A DNA stretch of 64,000 bases from Bernardetia sp. ABR2-2B (lineage in GTDB: Bacteria; Bacteroidota; Bacteroidia; Cytophagales; Bernardetiaceae): NCBI RefSeq assembly GCF_037126435.1, contig NZ_CP147020.1, forward strand, positions 1,587,293-1,651,292. Direction: 5' to 3'. The stretch's first letter is position 1; every line of letters starts with the position of its first letter. The notes under the pieces are model-generated. The model saw only the letters and a list, made by a program, of their open reading frames with translations. It was not told where the DNA came from and ran no database searches. This document shows, piece by piece, positions 1 to 64,000 of this stretch. A program made the translations under genes and the position numbers.

Positions 1-459
1 ATTGTGCCTTTGCGCTCATTTGCAAAATCAATAGCAAAAAAAACTACCGTTTTGGCAGGAACAGACGTAGGAGTACCTGCTATTATTCCTGGTCAAGGCT
101 TACACGAAGAGCTGAAAATGCTAGTCCAGCAAATGGGGCTTTCCAACTTACAAGCTCTTCAGGCTGCTACCGTAAATGCTACTCAAAATTTAGGATTACA
201 AAATGAATATGGCTTAGTGAAAGTAAATTATCAAGCTGATTTACTTATTCTTAATTCGAACCCCTTAAAGGAAATTACGAATACCTCTGATATATTTTCT
301 ATCATAAAAAATGGAAATATTATAGACCAAAATACAGTCAAGGAACGATTGATCAACATTGCTAAAAAGGTTGAAGAGAATACTAAAAACTATCAGCCCA
401 ACACATTATATCATCTACAAACTGTCTTAGAAAAAATGCGTAAAGCAGTACAAAAATAA
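1..459 (+). CDS. amidohydrolase-family protein, C-terminal fragment (5' end outside window)
   Basis: ORF runs from the window edge. The C-terminal motif pattern (…GTDVGVPAI…DLLILNSNPL…) is typical of metal-dependent amidohydrolase C-termini. Confidence 0.45.
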   Translation: MVPLRSFAKSIAKKTTVLAGTDVGVPAIIPGQGLHEELKMLVQQMGLSNLQALQAATVNATQNLGLQNEYGLVKVNYQADLLILNSNPLKEITNTSDIFSIIKNGNIIDQNTVKERLINIAKKVEENTKNYQPNTLYHLQTVLEKMRKAVQK

Positions 460-471
460 ACTTTAAAAACT

Positions 472-1149
472 ATGGAAAACTTCGTTCGATATACACTTTC
501 TTTCCACGTTTTGGTGGGAACTATCGCACTTATTACTGGTGCAGTCGCTATTCTTTCTAAGAAAGGCAAAAAGTGGCACAACCAATCAGGCAAAATCTAC
601 TTTTGGGCAATGACTTTAGTTTTCATTACTGGAGTCATCGTGGCAGGGTTCAGATTTAATCGCTTCTTATTTTTGATAGCTTTTTTGAGTTATTACAGCG
701 TTTTTTCTGGCGTTCGTGCTTTGAAATTAAAGAAATTACACAAAGACCAAAACCCAAAATGGTACGATTGGGCTGCAGGAGTTACCAATGGAACTGCCAA
801 TATTATTTTTATTGGATTGGGTTTGTATTACCTTTTTAGAGAAAATAATAATCTTGCTGGTGCATTGCTTTCTATTGGTTTCGGAATCGGAGGTTTTATG
901 ATTTCTTATACTAATCTCAAGTCTTTTATTATTCGTCCTACAAAACCATTTCACTGGTACACAGCACATATCGGCAATATGATGGGAGGTTATATTGCTA
1001 CTTTTACAGCTTTTTCGGCAACGGTAGTTTCTCGTTTTGATTTGATGAATCCATTTGTAGCCTTTGCTTTACCCCCACTTATTGGCGTTCCTATCTTGAT
1101 TTATTTTACAAGCCAAGTAGAGAAAAAATTTACAACTTCAGCTAAATAA
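472..1149 (+). CDS. hypothetical polytopic membrane protein
   Basis: 225-aa ORF with about 6 hydrophobic helices. No recognisable catalytic motif. Confidence 0.5.
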   Translation: MENFVRYTLSFHVLVGTIALITGAVAILSKKGKKWHNQSGKIYFWAMTLVFITGVIVAGFRFNRFLFLIAFLSYYSVFSGVRALKLKKLHKDQNPKWYDWAAGVTNGTANIIFIGLGLYYLFRENNNLAGALLSIGFGIGGFMISYTNLKSFIIRPTKPFHWYTAHIGNMMGGYIATFTAFSATVVSRFDLMNPFVAFALPPLIGVPILIYFTSQVEKKFTTSAK

Positions 1150-1202
1150 TTTATAACCAAATTTTACTATTAATTTAAAAATCATCTAACAAAAATAAAA
1201 CA

Positions 1203-2435
1203 ATGAAAAAAACGAATTTATTTACTCTGATTACTTGTCTGACTTTCGCTTTTTTTAGCTGTACGACAGACGAAGAAACCATTACTCCCATTACTTCAAA
1301 AGAAGAACTCACTACCTATTTACAAGAGGTTTATGAAGAGTCTGAACTTCCTGCTTTTTCTTTAGCAATTGTGAAGAATGGAGAAATTACTTATCAAAAC
1401 TCTTTTGGCTATCAAAATATTGAAAGTAGCAACCTATATACTAATAACACATTACAACCTATTGCTTCAATCAGTAAAACAATTTTGGGCGTAGCCACAG
1501 TCAAGGCAATAGAATTGGGTTATTTTGATTTGGATACTGACATTAATACAATTTTACCTAATCCAATCACTAACCCTAATAACCCTAATGACATTATCAA
1601 AGTTCGTCATTTGGTAACACATACTTCTTCTTTATTAGATGTTTCAGAAGCCTATGTTGATGTTTATTATATTCAAAATGGAGAAAACATAAATACAGAA
1701 GGAGCAGCTCTATTGCAAAGCTATATGGGAATAGAACAAAGAAATAAAAAATCTTTGGAAAGCCTGATTTCAAATTATTTTTATCCAAGTGGTTCGAATT
1801 ATTCTCTTGAAATATTTTCTACTTCAAAAGCTGGAGAAAAGTGGGAATACTCTAATGTAGCTTCCTCTTTGATGGCGTATTTGATTGAAATCAAAGCCAA
1901 TCAGCCTTATCATCAATTTGTAGAAGAACAGGTCTTTGAACCTTTAGAAATGAATGAAAGTACATATTTTCCATCATTGTCAAATGATAAATTAGCCACC
2001 TTATATTTTGATAAAAATACCCCTTTGCCTAAATATGGAAATGATTCTTATCCTGACGGCTCTGTTTTTACTTCCAATGAAGAACTTAGCTTATTTTTAT
2101 TGGCAATGATAAAAGGTTATCATTTTTCAGAGCCTTCTGTGATTTCATCAGAGGGGTTTGAAAGGTTGTTTGCTCCTCTTCTAGCTAGTGAAAAGCTAAT
2201 TTTACAGGCTCATGACAATCATGGCGTTTTTTGGGTACATGACAAAAATATTTTACAACATAGTGGAAGCGACCCAGGTACGACTTGTTTACTAGAGTTT
2301 TCAAAAGAAAAACCAGAAGGTTTTTTATTACTGACTAATAGTGATGCTTCCGTTGAAGAAACTCAACTAGTTTATAACCAAACAGCTCAAAAAATAAAAC
2401 AGGCTATCGCTTCTTTTCTAGATAGTGGTCATTAA
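1203..2435 (+). CDS. serine hydrolase, beta-lactamase/PBP4*-family lipoprotein
   Basis: Signal peptide with lipobox-like FFSC. SxxK motif (SISK) about 90 aa in. Overall class-C beta-lactamase-like architecture. Confidence 0.7.
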   Translation: MKKTNLFTLITCLTFAFFSCTTDEETITPITSKEELTTYLQEVYEESELPAFSLAIVKNGEITYQNSFGYQNIESSNLYTNNTLQPIASISKTILGVATVKAIELGYFDLDTDINTILPNPITNPNNPNDIIKVRHLVTHTSSLLDVSEAYVDVYYIQNGENINTEGAALLQSYMGIEQRNKKSLESLISNYFYPSGSNYSLEIFSTSKAGEKWEYSNVASSLMAYLIEIKANQPYHQFVEEQVFEPLEMNESTYFPSLSNDKLATLYFDKNTPLPKYGNDSYPDGSVFTSNEELSLFLLAMIKGYHFSEPSVISSEGFERLFAPLLASEKLILQAHDNHGVFWVHDKNILQHSGSDPGTTCLLEFSKEKPEGFLLLTNSDASVEETQLVYNQTAQKIKQAIASFLDSGH

Positions 2436-2491
2436 TCACTTTACACAATTTTTTAAATAACCTATTACTTAAACCAAAACTATATTTTTCA

Positions 2492-3232
2492 ATGAAATAT
2501 ATTCTTTCGTTTCTCTTCATTTTTATTATCTTGAATAATATTCAAGCCCAAATAGACACCGTAAATACACAAACCGATGTATTAGAAATCAAGCAACTTC
2601 AAGAAAGCAAAAATTCTTATATCGTCTATATTCAAGATTCTATTTATAAATCAAACTTTGAAATTTGGGATAGGACAGTTTCTAAAAATGAAAATACTTA
2701 TCAACTTCATTGGACAAGACATACCAACGATAAAGATAATTTCCATAAATACCTTATTACTTTTGATGAAAAGTTATGCCCTTTGAGCGAAAAAGTAGTT
2801 CATCAAGAACTGAAAAATGAAGAACAGTCTGTCGAAAAAAAGCACTTTATCTATGAAGAAAATAAAATGTATTCAGATAAGGATACTACGATTCACAATA
2901 CAGAACCTTTTGAAATAGATGATTTAAAACATTCATTCAACTGGGAACTAGATTTAGAAGTTTTGTCTGCATTGCCATTGGAAGAGGATAAACAATTTGC
3001 TATCAGCTTTTATCATCCTGCTTCAAAAACACCTCCTAAATATTACAAATATTGGGTAGATAGAAGTGAAGAAATTTCATTGAATAATAAATCAATGGAT
3101 TGTTGGGTAGTAAAAGTAATTTATTCAGAATATCAATCAAGTGAATTTTGGATTGATAAGTCTACACACCGTGTGCTTCAAATGAAGGAAGGCTTTTTTG
3201 GTAAATACCGATTTAAGAAATTGATACTCTAA
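2492..3232 (+). CDS. secreted hypothetical protein
   Basis: N-terminal signal peptide MKYILSFLFIFIILNNIQAQ and a 246-aa hydrophilic body. Two palindromic A/T hairpins lie downstream (3258-3300). Confidence 0.55.
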   Translation: MKYILSFLFIFIILNNIQAQIDTVNTQTDVLEIKQLQESKNSYIVYIQDSIYKSNFEIWDRTVSKNENTYQLHWTRHTNDKDNFHKYLITFDEKLCPLSEKVVHQELKNEEQSVEKKHFIYEENKMYSDKDTTIHNTEPFEIDDLKHSFNWELDLEVLSALPLEEDKQFAISFYHPASKTPPKYYKYWVDRSEEISLNNKSMDCWVVKVIYSEYQSSEFWIDKSTHRVLQMKEGFFGKYRFKKLIL

Positions 3233-3344
3233 CCTAAGTACATTGACTGAGTTTATAAAAAAGCTTTTTTTTATTTTATTTCTTTCTCTAAAAAAAAGAA
3301 ATACATCTCATATAATCAACCTTAATAGATAAAACTTAGAAAAT

Positions 3345-3746
3345 ATGGAAGTTTACAAAAGTAAGTATATGTTATTGGAATACTGGGAGGAGTATAATTT
3401 AATAGAACTGACTTGGTTACCTGAAACTGAAAACAAGACTGAGGAAGAGTATAAGGAAGAACTTCTAAACTATCTTGAATGTTGTATTATTTATAAACCC
3501 ACTGGACTTATTTCTGACACAAGGGAATACTTTTTTACTGTATCAATTGAGTTGCAGGAATGGACAAATACAACAGTTTTTACTCGCCTTTTAGAGCTAG
3601 GATTATCAAGAGTTGCTTTTGTAAGGAGTCCTGAATTGATAGCACAACTTTCCATAGAACAAACACTTGAAGAAAATGAAGGGAGTAAATTTACTACTCA
3701 GTATTTCGATAACAAGGAGTCTGCCAAAGAATGGATAATTTCTTGA
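3345..3746 (+). CDS. small hypothetical protein; paralog of 50447..50887
   Basis: 133 aa. Shares conserved blocks with the 146-aa protein at 50447-50887: WTNTTVFTRLLELGLSRVAFV vs WTNENWFPRLLEAGIRTAAVV, and C-terminal ESAKEWI vs EEAKKWL. Confidence 0.55.
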   Translation: MEVYKSKYMLLEYWEEYNLIELTWLPETENKTEEEYKEELLNYLECCIIYKPTGLISDTREYFFTVSIELQEWTNTTVFTRLLELGLSRVAFVRSPELIAQLSIEQTLEENEGSKFTTQYFDNKESAKEWIIS

Positions 3747-3957
3747 TAAATTGATAATAAAAAACTGTTTGGTTCTTCCGATATTTTAGCGACTTTCTTT
3801 TTCTAAGGTCTTCCTTCTATTTTAATTTGGTCAAGCCAGACCTTTAGTACAGACTTGAACAAAATACAAGCTTTTTACGCTAAACTGTCGGAAAACCAAC
3901 TATTTTAATAAACCTCTTTACTTCTTATCAATTTCTTACCACTATCTTTTAAAAAGA

Positions 3958-4488
3958 ATGCAAAGAACACTTGAAGAACAACGAATTGAATTTTTGAAGC
4001 GACCATTTCTTGCTACACCATTAGCAGGGTTAATTATTTGGACAGTAATTGGATTATTTGGATTATTTTCTTCTACTATTGTAGCAACATGGTCAATTTT
4101 CATTGGAACTGGCAGCATTGTATATCTAGGTTTCCTTATATCAAAATTTACAGGTGAGAACTTTTTAGATAAAACTAAGCCAAAAAATGAATTTGATGCC
4201 CTTTTCCTCTTCACAACAGCACAGGCGATACTAGTCTATTCAATTGCAATACCATTTTTTCTTATAGATTATTCTTCCCTTCCCATGACTGTTGGAATTA
4301 TGAGTGGATTGATGTGGGTGTCGTTCTCTTGGATTATAAAACACTGGGTTGGAATCTTTCATGCATTAGTTAGAATAATTACAATTCTTATTCTTTGGTA
4401 TCTTTTACCTGAATATAGATTTATAGCTATTCCATTTGCAATCGTATTAATTTACATAATCACACTAATAATCTTAAAGAATAGATAG
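3958..4488 (+). CDS. hypothetical membrane protein
   Basis: 176 aa with 4-5 predicted TM helices. Confidence 0.5.
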   Translation: MQRTLEEQRIEFLKRPFLATPLAGLIIWTVIGLFGLFSSTIVATWSIFIGTGSIVYLGFLISKFTGENFLDKTKPKNEFDALFLFTTAQAILVYSIAIPFFLIDYSSLPMTVGIMSGLMWVSFSWIIKHWVGIFHALVRIITILILWYLLPEYRFIAIPFAIVLIYIITLIILKNR

Positions 4489-4593
4489 AAAATAAATTAA
4501 AAGTCTATCAAAAAAATCTCAATTTTACTCCTTATACTGCTCTCAGAGCTTGCTTGAGCAAACTATTGATACAGTCACATATATTTAAAAACA

Positions 4594-5757
4594 ATGAAAA
4601 ATTATACTTCCTTTCTGCTTTTTGTTTTACTGACTTTTATTTCCTCTTGTTCCTACATCAAAAACGTAGGATTACTTTCAGGGGGAGAATTAAAAGCCAA
4701 AAATTTTGTTCAAGAAGTTCCATTTGAACTCAAAAAAGATTTGATTGTCGTAAAAGTAAAACTAAATGCTGACACCGTTTTACGTGAATTTATTTTTGAT
4801 ACAGGAGCATTTAATAGTAAAGTAGAGAATAATCTAGCAACTGGCTTAGGTTTAGAAACTGTTACGACTAAATCCAACTCAACAGCACAAGGAGTTACTA
4901 AAGAAATTGAAGTTACTCGTTTGGACTCTATCACTTTTGGAGAAACAGCCTTTTATAAAATTGGTGCAGGAAAGGTCGTTTACTCTGAAAAGTCAGCTAG
5001 TCCTTGCATTGCCAAACACGGGCTTATTGGAGCAAATTTAATGAAACTGGCGCATTGGAAAATCAATTATCAAAATCAAAAACTTTATTTTTCAGATACT
5101 CCTTTTTCTATGGAAGGAGAATATTATAGTTTGCCTTTCGAAAGTCCTGTTTTGTCTGGAACGCCAAAAATAAACCTAAAAATAGGAGAAAAAACTGTCG
5201 AAAATGTCCTTTTTGATGTTGGTTTTAATGGTGGTTTGGTTTTGCCTTTGTCTTTGGCACATCATTTTGAGAGTGAAGAAACTGAGATTATTTTAGATAA
5301 ATCTACTTCTGGGATTTATGGCTCAAATGAAGATTCGCTTATTGTAAAGAAATTAAAAGTAGAGTTAGGAGGCTATAAAACTGAAATACTGGTAGAGTTT
5401 TCAAAACTAGGAAAGGCTCTAATAGGAAATGAGTTTTTGAAGCACTTTACAATTTGTATTGATTATGAGGAAGACAAAATTTTGCTACAACCTCAAAAGG
5501 AAGTAAAAATAGAAGCTCCAACAAAATTTTTATTAGGAATGCTAAATGAATCGCTTTGGGTCGTCAATCGTACAAATTCAAAGTTAGATTTACAGTTGGG
5601 AGATACCGTTCTTTCAGTCAATAATCACAAGCCAAAAGATTTATTTTCATCGCATTGTGATTACATAATAAATGCTAAGAAAATGTTTGAAGCTGACACT
5701 TTAGTTTTGGAGATGAAAAATGGCGATAAGATAGAGTTGAAAGATTACAAAAAATAG
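4594..5757 (+). CDS. retropepsin-like aspartyl protease lipoprotein with C-terminal PDZ-like domain
   Basis: Lipoprotein signal (…FISSCSY). DTGA aspartyl-protease signature (FIFDTGAFNS). A second pseudo-repeat (FDVGFNGG). C-terminal GDTVLSVNN PDZ-like motif. Confidence 0.6.
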   Translation: MKNYTSFLLFVLLTFISSCSYIKNVGLLSGGELKAKNFVQEVPFELKKDLIVVKVKLNADTVLREFIFDTGAFNSKVENNLATGLGLETVTTKSNSTAQGVTKEIEVTRLDSITFGETAFYKIGAGKVVYSEKSASPCIAKHGLIGANLMKLAHWKINYQNQKLYFSDTPFSMEGEYYSLPFESPVLSGTPKINLKIGEKTVENVLFDVGFNGGLVLPLSLAHHFESEETEIILDKSTSGIYGSNEDSLIVKKLKVELGGYKTEILVEFSKLGKALIGNEFLKHFTICIDYEEDKILLQPQKEVKIEAPTKFLLGMLNESLWVVNRTNSKLDLQLGDTVLSVNNHKPKDLFSSHCDYIINAKKMFEADTLVLEMKNGDKIELKDYKK

Positions 5758-5800
5758 ATATTTTTGTAGGAAATAGTGTCAAACCATAAAACCTTCTACA

Positions 5801-6478
5801 ATGAAAAATGTAAATTTGCTTTTCTGTATTCTACCCTTTCTAGTTGTATTTATTGTTTCATCTTGCCAAAGTTCCAAAACAGTTAGTACAAGTAATAATA
5901 CTGATGAAACGAATTATGTTTCTCAAATAAAATCATTTCAAGAAGAAATGAACAGCAGTTATAAAAATGCTAAAGAATCTCCTTTGGAAGAAAGTGAGCG
6001 CAAAAAATTTCAATCATTACCTTTTTTCAAAATTGATGAGAGTTATAAAGTAGAAGCTGATTTTGTCAGAACAACTGATGGAAAACCTTTTGAAATGCAA
6101 ACCACAACAGACAGAAAACCAATTTATCAAAAGTTTGGAGAGGTGAGTTTTGAGTTACTTGGCAAAAGACATATACTCAATGTTTATCAAAGCCAAGATT
6201 TAAGTAAAAAAGAAGAATACAAAAATTACTTATTTTTACCTTTTACAGATTTGAGTAATGGACAAGAATCCTATTACGGAGGACGTTATATTGATTTGCA
6301 AATTCCAGAAAGAGAAGCAGCCGATGGACAAGAGTTAGATAAAATTACGATTGATTTTAATAAAGCCTACAATCCGTATTGCGCTTATAATCATAAATAT
6401 TCTTGCCCAATTCCTCCAAAAGAAAATCATTTGGATGTGAAAGTTTTGGCAGGTGTGAGTTATGAGAAAACAAAGTAA
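5801..6478 (+). CDS. DUF1684-family lipoprotein
   Basis: Lipoprotein signal (VSSCQS). The conserved C-terminal block NPYCAYNHKYSCPIPPKEN is characteristic of DUF1684. Confidence 0.6.
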   Translation: MKNVNLLFCILPFLVVFIVSSCQSSKTVSTSNNTDETNYVSQIKSFQEEMNSSYKNAKESPLEESERKKFQSLPFFKIDESYKVEADFVRTTDGKPFEMQTTTDRKPIYQKFGEVSFELLGKRHILNVYQSQDLSKKEEYKNYLFLPFTDLSNGQESYYGGRYIDLQIPEREAADGQELDKITIDFNKAYNPYCAYNHKYSCPIPPKENHLDVKVLAGVSYEKTK

Positions 6479-6511
6479 GAAGATTAGAAATATAACTTTC
6501 AAAACCTTAGT

Positions 6512-8184
6512 TTACTTCAATCTCAATACATAAGAAAATCCACCTCTAAACTCTTGGAAATCTTGAAAAGACTTTGAAGAATTAGCAATTAAAGAAGAAT
6601 TGAATGAAAAAGTATGACGTTTTTTGAGAGTTGTACTTGCCGTAAAGTTGGATTGAATGACATTTCCATCAGCAATTTTATCTACAATACTTTGATTATA
6701 GGAAGCATCAAAATTGAGTTGAAGAGTCTTTTTGAAGATAGATTTTCCTGCGCCAAGCGTAAAACCATACAAGAGATTTTCTAAGTTAGCAACTTCTACT
6801 CTATTAAAATTCAGCCCAGACATAAACGAAAAACCAGATTGCATATATTGTGTAGAATGATTCAATGAAAAAACTAAGGCTTTCATATCTGCAAAACCTT
6901 GTGTAAAAATATTAAAATCATTGACTTGTTGATAAACAGCAGAAAGTGAAATTGTATGCACCTGCGAAGTATCTTTGATGATGTTATAAAATGGAGAAAC
7001 ACTAATAGATTGAACAGTATTGCGAATACGCAAAGAATCTGAAAGTGGAATATTGCCTTCTTCTTGATTATTGGTATTGTTGGTATAATTGAAATTAACG
7101 CCGTAATGAGGTTTTGGAAGTAAATTTATATTCAAATTTCCGATAGTGCGCCAAGTCGTTTCAGTTCTTGTATTCAATAGATTATTTCGCATTATTCCAA
7201 TCGTTCCATTGACCAAAATTTTATTTTTAGCAAGTGAAATAAAAGGCGTAAGACTAATTCGTTCCATATCATTGGCAAAAAAATACGCTCCCAACGTTTG
7301 ATATTCTGGCATCACTCGTTCATAATCTAATTTCAAAGAATAGGATTTTGCTCTCCAAGCAAGACCAATTTTTCCTGCATACGAAACTCGTGAAGACGCT
7401 TTTGGGTCGACAATCGTATATTCAAAATTACGAAAAGAAGTAGAAGCCAAATCTCTTGTAAAAAAACTCACTCCTACATCTGTATCTAAAGTCAGTTTTT
7501 TGAAAATAGTCAGTTTTCCTACCAAGCCTAGAGCTATATTTTCAGCAGGTGTTACGCCTGTGCTATCTGTCGGACGAAAAATAGAAGTAGAATCATCTTT
7601 TGCTTTAAAAAACACCAAATCCACAAAGTTTTGAGTATTTCCATAACCAGCTTTTATAGCATAACCTTGACGTTTGTAGCGAGGAAGAGCCAAATCTTTT
7701 ACTTCTTGTTGTGGCAAATCACTATTAAAAATTCCATTCATTGCACCAAAACGAAATTTTCCAGTATTGATTTCTACGGCTGCTCCCAAAAAAGTATGAC
7801 CGTTTAAGGTATAATTTGAATAAGTCAAATTTCGGTAACCCAAATGAAGTGTCAAAAATTTCCATTTAGGACTCATTCCAAATTGAAAAAAGGGACGCTG
7901 AAAATCTAGTTGTTGTTTGCCTAGTGTATAAGAAAATGGCAAGTCTATGCCACCTTTCAAACGCAAACCAAAGTTTCCAGTTACATTCCAAAAAAAGGAT
8001 TAGAACGCTGTGGGATTCCACGCACTCCATATACATTAAAAGAAGAAGAAATTGAGCCGTACCAGTTTACAAGATTTGATTTTTTTTGAGTATTTGTTGA
8101 AGTAGAATCGGTATTTTGAGCTGTTGCAGTAAAACAAAGACAACAGAGAAGAGCCAATAAAAGTAGTTTAGATAATGATTTCAT
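6512..8184 (-). pseudogene. outer-membrane beta-barrel protein gene interrupted by a 1-nt indel in a T7 homopolymer (N-terminal 8184..7981 and C-terminal 7966..6512 ORFs)
   Basis: The N-terminal 67-aa ORF carries a signal peptide (MKSLSKLLLLALLCCLCFTATAQ) and ends …SNPFFGM*. The downstream frame reads WNVTGNFGLRLKGG… immediately after the T7 run (plus-strand A7 at 7990-7996). Inserting one T fuses the frames into a roughly 555-aa protein. The body is rich in alternating hydrophobic/Gly/aromatic beta-strand patterns. Confidence 0.6.
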
Positions 8185-8312
8185 AAGCAGTAGGAGTTAT
8201 TCTAGCGCAAGATTCTATCTTGTGCTTATTATTTTGTAAGCATATGCTTACGAAAGAGAGTGTCTAAGCAAGATGCTTGAACGAGAAAAGTTTTTTAAAG
8301 AAAAAGAAGTAA

Positions 8313-10403
8313 TTATCTTAAATCAATTTTTACTTGATTACTCAATTCAGATTCTGAACCGTCTTTATAAATCAATTTTATGACATAGACAAAACCTTTT
8401 TGATTATCATAAAGCGAATAATCTATGTATTCATTTTCTTGAATGGTCGTTAGTGCGACAAATTCAGCTTCTTGTTCCTTACGCAAAATCATCACTTGAA
8501 AACCTTGCTCTTGCTTGTCTTTCCATTCTTTTCCTTCCCAAAACAAACGTAATTGCTTTTCCTTTTTCGAAAACTCTGCTTTTAGTGTTGGAATGAAATT
8601 TTGCTTTCCATTATCATAAAATTGAATTGGTGTAATGGTCGTAATGGCTGATAAATTTTCAGATTGGTCTTTTGCTTGGATAGCATATTGATACCATTTT
8701 GATTTTTCTGTTTTCTTATCCAAAAACTGGCTTGTTGTATCTTCAAAAGTTGCTAAAACCTGCCATTCATCACTCTCTTTTTCTCTTCTCAAAACAGAAT
8801 GCGAAAAAATATCTAAACTACTACTTCTTCTAAAATCTAGTTTAATTCCTTTTTCATTTACTTCATAAAAAGCAACAAAAGGCGAAGTTGGTGGAATAGT
8901 ATCAGGTTTAGATAATTCTAAAATTTCAGAATAATCAGACGCATTATAACGCAAATCTATTGCAGCAATTTTGTAATAAATCTTATTTGAAAGTGTATTT
9001 AAAGAAATTGTATCTAAAAAAATGTCATTTGCAATCGGAGAAACGGTCAGTTGTACAAACTCTCTTTCTTTTGCATTGGCATAATATACTCGGTAGCCTC
9101 TCAAATCTGCTTCTGTTCCTTCTTCCCACTTTAGCCTTACAACTCCCAAACTATCAATCGTTCCTTTTAGGTTTTTTGGTGTTTGAGGTGGAATGCTATC
9201 TACAAGCGTGTGCATTGCCGTCATTGATTTTGAGATATTTCCGTTTTTGTCGTGAGCATAAACAGTATAATAAGAATTAAAAACCTCTTCTGGATTTTTG
9301 TCTATAAATTCATTATTCTTACCTTTTGAGCGTATTGGCTTTTCATTGATATAAATAAATTCGTGTCCAACATCTAATGCTTTTGCTACAAAATACCCTT
9401 CTAAATCAGGTTGTTCGCCTATTGTTTCCCACATTATTTTTACAGAACCATCAGGTAAAGTTTCTGTAAAAATTCCACCAAAACCAGCAGCAGGAGATAA
9501 ATCAATTCCCTGTCCTTCTACCGTTTCAGAAGGCAAACCCATATCTCCAAACGGTGTAATCCCTGTTATTCTGTACGTTGCTTTTTGGTAATTTTGAGAA
9601 ACTGAATCTATATAAAAGTTGTAAGGAATATCTTGGTCTGTAATGCTTGGATTTTCATTTAATGTAAAAAAAGTCTTTCCATCGGTTGATTTTTCTATCT
9701 TAAAAGCTGAAAAAGTATCATTTCCATCTTTATCCCAAGTTATGGTTACTGCGTGTTCGCCTTCCTCCGTCGAAACTCCAATGACAGGATACGGCTCATA
9801 TTTTTCTGTAAAATCAATTCTTACAATCGCTGTATCTACTTCCATTCCTTCAATTTTTTGAGAAGGATAAATAGAATAAATAGCAAAACCCTCTGTTTTT
9901 TGAAAATTATCTTTGAAAGATAAACCCAAACCTTGAGCAGCTTCTTTCTCCATATCAGCCGACAACATTGCAAGAGCATAACGCATCTGTATTTCATTTT
10001 CCGTTTTTTTAGCCGTTTCAAAAGGCGAAGAAATGGCTGCTGTATTTACTGAAACTGTTCCATACATTGCTTCTGCTGCTGCTGTTACATAGGCATTTTC
10101 TGTATTGGTTTTGTTTTTCCATTCTTCTAATGAATATGGTAAAATAGGACTTTGCGTAATTTTTTCAGCTTTGAAATCATCACTATTAATATAAATTTTT
10201 TCAATGGTATAACCAATTTTATTTTTGTGCATTGTGCGCCAAAGCAAAGGTGAAGAAGGAGCAAAGCGCAACAACACTTCCGAGCCTGTAAAACGTCCCA
10301 TTGCTTGAATATTTACTGAATCTTTAAAAGGGTCATTATCTTGTGCAACTGCAAAAGAGAGAGAAACACCCAAAAAGAAGAGAATTAAAAATATATTTTT
10401 CAT
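8313..10403 (-). CDS. secreted multi-FN3 (fibronectin type III-like) repeat protein
   Basis: Signal peptide MKNIFLILFFLGVSLSFAVAQ. At least 5 repeats of about 90-100 aa with FN3 hallmarks (V.I.W…G…Y.V…YY.I.A.D..N.S). Confidence 0.6.
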   Translation of the reverse strand: MKNIFLILFFLGVSLSFAVAQDNDPFKDSVNIQAMGRFTGSEVLLRFAPSSPLLWRTMHKNKIGYTIEKIYINSDDFKAEKITQSPILPYSLEEWKNKTNTENAYVTAAAEAMYGTVSVNTAAISSPFETAKKTENEIQMRYALAMLSADMEKEAAQGLGLSFKDNFQKTEGFAIYSIYPSQKIEGMEVDTAIVRIDFTEKYEPYPVIGVSTEEGEHAVTITWDKDGNDTFSAFKIEKSTDGKTFFTLNENPSITDQDIPYNFYIDSVSQNYQKATYRITGITPFGDMGLPSETVEGQGIDLSPAAGFGGIFTETLPDGSVKIMWETIGEQPDLEGYFVAKALDVGHEFIYINEKPIRSKGKNNEFIDKNPEEVFNSYYTVYAHDKNGNISKSMTAMHTLVDSIPPQTPKNLKGTIDSLGVVRLKWEEGTEADLRGYRVYYANAKEREFVQLTVSPIANDIFLDTISLNTLSNKIYYKIAAIDLRYNASDYSEILELSKPDTIPPTSPFVAFYEVNEKGIKLDFRRSSSLDIFSHSVLRREKESDEWQVLATFEDTTSQFLDKKTEKSKWYQYAIQAKDQSENLSAITTITPIQFYDNGKQNFIPTLKAEFSKKEKQLRLFWEGKEWKDKQEQGFQVMILRKEQEAEFVALTTIQENEYIDYSLYDNQKGFVYVIKLIYKDGSESELSNQVKIDLR

Positions 10404-10466
10404 TGTTTTTTATTGATTAGAAACCGTCGTTGAGACTCAAATGCAGTCGTCAACGAGGCTTTTTAG

Positions 10467-13400
10467 TTATTTTTTGACTTTATAATTGAAAGATTTTCCT
10501 TCTAAAGTGATAGTATAGTTGTGCGAACCAAGCAGGTATAAAGGTCTTTCAAAAGAAGTGTAAAATGACTGATATTTTGAAGGTGTTATTCCTTTATAAT
10601 GACCATTTTGCAGAAAGTGATCTTTAACATTAAGAGCCTTATTGTGTGCAAATTTTTGAAGTTTTTGAATATCTCTAGCCAAAATGTAATTTCTATATTC
10701 GATAATCGGAATGTAGTATTTTGTATTACTATCAAAACCTAAGTTATTATCAAATTGGTTCTTAGAAGGTTTTGGAACATTGATTTGTAAATTCAACCCT
10801 CCTAGATTCAAGTTTTGCTTTGGAGCTTTTGCTCTTGCTTGTTGAATTTCATAAGGCGAAATAAGTGTTTTGGGAAGTGTATACGTTATTCCTTTTGGCT
10901 TAAATAAAGAACTTGGATAATTTGATGAGTTTCTATTCGAACCAACTCTATAAACCTTTTGATAATGAGGACGATAAAACATAATCGTATTTCTCATTTC
11001 CAAATTATAAATTGGGGGTTGAAACGTCTTGTTACTTCCAAAATTATACAATCCATAATAACGAGTAGGGTGGAATGTTGGAACAAAATTTAAAATTCCT
11101 TCTCCATACTTAGCTTTCAAAATAGAATGTTTGAAATGCTCGTTCGCATATTCTTGTGGAAACTGATTTGTATTTTGATAAGCTGTCATTAAACTAATGC
11201 CGTTTGTGGTGGGTGGAGTCAAATCTAAGTTTTTCCCGAAACCTAATTTTCTTGTCGCTTGTACATAACCATACGCATCCACTACATCAATCGGCTCATC
11301 ACAAGCAAGGGCAATCATAGCCACTTCTGCACACTGATTATTTCCTATTGATATAGTTGCTAATTCAGCTTGTTTAATACTCATTTTATTCATCTTATCT
11401 ATCATTTTATTATACTTTCCAGTTCTGAAATGATAAGTAAGAAGTTTGGTTTCAACTTGTTTTTTAGAGTTACGGCTGCCTTTGAGAGCTGTATAATATG
11501 CCATACTACTTCCTCCAATATTTTTCTCTATTTGATTCGTGTTTGCTCCTGCTGACAAGTTATTATTTCCTTCTTTATCAATACGAATAATACTGATTTC
11601 ATAAATGGTAGAACCTTCTAATTGTGGAATTTGGAAATTAACTTGGTCAAAAGTACAGTTTACCTTATCTGTATCTATGCTTTTGCCTGTTTTGAGGTCT
11701 GTAAAACGAGTTACAAAAATAGTTGAGCCTTCAGAAATATGTAGTTTTTCAAATAAAGGTTGGTCGCAAATAGACTTTGTAAGTTTTACATTACCCCACC
11801 TTGCGCCTTTAAAGGCATAACGAGACCTTGCAAAAGGATTTGCACTCACAATCTGACTTTGAGGAATCTTCTTTAATCCTGTATCTGTTGTGAAAGAAGT
11901 TGATTTATGTTGAGTAGCTAGTTTGGTATGAATATTATTTTCAATTTCCCAACCTGAAACTTCTACATAAAACGTATATTTTGTTTTTGGTTTTAAGGCT
12001 TCTTTTGCTACAAAATAGGCTTCTTTTTGGTATTTATCGAATTTGGTTTTACCTTCTACAATTATCTTTTTTCCTCCTTCTTGATATGATAGTTCAGCTT
12101 TTTGCAAACGAACATAAACTGTACTGACTTCATCTTGCTCATCTTCGTTTTCGGCAGGTACAACCAATTTGTAGGTATTACCTGAATAATACTTTGTAAT
12201 GCCTTGGCTTTCATCTCTACCAATTCCCAAATTAAAAGATACGCTTGGGTCAGTCATTACACTTGCTTTTTTAGAGCCTTCTTTTGGAGCAATTTGAGAA
12301 ATTAGAGGATAATCATCAAAAGGATTTTTATTTCCTTGTCCTGTAAACTCACATTTTTCGCCAAACTCAAATTCAAAATCCATATTTATTTTGATGCGAT
12401 TTCCTAAAAGTCCACCCTTTACGACAAAGTTTCCACCCAAATAACTAGGATTTGGAGCTTCTACCTCTACAAGTGCAGCACTCTTCAAGTCTATTATTTT
12501 GAATTCCCTCTCTTTACCAAATAGTTTTCCTTTAAAACCTGCTTCTCCACCAAAATATCCGTAAGCTTGTCCCTTTGCTCTCCATTTATTGATTCCAAAA
12601 TCAGATTTATTATTACAAAGTGTTTCATCACTATATTTAGCAAGAAGAATATCAAAACCTGCAAAGAGTTCAAAGTCAGCATAGAGAAACAAAAACTTTG
12701 CATCTAAAGCTCTTCTGAAACCTAGTCCCATTGCAAAACCTTTTCCTTCTTGCGCTTCTTGGTATTGTGCCTTTTGTGATATTGGAAGATTGAGTGTCTG
12801 ACGTATTTTTTTAGGGACAGATGGCAAATATTGAGGAATATGCGTTCCCATCATAAAATAACCATTGTAAGAAAGTGTGGTAACTTTCAAATCAATATTC
12901 ATATTCAAACGGCTCTTGTCATTCCAAGGCTCATCTTGCATAGCTTGTGATTTTGACCATTTTCCTAAATTCAGATACCATTTGTTTGGTTCAAAATGTA
13001 ATTCAAGGTTTCCGTTTCCTTGCACCACATCTCCAGCTTTTATATTGATTGCACCAGCCATATTAAAAGCAGGTTTGATGGCATCAATTTTTATTCTGAC
13101 CGAAGCACTAGCCACAGCATTTATTTTTTCTGCCATTGGTAAATCAATTGGCTGCATAAAATAACCATCGCCTTTTAAAATAAGCGAATCTAAAGCTAGT
13201 CCTTTTACATTATCATTTCGCATAAATACTTCAAAACCTAAATCAGCATTAAAACTAGAAGCAGCATCTGCACCACCAGAAAGCCCCAAAACCATATTGG
13301 CTTTGAAACCAAATTTGTCTTTTTGAGGTGTAAATGTAGTTCCTGAAACGGTTTGCCCTGCTTCTGAATTTGGATCAAAATCAACTGTTTCAAACTGCTC

Positions 13401-16400
13401 ATAAGAAACTGCTTTTGGCGTTTCTCCTCGTTTCATATTGTACCACGCACCACCACCAAAACCATAGGCAGACAAAGAAGTAGTCATAGGAATACCTGTT
13501 TTTAGCAATGCCATTGCATCAAAATACCAGTATCTAAATCCTTCTTTTGTAACTTGATTATTTTTGTTTTTGATAGAAAGTGTTTTTCCAATCTGTAATG
13601 TAGCATCTACTTTTACTAGCTTTTGAATATCAACACTTACTGCACCTCTAAAACCATTACCAAATGTTTGGTCTTGTTTATAAATATCAACTTCTCCTGT
13701 AAAGTGAGCTACACCGATATTTGCATCAATATTAATACTGTTTAAAGAAGTTTCTTCATAACTTAACTTTTTAGTATTTTTATTATACTTAGAAAAAACA
13801 GTAAAAGTAGTTCCTCCTTTTATTCCGTTAGCAAGGTTTATAAGCGTGAGTTGTGGTGATAACTTTATCCCATATATTTCTCCATTGCCTTTTTGTACAG
13901 AAGTAAGTTCTAAAGGTTTCTCAGGATCAAAGGATAAAGGAAAGTCTGCCAAACGACTTTGTGGTTGGTTTGGGTTTTCTAAAGCAAACTTTGTAAAAGA
14001 CTGAATGAGCTTATTAGAGCCACTTTTTAAAGCTAGTTTTTCGAAACGAATATCAGGAAGTGAAAAACTAGATACATTATTTTTATCTAATTCTTCTTCT
14101 TGTCCTTCCGAATTTTTGGCTTTTCCATCTGCCCAGTTGATACTTATCGCTCCATTTAATTCGGCATCAACGCCCCATTTATTATTCTTTTCTTTGATGG
14201 TAATTTTCGAGTCTTCGTCCAAATCTAAAGTAGCCACCCAAGCTGACACTGAATACTCTTCATTAGTTATGACAGAAAAAATAAAATCAGCATCTCCATT
14301 TTGATTGGCTTGATTGATAGAGCCTTCATAACTCAAGGCTTCATCAGTCAGAGGAATTTTGAGGTTTCCTTCCATAAGTCCACCAGAAAGCGAACTATTT
14401 TTGAGTGTAATTCCAAACTTTTCAAGTGAAATAGCCCAGTCATCAACATTTCCATCATTTAAAGAAAGTAATTCTCCACTTGCATCAATTTTTCCAGAAA
14501 AACCTAACTTGTCTATGATAAATTCATCAGCTTCCAACACTAAAGCCTTTTTATCTTTCTTAAATACTTTTGGCAGCGTTACACTCAAGTTTTGAATATA
14601 AACTCCTACCCAATCATTTCCTTTTTGATGTTTTTGTTTGACAGAAGTAGGTGTTTTTTTACCTGACAAATCCAACGACAAAGAAGGCGCAGCAAAAACC
14701 AAGTTTTGAGCCGATGGCAGTACAAAAGAAGGATAATTAAAATCAGCTTCAAAAATCCAACCTCCAGCCTGTTCGATTTCTGTTTGGAAAGTTGCTTGTA
14801 GTTTTTTGTTTTCGTTCTGAACTACTTTGTTATCTTGATACGGCAAAACTTTATTTCTTGACCACTCCAAATGACCTTTTAAAGCTACGTTTTCGATTCC
14901 TTTACAACTAAAATTTGCATACGTATTTTGCTGTCCTTTTTCTAGGATTAATGTCAAATCATTCGAAAGTTTTAAGGTTTTATCACTAGAAAGTGAAATT
15001 CTACCTTCTGTATCAGCACAAAAACCATTCGGACGGATTCCCAAGCCTGTTCCTGTAAGCATAAAAAGGTCATTCTGTACAACTTGTGGAATTTCCACTC
15101 CCAAAACAGTGTGCATTTTGGCTTCCGTTGGAGAAAAAATAATTCCGACAATCGCCAAATTATAATTATTATTATCTAAACTTAAAGGCAAACCTATCGG
15201 AACATTTCCACCCAATTTAGAAACTTGTCTTGAGACATTTCCTAAAAACTGATTGATTTGTTTGGCTTTACTAGCGATGCTTTCCAAATCTGCATTTGGA
15301 TTTTCACTTATGGCTTGACTAATCAAGTTTTGATTATCTACCTTTGCATAAATATTTCCATCAAAGAGTTGAAAGTTATCATTTACTTTCAGATTATTAA
15401 ATTTTACTTTTATAGGAGCATTCAGAAAGGCTACCAAAATTGTCCCTTCTCCCGAATTATTTCCATTGATAGAAGTAATTTTCATCTTAAATTTTCCTGC
15501 AATTATTTCTTGTCCTACTGAAAGCTTTAGGGGTGCAGAAGGTGTAGGCGCAACAATTTGACAAGCAGCCATACATTCAGGCGAATCTTGTGGGTCTTTA
15601 GGAATGTTTGGATTATCGTCATCGTTTGGTAAATCACCTCCATCCACAACGACTACTACATCATCAGGAGGGGGAGGATTATCATCTTCTCCATCATTAT
15701 CGTTATCATCATCACCTTCGTTATCTCCATCACCCACAACTACAATTTTATCATCTTCATAAGTAAAAGAAGTAACAGGGCTGTGTCCTTGATTTTTGAA
15801 TTGAATCGAATTGCTAGGGTCGTAAGCCGTTACACGAAGCGCATATTTTCGTCCTTCTTGCAAAGGAGGCATCGCCAAAGTATATGAAAATGTATTTGTG
15901 ATAATATTATCTTTCTCAAAATAAGTTTGAATAGATGGATTATTAAAAGCATCGTTGATATTGAATAAATTATTTGCACTCATATCCACAATTTCTAAAC
16001 GATAACGAGTTTTTGAAGGCACACCAGCAGGAGTCCAAACAAAATTCACAAATTGAGGTGTACTAGGATTTATTTTGGCTTCATGAAGTGGCAAAACCAT
16101 AATTGGAGGGTCATAATTGGTAATGACAATCGAAGCACAACCAAACTCAGAAGATAAAAGTGTGTTATTCTGAAACTCAAAAGCCTTTATACACAATGAA
16201 TAAGCACCTTCTGGAAGAGCCTCATTTTGAGCCAATGTAGAAACAGAAACCCCTTGTATTTGTACGTCGTTTTCTGTTAGATTTGCATTAAAACTTTGCA
16301 GTTGGTTGTAAGTAAAAGTTCTTGTTTGTCGTGGATTTAGAACAATAGGAGCAGTCGGAAAGTAACTCTCTTTTACTCTGACAGAAACACCATTATTTCC

Positions 16401-16628
16401 TTCTAAAGAAGGAATTAGACGGATTTGCTTGGTTTCATTGCTTGTGTTGGTAAGCGTAATAATTACAGAATTTCCTCTATTGATATAATTTTCTAAATAA
16501 ATAGAATACGGAGGAACGACTGTAACAGTCACGTTTATAGGTTGTGAAAAAGCTGTTTGAATGTTAAGAATACAAACAAATAAAAATGCTAAAATTGATA
16601 GGTAAGTTTGGTATTTTTGTGTCCTCAT
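10467..16628 (-). CDS. giant (2053-aa) secreted protein: N-terminal Ig-like region, poly-Asp/Asn/Gly/Pro linker, then a very beta-strand-rich C-terminal region of about 1700 aa
   Basis: Signal peptide (…LNIQTAFSQP). An acidic low-complexity tract VVVGDGDNEGDDDNDNDGEDDNPPPPDDVVVVVDGGDLPNDDDNP (about aa 295-345). Long runs of alternating hydrophobic residues with frequent G/Y/F in the remainder. Same strand and tight spacing with the two downstream genes. Confidence 0.6.
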   Translation of the reverse strand: MRTQKYQTYLSILAFLFVCILNIQTAFSQPINVTVTVVPPYSIYLENYINRGNSVIITLTNTSNETKQIRLIPSLEGNNGVSVRVKESYFPTAPIVLNPRQTRTFTYNQLQSFNANLTENDVQIQGVSVSTLAQNEALPEGAYSLCIKAFEFQNNTLLSSEFGCASIVITNYDPPIMVLPLHEAKINPSTPQFVNFVWTPAGVPSKTRYRLEIVDMSANNLFNINDAFNNPSIQTYFEKDNIITNTFSYTLAMPPLQEGRKYALRVTAYDPSNSIQFKNQGHSPVTSFTYEDDKIVVVGDGDNEGDDDNDNDGEDDNPPPPDDVVVVVDGGDLPNDDDNPNIPKDPQDSPECMAACQIVAPTPSAPLKLSVGQEIIAGKFKMKITSINGNNSGEGTILVAFLNAPIKVKFNNLKVNDNFQLFDGNIYAKVDNQNLISQAISENPNADLESIASKAKQINQFLGNVSRQVSKLGGNVPIGLPLSLDNNNYNLAIVGIIFSPTEAKMHTVLGVEIPQVVQNDLFMLTGTGLGIRPNGFCADTEGRISLSSDKTLKLSNDLTLILEKGQQNTYANFSCKGIENVALKGHLEWSRNKVLPYQDNKVVQNENKKLQATFQTEIEQAGGWIFEADFNYPSFVLPSAQNLVFAAPSLSLDLSGKKTPTSVKQKHQKGNDWVGVYIQNLSVTLPKVFKKDKKALVLEADEFIIDKLGFSGKIDASGELLSLNDGNVDDWAISLEKFGITLKNSSLSGGLMEGNLKIPLTDEALSYEGSINQANQNGDADFIFSVITNEEYSVSAWVATLDLDEDSKITIKEKNNKWGVDAELNGAISINWADGKAKNSEGQEEELDKNNVSSFSLPDIRFEKLALKSGSNKLIQSFTKFALENPNQPQSRLADFPLSFDPEKPLELTSVQKGNGEIYGIKLSPQLTLINLANGIKGGTTFTVFSKYNKNTKKLSYEETSLNSINIDANIGVAHFTGEVDIYKQDQTFGNGFRGAVSVDIQKLVKVDATLQIGKTLSIKNKNNQVTKEGFRYWYFDAMALLKTGIPMTTSLSAYGFGGGAWYNMKRGETPKAVSYEQFETVDFDPNSEAGQTVSGTTFTPQKDKFGFKANMVLGLSGGADAASSFNADLGFEVFMRNDNVKGLALDSLILKGDGYFMQPIDLPMAEKINAVASASVRIKIDAIKPAFNMAGAINIKAGDVVQGNGNLELHFEPNKWYLNLGKWSKSQAMQDEPWNDKSRLNMNIDLKVTTLSYNGYFMMGTHIPQYLPSVPKKIRQTLNLPISQKAQYQEAQEGKGFAMGLGFRRALDAKFLFLYADFELFAGFDILLAKYSDETLCNNKSDFGINKWRAKGQAYGYFGGEAGFKGKLFGKEREFKIIDLKSAALVEVEAPNPSYLGGNFVVKGGLLGNRIKINMDFEFEFGEKCEFTGQGNKNPFDDYPLISQIAPKEGSKKASVMTDPSVSFNLGIGRDESQGITKYYSGNTYKLVVPAENEDEQDEVSTVYVRLQKAELSYQEGGKKIIVEGKTKFDKYQKEAYFVAKEALKPKTKYTFYVEVSGWEIENNIHTKLATQHKSTSFTTDTGLKKIPQSQIVSANPFARSRYAFKGARWGNVKLTKSICDQPLFEKLHISEGSTIFVTRFTDLKTGKSIDTDKVNCTFDQVNFQIPQLEGSTIYEISIIRIDKEGNNNLSAGANTNQIEKNIGGSSMAYYTALKGSRNSKKQVETKLLTYHFRTGKYNKMIDKMNKMSIKQAELATISIGNNQCAEVAMIALACDEPIDVVDAYGYVQATRKLGFGKNLDLTPPTTNGISLMTAYQNTNQFPQEYANEHFKHSILKAKYGEGILNFVPTFHPTRYYGLYNFGSNKTFQPPIYNLEMRNTIMFYRPHYQKVYRVGSNRNSSNYPSSLFKPKGITYTLPKTLISPYEIQQARAKAPKQNLNLGGLNLQINVPKPSKNQFDNNLGFDSNTKYYIPIIEYRNYILARDIQKLQKFAHNKALNVKDHFLQNGHYKGITPSKYQSFYTSFERPLYLLGSHNYTITLEGKSFNYKVKK

Positions 16629-16730
16629 TAGTATTGATGATGATTTATGTAATGATTGTTTTCCTATTTTTTATTTAGAAAAGACATTATTTTATAGCCT
16701 CATTTTTTGATAAAAATGAGTATTGGTATT

Positions 16731-16759
16731 CTGATTTAACTTTTGATATTACTGATTTA
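16731..16759 (-). promoter_or_regulatory. candidate LytTR-type operator: direct repeats CTGATTTA spaced 21 bp, about 100-130 bp upstream of the giant gene
   Basis: CTGATTTA occurs at 16731-16738 and 16752-16759. The 21-bp periodicity matches the typical spacing of LytTR (AgrA-like) binding repeats. The background is AT-rich, so chance is possible. Confidence 0.2.
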
Positions 16760-16923
16760 TATATAGAACAAGTGAGTTAAGACTACTTTAAAAATACAGA
16801 AATAACTTACTCCTTTGACTTGTTAAAATATGTTACGTCAAAAATCTTTAAAAAGGTTCTGTAAGGCAAGTAAAATGAGGCAAACGGTAACTTTTGGGGC
16901 GAATGGCAAGGTAATTATATAAC

Positions 16924-19287
16924 TTAATCCTGTTTTTTTGTGAATATTTCTATTTTTTGCTTAATGATAGAATTGTTTTTTCTTGATACAGGGATAAGCT
17001 CATCGCCATAAAATAAGTGTAATTTGTAGCCTTGTGAGTTTCCAGAAATGTGTTTTACTTGATGAAGATTGATAAGATAACTTTTATGACAGCGAAAAAA
17101 TTGAGGAAAATCTTTTTCTAAAATTTCTGAAATAGATTTGAGTGTATTGCGAATTAGTTTTTTTGAAATGATTTTATTCTCTAAAAAAATAATTTCTAAA
17201 TAATTATCAGCAGCTTGAATGTAGAGTAAATTATCTGATTCTATTTTAAAATCTTCTTCTTTGTTTTCAGTTGGTATAGAGATAAGGTTAGATTTTATTT
17301 GCAATGATTCTGTAAGAGTAGGTTCTGTTTTTTTATGCTGTGATACTTCTAGTTGTTTCTCTACTTCCTCTATTTTTTCTAGTCTTTCAAATTCAATTCC
17401 TACAGAATTATTTTGAAACTGTTCTTTGTTATTAGGCAGCTTAGTAGTTTCATAGATCAATTTTCTCCTTGTTTCAAAATAATTTTTGATATAAAATGAA
17501 ATAAGAATAGGAAAAACAGCCACAGAAATAGTATAAAATTCAAATTTTAGGATTCCCCAAATTGTTAAGTCAATAAAACCAGCCCAATTAGCGTATAAAA
17601 TATTTACAAAACCTATTGTTCCAATATTGATAATGGTTACTACAAGTTCTTTTGCTACTGTCCAATTTTCAGTTTGAAATAGTTTAGGAAAAAAATAGAA
17701 TGCTACTACTTGAAATGCAAACATTACAGTAAAACAAATAAGTCCAGACCCAAAAGCGACCTCAAAAATATTTAATTGATGTCCGTAAGCTATTCCAAAA
17801 GGCTGAAAAATGAGCAAGAAAAAGCTGATAAACAGACTATAAACTACACAAGTCCAAATGCGTTTTTGAATAGAAGTTTCTAGTGGATACTGTCGTGTAA
17901 AAAATGAAATTATAGTTTCTTTACTTAAAGAAAACTGATTATTTCTAACTCTTTCTTCCTGTATTACGTTTTGTTTTGGTATAACTTTTTGGTTTTCTTT
18001 TTTAGTTTCTAAAGTCTGCAACTGCTTAATTTCATGTTCTTTTTTCAATACATTTCTTTTGTCTCCCAAAGCAAAAGAAATAAACAAAACTTCTAGGACT
18101 GAGCCTAATTGTACAGGATTTAAGTAATTACTAGGAGGTAACAAAACCAACGTTTGGGCTATGGCTAAGATAAAACCTAGTGTCAAGAATCCCCATCCTA
18201 ATAAATAATATTTGGCAGGTCTAAACCCTCGGTAATAACTTAAAATTCCTGTGATAAGCAATACAATTCCTAAGGTCAGAATTCCCACTTGTGATAACAT
18301 CCAAGCCTCAATTTTGAAGCTGGAAAAAACCAATAGAATAATCAGAAATCCAAAAACAATATAGAAGTTTAAAAGATATGAAAGCCATTTAGGCAATATA
18401 ATTTTTGCAAAAAAAGTCTTGGTAAAAATTACAGCAAAAATTTGCATCAGAGCAGCTTGTAGGATAATAAACTGGTTTAGCTCTGGTATTTCTGGCCACA
18501 AGTATTTAAAAGAATAGCTATAAATACTTGCCATAAAAAACATTGTAAAAAAAGCATAAAGCACATAAGTCAGATACACAAGTTCTCTATTAATCAGAAA
18601 AACAAAAAGGTTATATAAAATGACTAGAATCATAAAACCTAAGTATATGCCTTGAGCAAAATCAAAATCACGAACAAAGGCAAGGTAATTCTCTGCAGAC
18701 CAAGAACGAAAAGAAAACAAAAGGGGTTGTAGCGAACGGATGCGTATGTAAATCATACTTTCAGAAACTTCTTCGACTGGAAATGTAAAATAGCCCACTT
18801 GAAAAGGACGACTTGAAAAGGGGTAATTATCTCCTGTCGTAATTTGTTGAATAATTTTTCCTTGAGCATTTACTTGATAGAAAGTAATCTCATCTAAAGA
18901 ACCTGCTCCTAATTCAATACGGTTATCTCCTTTTGAGATACTTTGATAAGGTATTTTGAGCCAAAAAGACGAATAAGAACTTTCTAAATTTATATATTCT
19001 AATGTATTTTGTTCAAAATTATAGGATTCATTTCCTAGTAAGTCTTGAAGTGTGAGTGTTCTTTTAGCATCTTCAAGTATAGATACCTCTTTGCCTAACG
19101 TATGAAAAGTATAAGCCTGTGCTTTCAAAGACAGGCAAGTTAAAAGTGAGATAAAAAGGCTAAAAGTAAAGGCTACATAAACACACTTTTTAAATGATAT
19201 TCCCAAAGGGTATTGCTTTCTTAGTAATGAGACAAGAAACATAAAAAATAATAGTAGTAGTGGTAATTCTCTGATTGGGAATGTCAA
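16924..19287 (-). CDS. membrane receptor-regulator: 7TMR-DISM (extracellular DISMED2-like domain plus 7TM) fused to a C-terminal LytTR DNA-binding domain
   Basis: Signal/TM, an extracytoplasmic domain of about 170 aa, then 7 or more TM helices (typical 7TMR-DISM_7TM layout). After a coiled-coil linker, the C-terminal 100 aa match the LytTR fold motif (…LLYIQAADNYLEIIF…FFRCHKSYLINLHQV…). Confidence 0.65.
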   Translation of the reverse strand: MTFPIRELPLLLLFFMFLVSLLRKQYPLGISFKKCVYVAFTFSLFISLLTCLSLKAQAYTFHTLGKEVSILEDAKRTLTLQDLLGNESYNFEQNTLEYINLESSYSSFWLKIPYQSISKGDNRIELGAGSLDEITFYQVNAQGKIIQQITTGDNYPFSSRPFQVGYFTFPVEEVSESMIYIRIRSLQPLLFSFRSWSAENYLAFVRDFDFAQGIYLGFMILVILYNLFVFLINRELVYLTYVLYAFFTMFFMASIYSYSFKYLWPEIPELNQFIILQAALMQIFAVIFTKTFFAKIILPKWLSYLLNFYIVFGFLIILLVFSSFKIEAWMLSQVGILTLGIVLLITGILSYYRGFRPAKYYLLGWGFLTLGFILAIAQTLVLLPPSNYLNPVQLGSVLEVLFISFALGDKRNVLKKEHEIKQLQTLETKKENQKVIPKQNVIQEERVRNNQFSLSKETIISFFTRQYPLETSIQKRIWTCVVYSLFISFFLLIFQPFGIAYGHQLNIFEVAFGSGLICFTVMFAFQVVAFYFFPKLFQTENWTVAKELVVTIINIGTIGFVNILYANWAGFIDLTIWGILKFEFYTISVAVFPILISFYIKNYFETRRKLIYETTKLPNNKEQFQNNSVGIEFERLEKIEEVEKQLEVSQHKKTEPTLTESLQIKSNLISIPTENKEEDFKIESDNLLYIQAADNYLEIIFLENKIISKKLIRNTLKSISEILEKDFPQFFRCHKSYLINLHQVKHISGNSQGYKLHLFYGDELIPVSRKNNSIIKQKIEIFTKKQD

Positions 19288-19392
19288 TTAAAACAATCTT
19301 TTGATGCAACAAGAAAAGGATATTTTTTTGTAAAAGCGAATTAGACTTGAAGTCAAATTAAAATAGGGAGTATCCCATCAAGTGTGTAAGTA

Positions 19393-19436
19393 GAAAATAA
19401 CATAGTTTGGGACATGTCCCAAACTATGTTATTTTC
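19393..19436. repeat. perfect 44-bp palindrome followed by a T-rich run
   Basis: GAAAATAACATAGTTTGGGACATGTCCCAAACTATGTTATTTTC is self-complementary with zero mismatches. It is followed by TTTTCTTTTTTCTTTTC on the plus strand. Confidence 0.8.
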
Positions 19437-19469
19437 TTTTTTCTTTTCAACTCTTAAACTTTACATACG

Positions 19470-19948
19470 ATGAATCCAGAAGAGATATTTAATGATGATT
19501 TTTTTAAACAGTTCAAAACAGGTAAAGACCTTACCAACTTTTTAACAGCTCTCCAAAAACGAGGGATAGAAAAAATGTTGGAAGGAGAACTAGATGCTCA
19601 TTTAGAGTACGAAAAACATCAAAAAGTCCTACACAGAACAAACGCAATGGACACAGCACTAAGAGCATAAAGACCAGTTTTGGTCAATCTCAAATCAAAG
19701 TACCTAGAAACCGTGAAGCCTCTTTTAACCCAATGCTTATTCCCAAACGAAAAAGTATGGTAGAAGGTATTGAAAATGTGATTGTTTCGCTCTATGCCAA
19801 AGGAATGAGTGTCTCTGATATTGAAGCTCAAATTAAAGAAGTCTATAATTTTGAGGTCTCTCCTAGTACCATTTCACGTATTACAGATAGCATTACCAAT
19901 GACATCGTAGCATGGCAAAACCGTCCTTTAGAACCTGTCTATTTGTAG
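19470..19948 (+). mobile_element. IS256-family (Mutator-type) transposase N-terminal remnant, frameshifted and truncated
   Basis: Two short ORFs in different frames match the IS256 transposase N-terminus (…LEGELDAHLEYEKHQ… and …IVSLYAKGMSVSDIEAQIKEVYNFEVSPSTISRITD…WQNRPLEPVY). Only about 140 aa are present and the catalytic DDE region is absent. Confidence 0.65.
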
Positions 19949-20053
19949 GTGTTGAATAGAAACGTTTTCAAAGATAATAAAGTTGCTGAACAACAACAAT
20001 TTAGATCTATTTACCGTAAACTAATAAAAAACAATCTCAAAACTTTCACAACA

Positions 20054-20239
20054 ATGAAAAAGCATCAAAACAAAGAAGAAGACAAAGAAGTAGAAAAAAA
20101 ACCTATCCAAAATCAAGAAGAGAAAACTCATATTGAAAATTCAAAAGAGAAAATCACAGAACTCTCAGATGAAGAACAAGAAGACTTGAGAGCAGAAGCT
20201 AGAGAACGTTACAATCGTTTATTGGGCTGTGGGGGTTGA
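20054..20239 (+). CDS. possible small acidic, Lys/Glu-rich protein (61 aa)
   Basis: ORF MKKHQNKEEDKEVEKK…RYNRLLGCGG lies directly downstream of the transposase remnant. There is no homology signal and it may be non-coding. Confidence 0.2.
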   Translation: MKKHQNKEEDKEVEKKPIQNQEEKTHIENSKEKITELSDEEQEDLRAEARERYNRLLGCGG

Positions 20240-20243
20240 TATT

Positions 20244-20699
20244 TTATTCAATACAATATTTTATTTCTGTAAATAAATCTTGATAGGCTTTTTGGTCAAA
20301 TACAAATGAGCCTATTTTTTTATACTCTTCAAAATCTGTTTCTTCATATCCATTTTCATAAGCAAAATCTTTCCAAACAATTGAATCATCTAATCTTTCG
20401 ACTTTGACAGTCATTGCTCCACAACCAATATCTAAACATTCGGAGCAGCCATAAATCATTATCCTACCATTTTCTAATTCTGGTTCTTTTTCTAGTAAAA
20501 GTTCCTTTATTTTTTCTTCTCGGTAATTACTGTTGCTAGATGTCTCGATTACTCCTATCATTCCGAAATCTTTCACACTTAATAATTCAGACAAAGGTTT
20601 TCCATCAATTATAAAATCAAAATAAAACCTTTGACTCATCATTGCCCCTCCAAGTTCTTCAAGTTTAGTTTGAGTTTTGTATGATAAACTATTTTTCAT
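20244..20699 (-). CDS. hypothetical small protein with a CxxC…C cluster
   Basis: The annotated ORF overlaps the upstream gene by 52 nt from 20825. The internal Met at 20699 (MKNSLSYK…) gives a non-overlapping 151-aa product. It contains CSECLDIGCG. Confidence 0.4.
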   Translation of the reverse strand: MKNSLSYKTQTKLEELGGAMMSQRFYFDFIIDGKPLSELLSVKDFGMIGVIETSSNSNYREEKIKELLLEKEPELENGRIMIYGCSECLDIGCGAMTVKVERLDDSIVWKDFAYENGYEETDFEEYKKIGSFVFDQKAYQDLFTEIKYCIE

Positions 20700-20772
20700 C
20701 TTAGTATCTATTTTTATGAAACAGACTAGGAAGTCTGTTATAAAAATGATTTCAGCTTTACTGATAACTGAC

Positions 20773-22896
20773 TTAATACCCTCCTTGAAATTTTCGTACT
20801 CCCCATTCAAAACTAGCAAGTCCAATAATCAAGAGCATAATCCACCATAAATTAATTACTTCTGAAAGCTGTTCATTTCTAAAAACCGTCGGTGTAGGAA
20901 TCTGATTTTGTAGAGAATCTTGCAAAACTTGTAGATTATTAAGCGTATAAAAATTTCCTTTATTTTGCTGTGCCAGTCTTCGCATAACACCAAAATCTGC
21001 CGTAGCATTTAAGCTTTCCAATTTTATTTCTTTTACTGTAAATTGCCCGATTGAAACTTCTGTTTTCCCGTCTAGTTGAGTAGTTGCTTTAAAAGAATAT
21101 GCTCCCTCTGGAAGTGCAGAAGCAGAATATCTAAAGGGAGAAGCATTATTTGTAAAGGTATAAGTTCTTGTTTTTCCTTCTTCATCTTTAATTTCTAAAC
21201 GAATATTTTGCCCTAAAAGTGGTTCATAAATCGCATTATAAATTTCTACATCAAAACTCACACCATCAGAAGTAGAAAACTGTGAAGCTGTCGGCGCAAC
21301 TCTAAAACGTCTTTTGTCTTCTTTAGTAGAAAGATATTGAATTATTTTACTCAAAAGTGCATCATATCCTTCTTGATTTTTATTTTCTGCATATTCATTT
21401 AATCGCCATTGCCACGTATTTTCGGCAAGCCAAACTCCTGCTTTTTTGCCATTTTTTTCACTCATCACTACTAATGGCTTTTTGGTCTGAATATTTCCAA
21501 CTCGTTGATACAACATAATTTCAGCTTGTGGCGAAATATCATAATCAGCAAACGGAACAAGCGCAGGAGGATAGGAAGCAAAACGGCTTTTTTGTTCGTC
21601 TGTTAGATAAAACTTTGAAAAATTGGAGTTCCAAAATGGAATTACTTTATCAGATTGATTCCCTAAAGGACGAATTTTCACACCTGTATTCAATGAATTA
21701 AAAGCATTATAATCACTTTGCGCTCCAATAACAAAAAGCTCGGCAGAAGTGAGTTTGCGAAGTTTTTCTAAAACAGGTAGTGGTCTTCCCATTTTATCAG
21801 GAAATTGATGATAAATAATAAGGTCATACTTATCCTCTAATTTAGTAGTACGTAAATGAGGCAAGTGAATATAAGGCAAATAAATATCAAACTTGTAATT
21901 CTCATTTTTTTCTATCGCTGCACGAAATGCCTTTATATCTGGGTGAGGCGCAGCAGCAACTAAAAGAATTTTTTCTTTGCTATCAATAATGTCAATATAA
22001 GCGTGGGCTGTATTATTTTGCTTTGTAAACTCTCCTTCTTGTGGCACAATCGTAACAACATAATGCTGAATGCCTTTTGAGGTTGCTTTTATCAAAAACT
22101 CAATACTTTTAAGGTCATTTGGATTAGAACTAAATTTCGCTTTTTTGGTAGAAATGGTTTTTCCATTTTGTGATAAAATTACCGTAATTTCTCTATTCTC
22201 AAAACCTGTATGTGTAACTTCTGCCACGATTGGAAATTGATTTCCTAAATACGCCATCTTATTATGAAATAGACTTTTCAATATTATATCTTTTTTTGGA
22301 ATCGTATCGCCTACTCCAATTGTTTGAAGTGAAAAAGAATAGGGCGAAATATCAGGTGCAAGTCCTTGATTGTAAGCACCATCAGAAAGCAAAACTACAT
22401 TAGAAAGGTTACGATTTTCAAATTCACTTTGAATACTTTTGAGCAAATCACTAATAGGAGAAGAAGTATAATTGAAGTTTATTTTATTCGTATTATTATC
22501 AATATTATTTCTCAAACTATCATTTTCTAGTTCTCTCAAAGTTCTGTATTCCACATCAAATCCTTTTTCTTCAAGGTTTTGAGCTGTTTGTTGGATAGAA
22601 TTTAAAGCCGAATTTATTTTAGTAGAATCTTCTTGTAATAAAATTGAAGCCGAATTATCAATCGCAAAAACAACCGTTGGGTTTTCGTAACGAGTAATAA
22701 ATTGCTGCATCAAAAGTCCTATTAACAGGATTGCAAGAACAGAAACCCACAAAAAACGAATGGCAGCCAATGCTTTTTGCCAGTTTTTGCCCCACGGCGA
22801 ACTTCTTTTATAATACAACAAAGCAGCATAACCAGCTCCTAAAAGCAAAGCTACAAGTATCCAAGCACTAGAATATTCTGTTAAAAAGATAGGCAT
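20773..22896 (-). CDS. membrane protein with an N-terminal double-transmembrane (two_anch/TIGR02226-like) domain and a C-terminal TM anchor
   Basis: The N-terminus has two TM helices separated by a short loop (…AWILVALLLGAGYAALLYY…FLWVSVLAILLIGLLM…). A large extracytoplasmic region follows. The terminal helix is WWIMLLIIGLASF. Confidence 0.55.
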   Translation of the reverse strand: MPIFLTEYSSAWILVALLLGAGYAALLYYKRSSPWGKNWQKALAAIRFLWVSVLAILLIGLLMQQFITRYENPTVVFAIDNSASILLQEDSTKINSALNSIQQTAQNLEEKGFDVEYRTLRELENDSLRNNIDNNTNKINFNYTSSPISDLLKSIQSEFENRNLSNVVLLSDGAYNQGLAPDISPYSFSLQTIGVGDTIPKKDIILKSLFHNKMAYLGNQFPIVAEVTHTGFENREITVILSQNGKTISTKKAKFSSNPNDLKSIEFLIKATSKGIQHYVVTIVPQEGEFTKQNNTAHAYIDIIDSKEKILLVAAAPHPDIKAFRAAIEKNENYKFDIYLPYIHLPHLRTTKLEDKYDLIIYHQFPDKMGRPLPVLEKLRKLTSAELFVIGAQSDYNAFNSLNTGVKIRPLGNQSDKVIPFWNSNFSKFYLTDEQKSRFASYPPALVPFADYDISPQAEIMLYQRVGNIQTKKPLVVMSEKNGKKAGVWLAENTWQWRLNEYAENKNQEGYDALLSKIIQYLSTKEDKRRFRVAPTASQFSTSDGVSFDVEIYNAIYEPLLGQNIRLEIKDEEGKTRTYTFTNNASPFRYSASALPEGAYSFKATTQLDGKTEVSIGQFTVKEIKLESLNATADFGVMRRLAQQNKGNFYTLNNLQVLQDSLQNQIPTPTVFRNEQLSEVINLWWIMLLIIGLASFEWGVRKFQGGY

Positions 22897-23084
22897 TTAT
22901 ATTAATGAAATTACGATAGAATACATTTTAAACACAGAGTTCGCAGAGAAATACTGAGAATAAATACAAATTTAGACCTTTGAAATTAGATTTCAGAATT
23001 TGAAATTTTCTTTACTTCTAATTTCTGAAATCTGACTTCTAAATTTGTTTGCAAAACGAAAATACACAATTCTACTTCTTTTAA

Positions 23085-23127
23085 GAAACAAAAAACAAAA
23101 CCTTATGAATTTTTGAGGTTCATAAGG
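23085..23127 (-). terminator. rho-independent terminator downstream of 23177..23854
   Basis: On the minus strand: a 9-bp stem (CCTTATGAA/TTCATAAGG) with a 9-nt loop, followed by TTTTGTTTTTTGTTTC. Confidence 0.6.
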
Positions 23128-23176
23128 CTTTATTTATTCTTTCAAAGTGCAATTCTGAAATTAACTGGTTACTGAT

Positions 23177-23854
23177 TTAAAGTTTCCAAGAGAATCCTAA
23201 AGTAGGAGCTAATGAAGGAGTAAATGGACTTATTTGAACAGGTTTGAAGGTAATTTTTGAAGGCTTGAAACTAGGATAAAAATTCTTTTTTATGTCTGCT
23301 AAACGAGAATTATAATCAACCAGACGGTTTCTTATTGGATTCCTTGAAAAAATAACCAATTGCCTTCCTCCGTACCAACCTGCTCCCCCCATTAAAATAC
23401 CAGCTAATCCTATTTCAGAACCACTTCCTAAAGTAAGGAGAACACCAGAAGCCCCAAATACTAAACCTACCCCTTGAATAACTCTACCAACTCCTGTTCC
23501 CACTTTAGATTTATCAATAGCTTGTACTAGCTTTTTTTCTCCTAATTCTTTCATTAGATTTCTTCCTGCTGTCATTGAAATTGCTTTTTTTTCATCTTCT
23601 AGGTAAAAAGTGCCTGTTCTTCTATGAAACCTTATAGGATTTTCTTTCCATTCGCTCGTATGGTTACTATATAAACTATACTTTTTTTTATTCAAGCTAA
23701 TAGTTCCCATCTGAACTGAACTCTCAACTTCAATAGTTGAGCTTACATTTTTTTCACGCTTTTCATTTCCATATACTCGCTGTTTGAAAAAAACTTGTGC
23801 AGAAACTGAAAAACAAATTAGATTGGCTAAAAGAAATAAAATTAAATACCTCAT
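23177..23854 (-). CDS. secreted protein with a glycine-zipper segment
   Basis: Signal peptide MRYLILFLLANLICFSVSAQ. Gly-rich hydrophobic stretch GTGVGRVIQGVGLVFGASGVLLTLGSGSEIGLAGILMGGAGWYGG. Confidence 0.5.
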   Translation of the reverse strand: MRYLILFLLANLICFSVSAQVFFKQRVYGNEKREKNVSSTIEVESSVQMGTISLNKKKYSLYSNHTSEWKENPIRFHRRTGTFYLEDEKKAISMTAGRNLMKELGEKKLVQAIDKSKVGTGVGRVIQGVGLVFGASGVLLTLGSGSEIGLAGILMGGAGWYGGRQLVIFSRNPIRNRLVDYNSRLADIKKNFYPSFKPSKITFKPVQISPFTPSLAPTLGFSWKL

Positions 23855-23893
23855 AATATATCTAGTTTTTTGTAGTTTTAGTGATTTTATATT

Positions 23894-26104
23894 TTAATAG
23901 ATAAACAAATATTTAAGCTTTTTTCTCCACGTATCCTCTTTATCATAAGAAGTTCTGCCTCGGATAAGTTCTGTTGTTACTAAGCCATTTTTCAAGTTTT
24001 GTACTTGCATAAATACACCATAATCATCTTTATCTAAAATGATAATTATACGAGCTAAATACTTTGTATCATATTTTTCTTGTAGCTTTTTGAGTTGAGG
24101 AATATCAACTAATTTCATTTGCTGTACTACATCTCTACTATAAAATGAACCCAATGAATAATATAAGTTAGCTAAATCATTATACTTTCTTACATCTTGA
24201 GCAGTAAAAACATCAGGGCTTATAAGAGAAAACCTACGTTCTTCTTTTCTCATCTTATTATACTTCTGTACTTTTTGCGTCAGTTCTTTTTGTTCCTTAT
24301 CAAAAAAATCAATCCAAAGTTCTTTCTTTTTTTTCTTATTAATTCTAACCAAAACAGGTCTAACCAAAAGCATATTTTCTTTGAGAATAATATCTGGTGT
24401 ACCAGCAGTTACTCCGAAAAAAGATGTATTTTGTTCGTTATCATACGCTTTTTTAGTAATATAGGCTTCAAACTCTCTAGCAGCTTGTACTTGTTCTGCT
24501 ATAGTATCTTTTTCTAAATATCCTAATTCAAAAAGTTTTGCTAATCCTTTTTTCAATCCCTTGTCTTCATCTAAGAGTCTTATTTCTTTTACTTTCTGAT
24601 TTGTTTTTATTTTATTCCAAGCCTCCTGAATAACTCCCATACCCTCTAATTTCCTCATTGCAACAGTATATTCTCTCTTTTTAGTGATGTCAGAGCCATA
24701 TGCAAATGCTTCTCTAGTAATCTTCAATTCCTCTTCAAAAAACAACTTAGGAACAAAATAATAAAAATACTCATATTCTTTGTACTTATCAGCAAATTCT
24801 ATTAAATGAGAAGCAGCCAAAACAGCTAGTTGGTCGTGGTGCAAATCTTCTAAAGCATAAAACCAATTTCTACCTTTCCAGTTGATTTCATTGTAGGGAT
24901 GTTCTAAATAAATTCGTTTTCCATAAACATCATAAGCAGCCAAACCATACAAAGCCTTTACTATACAGAGTTCTGAATATTTAGTTTTTCCATATTGAGA
25001 TTCCAAAATCAAAGCCGTATAGATAGCATCTACGAATTGCTCTTCCTGTAAATAGAGATTACAAAGCTCAAAACGAGCAATTTTTTGAGCTAACTTAAAA
25101 CGCTCTTCTGAAACTAAATATTTCTCTCCCTCATTTTCAGATTTTGAAGCCATTTTAGTTAAAGCAATTTTCTTTCTTTCTTCAATATCTGGGTGAGTTT
25201 GTAAGGTTTTTATTTTTTCTATTTCCTTCTCACTAAGTTTTGGCATTTCTACAAAATGAGTAATATCTCTATAATAAAAACTATCAGGAAGATTGACATA
25301 CGAATTATTTAGAAATTTACTCTCAAAAACAAGTGTATCAAATGGATAACGAGAATTTTTCAAGGCTTCAAAAGCTGCCACAGCTTCTGATAAATCATAA
25401 GAGGTTTTACTAAAAATGTCCCATCCTTCATCATCAGCTTCTATCTCTTGTTCTTTTGAGTACGAACTTTTCTTTGCCTGTTCTTCATAAAGTGATTTTG
25501 ACCTAGCAAGCAAACGAGCAATACTTCCTCTTCCTTCATTCTTTACTTCTTCATTATAAAGGAACTGATTAACACTGTGTTTTTTGGTAAAATGAGTAAT
25601 TTCGTGAGATAAAATAAAGGCAAGTTGAGCTTCATTTTCTAAATGTGCTAAAAGCCCTAAATTGACAAAAATATACCCTTCAGGCGTAGTAAAGGCATTT
25701 ACAGAATGTTCTTTGGTTACAAAAAAATGAATTTTACCTTGTAAGTCTGGATAATTTTCTAATACTTTATTTCCTACTTCTTGTACATAAGTAGTAATTG
25801 TATCGCCAAACAAAACTGAACCACTCCAAAGAAGTTGATTCAAATGATAACTAGAAATAACATCAAACTTATCTTTATTTTCCTCTAAATTTTTATCAAC
25901 AGTAAGAATATTTTTTTTTCTCTTGGCTTCATAAAAATCACTTGTTCGCTTTAAAAAAACTTCAGGGATTTTTCCTTTTGCTTCTAAAGGTGTGTAATTA
26001 TTGAAATCTAAAGTAGAATTTTGAGCAAAGCTACTCGGGTTAGTAAAGAGAAATAACAAGAATATGCTACTAAAAACAATGTGATGAATAGAAAGAGGAT
26101 TCAT
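23894..26104 (-). CDS. M48-family zinc metallopeptidase with a long C-terminal helical/TPR-like extension
   Basis: Signal peptide. HEXXH (FILSHEITHF) followed by EIEADDEG (the third ligand Glu), as in M48 (Ste24/BepA-like) peptidases. Confidence 0.65.
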   Translation of the reverse strand: MNPLSIHHIVFSSIFLLFLFTNPSSFAQNSTLDFNNYTPLEAKGKIPEVFLKRTSDFYEAKRKKNILTVDKNLEENKDKFDVISSYHLNQLLWSGSVLFGDTITTYVQEVGNKVLENYPDLQGKIHFFVTKEHSVNAFTTPEGYIFVNLGLLAHLENEAQLAFILSHEITHFTKKHSVNQFLYNEEVKNEGRGSIARLLARSKSLYEEQAKKSSYSKEQEIEADDEGWDIFSKTSYDLSEAVAAFEALKNSRYPFDTLVFESKFLNNSYVNLPDSFYYRDITHFVEMPKLSEKEIEKIKTLQTHPDIEERKKIALTKMASKSENEGEKYLVSEERFKLAQKIARFELCNLYLQEEQFVDAIYTALILESQYGKTKYSELCIVKALYGLAAYDVYGKRIYLEHPYNEINWKGRNWFYALEDLHHDQLAVLAASHLIEFADKYKEYEYFYYFVPKLFFEEELKITREAFAYGSDITKKREYTVAMRKLEGMGVIQEAWNKIKTNQKVKEIRLLDEDKGLKKGLAKLFELGYLEKDTIAEQVQAAREFEAYITKKAYDNEQNTSFFGVTAGTPDIILKENMLLVRPVLVRINKKKKKELWIDFFDKEQKELTQKVQKYNKMRKEERRFSLISPDVFTAQDVRKYNDLANLYYSLGSFYSRDVVQQMKLVDIPQLKKLQEKYDTKYLARIIIILDKDDYGVFMQVQNLKNGLVTTELIRGRTSYDKEDTWRKKLKYLFIY

Positions 26105-26206
26105 TCAGTAAGAAATAAAATTTTTAAATAAAAAACCAAGAACTACAAAAGTAATATTTTATTTAAAATATCATCTATAAATATTCAAATAAAGTTAAAT
26201 AAAATT

Positions 26207-27394
26207 TCAATTAAAAGAATTTTCTATCGTTTTAGCAATTTTCTCAAACGACCAATTCTGAATTATTTGATAAGATTTTTCTCCCATATCTTTAGCTTGT
26301 TTTTGGGAGTTAATTTTATTCATAGCTTCTTTCAAAGATTCTACATTTTCACTTTGAAAAACAAAACCATTTTGATTATTCTTCTCTTCTGGCTGAACTA
26401 AATCTACTGCACAGCCTACTTTTGTAGATGCAATAACAGCTTTTTTGGCTGCCATAGCTTCGTTGATAGCTAATCCCCAAGTTTCACCTGCACCTTTTGA
26501 AGGAAGAACAAAAATATCACACAATAGATAAACAATTGGCATTTTGGATTGATTCTGAAAAGGCAAAAAATGAATATTTTGATAGGATTCTGACTTTTGT
26601 TTTAATTCGTTTTCTAGTTCTCCATTTCCTAAGTAAATCAAATGTTCTTTATGTTTATCTTGCTTTCCATTTTTACTTTGCTTTTGAATAAATGCTTCTA
26701 AAAGTAGTAAAGGAGATTTTTTTGGTTCAAATTTTCCTGCAAAAAGCCAAACTACTTCATTTTCTTTTATGCCTAATTTTTTTCTCCATTGTTGGGCTAA
26801 GTCTATATTTTCATTTGTTGGCTTGAAACGAGAGTTATCAATGGCATGTGGAGCAAAAGTAAGTTTTTTATCACTTACTCCTGCCTGTTTATAATAGTTT
26901 TTATTATTTATTCCAACAAAAAAAGCTTTATCAATATGAGAATAGAGCCAAGTAAGAAATAGTTTACGAGCAATTTTTTTTGGAAAAGAAATTTCATCTA
27001 ATAAATGAGAATCACCACGAAACCATATAGGAATTTTATTATTAAAATAACGAATAACTTTTAAATGACTTTTATAACTCCAACCAAAAACCAAGATAGC
27101 ATCAGGATTATAGTTTTTTATCTCTTCAATGATGGTTGGATTATCAATTCCTTTAAAGTGATGTGAGCCTTTATCTAGTGCTATATTTTCTAAAAACTGA
27201 TACTTATATCCTTCTAAAAGAGGAATATCCCATTCTATTTTCTTTCCAAACCCCTCATCAAATTTATCTTTTAAGGCATCTTCTCCCCACGTATAAAAAA
27301 CACAGACTTCTATAGTTGCACGTTCTGAAAGCAATTTAAAGATAGGAGCATAGTATTGGATTGGATGTGTGGTAATGATAGCTAGTTTTTTCAT
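26207..27394 (-). CDS. glycosyltransferase family 4 (GT-B fold)
   Basis: C-terminal Glycos_transf_1 signature …GETWGLAINEAMAAKKAVIAS…. Confidence 0.75.
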   Translation of the reverse strand: MKKLAIITTHPIQYYAPIFKLLSERATIEVCVFYTWGEDALKDKFDEGFGKKIEWDIPLLEGYKYQFLENIALDKGSHHFKGIDNPTIIEEIKNYNPDAILVFGWSYKSHLKVIRYFNNKIPIWFRGDSHLLDEISFPKKIARKLFLTWLYSHIDKAFFVGINNKNYYKQAGVSDKKLTFAPHAIDNSRFKPTNENIDLAQQWRKKLGIKENEVVWLFAGKFEPKKSPLLLLEAFIQKQSKNGKQDKHKEHLIYLGNGELENELKQKSESYQNIHFLPFQNQSKMPIVYLLCDIFVLPSKGAGETWGLAINEAMAAKKAVIASTKVGCAVDLVQPEEKNNQNGFVFQSENVESLKEAMNKINSQKQAKDMGEKSYQIIQNWSFEKIAKTIENSFN

Positions 27395-27402
27395 TTACTT
27401 CG

Positions 27403-28707
27403 TTATTTTCCTGTTATCTTATCAAAAAATTCAGCTTGTTTTCTTGTCATTTCTTTAGCTGTATAAGGTTCAAATTCTTGCCAATCTGTTTTTGGTTTTT
27501 GGTCTATACTTTCTAAATAATTAGTAAAAATTTTATAGGCTTCTTCTATTTTTTCTTGATTATATTCTTCTTCTAAAAAAGGAATTACTGTTCCAGCATT
27601 TGTCTCTCGGAGAATAGAAACGGCACTACTTTTTTCATAAAAAACTGCACAAATAGGCTTTTTAGAAAGAATATAGGGGTACAATTTTGAGGCTGTATAA
27701 TTTTTATCTATTGAACCAAACACCAACAAACCATTAGCTTCAGAAAGCAAACGCAAGGTTTCGAAGTAAGGAATTCTGGCAGGAAATTCTTTTACATAAT
27801 CTTCGATACCATTTTCTTTTGCAATTGGATAAATGGTAGGTAATGGGTTTTGAGAAGAATAATCTGTACCAATAAAAAATAAACGTAATTTTTTAAAAAG
27901 TATAGGATTTTCTTGCAGTCCTTTTTTTATAGCCTTAAAAAAAATCATTGCAGCCGTTTTCATATCATGTCCTCCTCTTCCGACATAGACAAGGTTTATA
28001 AGCTCTTCTTTTTTATCAAAGAAAGGATTTTCAAACTTCATTTCATTTGCTACTTCAAAATCTTTATCAAAAGCACCAAAAGGAAGTGTAACGCAATTTT
28101 GAGGAGTTACATTTGAATAACGCTTTTGCAGAGTTTTACAGTAACCCTCTGAAACTGAAACAATTCCATCTGCTTTCTTCATTGCAATAGGTTCTAAAAA
28201 CTTATGTAATCGATACGAAAACCAATATTTCGCAGGTCGTTCATGCTTAGGACGACTTTCATAATACTCTGAATGCCAAGGGTCTTGGATGTCTATTATA
28301 TACGGGATGTTGAATTTATTCTTCCAATACGCACCCAAAACACACACAGGAAACATCGTTGTAGAAAAATAAATAAGTTCTATTGGATTACCTTCTTTTT
28401 TCTTCTGTTTTATTATTTGATTTACCTTTTTTTTATAAAAATACATAGAGCGTAAGCCCAAATCTCCTAAGCCAAACTTTCGTGTATATTTTGCAGAGAA
28501 TGCGTTTACATGATAAATTTCTAAATCTTGTGGAACTGTTTTGAGTAAAATTTCTTCTTTAGGATACTCTGTCAAATGAGGCTTCACGCCTACCACAACA
28601 GGATTCCAACCAAAGTTTCTCCAGTAATTAACCCCTTGTCTCACACGGTGCATATCAGCAGCATTATTTGGTGGAAAAGTAGGCGAAATAATAAGTAGGT
28701 TTTTCAT
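27403..28707 (-). CDS. glycosyltransferase, GT4-like
   Basis: 434 aa with a GT-B-like two-domain layout. Gene context is within the GT cluster. Confidence 0.55.
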   Translation of the reverse strand: MKNLLIISPTFPPNNAADMHRVRQGVNYWRNFGWNPVVVGVKPHLTEYPKEEILLKTVPQDLEIYHVNAFSAKYTRKFGLGDLGLRSMYFYKKKVNQIIKQKKKEGNPIELIYFSTTMFPVCVLGAYWKNKFNIPYIIDIQDPWHSEYYESRPKHERPAKYWFSYRLHKFLEPIAMKKADGIVSVSEGYCKTLQKRYSNVTPQNCVTLPFGAFDKDFEVANEMKFENPFFDKKEELINLVYVGRGGHDMKTAAMIFFKAIKKGLQENPILFKKLRLFFIGTDYSSQNPLPTIYPIAKENGIEDYVKEFPARIPYFETLRLLSEANGLLVFGSIDKNYTASKLYPYILSKKPICAVFYEKSSAVSILRETNAGTVIPFLEEEYNQEKIEEAYKIFTNYLESIDQKPKTDWQEFEPYTAKEMTRKQAEFFDKITGK

Positions 28708-28716
28708 TATATAAGA

Positions 28717-29988
28717 TTAGCTCAATATTTTTTCTATAACTTCAAGAAATTTTTGTCCTTCAATATCCCAATTATATTTTGTTTTTGATAGGTTTTTAGA
28801 AGCTATTTTCATTTTTCCCAATACATCTGAATTATTTTTTTTACTGTCAGCTAAAACTTCAATCTTTTGAGCTATTTGTTGTATATTTTGAATATCAATT
28901 AAAAAGCCTGTTTCTATATTTTTTGTCATCACTTGATACTGCGCTTCTGTATCAGATGCCAAAATAGCCAATCCTGTGTTCATGTATTGAAATATTTTGT
29001 TAGTTAAGCAAAGATTACGATTAACTGGTTCTTTTAATTCTAAAGCAAGTCCAACATCATGTTCTGCTGTTCTGAAAGGAAGTTCTTGATTAGAAACCAA
29101 TGCATGGAAAAATATATTTTGTTTTGTGTTTTCAGTTGTAGCTAAATCTAAAAAATATTTTTTTGTTTCTTGACTTGCTTCTCCTCTCAAATGTAATTCT
29201 ATATCTTTTCTATCCAATAAACTCAATGCTTCAATTATTTGTTCTATCCCCCTTCCTTTACCTGTCGTTTGAGAAAACCAATACAAAGATAAGTGATTTG
29301 TATTATTTCGATCTTTATACTCTTTATTTTCTTGTTCTTCTATATCATCAAAAACATTTAGAATGGGTAGTATATTTGGCAATTTTTGATATAATTTATC
29401 GTAAAAATCTACATACAAAGGGCTGGCGCAAGTAATATAATCTGTTTTTGGAAGATACTTTTTTTCTAACTCTACTATGTTCTTATCCATCTCTTTTGAA
29501 GTTACACTATAAGCATCCTCTATGTCAAAGCCTATTTTTGCATTATTTTTTTTTGCAATTTTGGCGACTAGAGGCAACATATTAATATTATGCGCAATAT
29601 ATAAATCAGCTTTTACAGATTTGAGAGAATAGTAAAGAGGAAGCCACAAAGAAGTAGAACTACTTAATTTTCCAAGCACAAATTGATTTGCTAATTTGGA
29701 TAATTGTTTGGCAAAATGATGAAAAGCTGTTCCAAACAAATAAAGCATTCCTTTTTTGTAAAAAGGATAAATGAATGTATTCCAAGTAGGATTTTTTTTT
29801 ATTAATTCATTATCAAAAGGCACAAGTTTTTCTAATGTCTGAATGCCTATAACAGAAACTTGATAGCCTTTATTAGCCAATAAAGTAGCTTCCTTTATTA
29901 AACGAGGATTAGAAGAAATATGTCCGACTGAAACGAAACAAATATGTTTTTTACTATCTAATTTATTTTCTATTCTTTGCTTCTTCAT
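28717..29988 (-). CDS. glycosyltransferase family 4
   Basis: GT-B fold with a Glycos_transf_1-like C-terminal half. Confidence 0.65.
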   Translation of the reverse strand: MKKQRIENKLDSKKHICFVSVGHISSNPRLIKEATLLANKGYQVSVIGIQTLEKLVPFDNELIKKNPTWNTFIYPFYKKGMLYLFGTAFHHFAKQLSKLANQFVLGKLSSSTSLWLPLYYSLKSVKADLYIAHNINMLPLVAKIAKKNNAKIGFDIEDAYSVTSKEMDKNIVELEKKYLPKTDYITCASPLYVDFYDKLYQKLPNILPILNVFDDIEEQENKEYKDRNNTNHLSLYWFSQTTGKGRGIEQIIEALSLLDRKDIELHLRGEASQETKKYFLDLATTENTKQNIFFHALVSNQELPFRTAEHDVGLALELKEPVNRNLCLTNKIFQYMNTGLAILASDTEAQYQVMTKNIETGFLIDIQNIQQIAQKIEVLADSKKNNSDVLGKMKIASKNLSKTKYNWDIEGQKFLEVIEKILS

Positions 29989-31231
29989 GGAGTAAATATT
30001 GATTTTGGACAGTTTCAGCTGTTTTTTTTCTATAATCTTTCCATTGCCATTTTTTAGCTGTTTCTAAAGCCTCATGGCTTATTTTTGGAATCAAATGCTT
30101 GTTTTCTACACACCATTTCATTTGATTTAGTAACTCCTCCTCTTTTCCGACAGGTACAATCCATCCATTTTTGTTATGTATTATAAAATCTGGCGCCATA
30201 CTATTCGGTGTCGTAATTACTGGTACTCCTTGCGACATTGCCTCTGAAAGAACCATAGCAAAGCCATCTGCCAAAGTAGGTAAGATAAAAATATCAGCTT
30301 CTTTGTATAGCTGCATTAGTTCTTCCCTAGGAATACTGTCTTTTATTCTTACATTTTGTCCTATACCTTGTAATAATTTTTCTGGTAGTGTGTTCTTTCC
30401 AATTAACCAAAGTTCTGCTTCTTTTTCAGAAAAGTTTGCTTTTTTCCAAGCATTATATAGCAGATGTATTCCTTTACGAAGATTTTGAGTACCTGCATTT
30501 AGGAAAACGACAGGTCTATCATTTATATTTTTTTCCTTTATTATGGATAACGATTTTGGAAACCCATGAGGAATGACGTGTATTTTCTTCTTATCTATAT
30601 TTGCATCGACTAAGGTACGCTTGGTAAAAGAAGAGTTACAGAGAATTATATCTGTTGTGGAGAGTTCCTTATCACGTCTTTTATTTCTGTAAATTGATTT
30701 GTCATTAATCAATAAACTGGTTTCATTTGATGCTAATTCTGGATATTTTTTGAGTTGCTCAGTTACTATGGGAGCAAAAAAAGTATGATGCTGACTTGGC
30801 TGTTCATAGACTGTAAAAATACCTTTCTTTTTAGCCATTTGTAGAGTAGCTAAAGAAGCGTGTTCATAACAATGTACAGCATTAGGTTGAATAGCTTTTA
30901 TTTGACTAGCTACCCATCTATCAAAAGAATACTCTGCCCATTCAAATACGGTATCAGTAGTAGCTGCAGAAGTATAGCGACTAGCAAAAAGTCTTAAAAG
31001 CTCTTTATAAGGATATGTTTTGATTCTACTATAAGGAATTTCATGTATAGCTTTTCTTTCTAGTTGTGTTTTGAGGTAAGGAGCAATTTTGGTAATTAAA
31101 TTAGACAAGAAATATTCTTTGTGGCTAATAAAAGTAGTAAGAAAACTCTCCAATAAGTTATTTTCGTGATAAGCCAAAGCTGTTTGACGTATAAAAATAC
31201 CAGCCTGTGGATGAGCATGTAAAACTTTCAT
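29963..31231 (-). CDS. glycosyltransferase family 4
   Basis: Signature …ADGFAMVLSEAMSQGVPVITT…. Confidence 0.75.
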   Translation of the reverse strand: MKVLHAHPQAGIFIRQTALAYHENNLLESFLTTFISHKEYFLSNLITKIAPYLKTQLERKAIHEIPYSRIKTYPYKELLRLFASRYTSAATTDTVFEWAEYSFDRWVASQIKAIQPNAVHCYEHASLATLQMAKKKGIFTVYEQPSQHHTFFAPIVTEQLKKYPELASNETSLLINDKSIYRNKRRDKELSTTDIILCNSSFTKRTLVDANIDKKKIHVIPHGFPKSLSIIKEKNINDRPVVFLNAGTQNLRKGIHLLYNAWKKANFSEKEAELWLIGKNTLPEKLLQGIGQNVRIKDSIPREELMQLYKEADIFILPTLADGFAMVLSEAMSQGVPVITTPNSMAPDFIIHNKNGWIVPVGKEEELLNQMKWCVENKHLIPKISHEALETAKKWQWKDYRKKTAETVQNQYLLHEEAKNRK

Positions 31232-31246
31232 AAAGTAAAGAAACTA

Positions 31247-31966
31247 TTATTTAATACAATCAACATATAAAGAATAAGGACGATGGTTTTCCAAATCATC
31301 TTTTAGCTTATCGTCTATCGACACCTTCCATTTTTGATGAATTACTTTACTAAACCCTGCTTTTTTGACTACATGTTTTAAGGTTTCGAAGTCGTAAGCA
31401 AACTTATGTTCTCCGTCTTGTCTGAAGACATGGTTTAATAAATAAGCTGCTGTTGGAGCTTCTTCATTGCCTACTTCAAAACCCATTTCTTTCCATAAAA
31501 CCATATCTTTTTCGTAATATGCTTTTATAAACTTTGTGATGTCAGGTACTACAATTCTTAATACTGCATCTTCTTTCAACACTCTTCTACATTCTCTCAA
31601 AAAATCAGGCACTTCGTCTTGCATAGTTAGATGTTCAAAAACGTGTTCACAACGAATACGCTTAACAGAGTTATCTCTAAAAGGCATTTTACGACGACAA
31701 TCATACGTAAATGTAACGTTATCTAATTTGAACATATCGACGTTGATCCATCCTTTTTTACCAAAAGGACCTGCTCCTACATTCAAAGATATATTGTCTT
31801 GCTTAGTGTATTTTGTTACGTTAGCTCTTTTAAGAGGATTCAAACTTGTATTAAGTCTCAAAAAAAAGGCATTCAACTCATGTCTAAAAATATTAAAATT
31901 TTCTTTAGATAAAGGAAGTTTAGGAATTAAAATTTTTCCTATTCGCTGTTTGAATGTTAGGCTCAT
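31247..31966 (-). CDS. class I SAM-dependent methyltransferase
   Basis: Gly-rich motif I LNVGAGPFGKKGWINVD and an acidic motif II downstream. Confidence 0.5.
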   Translation of the reverse strand: MSLTFKQRIGKILIPKLPLSKENFNIFRHELNAFFLRLNTSLNPLKRANVTKYTKQDNISLNVGAGPFGKKGWINVDMFKLDNVTFTYDCRRKMPFRDNSVKRIRCEHVFEHLTMQDEVPDFLRECRRVLKEDAVLRIVVPDITKFIKAYYEKDMVLWKEMGFEVGNEEAPTAAYLLNHVFRQDGEHKFAYDFETLKHVVKKAGFSKVIHQKWKVSIDDKLKDDLENHRPYSLYVDCIK

Positions 31967-31969
31967 AAA

Positions 31970-32836
31970 TTAGGTATTGATTCGATTTCTGACGTAGTCT
32001 ATATCTGCAATCGCCAAAATATTTATATGTGTATCTTGGGGTAAGTTTGTTAGAGGAATAAGCTTATTTTTGTGGTAATTATAATCATAAAAAGAATATC
32101 CTGCTTCTCTTAAAATAGCTGCTACATCTTTTTTCCCTGTATCAAACTTTTCTTGTTGTTGATTTACTTCAAGTAATATACATTTAATTTTTTGACTAGT
32201 TAGTAGTTTGTTTGCTCCTTCAAAGACAAACTTTTCAGCTCCTTCAACGTCAATTTTGACAAAATCAAGTGAAGAAATATTCTCTTCTTGGCAATAATCA
32301 TCCATTTTTTGAGATTTAACCTCAATAGAATTTAATGCCTTAGACTCTTTTATATTGAGAAGTAAATGGTTTTCCATATCTTTTCCGATAGAAAACTCTA
32401 AGATACCATTTTGGTCTGCTAATGCGATATCTTCCAATACTATGTGCTGAAGATTATTAACAAGTAACTGCTCTTTACAACGTTGGTGGTTTTTAGGATC
32501 TGGTTCGAAAGCTATAATTTTACCATCCTCTACAAATTTGGACATCCATAAAGAATAGATACCTATATTAGCCCCTATATCAAATACTGTATCTGTATTT
32601 TTGAGGTATTTGGATAAAAAAACAAACTCTTTTTTGTCGTAAAAATAAGAATATATCAACCACATTGAGCTAGTGGAGTCGGGATAACAATAGATGCTTC
32701 TATTTCCCCAAAAAGTATATTTTAGTTTTTGATTTTGATTTTTGGCTTGCTTCCACTTAAGAAGTCTAATTAATGCTTCTATAGGTTTTTTTCTGTTGTA
32801 GTCATATGAAAATAATGTCTTCAGTTTACTAATCAT
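31970..32836 (-). CDS. FkbM-family methyltransferase
   Basis: Motifs VFDIGANIGIYSLW and FEPDPKN are typical of the FkbM domain. Confidence 0.7.
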   Translation of the reverse strand: MISKLKTLFSYDYNRKKPIEALIRLLKWKQAKNQNQKLKYTFWGNRSIYCYPDSTSSMWLIYSYFYDKKEFVFLSKYLKNTDTVFDIGANIGIYSLWMSKFVEDGKIIAFEPDPKNHQRCKEQLLVNNLQHIVLEDIALADQNGILEFSIGKDMENHLLLNIKESKALNSIEVKSQKMDDYCQEENISSLDFVKIDVEGAEKFVFEGANKLLTSQKIKCILLEVNQQQEKFDTGKKDVAAILREAGYSFYDYNYHKNKLIPLTNLPQDTHINILAIADIDYVRNRINT

Positions 32837-32838
32837 AA

Positions 32839-33873
32839 CTATACTACAATTTTATTATAAATTTCTAAATAATTATTTGCGATAACGGAAGCACTAAATC
32901 TACTTTCTGTATCTTTTCTTACTTCTAAACGAGAAATAGCCTCTATTTTTTCCACAGCTTCTATCATTTGCTGAATAGTTTGGCAAATGTAACCATTTAT
33001 TCCGTGCTGGACAACCTCTGGAACAGAACCTCTACCAAAACCAATAACAGGAGTTCCACATGCCATTGCTTCTGCCATCACAATACCAAAAGGCTCATTC
33101 CATAGAATAGGCATCAAAAAAGCAGATGCTTTTCCTAAAATTTCATTTTTTTGCATATCGTTTACAGCTCCTACATACATAATTTGAGTATCATCTAAAT
33201 GAGGTTTTATTTGAGAGTTGAAATACCCTGTTTGCTCATCATCTTTTGGTATATTTCCAGCAATGACTAATTTTCTACCTGTTTTCTTTGCTACTTCAAT
33301 GGCAACATGAGTTCCTTTTATGTGTTCTACTCTACCCAAAAAAACCAAGGGCGCATCCTCTTCTACTTTTTCTTGATAATCATAAATTTCTATTGGAACA
33401 CCATTAAAAACAGCATAACTAGGCGCATAAGGACGAATCTGTGAGGCAATATATTCACTACATCCAGAAAAATGCAATGTATTTTTTTTGGATAATTGTA
33501 TGGCTTTCTTGATTTGTGAAATAGTTGGTTCACGTTGGTAGCTCATCAAAATTGGAATAGAAGTAGGCAAAATAGGAGTTAAATAAGCCAAACGTCCAAA
33601 ACTATGTACTACATCAACATCTTTTAATTCCTTATTTATCAACAATTTACTAACTGTAATAGTGTTTTTGAGTATATTTTTGATACCTATACTACTTTTA
33701 CTAGGGTAAGGAATTAGTTTTGCAGAGGTAACTGAATCTTCATTTCCAAATAAGATTATCTCATGTCCTTTTTTAGTATATTGAGCAATAAGCATATCTA
33801 TAATACGCTCAATTCCTCCATATAAAAGAGGTGGGACTGCAACTTCAGCATCTGTTGTAATGGCTATTTTCAT
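32839..33873 (-). CDS. glycosyltransferase family 4
   Basis: Signature …EPFGIVMAEAMACGTPVIGF…. Confidence 0.75.
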   Translation of the reverse strand: MKIAITTDAEVAVPPLLYGGIERIIDMLIAQYTKKGHEIILFGNEDSVTSAKLIPYPSKSSIGIKNILKNTITVSKLLINKELKDVDVVHSFGRLAYLTPILPTSIPILMSYQREPTISQIKKAIQLSKKNTLHFSGCSEYIASQIRPYAPSYAVFNGVPIEIYDYQEKVEEDAPLVFLGRVEHIKGTHVAIEVAKKTGRKLVIAGNIPKDDEQTGYFNSQIKPHLDDTQIMYVGAVNDMQKNEILGKASAFLMPILWNEPFGIVMAEAMACGTPVIGFGRGSVPEVVQHGINGYICQTIQQMIEAVEKIEAISRLEVRKDTESRFSASVIANNYLEIYNKIVV

Positions 33874-34133
33874 TTTTTTATTTTTGTCCGATAAAAAGAG
33901 AATTATAAATAATAAACATCTCCTCTCCTACTTTTTTCGTGGTTATAGGAGTTTTTATACTTTTTTAGTATAGATATTGACTTTTGCTGTTTCGCTATTT
34001 TAGTTTTTTTAAGTATTTACATATGATTAATGTAGAATATTTCTTTGGGAGTTGAGGTTAAATAAATCAGTATTTTTAATTTACTGATATTCAGAATTTT
34101 GTAACGTTTTTTAAGAATAGATTTTATACGTGT

Positions 34134-34175
34134 ACTTGTTGGTATCGCCGAGCTAAAACACCAACAAAGGCTAGG
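34134..34175. repeat. copy 1 of the hairpin repeat family (core GCTAAAACACCAACAAAGGCTAG)
   Basis: TTGTTGGT…ACCAACAA inverted arms around the loop ATCGCCGAGCTAAA. Near-identical copies at 50347-50386 and 57696-57732. Confidence 0.75.
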
Positions 34176-34176
34176 T

Positions 34177-34224
34177 TATTTTTCCTTAGAATTGGGTTTA
34201 CAAACCCAATTCTAAGGAAAAATA
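34177..34224. repeat. perfect 48-bp palindrome (TATTTTTCCTTAGAATTGGGTTTACAAACCCAATTCTAAGGAAAAATA)
   Basis: Self-complementary over the full length with a 3-nt centre (ACA). Sits about 25 nt 3' of the stop of 34248..35486. Confidence 0.8.
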
Positions 34225-34247
34225 TGCATTCTTAAAAACTTCACTAT

Positions 34248-35486
34248 TTAAAAGTAATACTTACTAACTAATATTCTTCCCATATACATTATCCCTGACA
34301 TGCTATGCAAAGCTATTAAAAACCATATGCTTATTTTTTTTAAATCTAGTGATTCTGTTAGAGTACGTTTCATAAACTCTACTCCAAAGACTAAGAACAT
34401 AATATAATTACACATAGTAACTTGCCAAAGGAAATTACCAGATGGAGCAATAGAGCTATTATTTACTTCTGCAAATGAAACAAATATCATAAGAGCAAGT
34501 ATAGAAAAAGCTAAGGAGTAGTAAACCAAATTACTATGTTTCTTATAAAAGACAAAATATAGAATTGGTAATATAGACACAGAAAAAAATGAAAGGATAG
34601 GAGCTAATATAGGATTACCTAACTGTAGTTGCCACACAGAAAATGGCGAAAATATAATACTTGGCTGGTTTATCTGTGCATAACTTCCTCCATAATCAGA
34701 ACTAAACAATATTAAAGAATGTAACAATATTAAAATAAAAGGAATTACACAAGCTGGTAAAGCCAACCAAAAGTTTTTTGTTAATTTATATTTGTAGAAG
34801 ATACAACAAAAATAAATAGGTGAAAAACATAACGTAAAGTTTGGTTTGACAAAAAAACAAGTTATAGCTAGTATAGTAATTAAAGTATTTAATCCTTTTT
34901 CGTTTAGAAAAACTTTTTTGTAGGTCAAATAAAACAGAAGCACACAAAAAGGTAACATAAAAGTAGTGGTAGAATTGTGCCAAGTATTAGGAGACAATTC
35001 ACCCATATAGAAATTTAAGTGATTTCTATCTAAAATTGTATTAAACGGAATATGCCCTACAAAACATATTGCTATCGCCAAATAATTAATATAATTATCA
35101 AAAACCTTTGTATCGATATTATAAATAATTAAGTAATCTTTTATAATCCATTTACTTATACTATATTTTGCTGCCCATGATAAAGAAAGCACAATAGCAG
35201 AAATAAAACCCAGCCACTGAAGGTTAGCATAAAAACCTCCCAAGACTATGACCGTACCAAAGTATAAAAAATTTAGAGGAGCATGAGATAATCCTTTTTC
35301 TATCCACAGTTTAGCAAATCCAGCATGTGGCTTTATGTCAGTGAAATTTTTACCTGCTAGAGCTGGATGCAATAAATAAACATACATTAAAAATGCAATA
35401 AAAAAAGTTATATAAAAAAACTTATCTTTCAAAACAAATTTTATTATTGCTGATGTTTTTTCTTTATTCATTTTTTCTTTATTCAT
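34248..35486 (-). CDS. polytopic membrane protein, candidate Wzy-like polymerase (paralog of 43681..44901)
   Basis: 412 aa with about 10 TM helices. Clear paralogy to 43681..44901 (…KDKFFYITFFIAFLMYVYLLHP… vs …KDKTFYIVLALSFMVYVYMLHP…; NTWHNSTT, KPNFTLCFSPIYF and NFLWQV(T/V)MCNYIM are shared). Confidence 0.45.
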   Translation of the reverse strand: MNKEKMNKEKTSAIIKFVLKDKFFYITFFIAFLMYVYLLHPALAGKNFTDIKPHAGFAKLWIEKGLSHAPLNFLYFGTVIVLGGFYANLQWLGFISAIVLSLSWAAKYSISKWIIKDYLIIYNIDTKVFDNYINYLAIAICFVGHIPFNTILDRNHLNFYMGELSPNTWHNSTTTFMLPFCVLLFYLTYKKVFLNEKGLNTLITILAITCFFVKPNFTLCFSPIYFCCIFYKYKLTKNFWLALPACVIPFILILLHSLILFSSDYGGSYAQINQPSIIFSPFSVWQLQLGNPILAPILSFFSVSILPILYFVFYKKHSNLVYYSLAFSILALMIFVSFAEVNNSSIAPSGNFLWQVTMCNYIMFLVFGVEFMKRTLTESLDLKKISIWFLIALHSMSGIMYMGRILVSKYYF

Positions 35487-35512
35487 TTTTTCTATTATGA
35501 AATAATATAGAT

Positions 35513-36841
35513 TTACAAAGATAAATATATTTTTATCATTTCTCTACCTACCTCTTTCGTGGTTCTGGGAGTTTTTATATTTCTTTTGAGTTTATGAGCT
35601 AAATCTTTTTGATGAGCTACTTTTACTAATGTCTTTTTTAATGATTCTGTATCATCAAATTGATATAAAAAACCTGTTTTATTGTCTTCAACAAGTTCTA
35701 CTACTCCTCCTATGTTTGCAGCAATAATCGGAATTTGATTTGCAAATGCCTCATAAGCTACAATAGGTCCTGTTTCTAAACACGTCGAAGGGATACATAA
35801 ATAATCTAGTTTTTCCATAAAAGAGTTTACCTTTTCTGCTGGTAGATTTTCTTGATATTTTATATTTGGTAAAGATTGTATTTTTTTTTGTAAACTATTA
35901 TAATATTCTAAATAATAATCCTGCTTTACACCTACAATATCTAGTTCAAGTTCAAGATTTGGATTTTCTGTCAATGCCTTTTCATATCCATCTAACAAAA
36001 CATGCAACCCTTTCATGGGTTCTAGTCTTCCAATAAATCCAATTTTTATATTCTCTTGTGGCTTTTCTGTTTTTGTTGCCTCTTGTGCATTTATATTTTC
36101 TAAATAGGTCGTACTTACTCCTTGCCTACAAATTTTGAGGTGACTTGATGAAACATTGTTTATTAAAAAAGCATCATAGAGCCACTGACAAACTGCAATA
36201 ATATAATTTGTATTTTTTTCTAATTCTACAAGCGTATTTTTTTTCTGACTGACAATACTAAATTGAGGAACTTTACTTTTCAGAAGGTTTGATATAAGAG
36301 TTGATTTGGCAAGTATTCCTGTAACTTCTGCCACTATTTTGTTTTTGTGTCTCTGTTGTGCCTGACAATAACCACAGGTAGTGTTTTGTAGTTTTCCATT
36401 ACAAACTTTGTTGGGGTATTGTATAAAATCTCCTTTTGGACAAATAACACCAGGGATATGTGCCGTAAAAAGTGTTTTGATTCCTTTCTCTTTGGCTATT
36501 TTGAGATGACGATAATTAAGTGGTGTGGAGAGGGTATGTAAATGAAAAATATCAGGTTTTAACTTGTTCAGTAATTCTTCAAAATTTTGCCACCCTCTAC
36601 AAATTACTTTATCTGTTACTTCCTCATGAGTTAGCTCTTCTGGAACTCCAAATCGATGTACTTTATGTTCTTTTCCTTTTACATCTTCGTTTTGATAGGA
36701 ATAATTTCCTTTAGAACTAGGCGCAATAACAATAACTTCTATATTTTGAGAAACAAGATAGATAGCCAAATCGTGGACATACTTTTCTGTTCCTCCAATA
36801 GAATCGGGATAATAATAGCCTACTCCTAATGCAATTTTCAT
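35513..36841 (-). CDS. glycosyltransferase family 4
   Basis: N-terminal …YYPDSIGGTEKYVHDLA… and C-terminal …GGVVELVEDNKTGFL… motifs. Confidence 0.75.
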   Translation of the reverse strand: MKIALGVGYYYPDSIGGTEKYVHDLAIYLVSQNIEVIVIAPSSKGNYSYQNEDVKGKEHKVHRFGVPEELTHEEVTDKVICRGWQNFEELLNKLKPDIFHLHTLSTPLNYRHLKIAKEKGIKTLFTAHIPGVICPKGDFIQYPNKVCNGKLQNTTCGYCQAQQRHKNKIVAEVTGILAKSTLISNLLKSKVPQFSIVSQKKNTLVELEKNTNYIIAVCQWLYDAFLINNVSSSHLKICRQGVSTTYLENINAQEATKTEKPQENIKIGFIGRLEPMKGLHVLLDGYEKALTENPNLELELDIVGVKQDYYLEYYNSLQKKIQSLPNIKYQENLPAEKVNSFMEKLDYLCIPSTCLETGPIVAYEAFANQIPIIAANIGGVVELVEDNKTGFLYQFDDTESLKKTLVKVAHQKDLAHKLKRNIKTPRTTKEVGREMIKIYLSL

Positions 36842-36853
36842 TTTTCTGTCTAT

Positions 36854-37819
36854 TTATTTTTTTCTTATTTTTCTATACGAATTAGCTAACCGTTCAGCCT
36901 TTGTGTACCCTATCAGAGAACTCAAATATTTCATTCCTTTTGATTTTTGAGGAATAAAATGAGGTTCTATTTCGTAAATTTTAGCAATTGCTTCTTTAAA
37001 AAGTTGCTTTTCATTATTTAATCCAAAAACTTGAATGCAATAACGATAACACTCTATTAAAGCATGTGCTTTGTCTTTTCTAGTTTTTAAATCACTCTTC
37101 CATAATTCATGAATTTGTTTTGCATTTGTAAAAACATCACTTACAAACTTCACTTCACCATGACGTTGTGATAAAGAAGTTCCTTCCGAAACTCTATATT
37201 TTGCCATTATTCCTTTAGTATAAACAAACTTTCCTTTTTGAATAGCTGCATCTAAAAAATAACGAGCGTCTTGAATAATTGGTAAGTCCGTATTCCAAAC
37301 TCCAATTTTATCTACAATAGATTTAGAATATAAAATAGCAGCAGGAGGACACCAAAAGTCTGTAAAAAGAGCAATTTCTTCATCTCCTTCAATTTGTCTT
37401 TCTACTTTTTCTAAATACTTCTTTTCTTTATTTTGATCACTTATTTTTTCAGAAAACTTCTGCCAATCTCCGTAGGCTACATCAGCTTTGTTTTCTTCTA
37501 AGGCTTTGTATTGAATTTCTATTTTCTGAGAAGTAAGCAAATCATCACTATCCAAATATTGAATATATTCTCCTTTTGCTAGTTTTCTACCTGTTTCTCT
37601 AGCTGCACTTACACCTCTATTGGGCGTATCTATTAAAATAATTTGATTCTGTTGTTCATACTCTTTCAGAATAGTTAAAGTAGAATCTGTTGAACCATCA
37701 TTAACTACAATAACTTCTACATTTTCAATTCCAATACTTTGATTAAATACACTTTCTAAGGTCTCTTTAATAAAAGATTCGCAATTGTAAGCAGGAATAA
37801 TAACAGAAATGAGTTTCAT
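36854..37819 (-). CDS. glycosyltransferase family 2
   Basis: N-terminal VIIPAYNCESFIKETLESV…VVNDGSTD (GT-A fold, DxD region). Confidence 0.8.
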   Translation of the reverse strand: MKLISVIIPAYNCESFIKETLESVFNQSIGIENVEVIVVNDGSTDSTLTILKEYEQQNQIILIDTPNRGVSAARETGRKLAKGEYIQYLDSDDLLTSQKIEIQYKALEENKADVAYGDWQKFSEKISDQNKEKKYLEKVERQIEGDEEIALFTDFWCPPAAILYSKSIVDKIGVWNTDLPIIQDARYFLDAAIQKGKFVYTKGIMAKYRVSEGTSLSQRHGEVKFVSDVFTNAKQIHELWKSDLKTRKDKAHALIECYRYCIQVFGLNNEKQLFKEAIAKIYEIEPHFIPQKSKGMKYLSSLIGYTKAERLANSYRKIRKK

Positions 37820-38066
37820 TAAAATAATTACGAATTAAAGATTACGGATTACGGATTACGAATGTAAATACTTTGAACTCTATATGATTTTAAGCTGCAA
37901 CTTAAGGAAATTTGACTTATCAGTACACCTTCAAGGTGTCAGATAATTTGTTTTTGAACTGTACTGACACTTATGAAAGTGTCTGACAGAGTAAAGTGCA
38001 ACTAATTTGATAAAGAACCATAGTTTGTAATAAAATTTTTACTGTAAAAACTGTCAAACGACCAGT

Positions 38067-40331
38067 TTATTCTACATCTAAAAAAACTTTTTCTTTGAGC
38101 CACTCTGTCGTGAGTTGCATTCCTTCTTGAAAATCAATTTTTGGTTTCCAGTTTAGTTGTTCTTTTGCCTTTTGGGAAGAAAACTTCGTTTTTGTATCAG
38201 CAAACAGATTATTAAGCCAGTTAGGTGGATTAAATGGAGCTTCACTTGGTTTCATTATAGTATCAAAATTTGCTGTACTTTCTCTATGCTGATAGACTTT
38301 TTGTTTTACATTTGGCGTAAGTGATAAAGCTACTTTTTTGAGAGACTTTAGAGAAGGATTACGGTTTATGATTTCCATCATTTCATAACTTCCTAATAAG
38401 CTTTTGGCTGTAACGATAAGATTTTCCGATTTATTAAAACTTCCCTTTTCTAATTCATTTTTGGTCAGAGAAGGAATATTTTGTGCTTTATCTAATAAAA
38501 GAGGCATCAAAAATTCTTTCCAAGTTGTATGTCCATCATTAATAATATAATTTTCTCCATGTGCTTTTGGTGTATGCAAAGCAAGTAACATCGCTTCAAT
38601 AAGATTATCTATATAGACGTAATTTGCAATTCCTTGTCCGTTATTTATCCAAGAAAAACAATTTGTATTCCTCAAAGTATAAGGAAGTGTTGTATAAGTT
38701 TTGCCATCTACTCCATATACGCACGTTGGGTTTACGATAGAAAGATGAAGTTCTGGGTGTTTTTTTGCCCAGTTTAACGCCCATTTTTGCATAACAGCCT
38801 TAGTCGCTCCATAATTTTGTCCAGCAGGAACTACTTTTTTATTATTCCAAGATTCATCGACAACTCCATCCGTGGCTGGTGATGTGGGGAAGCCATATAC
38901 ATTCATTGTGCTTGTGATGACTATCCCTTTTACGCCATTTTCGGTAGCTGCTTTTACTAAGTTTTTTGTTCCATTTACATTTACTTCATAGGCATTGTTT
39001 CCATCAGCTGCTACTGCCAAATGAAAAATATACTCTTTCCCTTTTGTAGCTTCTTTTACAGCTTCATAATCTAATAAGTTTAGACGAGGCATTTCTACAT
39101 TTTCCCACCTTGAAATAGAAGCACAATTTCGATAATGCCTAACAGGTGCAGTTATTTGATTTCCTTCTTCTGCCAAACGATTTATCAAAGCTGTTCCTAT
39201 AAATCCTGTTCCACCTGTAACTAGGTATTTACTAGCCTCTTTTTTAAGAAAAGGAGTGGATGTATTTCGTTTGTTGTATGCCCATTCTACTAAAGCTACT
39301 GTTTTTGATGCTTGATTGGCATCTACATAATTCACTTCTTTTTTTCCTTCTTTTTTAGTCAGTATTGTTTGAGCAAAATCATAAATCTGTTCTACAAAAG
39401 CAGCTTCAAACGTATGAGTAAGCAAATCAGAAGCTGAAAAAGGTTCTTCATTTCGTAGCGTACGAATAGCTAAATCTTTTTTGTTTTGGAAAAACGCCTT
39501 TTCAAAGTCATCTTTTTCTATCCATGCTGTTCCATTCTCTCCAATTACCTCAAGTCTGTTTTTTAATGTATGCGTACGAGAAAACTTTAAATTAACAGGA
39601 ATATTTTCTTTTGTTTTGAGCGAATACGTACAATTTGCTTCTGTTCTTCCTTTCCAATCTTCTTGATACTCAATAGGCTCTAAATCTCCAAACAAACTAT
39701 ATAACATATCCAAATAGTGGATACCCATATCAGCCAAAACACCTCCGTTTTTTCCATTATAAAAATCATAACTATCAGCTACCCAAGCAAAATTTCCTCC
39801 ATCAGCCACTTTTATCTCTTTTACCTTACCTATTATATTATTATCAATAATAAATTGTAATGATTTCAGACTTGCTAATTTTCTTCTAACCATTGCAGCA
39901 GCTATAACTACATTTTTTTGCCTTGCTTGTTCGAATAATTCTAAGGAGCTTTCTTTATCTAAAGTAAGAGGTTTTTCACACAAAACATCAATTCCTTTCT
40001 CAATACACATTTGCATTGCCTCAAAATGCAGAAAATTAGGTAGTGCAATAATTACTAAAGTTGGTCTATCTTTATTTGGGGTATAATTATTCAAAAAGCT
40101 TTCAAAGTCTTGTTGAATTACTTTTATTCCTAAATTATTCAGTTTTTCTTGCTCTTTGTTAGAAGGCTCTATAATAGATATATTTTTATCTAACTTTAGA
40201 ATTTGAAACGCTGGAATATAAAACTCTTGAACAACAGCTCCACCTCCTAGTATAACCCAATCAAAATTTTCGATCATTTTTTTCTGTTTTATTGTTTTTA
40301 TGTTTGTATTGGTAGAAGAAATTGTAGTCAT
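38067..40331 (-). CDS. bifunctional fusion: Gfo/Idh/MocA-family oxidoreductase (N-terminal) plus NAD-dependent sugar epimerase/dehydratase (C-terminal)
   Basis: N-terminal Rossmann WVILGGGAVVQE and a GFO_IDH_MocA-like layout. C-terminal half starts VTGGTGFIGTALINRL with a YxxxK-type SDR catalytic region (YGATK). Confidence 0.65.
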   Translation of the reverse strand: MTTISSTNTNIKTIKQKKMIENFDWVILGGGAVVQEFYIPAFQILKLDKNISIIEPSNKEQEKLNNLGIKVIQQDFESFLNNYTPNKDRPTLVIIALPNFLHFEAMQMCIEKGIDVLCEKPLTLDKESSLELFEQARQKNVVIAAAMVRRKLASLKSLQFIIDNNIIGKVKEIKVADGGNFAWVADSYDFYNGKNGGVLADMGIHYLDMLYSLFGDLEPIEYQEDWKGRTEANCTYSLKTKENIPVNLKFSRTHTLKNRLEVIGENGTAWIEKDDFEKAFFQNKKDLAIRTLRNEEPFSASDLLTHTFEAAFVEQIYDFAQTILTKKEGKKEVNYVDANQASKTVALVEWAYNKRNTSTPFLKKEASKYLVTGGTGFIGTALINRLAEEGNQITAPVRHYRNCASISRWENVEMPRLNLLDYEAVKEATKGKEYIFHLAVAADGNNAYEVNVNGTKNLVKAATENGVKGIVITSTMNVYGFPTSPATDGVVDESWNNKKVVPAGQNYGATKAVMQKWALNWAKKHPELHLSIVNPTCVYGVDGKTYTTLPYTLRNTNCFSWINNGQGIANYVYIDNLIEAMLLALHTPKAHGENYIINDGHTTWKEFLMPLLLDKAQNIPSLTKNELEKGSFNKSENLIVTAKSLLGSYEMMEIINRNPSLKSLKKVALSLTPNVKQKVYQHRESTANFDTIMKPSEAPFNPPNWLNNLFADTKTKFSSQKAKEQLNWKPKIDFQEGMQLTTEWLKEKVFLDVE

Positions 40332-40361
40332 GAGTAATGAAAATTAGTTACTTTTTTTAGA

Positions 40362-41309
40362 TTATTTTGTGAGTAAAGATTTTACTTTATTGGCTTGAAA
40401 AAACAATTTCATTCCTTTTTCTACACCAAAAAAATAACACCAACCTGTTAGCCCAGCTTTTTTAAAGTTAGGCGCTGTTTTGAGCTGTTTTCTTTCTATA
40501 CTTTGATAGAGATATTTTTCGATAGTCAAGTTATTTTGAACTGCTTGATATACAAAATTTAGAAGTTGATAATTGAGAGCTTCTGTTTTTTGATAATCAA
40601 GTTTATTATTTTGTTTCAGTTTTTGATAAAGACGAGCAAAAAATTTAGCAGAATTAATTGGCTCATAATGATTATAAACTGTTGTTACTCTATCCTCATT
40701 TTCGTAGTCATTTATCTGGCTGACATAATAGTCTGTAAAAGTACATGAAAAATCGCAGTCTAATAAAACTCTGAAGAAATAATCTACTACTTCCCATACT
40801 TTCATTTTTTCATCCCATTTTATAGTATTTTTTCTGACCATTACAGCAGAAATAGGCCACCACCTTTTTATGAGACTTGCCATTGGGTTGTCTAAATACT
40901 CAAAAAAAGAAAAGTCATTTTTCATTATTTCTCCTTTTGTGTTTAGGGTAGTCAGCCCAACCACTATGTCTGTATTTTTTTCGTTTTGCTTTTCTACAAG
41001 ATGAAGAATTGAATTAGGAAGAAGAGTATCATCAGCATCTAAAAAGATAAAAAAATCTCCTTTTGCTATTTCTAATCCTGCATTTCGGGCAGTGCAAACA
41101 CCTTTGTTTTCTTGAAAAATAGGTTTGATTTGAGAAAACTGTTTTGATAGGTTTTCAATAATTTTTTTAGAATTATCTTTCGAACCATCATCAATCAGAA
41201 TTACTTCAACATTTTTATAAGTCTCTTGCAAACAAGAATGTATAGCATTTTCTACAAACTCTTCTCCATTATAACAAGGAATAATGATTGAAATCAAAGG
41301 CAGTTTCAT
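40362..41309 (-). CDS. glycosyltransferase family 2
   Basis: ISIIIPCYNGEEFVENAIHSC…ILIDDGSKDNS. Confidence 0.8.
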   Translation of the reverse strand: MKLPLISIIIPCYNGEEFVENAIHSCLQETYKNVEVILIDDGSKDNSKKIIENLSKQFSQIKPIFQENKGVCTARNAGLEIAKGDFFIFLDADDTLLPNSILHLVEKQNEKNTDIVVGLTTLNTKGEIMKNDFSFFEYLDNPMASLIKRWWPISAVMVRKNTIKWDEKMKVWEVVDYFFRVLLDCDFSCTFTDYYVSQINDYENEDRVTTVYNHYEPINSAKFFARLYQKLKQNNKLDYQKTEALNYQLLNFVYQAVQNNLTIEKYLYQSIERKQLKTAPNFKKAGLTGWCYFFGVEKGMKLFFQANKVKSLLTK

Positions 41310-41329
41310 ATAAACAAGTTAATAGATGA

Positions 41330-42823
41330 CTATTTTTTTAAGAAAAGATTATAGAATTTTTTTTGAGGAAAAAATCGCATTGGAAATTTATTCTTTATCA
41401 AAAAATTATATAGCTTCAAGTATAGATAAATACTGTTTTTTTTGGTTTCAAATCTATTATTTTTTGTAAAGAGAGGAAATTTATACTCTTTTAATTCTTC
41501 TCCTCTTTCGCTAATGTAGTAACCATAAATAATTGCAGCTTCTTTTGATAGAGGTTCTAATTTTTTATCTTTTAGAATTGCTATTAATTTTTCAAAAGAA
41601 TCTGGAAAGTAAGCAGCATTTGGAATATTTTTATAAAACCCTGAACCATATACTATTGAAGGCTTTCCCCAAAAAGTTGATTCTACACCCATAGTAGAGC
41701 CAAAGCTAAGTATTTTATGGCTCTCTTCCATAAGTGCATACGTGTCTATATCTTCTGCTGGAAGAATAACTTCTACATTAGTATATTTTTGAGGTATCTG
41801 AATTATTTTCTGAACTTCAGCCGAATCAATTAAGTTTTTTTGGTTAGGGTGTATTCTGATGTAAAAAACATAGTTTGGATAATTTCTATCAAACTCTTCT
41901 ATCACTTGTTCCATAACATCACTCTGTCTTCCGTAGGTTTCCCAAATGTCACTACCTAATGCAGCTACTTCATCTTCTGAAGAGTTAAAAACAGAAATAA
42001 TATGTTTTCTATCTTCTTTATGCTTTTGAAAACTTGTTGGCAATTTATATTTCTTTTGACCTCCAATATGATTAATATCCATTTTTTCTTTGGGAACGCT
42101 TCCTTGCTTTCTATTAACAAACCAAGCTGTTCCTTTCTCTTTTGCTTCTTTTGGGTTTTTGTTACTAAACTCTATTGCAAGTTTTCCACTCAAATTTGTG
42201 TCATGAGGTAGCGTATTTTCAAAAGTTGTGTACTTATTAATCGTACTTCCTACCTCATAGGTAGTAAACGGTATATTTTGATTCCTACAATACTCTAAAA
42301 CAGTTCTGTATTCGACAATTCTTCCATTATAAAAATATACTTTATCAGGCTTTACTTCTTCAAAGATTGGAATTATAGAATCAATTATTGTATGGGCTGT
42401 GTTTGTTATGGCTTCCAAAAGCTCTTTATTATCTTTCAAACTAGCGTCTATGTCTCTCGTACAAGATATAAAAGAAGATGCGATTCCTATTCCTACATTT
42501 ATGTCTTTATAAAGGTATGGTTTTATATCTTCTATGTGTTTTGAGTTTTCGAAAGGATACGGTTTGGCTATGTTTTTCTTTAAAAAGAATATATTATTTT
42601 CATCTATATTTATGTCTTTCAATAGCGTTCTTTGTTTGTATTGGCATTGAATACAAGTGATATAAGACTTATTCGTTTTGAGTGCCGAACAATAATCTAC
42701 CCCTCTATCACAACCTACAAAATATAGCTCATTTCCTTTTTCTTTTTCTATTTTAGCCAACTCCATTGTCTCGGCCAAAATATCTTCTTGAAAAGCAATT
42801 GTATTAAAAAAAAGCACCTTCAT
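41330..42823 (-). CDS. capsule-polysaccharide biosynthesis protein, KpsC/KpsS/LpsZ-like (Capsule_synth-type) candidate
   Basis: C-terminal …SFGSTMGVESTFWGKPSIVYGSGFY… resembles the conserved S.G.E.L..GKP block of capsule phospho/glycosyl-transferases. N-terminal Cys pairs are present. The call is family-level only. Confidence 0.35.
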   Translation of the reverse strand: MKVLFFNTIAFQEDILAETMELAKIEKEKGNELYFVGCDRGVDYCSALKTNKSYITCIQCQYKQRTLLKDINIDENNIFFLKKNIAKPYPFENSKHIEDIKPYLYKDINVGIGIASSFISCTRDIDASLKDNKELLEAITNTAHTIIDSIIPIFEEVKPDKVYFYNGRIVEYRTVLEYCRNQNIPFTTYEVGSTINKYTTFENTLPHDTNLSGKLAIEFSNKNPKEAKEKGTAWFVNRKQGSVPKEKMDINHIGGQKKYKLPTSFQKHKEDRKHIISVFNSSEDEVAALGSDIWETYGRQSDVMEQVIEEFDRNYPNYVFYIRIHPNQKNLIDSAEVQKIIQIPQKYTNVEVILPAEDIDTYALMEESHKILSFGSTMGVESTFWGKPSIVYGSGFYKNIPNAAYFPDSFEKLIAILKDKKLEPLSKEAAIIYGYYISERGEELKEYKFPLFTKNNRFETKKNSIYLYLKLYNFLIKNKFPMRFFPQKKFYNLFLKK

Positions 42824-42840
42824 TGTATCGTATTATTTAA

Positions 42841-43656
42841 TTATCTGTAGTTGGAAAAATCAGGGAGAAGAAGTTCTGTGTAAACTAATTTATTATGGTA
42901 TTTAAGACATAGTGGATGAAATATATCTCCTAATATTTCTGTCCATTCGATGGGATAACCCTCATTGTCTCCCATTATATTTCCTTTGTTTTGCTTTAAA
43001 TTTTCATAAAAACCATCTAACCTTTTATGTAATTCGTTGTACCATTCTTGAGTAAAATAGGTAGCAGGACGAAAAATATAAGCACAATTACCTATCAATA
43101 ACGAATAATTTTCTCTTATATCGATTCCAATTGTTCCCAAAAGCTGTGCAGTCATTCCTTTACTAACTTCTCTATATCCCATCGCCCAACTTTCACTATC
43201 TTTATTGAATGCTTGAAAGGCTTCTTTCCAAGAATTTGAAGTGGCTTTTATATCAGAGTATCCACCTCCATAATGATGCATAAAATAACATCTCAAATAA
43301 TCTGATTTATGAACATGTGATAGATACGGATAAGCTTTATGTAAAGGAAAATCAGAAAGTATATAATCATCTAAATTATGAATGGTAATGAGTTTTACTT
43401 CCACACCACAATTTTCTTTTAGAGAAGTAAACGCCTTTTTTCGATTCTCAGACATTTCATTTTCTCCTGTCCAAAAACAATAAATAATAGGCTTTACATT
43501 TTCAATTTTGATAGTTGGTAGATGAATAGAGTTATTCAAAAATGATTTTTTATATCTTCCTTTCCTAAAATAATAAGGTTGAATATACCATCTTAGTCTT
43601 CTTGAGGCTACTCTTGCTCTTCGATATTGTTCTTTTATAAAAGATTTTATTTCCAC
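42841..43656 (-). CDS. GT32/Caps_synth-like glycosyltransferase (DXD sugar-binding region)
   Basis: …SDYLRCYFMHHYGGGYSDIK… matches the sD.lRy..l..yGG.Y.D.D block of Gly_transf_sug/Caps_synth. FWTG lies near the N-terminus. Confidence 0.5.
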   Translation of the reverse strand: MEIKSFIKEQYRRARVASRRLRWYIQPYYFRKGRYKKSFLNNSIHLPTIKIENVKPIIYCFWTGENEMSENRKKAFTSLKENCGVEVKLITIHNLDDYILSDFPLHKAYPYLSHVHKSDYLRCYFMHHYGGGYSDIKATSNSWKEAFQAFNKDSESWAMGYREVSKGMTAQLLGTIGIDIRENYSLLIGNCAYIFRPATYFTQEWYNELHKRLDGFYENLKQNKGNIMGDNEGYPIEWTEILGDIFHPLCLKYHNKLVYTELLLPDFSNYR

Positions 43657-43680
43657 TTCTAAGCTAGTTCGATTAATAAT

Positions 43681-44901
43681 TTATGAGTATGCTTTATTGA
43701 TTATGATATACATAATATATAAAAAGCCACTTACAAAATGAGCAAAAAATATAGCTCCTACTACTATATCTTTTGTTTCTATTTGTCTTGAAAAGATTTT
43801 TTTAAGGAAATGCGTCAAGAAAACAAGCATCATTATATAATTACACATAACTACTTGCCATAAAAAATTACCATCTCTATTATAATCTCCATTTGCTATT
43901 TCTGCAAAAAGAATCAGAATAGACAAGGCAGTCAGAACAAAAAACAAAGATAATAATTGTAGTTTAGAATATTTTTTATAAACTATTCCGTAGATAATTG
44001 GAAAAGTATAAATTCCTAAAAAGGCAAATAAGAACTTGAAATAAGTAACAAAGTCAGTTGCTCTCATCTGTGCATTCCAGCCTTGGAAAAGAGCTATTGT
44101 TATTCCTCCATTATTTTTTTGAGCATACTGTCCTCCTAACTCATTACTAAAAAGATGCAAAGATTGAGTAGCCAAAAGCAATAGGGGAACGATTACGGCA
44201 GGAAGAGCATACCAAAACTCTCTGTTCAATCTATACTTATATGCAATACATAAAAAGTAAATGGGAGAGAAGCATAAAGTAAAATTAGGCTTTATAAAAA
44301 AACACACAATGGCTAATAGATTAATGTATTTTGTGTAATTTTCCTTCTCTAAAAATATTTTCTTGTATGCTAAATAAAAAAGTAGTGTACTGAAAGGAAG
44401 CATAAAAATTGTGGTAGAATTATGCCACGTGTTGGGCATCAATTCTGCAAGATAAAAATATACGTGCTGCCTATACAAAATACTATTCAAAGGGATGTGC
44501 ATGACAAACGTAAGTAGAAATGCAAACACTTTGATTGTAGTTTCTCTTTCTGAAATGTCTACTTTTTGTTGCCTCAAACAATCTGTAATAATATATCTGC
44601 TTACACTATATTTAGCTGCCCACATAATGGAAAGGACTACTGCCGAAGCAATATATAAAATTACTATACTTTTTTGAAGACCTGCAAATATAGCTACCGT
44701 TCCAAAGTACAAGAAATTCATAGGCATTGCCTCAAAACCTTGTTCTAGCCACTTCAATACAAATTCAGCGTGTACTCTTACGTCTGTCCACATAGTTCCA
44801 CCCAAACGAGGATGTAACATATAGACATACACCATAAAGGAGAGAGCCAAAACGATATAGAATGTTTTGTCTTTCGCTACGAAGTTAATGATAGATTTCA
44901 T
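43681..44901 (-). CDS. polytopic membrane protein, candidate Wzy-like polymerase (paralog of 34248..35486)
   Basis: 406 aa with about 10 TM helices. Paralogy as described for 34248..35486. Confidence 0.45.
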   Translation of the reverse strand: MKSIINFVAKDKTFYIVLALSFMVYVYMLHPRLGGTMWTDVRVHAEFVLKWLEQGFEAMPMNFLYFGTVAIFAGLQKSIVILYIASAVVLSIMWAAKYSVSRYIITDCLRQQKVDISERETTIKVFAFLLTFVMHIPLNSILYRQHVYFYLAELMPNTWHNSTTIFMLPFSTLLFYLAYKKIFLEKENYTKYINLLAIVCFFIKPNFTLCFSPIYFLCIAYKYRLNREFWYALPAVIVPLLLLATQSLHLFSNELGGQYAQKNNGGITIALFQGWNAQMRATDFVTYFKFLFAFLGIYTFPIIYGIVYKKYSKLQLLSLFFVLTALSILILFAEIANGDYNRDGNFLWQVVMCNYIMMLVFLTHFLKKIFSRQIETKDIVVGAIFFAHFVSGFLYIMYIIINKAYS

Positions 44902-44931
44902 TATTTAATCAACTACAAATTATTTTTTGTC

Positions 44932-45648
44932 CTAAAACTCTTTTACCAAAGTTACTTTCTCAGTCAGTTCAAGCACTCTATTTACTTGCTGCTCAAATTC
45001 CAAATCTGTAGTATCTATTTCAATAGCATCATCAGCTTTTCTAAGTGGACTTTCTTCTCTAGTAGAATCTATAAAATCTCTTTTCTCAAGATTAGTAATA
45101 ATCTCTGAAAGCTCTACACTTTGCCCTAAACGCTCCAGTTCTTTTTGACGGCGCAATGCTCTAACAGGCACTTGTGCAGTCATAAATACTTTGAGTTCTG
45201 CGTTAGGAAAAACGACTGTTCCGATGTCTCTTCCATCCATTACAATTCTCTTTTTTTCTCCCATCAAACGCTGCTGTGCTACCAAAAAATGACGTACTTC
45301 AGCAATCGTACTTACTTCGCTTACTCGTTCTGAAATATGCATCTGACGAATAAGTGATTCTACATTTTCTCCATTCAAATAAATATGGCTACTTTTGGTT
45401 TCCTCATCAAACTTAAACTCTAATAAAATAGAAGTAAGTGCTTTTCTAACTTGTCCTTTGCTAAAATGATCTACCTTATGGCGATAGAAATAGAGCGTTA
45501 CGGCTCTATACATAGCCCCAGTATCGATATAGGCATAACTCAAGCGAGAAGCAACAGCTTTTGCCGTGCTGCTTTTCCCACAACCTGAATAGCCATCAAT
45601 AGCAATAATGATATTTTTGGTTTCTATATTTTGATGAGATTGATTCAT
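44932..45648 (-). CDS. cmk: (d)CMP kinase
   Basis: P-loop IIAIDGYSGCGKSSTAKAVASRLSYAYIDTGAMYRAV is the canonical Cmk N-terminus. Start is chosen at the Met at 45648. The listed ORF extends a further 15 codons to 45693. Confidence 0.85.
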   Translation of the reverse strand: MNQSHQNIETKNIIIAIDGYSGCGKSSTAKAVASRLSYAYIDTGAMYRAVTLYFYRHKVDHFSKGQVRKALTSILLEFKFDEETKSSHIYLNGENVESLIRQMHISERVSEVSTIAEVRHFLVAQQRLMGEKKRIVMDGRDIGTVVFPNAELKVFMTAQVPVRALRRQKELERLGQSVELSEIITNLEKRDFIDSTREESPLRKADDAIEIDTTDLEFEQQVNRVLELTEKVTLVKEF

Positions 45649-45808
45649 AGCATTTGATATTTTTTCAAAAAATAATGTGTCGCAAAGGTACAAAACTTAT
45701 AGAAATAATTTTATGCTGCTCTCAAAACAAAACTCTTTTGTTAGTTTTAGTTTAATAGATGTAATTTTGTTGTATCCTATTCAAGTAAAAAATAATTACG
45801 GATTTAAA

Positions 45809-46357
45809 ATGATGAACACCAACAAACTCAAAAAGATGACTTTATTGAAAAATACACTAGTTATTTTCGCTTTACTTTTCTTATTTAGTTGTACAGCAAA
45901 TCAAGGAGATTATACGATTCCTACAGATGCTTATATTGTAGCGAAATTTGTAGTTTTAGATGAAAAACTAAGTCCAAAAAATCAAAATTGTGTCGCAGAA
46001 ATTAATAATTTTAAAAAATTTGATTTTCATAAACATTGCTCTTTTTTGCTAGAAGAAATGGAATTTGATATAGATGAACAATATATTTTTGATAAAAGTG
46101 GAGAGTTAATTGGTTATTTAGATTATAAATCAGAAGGTGCAATTATTTATTCATGGGAAAATTCTGAAAATTTATCTGATTGGGATTCACTTTACCAAAA
46201 TAATAAACATAGTTTTTTAGAAGATAAAAAATATATTATTGATAGTTCTGATACTTTAGAAATTGAGCGTATTTTTTCAGATGAAAAACTAATTTTTACA
46301 AAAAGAACACAAAAACAAATTGAAGATAGTAGAAGAGTAATTTATCAATATGAATAA
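45809..46357 (+). CDS. hypothetical lipoprotein
   Basis: In-frame Met at 45809 gives MMNTNKLKKMTLLKNTLVIFALLFLFSCTANQ (signal plus lipobox). The upstream part of the listed ORF overlaps the cmk start and is unlikely to be coding. Confidence 0.5.
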   Translation: MMNTNKLKKMTLLKNTLVIFALLFLFSCTANQGDYTIPTDAYIVAKFVVLDEKLSPKNQNCVAEINNFKKFDFHKHCSFLLEEMEFDIDEQYIFDKSGELIGYLDYKSEGAIIYSWENSENLSDWDSLYQNNKHSFLEDKKYIIDSSDTLEIERIFSDEKLIFTKRTQKQIEDSRRVIYQYE

Positions 46358-46393
46358 AATTTGATTATCCCTTTCCCACCAAAAAATTGTAAT

Positions 46394-46582
46394 TTTAACG
46401 TAAACTCGGGATTATACCTACTGACTGTCAAATAGTTAGCCTGTTCTTTTTAATCTTCGATGCTGTCCTTTCGGGCTGACCTTGATTAAAAATAGGTCAG
46501 TCTCGTTAGAGCAGACCGAAAGTAGCTTTCCTTGTAGATAGAGAGATATTTCAGACTGTTTTTAATACCGAGTTCACGTTAA
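46394..46582. repeat. 189-bp MITE-like or structured element bounded by 15-18-bp terminal inverted repeats
   Basis: The left end TTAACGTAAACTCGG (46394-46408) is the reverse complement of the right end CCGAGTTCACGTTAA (46568-46582) with 1 mismatch. The interior carries nested GGTCAG/CTGACC hairpin motifs. The core ATAGGTCAGTCTCGTTAGAGCAGACC recurs in inverted orientation at about 51040-51075. Confidence 0.55.
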
Positions 46583-46730
46583 TTTTAGATAAGACAAAAA
46601 TTATATGAAAATTAAAAAGGAATTATAAATAATTTCAAACATTCTCAACGTAAAGCCTAATCCTTACGTTCTACTTATACACAGTAAAAAGAAATTTATC
46701 CTAACTAAAAACTAAGCTACAAATCTCTGT

Positions 46731-47891
46731 ATGCCCTCTCAAAACCATTCACGTAACTCTAATAATTCACGAAGAAGAAGAAGAAAAAAAGATTCTTGGC
46801 GTAGGCGAAATACAAGACGTACATTTCGTTTTATCAATAGTATCGTTTTGGTAGTTTCTTGTATTGCATATTTGTCTGTTCTTGTTTCTCCTGAATACTT
46901 TTGGTTTGCAGGTTTTGTTTCAATGTCAATTCCTTTTTGTTTGATAGCTAATATTTTTTTTGTTTTTCTGTGGTGGTGGCGCAAACGATGGTATGCACTT
47001 TATTCTTTGTTTATTTTATTGCTTGGTTTTCCTTTTTTTCTAGCCAGTATAAGTTTGGGAGGAATTTGGAATGAAAATATTGAAAACGACAAAAATTACT
47101 TATCAGTTTTGTCTTATAATGTAAGAGAGTTTGATATTTATCAAAGGCAGAAAGATGACTATACAGTTACCAAAAACACTATTAAGTGGATAAAAAACGA
47201 TACTTCAGATGTAAAATGTATTCAAGATTTTTATAACTCTGAAAGCGCAAAAATATTTAATACAAGGGAAAAGTTATCAGAACAAGATTCAGAAACTCCT
47301 TATAATTTTCATGTTCGCTATACATCTGCAAATCATCGTAAAGGTCAGTTTGGAATCGCCATTTTTTCGAAATATCCATTTATTAATAAAGGAGAAGTTA
47401 CTTTTAAAGTAAAGACAGATAATGGTGCTATTTTCGCTGATATCGTAAAAGGAAAAGATACAATCAGAATTTATAATATTCATTTGGAATCAATGAGCAT
47501 TAATCAAAACGAACTACAACTCATTGACCAGCCCGAGCAAACTTTTTGGTATGCAGGAAAACGCCTTAAAAGAGGATTTGCGATGAGAGCTGGGCAAGTA
47601 CAGACAATTGCAGAACACATAAAAACAAGTCCTTATCCTGTTATTTTGTGTGGAGATTTGAATGATTTGCCCTATAGTTATACCTATTTCAAACTTCGCA
47701 GAAACCTAAAAAACGCATTTGAAAGCAAAGGATTAGGAACAGGATTTACATTTAATGGAAAACTATTTTTTCTTAGAATAGATAATCAGTTTTATGATAA
47801 CGAAAATTTAGATTGTATTTATTTCAATACACATAGAGAAGTTCCCTTTTCAGACCATTACCCTGTTCGTGCAGTTTATGAAATAGAATAA
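46731..47891 (+). CDS. membrane-anchored endonuclease/exonuclease/phosphatase (EEP)-family protein
   Basis: Arg/Lys-rich N-terminus, 3 TM helices, then an EEP domain (…LSYNVREFD…IYNIHLESMS…ILCGDLNDLP…FSDHYPVRAVYEIE). Confidence 0.65.
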   Translation: MPSQNHSRNSNNSRRRRRKKDSWRRRNTRRTFRFINSIVLVVSCIAYLSVLVSPEYFWFAGFVSMSIPFCLIANIFFVFLWWWRKRWYALYSLFILLLGFPFFLASISLGGIWNENIENDKNYLSVLSYNVREFDIYQRQKDDYTVTKNTIKWIKNDTSDVKCIQDFYNSESAKIFNTREKLSEQDSETPYNFHVRYTSANHRKGQFGIAIFSKYPFINKGEVTFKVKTDNGAIFADIVKGKDTIRIYNIHLESMSINQNELQLIDQPEQTFWYAGKRLKRGFAMRAGQVQTIAEHIKTSPYPVILCGDLNDLPYSYTYFKLRRNLKNAFESKGLGTGFTFNGKLFFLRIDNQFYDNENLDCIYFNTHREVPFSDHYPVRAVYEIE

Positions 47892-48000
47892 AAAAGAAAA
47901 ATCTATTTTTTTGAGTACAAATGACTTTCAAAATCTAAAATGTTTTGATTTTTTGGTGTTCTATTCTTTATTTTTGCTCAAAAAAAGCGTTATTTGTAGT

Positions 48001-48534
48001 ATGAAAGAAGAAGAAAAAATAATAGAAGCAAGAGCAAAACTTAGTTTTGAAGAATACCTCCGACTAAACTTTTCACTATTACTACGTAGCAAAATGGTTT
48101 GGTTAAGTCTCTTTTTGGCGACTATGCTTATCGTGATGCTTTTGGAAAAACGCCTTACAGATGGGCAATGGGCAGATTCAGAACTAAAACTTGGTTTGCT
48201 TTTGAGCTTGACAGTTTCTTTATTTTTGGTATTGCCCTTACTCACTTACCTAAGAACGAAAAATTATTTTGAGAAAAACCCTTCTCTTTCAGAACTAACA
48301 ACTTTTTATTTTGAGCCTGAACGAATAGAAGTAGTTACCTTAGAAAGCCATACGACACTCACTTGGCGACGAATTTATAAAATAAGAGAATTCAAACATT
48401 ACTTGCTTATCTATCAAAATAGACATATTGCTTACGTAGTTCCCAAAAAATCCTTTGATTCGGTTTCAGATATGGAGGCAGTAAAAGAAATGATTCGTAG
48501 CAAAACAAAACTAGGATATCGTCTAAAAAGTTAA
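48001..48534 (+). CDS. hypothetical membrane protein (YcxB-like layout)
   Basis: Met at 48001 gives MKEEEKIIEARAKLSFEEYLRLN… followed by two TM helices and a soluble C-terminal domain. Upstream ORF codons are probably non-coding. Confidence 0.4.
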   Translation: MKEEEKIIEARAKLSFEEYLRLNFSLLLRSKMVWLSLFLATMLIVMLLEKRLTDGQWADSELKLGLLLSLTVSLFLVLPLLTYLRTKNYFEKNPSLSELTTFYFEPERIEVVTLESHTTLTWRRIYKIREFKHYLLIYQNRHIAYVVPKKSFDSVSDMEAVKEMIRSKTKLGYRLKS

Positions 48535-48631
48535 ATTATTTGAATCATTAACTATTAAATGACGGATAATCAACAACTAATCAACTCCTATTTTTTTATA
48601 CTATCCCAAATTTTTATTATCCTACAACGAT

Positions 48632-49162
48632 ATGCTTTGCTCTGTTTCTACTTTTGGTTTAGTTTTACTCTTTCTGATTGTCGGTGCTTTTTTTGCTCTA
48701 ATTGCTTTGAGTATTGGAAAAATTTTTCGTCCTAATAATCCTACACCAGAAAAAATAACTACCTATGAATGTGGAGAAGAAACTGTAATTGGAAGTTGGG
48801 GTAAGTTCAATATTCGTTTTTACTTAATTGCACTAGTTTTTGTACTCTTTGAGGTAGAAATTATATTTTTATTCCCTTGGTCAAAAATTCTGACTGATGC
48901 TAAATTACAAGCCTTAGAAAGTAATTGGAAAATATATGCGTTTACAGAAGGACTTTTATTTATTGGTATATTAGTGATGGGATTGGCTTACCTTTGGAAA
49001 AATAACTTTTTAGATTGGAATCTTGACTTTTCAGAAAAAGATAGAAACCAACCAAATAAATTAGAAAATTTAGATTTGTCTCAACAAGGCAAAGACGGAG
49101 AAAATAGTTCTAAGACAATTCCTAGTTCTGTTTATCAACAAATAAATATGCGTTATGACTAA
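48632..49162 (+). CDS. NADH-quinone oxidoreductase subunit A (NuoA/ND3)-like protein, orphan copy with a hydrophilic C-terminal tail
   Basis: Three TM helices. The diagnostic loop YECGEE… and FYLIALVFVLFEVEIIFLFPW match the NuoA/ND3 family. No other nuo genes are adjacent. Confidence 0.6.
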   Translation: MLCSVSTFGLVLLFLIVGAFFALIALSIGKIFRPNNPTPEKITTYECGEETVIGSWGKFNIRFYLIALVFVLFEVEIIFLFPWSKILTDAKLQALESNWKIYAFTEGLLFIGILVMGLAYLWKNNFLDWNLDFSEKDRNQPNKLENLDLSQQGKDGENSSKTIPSSVYQQINMRYD

Positions 49163-49240
49163 AAAACTACTACATAATTAAAATAAATTTGAATGGATAA
49201 CACCTCATTTTATAAAAAATAATTATCTAATAATCTCACT

Positions 49241-50311
49241 ATGACTTGGATTAAGTTACTTCTTAGCTTGGGAACTGCATTCGCTATCTGTTTGCTACTC
49301 ATTCCCGAAATCATCAAAATTGCTAATTCTCGTAATATACACGACCAACCCAACGAGCGAAAAATTCATACAGGAAAAATTTGTTCTTTTGGAGGAATAG
49401 GTATTTTTTTTGGTTTTATTATTTCTACATTGATATGGTCTTTTGTAGATATGACCCTAAACATGGAGTTTTTGATGGGTGCTGTTTTGGTTATGGTAGT
49501 GGTTGGAATGCGAGATGATTTTTTGCCGTTAAGTGCCTTTTGGAAACTAATAGGACAACTTGTAGCAATCGCTGTTCTTTTGATTGGAGATATTCGTATT
49601 TCTTCTCTGTATGGCTTTTTGGGAGTTTATGAACTCAATATCGTTTTTAGTTATCTAGTTACTGGTTTTATTGTGATTGTCATTACAAATGCTTTTAACT
49701 TGATTGATGGAATTGATGGATTAGCTGGTTCGGTTGCCTTGATTGTTTTTAGCTTTTTTGGGCTTTGGTTTGCTTTGGAGGGTAGTTTTGCTCTTTCTGC
49801 AATGTGTTTGGCTGTTTTGGGTAGTGTTGGAGGTTTCTTGTATTATAACTATAGTCCTGCTCGTATTTTTATGGGCGATACAGGCTCTTTGATGCTTGGT
49901 TTTTTGGCTACTGGTCTTTTAATTATTTTTTTAAATAAAAATGCTGCTTTACCTACTACGAGCGAATTGCATATTGTAGCTCCATTATCGCTGCTTTCTG
50001 CACTGATGGTTTATCCACTTTTTGATACTATTCGTGTTTTTATGTTGAGAGCTTTTGCTGGTCGTTCTCCTCTTTCTCCTGACCGTAATCATATTCATCA
50101 CTTGCTTTTAGACATCGGTTGTAGTCATTATTATATTGTAGGAATTGTAATTTTCTTGAATATTTTGTTTGTCTTTATTTTTACTTTTATTGGACAAATG
50201 GGTTATCTATCTGATAATTGGCTTGTTCCTATTATTGTCTTGACGGCAAGTAGTTTGGCAGTTTTTCTACATAGAAAAGTAAAACGAAGAAGAGAAGTAG
50301 TAAATATTTAA
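49241..50311 (+). CDS. undecaprenyl-phosphate sugar-1-phosphate transferase, glycosyltransferase family 4 (MraY/WecA/WbpL family)
   Basis: NAFNLIDGIDGLAGSVALIV and NYSPARIFMGDTGSLMLGF are signature motifs of the MraY/WecA superfamily. About 10 TM helices. Confidence 0.85.
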   Translation: MTWIKLLLSLGTAFAICLLLIPEIIKIANSRNIHDQPNERKIHTGKICSFGGIGIFFGFIISTLIWSFVDMTLNMEFLMGAVLVMVVVGMRDDFLPLSAFWKLIGQLVAIAVLLIGDIRISSLYGFLGVYELNIVFSYLVTGFIVIVITNAFNLIDGIDGLAGSVALIVFSFFGLWFALEGSFALSAMCLAVLGSVGGFLYYNYSPARIFMGDTGSLMLGFLATGLLIIFLNKNAALPTTSELHIVAPLSLLSALMVYPLFDTIRVFMLRAFAGRSPLSPDRNHIHHLLLDIGCSHYYIVGIVIFLNILFVFIFTFIGQMGYLSDNWLVPIIVLTASSLAVFLHRKVKRRREVVNI

Positions 50312-50346
50312 ATAATTAAGTTATCTAAGCAGGGGGTTTGTTCATA

Positions 50347-50386
50347 TTTGTTGGTGTCGCTACGCTAAAACACCAACAAAGGCTAG
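50347..50386. repeat. copy 2 of the hairpin repeat family (TTTGTTGGTGT-CGCTACGCTAAA-ACACCAACAAAGGCTAG)
   Basis: 11-bp stem and 12-nt loop. Lies between convergent genes 49241..50311 (+) and 50447..50887 (-). Confidence 0.75.
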
Positions 50387-50446
50387 TGTATTTTAAAATA
50401 TCCTAAACAAAAAAAAGGATTCAAATAGTATGAATCCTCTTTTAAT

Positions 50447-50887
50447 TTATTCTTCTTCTTCCTGTTCTGTTATGAGGGTTTCTTTCTCTTGAATTTCGTA
50501 TTCTTTTAGCCATTTTTTTGCTTCTTCAAGGTCGTCAAAAAAGTGCATTGTATAACTATTGTCAGTCATGTCTTCACCTATTTTTTTAACAGCAAGTTGG
50601 TTAAAAACATCTTTTGACATAACCACAGCAGCCGTTCTGATACCAGCTTCTAAAAGGCGAGGAAACCAATTTTCATTTGTCCATTTTTGATCATCAGGCG
50701 TTATCGCACCCATTTCAGCCATATTTGCAAGCCATCTAGTAACTCCTTTTTCTTGTACTTTTTCTAATCCTGTATTCATTCCATGTTTGTATTTTGCAGA
50801 AGTAGCAAAGCCAGTCCATTGCATATGAATACAATTTACATCTTCGTCATGATGAATCGTTAAATGTTTTTCTTCAAATAAAGGCAT
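50447..50887 (-). CDS. small hypothetical protein; paralog of 3345..3746
   Basis: See 3345..3746. 146 aa with an acidic C-terminal tail EQEEEE. Confidence 0.55.
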   Translation of the reverse strand: MPLFEEKHLTIHHDEDVNCIHMQWTGFATSAKYKHGMNTGLEKVQEKGVTRWLANMAEMGAITPDDQKWTNENWFPRLLEAGIRTAAVVMSKDVFNQLAVKKIGEDMTDNSYTMHFFDDLEEAKKWLKEYEIQEKETLITEQEEEE

Positions 50888-51153
50888 GATATATAAAATT
50901 AATAGTAATAGTAGTTTTTATAATTAGAAATTATTTAAGAATAGAAAACTAGATTTTCAAAATGATTTTTTTATAGCAAATAGGTCAGTCCCAAAGGGCA
51001 GACTGTCTACTAAAGTTGCAAGTATCAACTACAAAACGGTCTGCTCTACGAGACTAACCTATCTAGAAGTAATTCTTAAACAGCTTCTTAAAAAAGTAGC
51101 TTTTTTTGTAATTACAATTTATATATTTTAGACAAGAATTAAAAATTTGCCTT

Positions 51154-52236
51154 TTATTTTCCGTAAAGCATCAATAAATCAGCCACCTGTTCCATAAGTT
51201 CTTTAGAGTGGGTTGGAAAATTAGCAATTCGGATTTGAGAATCTTTAAAGCTGCCATATCCTTTTCCAATAATAATCCCTCTTTTTTCTAAAAATGCAAG
51301 TACATCAGAGGAAGTTCCTTTTTCTACATTTGCTACAATAACCGTTTTCGAACGCTGCGATTTTTCATTTACTAAAGGCGACAAAAATTCCGATTGCTCT
51401 AAAGTATGATATAATAATTCAGCTTTATAATCAGTTTCTCTTCGAATCATTGCAATTCCCTTTTTATTCATTGCCTCAACTACTTTTCCCAAAACAAAGA
51501 TTGCCAAAACATTTGGTGTTTCGGGTGTTTGATTCTCTTTGGCATATTTATCAAGTTCCAAAATCGAATGATACGTTCCAATACTTTTACCTTTTGCTTC
51601 TAGTTGTTGCGCTTTTTCAATCATTTTTTGATTATACACCCAAACTCCCAAACCAGCAGGAACACCAAAACCTTTTTGTACAGAAAAATAAAGTGAATCT
51701 ATTTGAGAAAAATCAAGATTAGCATAAGGAAGAGAAGAAACAGCATCAACAACAATTAACTTATCCTTATTTTGCTCTCTAATTTTTGCAATATTTTCAA
51801 TAGGAAACTGAACACCACTACTTGTCTCATTCTGAATCAGAGCAATAAGTTCAGCCGAGCTAGGAACATCAATATTTTCCACTAAAAAACCTTTACTAAA
51901 ATCAACTTCATATTTAGATGGACTAAGATTCAATTGCTCTGAAAAGCGATAAAACTTCCTTGAAAAAGAACCATTTACTAAATGAAAACTCTCTTTTTCT
52001 ACACAATTTTGAAGGATTCGTTCCCAAATTTCGTTGGCAGAACCAGTAAAGGCAATAGAAAAATCATCAGGAATTTGCAAAAGCTCTTTAAGCTGGGTAA
52101 CTGTATGCTCAAAGATTATTTTAAACTCTTTACTACGATGTGAAATAGCTGTTACTTTTTTCTGTAAAGCTTCTTTTATTGCTTCTTCTACTATAAAATA
52201 GTTTTCAGAAGGACCTGGTGTAAGATAAATTTTCAT
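51154..52236 (-). CDS. class V aminotransferase, phosphoserine aminotransferase (SerC)-like
   Basis: 360 aa. Candidate PLP-lysine motif FSVQKGFGVPAGLGV resembles the SerC …AQKN.GP.G… block. Overall AAT-V fold length. Confidence 0.55.
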   Translation of the reverse strand: MKIYLTPGPSENYFIVEEAIKEALQKKVTAISHRSKEFKIIFEHTVTQLKELLQIPDDFSIAFTGSANEIWERILQNCVEKESFHLVNGSFSRKFYRFSEQLNLSPSKYEVDFSKGFLVENIDVPSSAELIALIQNETSSGVQFPIENIAKIREQNKDKLIVVDAVSSLPYANLDFSQIDSLYFSVQKGFGVPAGLGVWVYNQKMIEKAQQLEAKGKSIGTYHSILELDKYAKENQTPETPNVLAIFVLGKVVEAMNKKGIAMIRRETDYKAELLYHTLEQSEFLSPLVNEKSQRSKTVIVANVEKGTSSDVLAFLEKRGIIIGKGYGSFKDSQIRIANFPTHSKELMEQVADLLMLYGK

Positions 52237-52244
52237 AGAATATA

Positions 52245-53057
52245 TTAGTTTTTCAAATAAGCATTTTGCATCATTTCAAAGGCTTTTAACTTGAGTTTTT
52301 GAAGGTCTTGAATAGTCATTCCTTCGGTAGAAATAGGTTCTAAAAATTCTACTTCGACAAACCCAGCTTTTACTCTCCAACTATTTTTGGGAAGCATTTT
52401 TCGTGTATTCTTTATGACAATAGGCGCAATTGGTGTTTGCGTTTCGATAGCCACCATAAATGCACCCTCATGAAAACGCAACATATCGTGCTGCGAATTA
52501 TTCATTGTTCCTTCTGGAAAAATCATAACATGAATTTGTTTTCTTAGCTTTTCTTTCACTTGTCTTAGGCTTCGTCTTTTACTTTCCATACTACTTCTAT
52601 CGACGATAACACCAATGTATTTAAAAATTAAACCAAAAACAGGCATTTTCAGAATTTCAATCTTTCCCAAAGCTCTAAACTGATTTGGAATAGCGAGTGT
52701 AATGGCTGGTGAATCTAAAAACGAGTTATGATTAGCCACAAAAATATAAGGTTGATTTTTTTGAAGCGTTTTTTTATTTTTTATCTTATAAATAATTCCA
52801 CTCAAAAAACTAAAACTAAAACCCCAAATCTTCATGATTTTAAAAGCAAAAGTTCCACCTCTTTTCTCATCAATTAAAATAGGAAGTATGATAAAAGGCG
52901 CACAAACAACCATAATCCAAAAGAAATTGAAGAATGTCCACATCGAAAATGCAATCTGAAAAAAAGTAGTGAAAGGACGTGTCAAGACGGTCAGTCCTCT
53001 ATCTTCGATGTAAAGTAATAGAGAGTTTCTCAACTCATATAATTTTTCCTGTATCAT
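52245..53057 (-). CDS. plsC: 1-acyl-sn-glycerol-3-phosphate acyltransferase
   Basis: N-terminal TM, HxxxxD motif (ANHNSFLD) and FPEGT motif of LPLAT acyltransferases. Confidence 0.75.
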   Translation of the reverse strand: MIQEKLYELRNSLLLYIEDRGLTVLTRPFTTFFQIAFSMWTFFNFFWIMVVCAPFIILPILIDEKRGGTFAFKIMKIWGFSFSFLSGIIYKIKNKKTLQKNQPYIFVANHNSFLDSPAITLAIPNQFRALGKIEILKMPVFGLIFKYIGVIVDRSSMESKRRSLRQVKEKLRKQIHVMIFPEGTMNNSQHDMLRFHEGAFMVAIETQTPIAPIVIKNTRKMLPKNSWRVKAGFVEVEFLEPISTEGMTIQDLQKLKLKAFEMMQNAYLKN

Positions 53058-53374
53058 AATTAAAAAAAATTCGTTTGTTTTAAGAGAAAGAGAGATTATT
53101 TTATAAAAAATACGTTGTTTGAAGGTTTATTGTATGTTACATTGCTTAGGAACTGAATATCTAAAAAGGTTTGTGCTTAAATACTATTTTGAATAGAAAA
53201 ATAAGAGAAACATAAACTCTTAATTTAGAATACTATTTATAACGTAAATACTTTCAAAAAATTCAATAAAAAATCAAATAATTGCAAAGATAAGAACAAA
53301 TAAAGTAGCTAACTATAAAAAAGTTACTTGAAATAGTTAAATTATTTCTAGTCTTATCATAAAGCAAAAGCTAT

Positions 53375-54097
53375 CTATTTTTTTACTTCTCTTGGCTTCC
53401 ACTCTTCCAAAAACTGCTCAATTGTTTGTGCCTCTTCAACGACAAAATTACCTATTTTTGTGCGACGAAGCCCTGAAAGATGTGCACCTGTTTCTAGTTT
53501 TTGCCCCAAATCATGTGCTAGACTTCTGATATAAGTTCCTTTACTACAAACAATTCTCAAAGAAATTATAGCTTCATTTTCTGATATATTAGATTCTATG
53601 ATTTCTAATTCTGAAATTGTTACTTTTCTTGATTTGAGTTTTATTTCTTCTCCTTCTCTTGCAGACTGATAGGCTCTTTTTCCATTGACTTGCACAGCCG
53701 AAAAAATAGGAGGAACTTGGTCTATTTCTCCTTCAAAATCACTTAAAGCTGTTTGAATTTTTTCTAATGTAAGGTCAGAAATATCTTTTTTATTTTCTAA
53801 TTCTGATTCCAAATCATAAGAAGCTGTTGTAAAACCAAATGTAATTTGTGCTACATATTCTTTTTCTTGTCCTTGAAAATTTTCAATCTGCTTTGTCATT
53901 TTTCCAGAACAAAGAATTAATAAACCTGTGGCTAATGGGTCAAGCGTTCCTGCATGTCCTACTTTTACTTTTTTCTTTTGCTCAAATTTTTTGATAGCAT
54001 AACGAATCTTATTTACTACATCAAAAGATGTCCAAGTAAGAGGTTTATCTATCAAAATTACTTTCCCTTGTGAAAATACTCCTTGTTCTTCTTGCAT
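53375..54097 (-). CDS. truB: tRNA pseudouridine(55) synthase
   Basis: Catalytic-Asp motif KVGHAGTLDPLATGLLILC and TruB-length protein. Confidence 0.85.
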   Translation of the reverse strand: MQEEQGVFSQGKVILIDKPLTWTSFDVVNKIRYAIKKFEQKKKVKVGHAGTLDPLATGLLILCSGKMTKQIENFQGQEKEYVAQITFGFTTASYDLESELENKKDISDLTLEKIQTALSDFEGEIDQVPPIFSAVQVNGKRAYQSAREGEEIKLKSRKVTISELEIIESNISENEAIISLRIVCSKGTYIRSLAHDLGQKLETGAHLSGLRRTKIGNFVVEEAQTIEQFLEEWKPREVKK

Positions 54098-54127
54098 TTT
54101 TTTTCGCTCGTATTTTAAAATTTATTT

Positions 54128-54757
54128 CTAAGAAACATTGTCTATTTCTTTATTGCTTTCCTCTTTCTGGTTCTTCTTTATCTCTTTATAAAGTATTTTT
54201 TCAATGCGTTTGTCAGGAACAACCCAAAGCAAAGCAACGCCAATATAAATAGAAATAGAAATCCATTGACTAACAAAAGAAAGAGGAATAGCAACAGCGT
54301 ACAAAACTAGTGAAATTTTACCTTTATAGTCTTTTCCGATAGCTTTATTTAAAATTGAGTTTTCTCCATGAATTTTGAGAATGAGAGATTGTAAAATAAA
54401 ATAAGCAATAGCACTCATCAACAAAACAACTCCATAAAGAGCCTCTGGAACAGCCGAAAAATTAGTTCTTCCTACCCAACCTGATGTAAAAGGAATTAGA
54501 GAAAGCCAAAAAAGTAAGTGCAGATTTGCCCAAAGCACTTTTCCATTTACGTATTTTGTGGCTTGAAAAAGGTGATGATGATTATTCCAATAAATCCCCA
54601 AATACAGAAAGCTCAAAATATAACTCAAAAAAATAGGATATACTTTTTCTAAATCGTGTAAAGCTCCTCCTGTTGGAACTTTCATTTCCAAAACCATAAT
54701 AGTAATAAGAATTGCCAAAACGCCATCACTAAAGGCTTCTAGTCTGCTTGATTTCAT
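54128..54757 (-). CDS. DUF1211/TMEM175-like membrane protein (putative K+ channel family)
   Basis: N-terminal RLEAFSDGVLAILITIMVLE is the hallmark of DUF1211. 6 TM helices. Confidence 0.65.
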   Translation of the reverse strand: MKSSRLEAFSDGVLAILITIMVLEMKVPTGGALHDLEKVYPIFLSYILSFLYLGIYWNNHHHLFQATKYVNGKVLWANLHLLFWLSLIPFTSGWVGRTNFSAVPEALYGVVLLMSAIAYFILQSLILKIHGENSILNKAIGKDYKGKISLVLYAVAIPLSFVSQWISISIYIGVALLWVVPDKRIEKILYKEIKKNQKEESNKEIDNVS

Positions 54758-55002
54758 TTATAAAATAATTATTGGAGTTACGAATGAGATTTATTTATCA
54801 GATGGAGTAATTGTGAGTTCAACTCTTAAAAACTAGATAGTAGTATTTGTTGCTTGTAAAGCAAAGATAATAAATCAGACTACGAAAATCTATGAAATTG
54901 TTTGAAGGAGAATATATTTTACCTGTTATACAACTTGATTTAGATTACAAACAATTCTCTCATTTTTATTTAGAATTATTCTAAAAAATGACAAAAGTCA
55001 TT

Positions 55003-55032
55003 TTTTTTTGTGCCTTCTCTACCGTATTTTTG
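55003..55032 (+). promoter_or_regulatory. candidate Bacteroidota sigma-A-type promoter (-33 TTG / -7 TAnnTTTG)
   Basis: TATTTTTG at about 55024-55031 with TTG about 20 bp upstream. It lies 35 bp before the ATG at 55068. Confidence 0.3.
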
Positions 55033-55067
55033 CATAAAATGAAATTGTCTATAATTAGTCTAAATAA

Positions 55068-57689
55068 ATGAACACATTTCTCACCTCTTCTTTTTGTTGT
55101 TTTTACAAAAACCTTTTTTGTCTTTGTTGTTGTTGCTGTTGTATAGCTTGTCATTTTTGCCTAGCTCAAAATAGTAATGACTTAGAAGCATCTATCAAGA
55201 CAAATACGAGATTAGAAACACAGATTCGAATAAAAGGAAAGGTTTCTACCTCTTCTAATTTTGACAAAAACGAACCTCTTTTTGGTGCAACTATCGTCGT
55301 TCAGGAGCTGAATAAATACGCTCAAAGTGATACAGATGGCAATTTTTTATTAGAGTTTTTTACTACCTCTTCTACTTCCCATCAATCTACTTATACATTA
55401 GTTGCTTATTTGTATGGCTTCAAAACGGTTTCAAAAGAGATAAATATTAGAGAAAAAAACACATTAACTATTGATTTTAACTTAGAAGAGCTACAAGATT
55501 CTTTGAAAACAATAGTGGTAGAAGGAAATTCAGAATTAGAAAACTCTAATTTAATGGCTCGTCTTAATACCGTTGATGGAATGGGGATTTATGAATCTAA
55601 AAAGACGGAAGTAATTGTTTTGGACAACACAACAGCAAATTTGGCAGCCAATAACTCAAGACAAATTTATGCAAAAGTAGCAGGGCTGAACGTTTGGGAA
55701 AGTGATGGAGCAGGTATTCAGTTAGGAATCGGAGCTAGAGGACTTTCACCCAACCGAACAGCAAATTTTAATACTCGTCAAAATGGTTATGATATTTCTG
55801 CTGATGCACTCGGTTATCCTGAAAGCTATTATACGCCACCAGTTGAGGCTGTTGAGAGAATTGAACTTGTGCGTGGTGCAGCTTCTTTGCAGTATGGAAC
55901 GCAGTTTGGTGGAATGCTCAATTTCGTAATGAAAGATGCTCCTAAAAACAAAAACTTTGAGACTAACTTACGCCAAACAGTAGGTTCTTATGGCTTTACA
56001 AGTAGTTTTGTTGATGTAGGTGGGAATTTGGGAAAGACAAATCAAAACGGAGATTCAAAACTAAGTTATTACGGATTTTATCAATATAAACGTGGCGATG
56101 GTTGGAGAGAAAACTCTGGCTTTGATGTGCATACAGGTTTTGCAAAACTTACTTTCCGTCCTTCTTCAAAATTCAAAATTTCGGTAGAATATACTGGAAT
56201 GAATTACCTTGCACAACAAGCTGGTGGACTTACTGATGCTATGTTTGAGCAAAATCCACGTCAGTCGATTAGAGATAGAAACTGGTTTGCCGTAAACTGG
56301 AACTTAGGAGCAGTTATTTTAGATTATAAAATTTCTAATAAAACAAAAATCAATAGCCGTACTTTTGGGCTTTTGGCAGGAAGAAAAACAGTAGGAAATT
56401 TGGATAAGATAAGTGTCATTGATTTTGGACAAAATAGAACTTTAATAGATGGGGATTTCAAAAACTTTGGAAATGAAACTCGCCTTTTACATCGTTATTC
56501 TATTCATTTTTTAGGAGAAAAATTAAAGAAACAAACACACGCTTTTATCACAGGTTTTAGATATTACAGTGGCTTCACAACACAACGACAAGGCGATGCA
56601 GATGCAACAAATAAACCTAACTTTGCTTTCTTAAACTCTGAAAATTTAGAAAATTCTTCCTACCAGTTTCCAAATCAAAATGCTTCTTTTTTTATAGAAA
56701 ATGTCTTTAACCTTTCTGATAAATGGAGCATTACCCCTGGAATTAGAGCCGAATATATCAAAACACAAGCTGACGGATTTTATAAAGAACGAGTTTTTGA
56801 TTTTGCAGGAAATTTGATTTCTGAAACCAAAAATGAAGAAAATTTAGAACGCCCTAGAAGTTTTGTTTTAGGTGGAATAGGAATTAGTTATAAACCTGTT
56901 TTGAATAACAAAAACGAATTAGAGATTTATGCAAATTTCTCTCAAAATTATCGTTCGGTTACCTTTAGTGATTTGCGTATTCAGAATCCAAATTTGGTAA
57001 TTAGTCCAGATATAAAAGATGAAAGTGGTTATAATGCAGACTTAGGTTTTCGTGGTAAAATCAATACGCTTTTACAATTTGATGTAAGTCTTTTTTACTT
57101 GAATTATAATGACAGAATCAGTCAAGTAGAACGTACAGGCGTTGCTCCAACGTACACTCCCTATCGTTTTAGAGGAAATATCGCTCAAGCTAGAATTTAT
57201 GGAATTGAATCACTTTTAGAATTTAATGTCGGAAAATTAGGTAATAATTGGATTGAGAATATTCTACCAAAATCATATTTGGGACTTTATTTGAATACTT
57301 CTATTCTGAAAAGTAAATATACAAATTCAGAAGAAACAGCAATTTTGGGAAGAGAAGTTGAGCTTGTTCCACCTATTACGCTGCGTACAGGTTTGCAGTT
57401 TGGTTACAAAGATTTCAAACTCTCTTATCAATATTCCTACACACATGAGCATTTTACAGATGCCACCAACGTTGTCAGAAGTGCGACGGCTGTTAGTGGA
57501 ATTATTCCTTCATATTATGTGATGGATTTGTCGATGAGCTATTCTTACAAATGGCTAAAACTAGAAGGAAGCATAAATAATCTCACAAACAATTCTTATT
57601 TTACAAGACGTGCAGATGGCTATCCTGGACCTGGAATTATTCCTGCTGATGCTAGAGCTTTTTTCTTGACTTTGGGAGCTAGTTTTTAG
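55068..57689 (+). CDS. TonB-dependent outer-membrane receptor with an N-terminal carboxypeptidase-regulatory-like domain
   Basis: CarbopepD_reg-like block (GATIVVQELNKYAQSDTDGNFLL), a plug region and a long beta-barrel ending …FFLTLGASF (C-terminal Phe). The signal region is unusually Cys-rich (CLCCCCCCIAC). Confidence 0.8.
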   Translation: MNTFLTSSFCCFYKNLFCLCCCCCCIACHFCLAQNSNDLEASIKTNTRLETQIRIKGKVSTSSNFDKNEPLFGATIVVQELNKYAQSDTDGNFLLEFFTTSSTSHQSTYTLVAYLYGFKTVSKEINIREKNTLTIDFNLEELQDSLKTIVVEGNSELENSNLMARLNTVDGMGIYESKKTEVIVLDNTTANLAANNSRQIYAKVAGLNVWESDGAGIQLGIGARGLSPNRTANFNTRQNGYDISADALGYPESYYTPPVEAVERIELVRGAASLQYGTQFGGMLNFVMKDAPKNKNFETNLRQTVGSYGFTSSFVDVGGNLGKTNQNGDSKLSYYGFYQYKRGDGWRENSGFDVHTGFAKLTFRPSSKFKISVEYTGMNYLAQQAGGLTDAMFEQNPRQSIRDRNWFAVNWNLGAVILDYKISNKTKINSRTFGLLAGRKTVGNLDKISVIDFGQNRTLIDGDFKNFGNETRLLHRYSIHFLGEKLKKQTHAFITGFRYYSGFTTQRQGDADATNKPNFAFLNSENLENSSYQFPNQNASFFIENVFNLSDKWSITPGIRAEYIKTQADGFYKERVFDFAGNLISETKNEENLERPRSFVLGGIGISYKPVLNNKNELEIYANFSQNYRSVTFSDLRIQNPNLVISPDIKDESGYNADLGFRGKINTLLQFDVSLFYLNYNDRISQVERTGVAPTYTPYRFRGNIAQARIYGIESLLEFNVGKLGNNWIENILPKSYLGLYLNTSILKSKYTNSEETAILGREVELVPPITLRTGLQFGYKDFKLSYQYSYTHEHFTDATNVVRSATAVSGIIPSYYVMDLSMSYSYKWLKLEGSINNLTNNSYFTRRADGYPGPGIIPADARAFFLTLGASF

Positions 57690-57695
57690 ATGCTT

Positions 57696-57732
57696 TTTTG
57701 TTAGTGTAGTTGCGCTAAAACACCAACAAAGG
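57696..57732. repeat. copy 3 of the hairpin repeat family (TTTGTTAGTGT-AGTTGCGCTAAA-ACACCAACAAAGG)
   Basis: Immediately 3' of the TonB-receptor stop. One G-to-A mismatch in the left arm. Confidence 0.7.
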
Positions 57733-57794
57733 TAAAGCACATTATTTAGAAACTAATGGAATAGAACAATCAAAATGAAAAAAACACCAAAAAA

Positions 57795-58166
57795 ATGATT
57801 AGTGGTAATGCTAATAAAAACAGAATGAAGGAGATTATTGAAATAATTGAATCTAATTCAATTACAGTAGATAATTCTCGTTTTATAGAAAGTCTCCTAA
57901 TAGAATTTAATAAAGAGAGACGGAAAATGAATCTTAACCCTGATAATCATTCCTGTTTGATGTTAGATATTACAGAACAACGGTGGACTAATGTAAAAGA
58001 ACAAGTAGCTAACCAATCAAAGTCTTACAATAAATCTATTGTCAAACATATGAAATTGGTTATTGAAGGAAAAGAGGAAAGGATAGAATTAAATAGATTT
58101 GAGGGAATGCATATTATACAGTTAATTACTGAATCAATTAAAAAAAAAATTGGTTTGAATTCATAG
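57795..58166 (+). CDS. hypothetical protein
   Basis: 123-aa ORF with no recognisable motifs. Confidence 0.35.
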   Translation: MISGNANKNRMKEIIEIIESNSITVDNSRFIESLLIEFNKERRKMNLNPDNHSCLMLDITEQRWTNVKEQVANQSKSYNKSIVKHMKLVIEGKEERIELNRFEGMHIIQLITESIKKKIGLNS

Positions 58167-58235
58167 CCTTTAGCTCTTTGGCAAAGCCAAGCGACGGCTA
58201 TTTTGAGTAGCCGAGATACATAAAGCTACTATTTT

Positions 58236-58475
58236 CTACAAAACCACAATACCAAATTCAATTCCTTCTTTTACTAAAGGTTTGAAGTAATGGTTCATTC
58301 TTCCTACGTGAGTATCGATATCATATTCGCCTCTAAGATTACTTTTATTTACTCTTAGCAACACTTTTTTCTCGTTAGATGTATCTATTTCTATTGCCAA
58401 ACCAAACAGATTTTCAAACTGTTGTGAATAAGATGTAATTGTAGAATAGGCTTCTTGATTCTTAAACTGTTCCAT
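58236..58475 (-). CDS. hypothetical small protein
   Basis: 79-aa ORF convergent with the previous gene. No motifs. Confidence 0.3.
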   Translation of the reverse strand: MEQFKNQEAYSTITSYSQQFENLFGLAIEIDTSNEKKVLLRVNKSNLRGEYDIDTHVGRMNHYFKPLVKEGIEFGIVVL

Positions 58476-58615
58476 TTTTTTGGGTTGATTTGTTGTAAGT
58501 TAAGTTTATTCCCCATTTCAACATTTTGCACTAAAAAAATGTTATTGTTTGCCACAAAAAAATCACAAACCAAAAGACTTTGATTTGTGATTTGAGCTAA
58601 ATAAAAATTGATTTT

Positions 58616-59065
58616 TTATCTAAAAGAAACATTTTTTTTATTCTCAACAGAATAATAAATAGCGACTTCTTCTCCTACGCTCAAATTATCATATTGATTT
58701 TTGGTAAGTTCTACGCTTGTAGAAGTAAGGTCGTCTGTTCTGCCAATTTCTTTTCCTGTGTTTTTCACTCCTTCTCCGATATCTTCCAAAACATCTTCCA
58801 AGTTTTCATTTACTCCGTTTGTATTTTTTTCTGATTGAGAAACTTCAGGAGAGGCAAAATAATACAAAACAGCAAAATATTTCAAATCTGCACCTTTATT
58901 TTCTGTGTACTTATTAGTAATACGAGCTTCTACTGGAACTTTATCATCAAAAACATCTGTTCCTTGAGAAACTGTTCTTTTGGCACATGAAGAAAATAGC
59001 AAAGCAAAAGAAAATAAGAGTGCAATTATAAAAGAACTGTTTTTTAGTTTTTTTGAGGTTAGCAT
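58616..59065 (-). CDS. hypothetical lipoprotein
   Basis: Met at 59065 gives MLTSKKLKNSSFIIALLFSFALLFSSCAK (lipobox). Confidence 0.5.
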   Translation of the reverse strand: MLTSKKLKNSSFIIALLFSFALLFSSCAKRTVSQGTDVFDDKVPVEARITNKYTENKGADLKYFAVLYYFASPEVSQSEKNTNGVNENLEDVLEDIGEGVKNTGKEIGRTDDLTSTSVELTKNQYDNLSVGEEVAIYYSVENKKNVSFR

Positions 59066-59281
59066 AATTCTAAAAATTGAGTTTAAAAAATAAAGATTAA
59101 AAAATTTAGATTTTTGAAAATCTACACTATATAACATTCTTGATTATAGAATTGTTTGATTTGCTCCAATTATTGATTTCATTTTTATTTTGTGTAAATT
59201 ACTCTAAAGTCTCTTATTGTTAATAAGAGATTTTGTAAAAAACCAAGTTCACGCTTATCATTTTTATCAAAATATTCAATT

Positions 59282-62233
59282 ATGAAAAAGCAATCTTTTT
59301 TACTCTCATTTTTCTTACTGCTTACTTTTAGCTTTACATTTTTTATCTCTCCTAACCTGTATGCACAAGGTTGGCTAGACAAAATCAAGAAAAAAGCAAA
59401 AGAAAAAACAGAAGAAATCCAAGAAAAAATTGAAGAAGCAGTAGAAGAAAAAACCGAAAAAGAAGTTGAGACTGCAACAGAAAAAGAGTTTAAAGAGCTT
59501 CGTACTTCTTACGATACTTCTACTTTTGGTTATGCCATTGCTTTTATTGATAATACTGATTTGTATGAAGAGCAACAAAGAGGACAAAAAGCCAAGCGTT
59601 TTTTGATGCGCTTATCTGATAATATAGGAATCACAGAAAACACACAAAAAGACCCTTTAGCAAAGGCAAAAAATTATTATGATTTGGGAGAAATAGCTTA
59701 CTCTTCTCGTTATTATAAGAGGGCTGAAGAAAATTTCTTAAAATCTGAAGAAGAGTTCAAAAAATTAAATAAAACTTCTCATCCACTTTATCCTAAACTT
59801 GTAAATAATTTAGGCTTACTTTATTATACCATAAAACACCTTTCAGATGCTGAGGAATATATTCAAGAAGCACTCAAAATAAGCCAAAAAGAAAAAGGAG
59901 AAAACTACACAGCAGCCCTAAACAATCAAGCAATGATTTGGAAAGACAAGGGGCTTTATACAGAATCAGAAAAACAATTTGAACAAATCAAGAAAATTCA
60001 AACTCAAAATAAGCAAGAGTATAGCATATCGGCAGCTATTGTTTTGAATAACCAAGCTATTTTATTTCAAGAATTAGGACGTTATAAGGAAGCTGAAAAG
60101 TACCTGTCTCAAGCCATGGAAATTGCTGCGCTGACTTTAAAAGGAACATCAAATACATATCAGCGTTTTTTAATTAATCAAGCTCTTTTGTATCAACAGA
60201 TGAAGCGTTATCAAGAGGCTGAAACTCTTTTTCTGCAAAGTATAGAGTTAAAAGAAAAACGAATAGGAACACGCAACCACCCAGATTTGGCACACATGCT
60301 GACTGGTTTGGCTGGCTTATATATAGAAATAGGAAAAACTGAAAAGACAGAGGAATTACTTTTAGAAGCTCAACGAATTTATGAAAAAAAACTGGGAGCA
60401 GACAATCTTTCTTATGCAAAGGCAAGTAATTATTTAGGTCAATTTTATAAGAATCAAAATCAACTAAAAAAATCAGAAAAACAACTCAAAATAGCTCTAA
60501 AAATCAGAGAACAACAGCTTGGAGAAAATCATGTCAAGACAATAGAAACAAAAGAACAGTTAGCTTTACTGTATTGGAAACAAGATAAAGTAGAAAAAAG
60601 TATAGAGTTATTTGAAAATGTAATTGCTCATAATTATGATTTCATCAAAAACTACTTTCCTGCAATGAGCGAAACTGAAAAAGAACGATACTGGGACAAA
60701 ATCCGTCCTACTTTCTTGCGTTTTTACAATTTTGTCGTGGATACAGAAAAAAAATATCCCAATGAATATCCTATGCTCGTTACACAGATGCACAACGCAC
60801 ATCTTGCAACAAAAGCAATTTTACTCAACACAACCAACCGAATAAAAAAAGGTGTTTTGAGAAGTAATAATCAAAGATTAAAAAATGATTACAAAAAATG
60901 GATAAAAAATAGAGAACAACTTATAAAACTTTATGCCTACACACCCGAAGAGCTTAAAGAACAAGGAATTGACAGAGACAAAATAGAAAAAGAAACTAAT
61001 CAAATTGAAAAAAGATTATCAGAGAGCCTTCCAAATCTTTTCAAAGAAAATGACCTCAAAACATATCAAGATATTCGCAATGCTTTACCACAAAACACTG
61101 CTTTTGTAGATATAATTTCGTTTCCAAAATACAATAATGACCAACTCTCAGAAAATCAATATGTTGCCTTGATTGGAACTCCAGATTATGATGCTCCAAA
61201 AATCGTTTTCTTAAAAGATGGAAATGAACTAGATAATGAAGATTTTTTCTATAACCGAAACAATATTCAATTTCAATTAGAAGACAGAGAAAGTTTTTTA
61301 GCTTATTGGAAACCAATTTATGACAAACTGGAAAAAATAAAATCAGAAGAGCCTACAGAGAGAATTTTTGTTTCTTTAGATGGAATTTATAATCAAATCA
61401 GTATAAATACGCTCCAAGTTTCTGACACTTCGTATGTCATTGACCATCAAAACCTTATATTTCTAAATAATTTAAAGGACTTGACAAGGAAAAAAAGTTA
61501 TGCTAATACAACCAAAGATAACAAGGTCGTTTTGGTAGGTTATCCAAATTATGGAAATCAAGGAAAAATCACACCTCTCCCTGGAACTAAAGTAGAGATA
61601 GAGACTATCAAAACTTTATTGCAAAAAAGTGGACAAAGAACACAAACGATATTAGGAAATTCGGCAGATGAAAAAACAATTAAGGCTATCCAAAAACCTC
61701 GTATTTTACATATTGCAACTCACGGTTTTTTCTTGGCTGATAGTAAAGTTTCTAGTGGAGACAATGCTCGTTCGTTTGGTTTACAGGCAAACTTAGTTCG
61801 TCAGAATCCACTTTTGCGTTCGGGTTTGATGTTTACTGATGCAGAATCAGCTTTAAATACCCAAAACTCAAAAGAAAAAACAGAAAGCAACAACGGAATC
61901 TTGACAGCCTATGAAGCTAGAGGATTAGATTTGGAAGGAACAGAACTTGTCGTTTTGAGTGCCTGTGAAACAGGTTTGGGTGATATAAAAGCAGGTGAAG
62001 GAGTTTACGGACTTCAAAGAGCCTTTCAACTGGCAGGAGCAAAATCAACTATTATGAGTCTTTGGCAAGTGAGTGATGAAGCAACAGCCAAACTAATGAC
62101 CTACTTCTATGAAAATTGGGCAACAACTAAAGATGTAAATAAAGCATTCAGAGAAGCACAAGAAAAACTCAAAACAGAATACCCAGAGCCTTATTTTTGG
62201 GGTGCTTTTATGCTTATTCAGACAGAGAAGTAA
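59282..62233 (+). CDS. secreted TPR-repeat protein with a C-terminal CHAT (caspase-like) domain
   Basis: Signal peptide. A coiled-coil KE-rich segment. About 8 TPR-like repeats. CHAT hallmarks: His motif ILHIATHGFF and Cys motif VVLSACETGLGD, then …GLQRAFQLAGAKSTIMSLW…. Confidence 0.75.
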   Translation: MKKQSFLLSFFLLLTFSFTFFISPNLYAQGWLDKIKKKAKEKTEEIQEKIEEAVEEKTEKEVETATEKEFKELRTSYDTSTFGYAIAFIDNTDLYEEQQRGQKAKRFLMRLSDNIGITENTQKDPLAKAKNYYDLGEIAYSSRYYKRAEENFLKSEEEFKKLNKTSHPLYPKLVNNLGLLYYTIKHLSDAEEYIQEALKISQKEKGENYTAALNNQAMIWKDKGLYTESEKQFEQIKKIQTQNKQEYSISAAIVLNNQAILFQELGRYKEAEKYLSQAMEIAALTLKGTSNTYQRFLINQALLYQQMKRYQEAETLFLQSIELKEKRIGTRNHPDLAHMLTGLAGLYIEIGKTEKTEELLLEAQRIYEKKLGADNLSYAKASNYLGQFYKNQNQLKKSEKQLKIALKIREQQLGENHVKTIETKEQLALLYWKQDKVEKSIELFENVIAHNYDFIKNYFPAMSETEKERYWDKIRPTFLRFYNFVVDTEKKYPNEYPMLVTQMHNAHLATKAILLNTTNRIKKGVLRSNNQRLKNDYKKWIKNREQLIKLYAYTPEELKEQGIDRDKIEKETNQIEKRLSESLPNLFKENDLKTYQDIRNALPQNTAFVDIISFPKYNNDQLSENQYVALIGTPDYDAPKIVFLKDGNELDNEDFFYNRNNIQFQLEDRESFLAYWKPIYDKLEKIKSEEPTERIFVSLDGIYNQISINTLQVSDTSYVIDHQNLIFLNNLKDLTRKKSYANTTKDNKVVLVGYPNYGNQGKITPLPGTKVEIETIKTLLQKSGQRTQTILGNSADEKTIKAIQKPRILHIATHGFFLADSKVSSGDNARSFGLQANLVRQNPLLRSGLMFTDAESALNTQNSKEKTESNNGILTAYEARGLDLEGTELVVLSACETGLGDIKAGEGVYGLQRAFQLAGAKSTIMSLWQVSDEATAKLMTYFYENWATTKDVNKAFREAQEKLKTEYPEPYFWGAFMLIQTEK

Positions 62234-62354
62234 AAAAATAGCGCATTGATAATCAACAACTTTTAAACTAATTTAAGAATATAATAAACTATTCAGACTT
62301 AAACAACGTACATACACAAATCTAATTTATTCAAATAGCCAAAAAATATTTTCC

Positions 62355-64000
62355 ATGAAAATATACGAAATAGTTGTTATTGCCTTATTCATTATTACTA
62401 TTATTCTTCAATTTTTCAATATAGGCGAAGATACAGCCTTGATAATTTTGCTTTCGGCAGATACTCTTTTGGCTCTTTCTTATTTTATTGGTGGCTATTG
62501 GTTATTTAAAAAGAAACAAAATGATGAGGAAGGAAATAAAAATAAAGCTATTTCTATTCTTGGAGGTTTTGCTTTTGGTATTGCTCTTATTTGCTTTTGG
62601 ACTAGGATAATAGTTACTCCAAATGAAATTATATCTTATCTTCCTTTTGCAAATATTGTATTTTTCGTAATTCTTTTGATTTTAATAATTATCAAAAGAA
62701 ATGATTCTATTTTCACAAAAAATAATAAGCCTATTTTGATTCGTTCTTTTGTCATTCTTATCATAACCTGTTTTTTCTTTTATGTTCCTATAGAATTTGA
62801 GCCTTATAATGATTTGATTCGTTCTATGAACGTAAGTAGCAAAAGATTACAGCACAATCTAAATATGGCAAAATACCACGAGAAAGCTAAAATAGAATTA
62901 GATAATGAAAATTATGAAAAAGCTGTTGAATATGCTGAAATAGCTGAATTAGAAGGTAGAAGAGGTTTTTTGCTTCCTGATAACCCTATTTTTTTAGAAA
63001 ATGGAGAAGTAGATACTACCTTTTTTAAAAAATTACCTTTGAGAAATATGAATCTTGTATATGCTAGACTTTATACTGCTTATACTAATTTGGCAAATGA
63101 GAATTTAGAAAATGATGATGATCAACAAGCTCTAAAAAATTATGAAATAGCGCATCAAATTCTTTACATCTATAACCTTAATGATGGACAATGGGAACAA
63201 CAAAATGTCATTTCTTTCGCTAATATGGGTAAAGCTTTGAGTTACTTAAATCGATTTGAAGAAGCTGATGATGAATTTAACAAGGCTTTTTTATTAATTG
63301 ACTCTTCAAATGTTGATTCAAAAAAAATTAGCTTTGCTTATAGTGTAACTGCGAAATCTTTAGCTATGAGAGAGCTTTATGAAGAATCAAATAACTATCA
63401 TAAAGCTTCTATTGATATTCAATTACAAAGTTCTATACATACAGATAGTAAAGAATATTTAGCTGAAAACTATATGGAAATGGGTAAGAATTATGTTTTT
63501 TTATTAAAAACAGATAAAGCTATACAAGCTTATCAACAAGTATTTCATTATTCAAATAAAAATAGTGATACATACAGGCAAACTTGTATTTATTATGGAA
63601 TTGTAAATTTTCAACTTTATAACTATGAAAAAGCTGAATCTATTTTTTTGGAATGTATAAAACTATATGGAAATATACAAGACGGACTATCAAATGTGGG
63701 CGTAAGTAAAAATCTTCTAGCAAGAAACTATATTCAACTAAATAAATACAAAGAGGCTGAAAAATTCTTGCAAGAAGGAATCGAAATTACAAGGACAGAA
63801 GAAGGAAAGACAAGTTCGAATTATGTGTTTGCTTTATCTGTCTATGCAAATCTAAATTCTATTTTGAGTAATTATAAAGAAGCAGAAAAGCAATATCAAG
63901 AAGCATTTGAATTAAGTAAAAACAGATCTGGAAAGAACAGCTCTGAAACCATTCAATTGTTCATTCAACTAGCAAACACGAAGATAAATCTTTCTAAGTT
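62355..64000 (+). CDS. TPR-repeat membrane protein (3' end outside window)
   Basis: ATG at 62355. 4 TM helices in the first roughly 150 aa, then repeated TPR-like helices (…YEKAVEYAEIAEL…, …YHKASIDIQL…). The frame is open to the window end. Confidence 0.55.
   Translation, partial: MKIYEIVVIALFIITIILQFFNIGEDTALIILLSADTLLALSYFIGGYWLFKKKQNDEEGNKNKAISILGGFAFGIALICFWTRIIVTPNEIISYLPFANIVFFVILLILIIIKRNDSIFTKNNKPILIRSFVILIITCFFFYVPIEFEPYNDLIRSMNVSSKRLQHNLNMAKYHEKAKIELDNENYEKAVEYAEIAELEGRRGFLLPDNPIFLENGEVDTTFFKKLPLRNMNLVYARLYTAYTNLANENLENDDDQQALKNYEIAHQILYIYNLNDGQWEQQNVISFANMGKALSYLNRFEEADDEFNKAFLLIDSSNVDSKKISFAYSVTAKSLAMRELYEESNNYHKASIDIQLQSSIHTDSKEYLAENYMEMGKNYVFLLKTDKAIQAYQQVFHYSNKNSDTYRQTCIYYGIVNFQLYNYEKAESIFLECIKLYGNIQDGLSNVGVSKNLLARNYIQLNKYKEAEKFLQEGIEITRTEEGKTSSNYVFALSVYANLNSILSNYKEAEKQYQEAFELSKNRSGKNSSETIQLFIQLANTKINLSK

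Follow-up and report, generated by a model that had tools for sequence, protein, structure and literature searches.

An exported TPR-CHAT protein of Bernardetia sp. ABR2-2B is an ordinary member of a very large Bacteroidota family and a predicted periplasmic caspase-like protease

The described proteins most similar in structure to the one considered here combine helical repeats with a C-terminal CHAT domain. The best structural match is Csx29 of the type III-E Craspase (PDB 8EEY, 7Y9X; Foldseek E = 5.9e-14, identity 12-15 %), which has TPR repeats at its N-terminus and a CHAT domain with a His/Cys dyad at its C-terminus, and whose protease activity is allosterically gated. Csx29 is a cytoplasmic protein of about 700 aa that works in complex with Cas7-11/gRAMP and, once target RNA has activated it, cleaves Csx30. 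In separase, too, a CHAT/caspase-like domain comes after helical repeats (Foldseek E about 1e-10), but this enzyme is far larger, eukaryotic and nuclear/cytoplasmic, is regulated by securin and Cdk1, and is an analogue in architecture only. The precedent for a periplasmic TPR-CHAT protein, and the only one studied, is DdvA, for which a ligand-gated envelope protease was proposed but not demonstrated, and whose dyad was seen in a resting geometry (PMC11506125). DdvA resembles our protein in fold (Foldseek probability 1.00, E about 1e-9) and in its canonical His-Cys dyad, but has features of its own: one TM anchor, a cytoplasmic zinc-binding anti-sigma domain, an ECF sigma partner and control of a CBASS/CRISPR island. 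Kinesin light chains (KLC), eukaryotic cargo adaptors without a protease domain, share only the repeats: their 42-residue TPRs (TPR_12/TPR_10 families) are 27-31 % identical between KLC1/2 and our protein, and the asparagines of the groove align.

We analysed a window of 64,000 nucleotides of Bernardetia sp. ABR2-2B, in which the TPR-CHAT gene was found at 59282..62233 on the + strand, encoding 983 aa as claimed in the initial annotation. The product consists of a signal peptide, eight KLC-type TPRs, a helical linker and a C-terminal CHAT domain. The gene is supported by its open reading frame, by Pfam matches to the CHAT and TPR families, by a 100 % identical database entry (P0001 of the same strain, named by NCBI "CHAT domain-containing tetratricopeptide repeat protein") and by an AF2 model with a mean pLDDT of 80.6 and a pTM of 0.79. 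Both Pfam and the model place TPR repeats at the N-terminus and CHAT at the C-terminus, and the structural matches extend over the full length. Most of the initial sequence-level description held, with two details corrected and one left without support; of its interpretation, the protease-type CHAT and the export stood, while the three-gene unit and the signalling or defence complex found no support.

The signal peptide proposed earlier occupies residues 1-28 (59282..59365, + strand). The protein has a single hydrophobic segment, at residues 5-23, followed by LYA|Q, and the predicted signal peptidase I site (...SPNLYA|QG) would expose Gln29. In Bacteroidota, glutamine stands at +1 of signal peptidase I substrates, the so-called Q-rule (PMC5837995), and the N-terminus matches this pattern of a hydrophobic signal, small-x-small and Gln at +1. 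Q29 is kept in at least 90 % of 50 family members. An N-terminal hydrophobic core is present in 109 of 120 homologues, and a small residue plus Q after the core in 98 of the 120. Export of the protein through a Sec/signal peptidase I signal with a Q-rule glutamine is thus supported at the sequence level, and the family of ~950-aa Bacteroidota TPR-CHAT proteins is predicted to be exported as a whole. No Pfam match to a T9SS C-terminal sorting domain (Por_Secre_tail / TIGR04183-like) was found in the protein, as the CHAT domain reaches residue 979 of 983, and T9SS cargo was ruled out on this ground.

Residues 29-126 (59366..59659, + strand) form a low-confidence N-terminal region, as judged from the conservation profile and a pLDDT of 39-67. 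A coiled coil had been suggested at residues ~30-80, but this stretch is K/E-rich low-complexity sequence without conservation and with a pLDDT of 39-52; the coiled coil is not established and was rejected. The stretch is followed, at residues ~77-92, by the family motif Y-D-(S/T)-(S/T)-x-F-x-Y-A...D-N, in which D78, A85 and N91 are nearly invariant. This acidic-aromatic motif (YD-S/T-S/T-x-F-x-YA) could occupy the KLC-like TPR groove as a pseudo-ligand and so cause autoinhibition.

The TPR array spans residues 127-461 (59660..60664, + strand), and the "about 8 TPRs" noted initially correspond to eight helix pairs in the AF2 model. Pfam TPR_12 matched with E = 3e-36, and TPR_12, TPR_10 and TPR_2 all exceeded their cutoffs. 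A sequence search of the PDB returned the TPRs of KLC1/2 (E = 3e-30) as the only kind of match, with none for the CHAT domain. Among the invariant columns is a ladder of asparagines, N214/N215, N256/N257 and N299, about 42 aa apart and located at about position 8 of helix A in TPR3-5 according to conservation and the model. The groove with this ladder is probably a binding site for a peptide through which the substrate is selected or the enzyme gated. The array is followed by a helical linker domain at residues 464-601 (60671..61084, + strand), defined by conservation and by helices over the same residues in the model, with the conserved motif FP-MSE-EK--YW. The linker occurs together with CHAT in the best 150 representatives.

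The CHAT caspase-like domain covers residues 606-980 (61097..62221, + strand). The HMM match to PF12770 was far above its cutoff (E = 7.9e-64, 216.3 bits against a cutoff of 24, residues 677-979 against model positions 13-287 of 289). The domain was modelled mostly at a pLDDT of 80-95 and shows the caspase/hemoglobinase alpha/beta fold. Foldseek matched the model to the CHAT-containing chains of Csx29, separase and DdvA with a probability of 1.00 each, and these were also its best full-length PDB matches (E = 5.9e-14, 1e-10 for human separase and 1.4e-9, respectively). The initial annotation had described an intact His/Cys dyad (ATHGFF/SACETG), and alignment of the homologues showed no loss of it: His814 (codon 61721-61723, + strand, motif HIATHGFF) is present in all 120 sequences and Cys895 (codon 61964-61966, + strand, motif LSACETG) in all 118 that are not gapped at this column. 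These sequence features support the assignment of the protein to the clan CD caspase-like, protease-type CHAT proteins. One could suppose that it is not a hydrolytic endopeptidase at all, acting instead either as a TPR scaffold with a ligand-binding CHAT domain or as a clan-CD transpeptidase or processing enzyme (PorU, sortase-like) on envelope proteins. Activity has been reported for no periplasmic CHAT protein, the dyad of DdvA is in a resting geometry, and the loop after Cys895 (residues 897-908) has a pLDDT below 50. However, the invariance of His, Cys and the motifs around them (HIATHG, LSACETG) in 118-120 sequences is unexpected for a pure scaffold, and nothing specific points to transpeptidation, which makes this explanation quite improbable in our view.

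The likeness to Csx29 also raises the question of a role as an anti-phage or conflict effector protease, comparable to Csx29 of Craspase or to gasdermin-activating CHAT/caspase-like proteases, and the initial annotation had mentioned signalling or defence complexes. Csx29 chains are the best structural matches, and CHAT domains are common in such systems (PMC11506125). Nevertheless, the cleavable signal peptide is conserved family-wide, whereas the proteases named act in the cytoplasm; PADLOC returned nothing above noise for the protein and its neighbours, none of the adjacent genes codes for Cas7-11, Csx30, a gasdermin, an NTPase or an ECF-sigma/anti-sigma factor, and the gene lies among housekeeping genes in conserved chromosomal synteny. 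We therefore consider a defence effector hardly credible, and the export of the protein together with the lack of partner genes led us to reject a Craspase-like or gasdermin-type system. For type III-E Craspase in particular there was no PADLOC match, the protein has a signal peptide and none of the partners of Csx29 is present, the neighbours being a TonB-dependent receptor, a lipoprotein and a TPR membrane protein. A DdvA-type anti-sigma factor was considered and rejected as well. No anti-sigma or sigma Pfam domain was detected in the protein or its neighbours, and where DdvA is anchored the Bernardetia protein begins with a cleavable signal peptide of 28 residues; it lacks the anti-sigma domain, an adjacent sigma factor and nearby defence genes, and its sequence likeness to DdvA is below phmmer detection.

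Two neighbouring genes had been grouped with the TPR-CHAT gene. Upstream and divergent lies a gene for a predicted lipoprotein of 149 aa (58616..59065, - strand), identified from its open reading frame and from comparison of its start and lipobox with two related loci, L001 and L003. Its signal ends in MLTSKKLKNSSFIIALLFSFALLFSS-C, so lipidation is predicted, and the lipobox LFSSC is kept in the window and in both of these loci. The earlier description of a divergent lipoprotein was therefore sound, apart from the start: this is most likely the internal Met at 59065 rather than 59137, since a stop codon interrupts the upstream extension in the orthologue from L001. The lipoprotein had no match in Pfam, NCBIfam or PADLOC and belongs to no known family. 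Downstream, an open reading frame with its ATG at 62355 runs off the window (62355..64000, + strand, 548 of 747 codons); the full-length protein is P0122, of 747 aa. The long TPR array seen earlier was recovered (TPR_12), but the protein has five hydrophobic segments (6-24, 28-46, 65-83, 95-113 and 126-144) instead of the four transmembrane segments reported, and its AF2 model shows five N-terminal helices followed by all-helical repeats (pLDDT 86). Loops 2 and 4 are rich in K/R, and by the positive-inside rule the array is predicted to be periplasmic. No enzymatic domain was detected by Pfam, the full-length orthologue showing TPR families only. The protein has a paralogue, P0130. NCBIfam and PADLOC gave no specific family for the three genes or for two small open reading frames. 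The scan for terminators found 3 against 2.4 expected, and the scan for sigma-70 promoters, whose scope does not include Bacteroidota promoters, found 33 promoter-like sites against 27.6 expected.

The initial annotation had treated the three genes as a unit, and one may imagine an envelope module in which the lipoprotein, the exported TPR-CHAT protein and the 5-TM TPR protein cooperate, with the membrane TPR protein as, for example, a receptor, regulator or substrate, and an envelope signal is passed on by regulated proteolysis. The trio is indeed conserved in the window and in three related loci of the Bernardetia clade (L001-L003), and two further Bernardetia contigs probably hold both genes, as matches to the CHAT and to the membrane TPR protein come from contigs of identical length (8,428 and 32,404). 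The two TPR arrays are both predicted to face the periplasm, and the CHAT and membrane TPR genes share a strand, 121 nt apart (62234-62354), with no predicted terminator between them. Against this, the 74 %-identical CHAT orthologue at locus L004 keeps the TonB-dependent receptor on its upstream side and the 191-aa and 200-aa genes on its downstream side, yet both the lipoprotein gene and the membrane TPR gene are missing. Neither neighbour was found at six loci of family members with 37-45 % identity (L008-L011, L015 and L016), and three loci with homologues of the membrane TPR protein (L012-L014) have no CHAT gene within 7 kb. The membrane TPR family is also tiny (14 proteins in the database search) compared with roughly 1e4-1e5 CHAT relatives, and it diverges much faster: in L001 its identity to the window is 51 %, while CHAT reaches 77 % and the TonB receptor 91 %. 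The co-occurrence of CHAT and the membrane TPR protein is thus confined to loci of the Bernardetia clade (L001-L003), the proposed linkage is largely absent and a conserved functional unit of the three genes does not follow. The lipoprotein gene is restricted to the Bernardetia clade, and both it and the 5-TM TPR protein are genus-level neighbours, not defining components of a system. We regard the three-gene module as unlikely; a functional link between CHAT and the membrane TPR protein specific to this clade is conceivable because most Bernardetia genomes retain the latter gene on the same strand at a gap of 121-200 nt.

The TPR-CHAT gene itself is an ordinary, already annotated member of a very large exported Bacteroidota family. 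A search of public data with the linker and CHAT domain recovered 93,986 cluster representatives at E <= 1e-3 and 10,703 at E <= 1e-30. The Bernardetia protein is 35-46 % identical to the homologues of ~930-990 aa among its best matches in the NCBI Bacteroidota TPR-CHAT family, with a query coverage of 92-100 % and the same architecture, and is set apart only by its clade-specific neighbours. There is one match per named genome among the best 120 homologues. The genes flanking CHAT are of housekeeping type and differ between clades; the gene stands in conserved chromosomal synteny in Bernardetia, and in another clade the order RsmF / AP_endonuc_2 / CHAT is conserved in three loci. The family is therefore standalone and vertically inherited. 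Literature searches on the Bacteroidota family found no functional or biochemical study, the sole mention from Bacteroidota being of unrelated CHAT proteins in the T6SS region of B. fragilis.

The reading that we prefer, and consider reasonably probable, is that the protein is a standalone, Sec-exported, soluble periplasmic cysteine endopeptidase resembling separase, Craspase and DdvA, and one orthologue of this very large family. What we infer about its location, its proteolytic activity, its gating by a ligand and its substrate runs as follows. Sec would export the preprotein and signal peptidase I would cut before Gln29, and the mature protein would stay in the periplasm, because it has neither a T9SS C-terminal domain nor a lipobox. 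The eight KLC-type TPRs may form a superhelix whose concave Asn ladder binds an extended peptide of the target or of a regulator, as suggested by the conservation and by the way KLC-type and LGN-type TPRs bind peptides. Binding of the peptide would present the substrate to, or allosterically align, His814/Cys895, and the CHAT domain would then cleave an envelope protein, a step modelled on Craspase and separase and on the mechanism suggested for DdvA.

A more specific version, which we think distinctly unlikely, would make the ~950-aa proteins soluble, ligand-gated "site-1" periplasmic proteases that are triggered by peptides through the Asn-ladder groove and cleave membrane-anchored regulators; they would be the trans-acting equivalent of DdvA's periplasmic domain. 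The 5-TM TPR protein of Bernardetia would in that case have been recruited recently as a membrane partner or substrate. If this were true, a caspase-like protease would be a widespread component of envelope signalling across a phylum. The locus described here contributes just one more orthologue, and its apparent three-gene module is a genus-level neighbourhood. What the analysis clarifies is that the whole ~950-aa family appears to be exported, that the dyad and the TPR groove are invariant, and that the gene is a standalone chromosomal one outside defence islands. If many Bacteroidota do have a caspase-like protease in their periplasm, substrate trapping would be a reasonable way to study it.

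The G+C content of the window is about 31 %, and three genes lie between 58.6 kb and its end. These are a predicted lipoprotein of 149 aa (58616..59065, minus strand; ORF with the lipobox LFSSC), a TPR-CHAT protein of 983 aa (59282..62233, plus strand; ORF and Pfam) and a membrane TPR gene, here called TM-TPR, whose translation starts with the ATG at 62355 on the plus strand and continues past the window end. The ORF finder extended the lipoprotein to 59137, and its orthologue in Bernardetia sp. OM2101 (locus L001) has a stop codon inside this extension; the lipobox is kept in the window, L001 and the related locus L003. Upstream of the three genes, Pfam recognised a TonB-dependent receptor (55068..57689), and the genes beyond it have housekeeping roles (TruB, a TMEM175-like channel, an acyltransferase, an aminotransferase, NuoA and others). 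Pfam and PADLOC revealed neither mobile-element nor defence genes in this neighbourhood.

The initial annotation had described the 983-aa product as carrying about eight TPRs and a CHAT domain with an intact His/Cys dyad. Pfam assigned residues 677-979 to CHAT (PF12770, E = 7.9e-64), and TPR_12, TPR_10, TPR_2, TPR_1 and TPR_8 exceeded their cutoffs. Across 120 aligned homologues, His814 (HIATHGFF) was present in 120/120 sequences and Cys895 (LSACETG) in all 118 sequences ungapped at that column, and the same residues were invariant in a curated 50-sequence alignment. The AlphaFold2 model built on the latter (mean pLDDT 80.6, pTM 0.79) contains eight helix pairs at residues 127-461, an entirely helical linker (464-601) and an alpha/beta domain (606-980). 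Its top full-length Foldseek matches in the PDB, all with probability 1.00, were the TPR-CHAT subunit Csx29 of type III-E Craspase (E = 5.9e-14), human separase (E about 1e-10) and the TPR-CHAT domain that the Myxococcus anti-sigma factor DdvA carries in the periplasm (E about 1e-9). Given the Pfam, alignment, AlphaFold2 and Foldseek results, the domain description and the dyad are therefore correct, and by its sequence the protein is a genuine member of Pfam CHAT. The proposed coiled coil was not retained as a name for residues 29-126, which are K/E-rich, weakly conserved and modelled with low confidence, and hold a single short conserved acidic-aromatic motif.

The family is very abundant and the 983-aa protein is an ordinary member of it. 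A phmmer search with the linker and CHAT domain (residues 440-983) against 1.84 billion cluster representatives resulted in 93,986 matches at E <= 1e-3 and 10,703 at E <= 1e-30. More than 150 were under E = 1e-100; among the matches listed, all bear the module C-terminally in proteins of 900-1,450 aa. The exact protein is already known, as database entry P0001 is 100 % identical, and its descriptive name in NCBI and UniRef is correct. We found no experimental work on the Bacteroidota TPR-CHAT family in the literature searched.

Regarding export, hydropathy showed only one hydrophobic segment (residues 5-23), followed by NLYA/QG. Gln29 is kept in at least 90 % of CHAT-family members in the curated alignment; 109 of 120 homologues have an N-terminal hydrophobic core, and in 98/120 it is followed by a small residue and Gln. 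This pattern is the 'Q-rule' of signal peptidase I substrates in Bacteroidota (PMC5837995), and the previously noted signal peptide holds, with A/Q as its predicted cleavage site. A T9SS C-terminal domain is absent, since in the Pfam match CHAT stops only four residues short of the protein's end, which rules out a T9SS cargo. The simplest reading of these sequence features is that the protein would be soluble and periplasmic. Two of the 120 homologues, P0037 and P0060, display a lipobox-like sequence (ISAGC and LFVSC) in place of the signal peptidase I site, and some versions of the exported protein may thus be lipid-anchored.

The downstream protein was thought to have four transmembrane segments and a long TPR array. 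Its full-length entry P0122 (747 aa, named 'tetratricopeptide repeat protein') upholds the array, but hydropathy revealed five hydrophobic segments rather than four. The AlphaFold2 model (pLDDT 86) consists of five N-terminal helices and then TPR-like helical repeats alone, and Pfam found TPR families only in a full-length orthologue. Loops 2 and 4 are rich in K/R, which by the positive-inside rule would place the N-terminus in the cytoplasm and the TPR array in the periplasm. The family comprises 14 proteins of about 745-768 aa, mainly from Bernardetia. A second 5-TM TPR paralogue (P0130, 745 aa, 41 % identity) is encoded elsewhere on the chromosome of Bernardetia sp. ABR2-2B.

We compared gene linkage by tblastn of the window proteins against all fetched loci and by ORF maps. 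The lipoprotein, CHAT and TM-TPR genes occur together in L001 and in two Cytophagales MAGs (L002 and L003). Locus L004 has a CHAT orthologue (74 % identity) whose upstream neighbour, 153 nt away, is the TonB receptor known from the window, and the same 191-aa and 200-aa genes start 115 nt downstream; tblastn and the ORF map showed no lipoprotein gene and no TM-TPR gene there. Both were also absent from 6/6 loci of CHAT family members with 37-45 % identity, whose gene contexts differ, and three loci of TM-TPR homologues (29-40 % identity) had no CHAT gene within 7 kb. The genes are therefore linked as neighbours at the level of a genus, and the conserved pairing of CHAT with the downstream TPR gene largely fell away. 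Of the suggested exported TPR-CHAT pair, the exported CHAT protease-like protein stands, on sequence and fold, but the conserved pair does not. A clade-specific functional link of CHAT and TM-TPR might exist: the genes lie on one strand, 121-200 nt apart, and each TPR array is predicted to be periplasmic. TM-TPR has diverged more from its L001 orthologue (51 % identity) than CHAT (77 %) or the TonB receptor (91 %).

Three of the six distant loci, on independent contigs, share another synteny of RsmF methyltransferase, AP_endonuc_2 and CHAT, which is a different clade-specific neighbourhood (AP_endonuc_2-CHAT region: L010 5994-9850, L015 5053-8829, L016 5054-8796). The CHAT member lies 38-83 nt downstream of AP_endonuc_2 (a xylose-isomerase-like TIM barrel), which a divergent RsmF-type methyltransferase adjoins; L015 has a second TPR-CHAT paralogue (908 aa) 2 kb downstream. 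In L003 (10001-12974) the CHAT orthologue is split into two ORFs (206 and 773 aa), and in L002 (9227-9730) the lipoprotein N-terminus is out of frame; these may be indel errors of MAG assembly or real pseudogenisation.

Among the smaller ORFs, that of 79 aa between the TonB receptor and lipoprotein genes (58236..58475, minus strand) is probably a real small gene. Its identity in L001 and L002 (90-92 %) is above that of the adjoining lipoprotein (61-75 %); it had no match in L003 or L004 and no known family in Pfam, PADLOC or NCBIfam. A hairpin with a 15-bp stem and a T-run (58560..58593, minus strand), just 3′ of the lipoprotein stop codon, is a plausible terminator separating the two. The 123-aa ORF upstream of the three genes (57795..58166, plus strand), with a counterpart in 0/4 related loci and no family above noise, may be strain-specific or no gene. 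Elsewhere on the minus strand, a 2,053-aa ORF (10467..16628) had no Pfam family at E <= 1e-5, and further large ORFs had no Pfam match (20773..22896, 707 aa; 8313..10403, 696 aa; 6512..7966, 484 aa). The product of the minus-strand gene at 16924..19287 joins the extracellular and 7TM modules of 7TMR-DISM to a LytTR DNA-binding domain, and would be a one-component membrane sensor-regulator.

The 983-aa protein is built like members of the separase/Craspase/DdvA TPR-CHAT class and by analogy might work alike. A Craspase component is ruled out, as Cas7-11 and Csx30 genes are missing, PADLOC gave no match and the protein is exported. A DdvA-type anti-sigma factor is likewise ruled out: unlike DdvA, the Bernardetia case lacks an anti-sigma domain, a TM anchor and an ECF sigma gene.

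The sequence has the features for export by Sec and signal peptidase I, and an invariant catalytic dyad lies inside a caspase-like fold. The TPRs by themselves matched kinesin light chain (27-31 % identity), and asparagines N214/215, N256/257 and N299 are invariant and recur once per repeat, near position 8 of helix A in TPR3-5. Through asparagines placed in this way, KLC-type and LGN-type TPRs hold peptides in an extended form. In the most likely mechanism, the TPR groove would bind a peptide from a target or regulator, and this binding would present the substrate or allosterically align the His814/Cys895 dyad, as happens in Craspase and separase. Similar gating of the dyad was proposed for DdvA (PMC11506125). 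An envelope protein would then be cleaved. A bolder reading, which we consider rather improbable, is that members of the Bacteroidota TPR-CHAT family would act in trans as ligand-gated site-1 proteases in envelope signalling.
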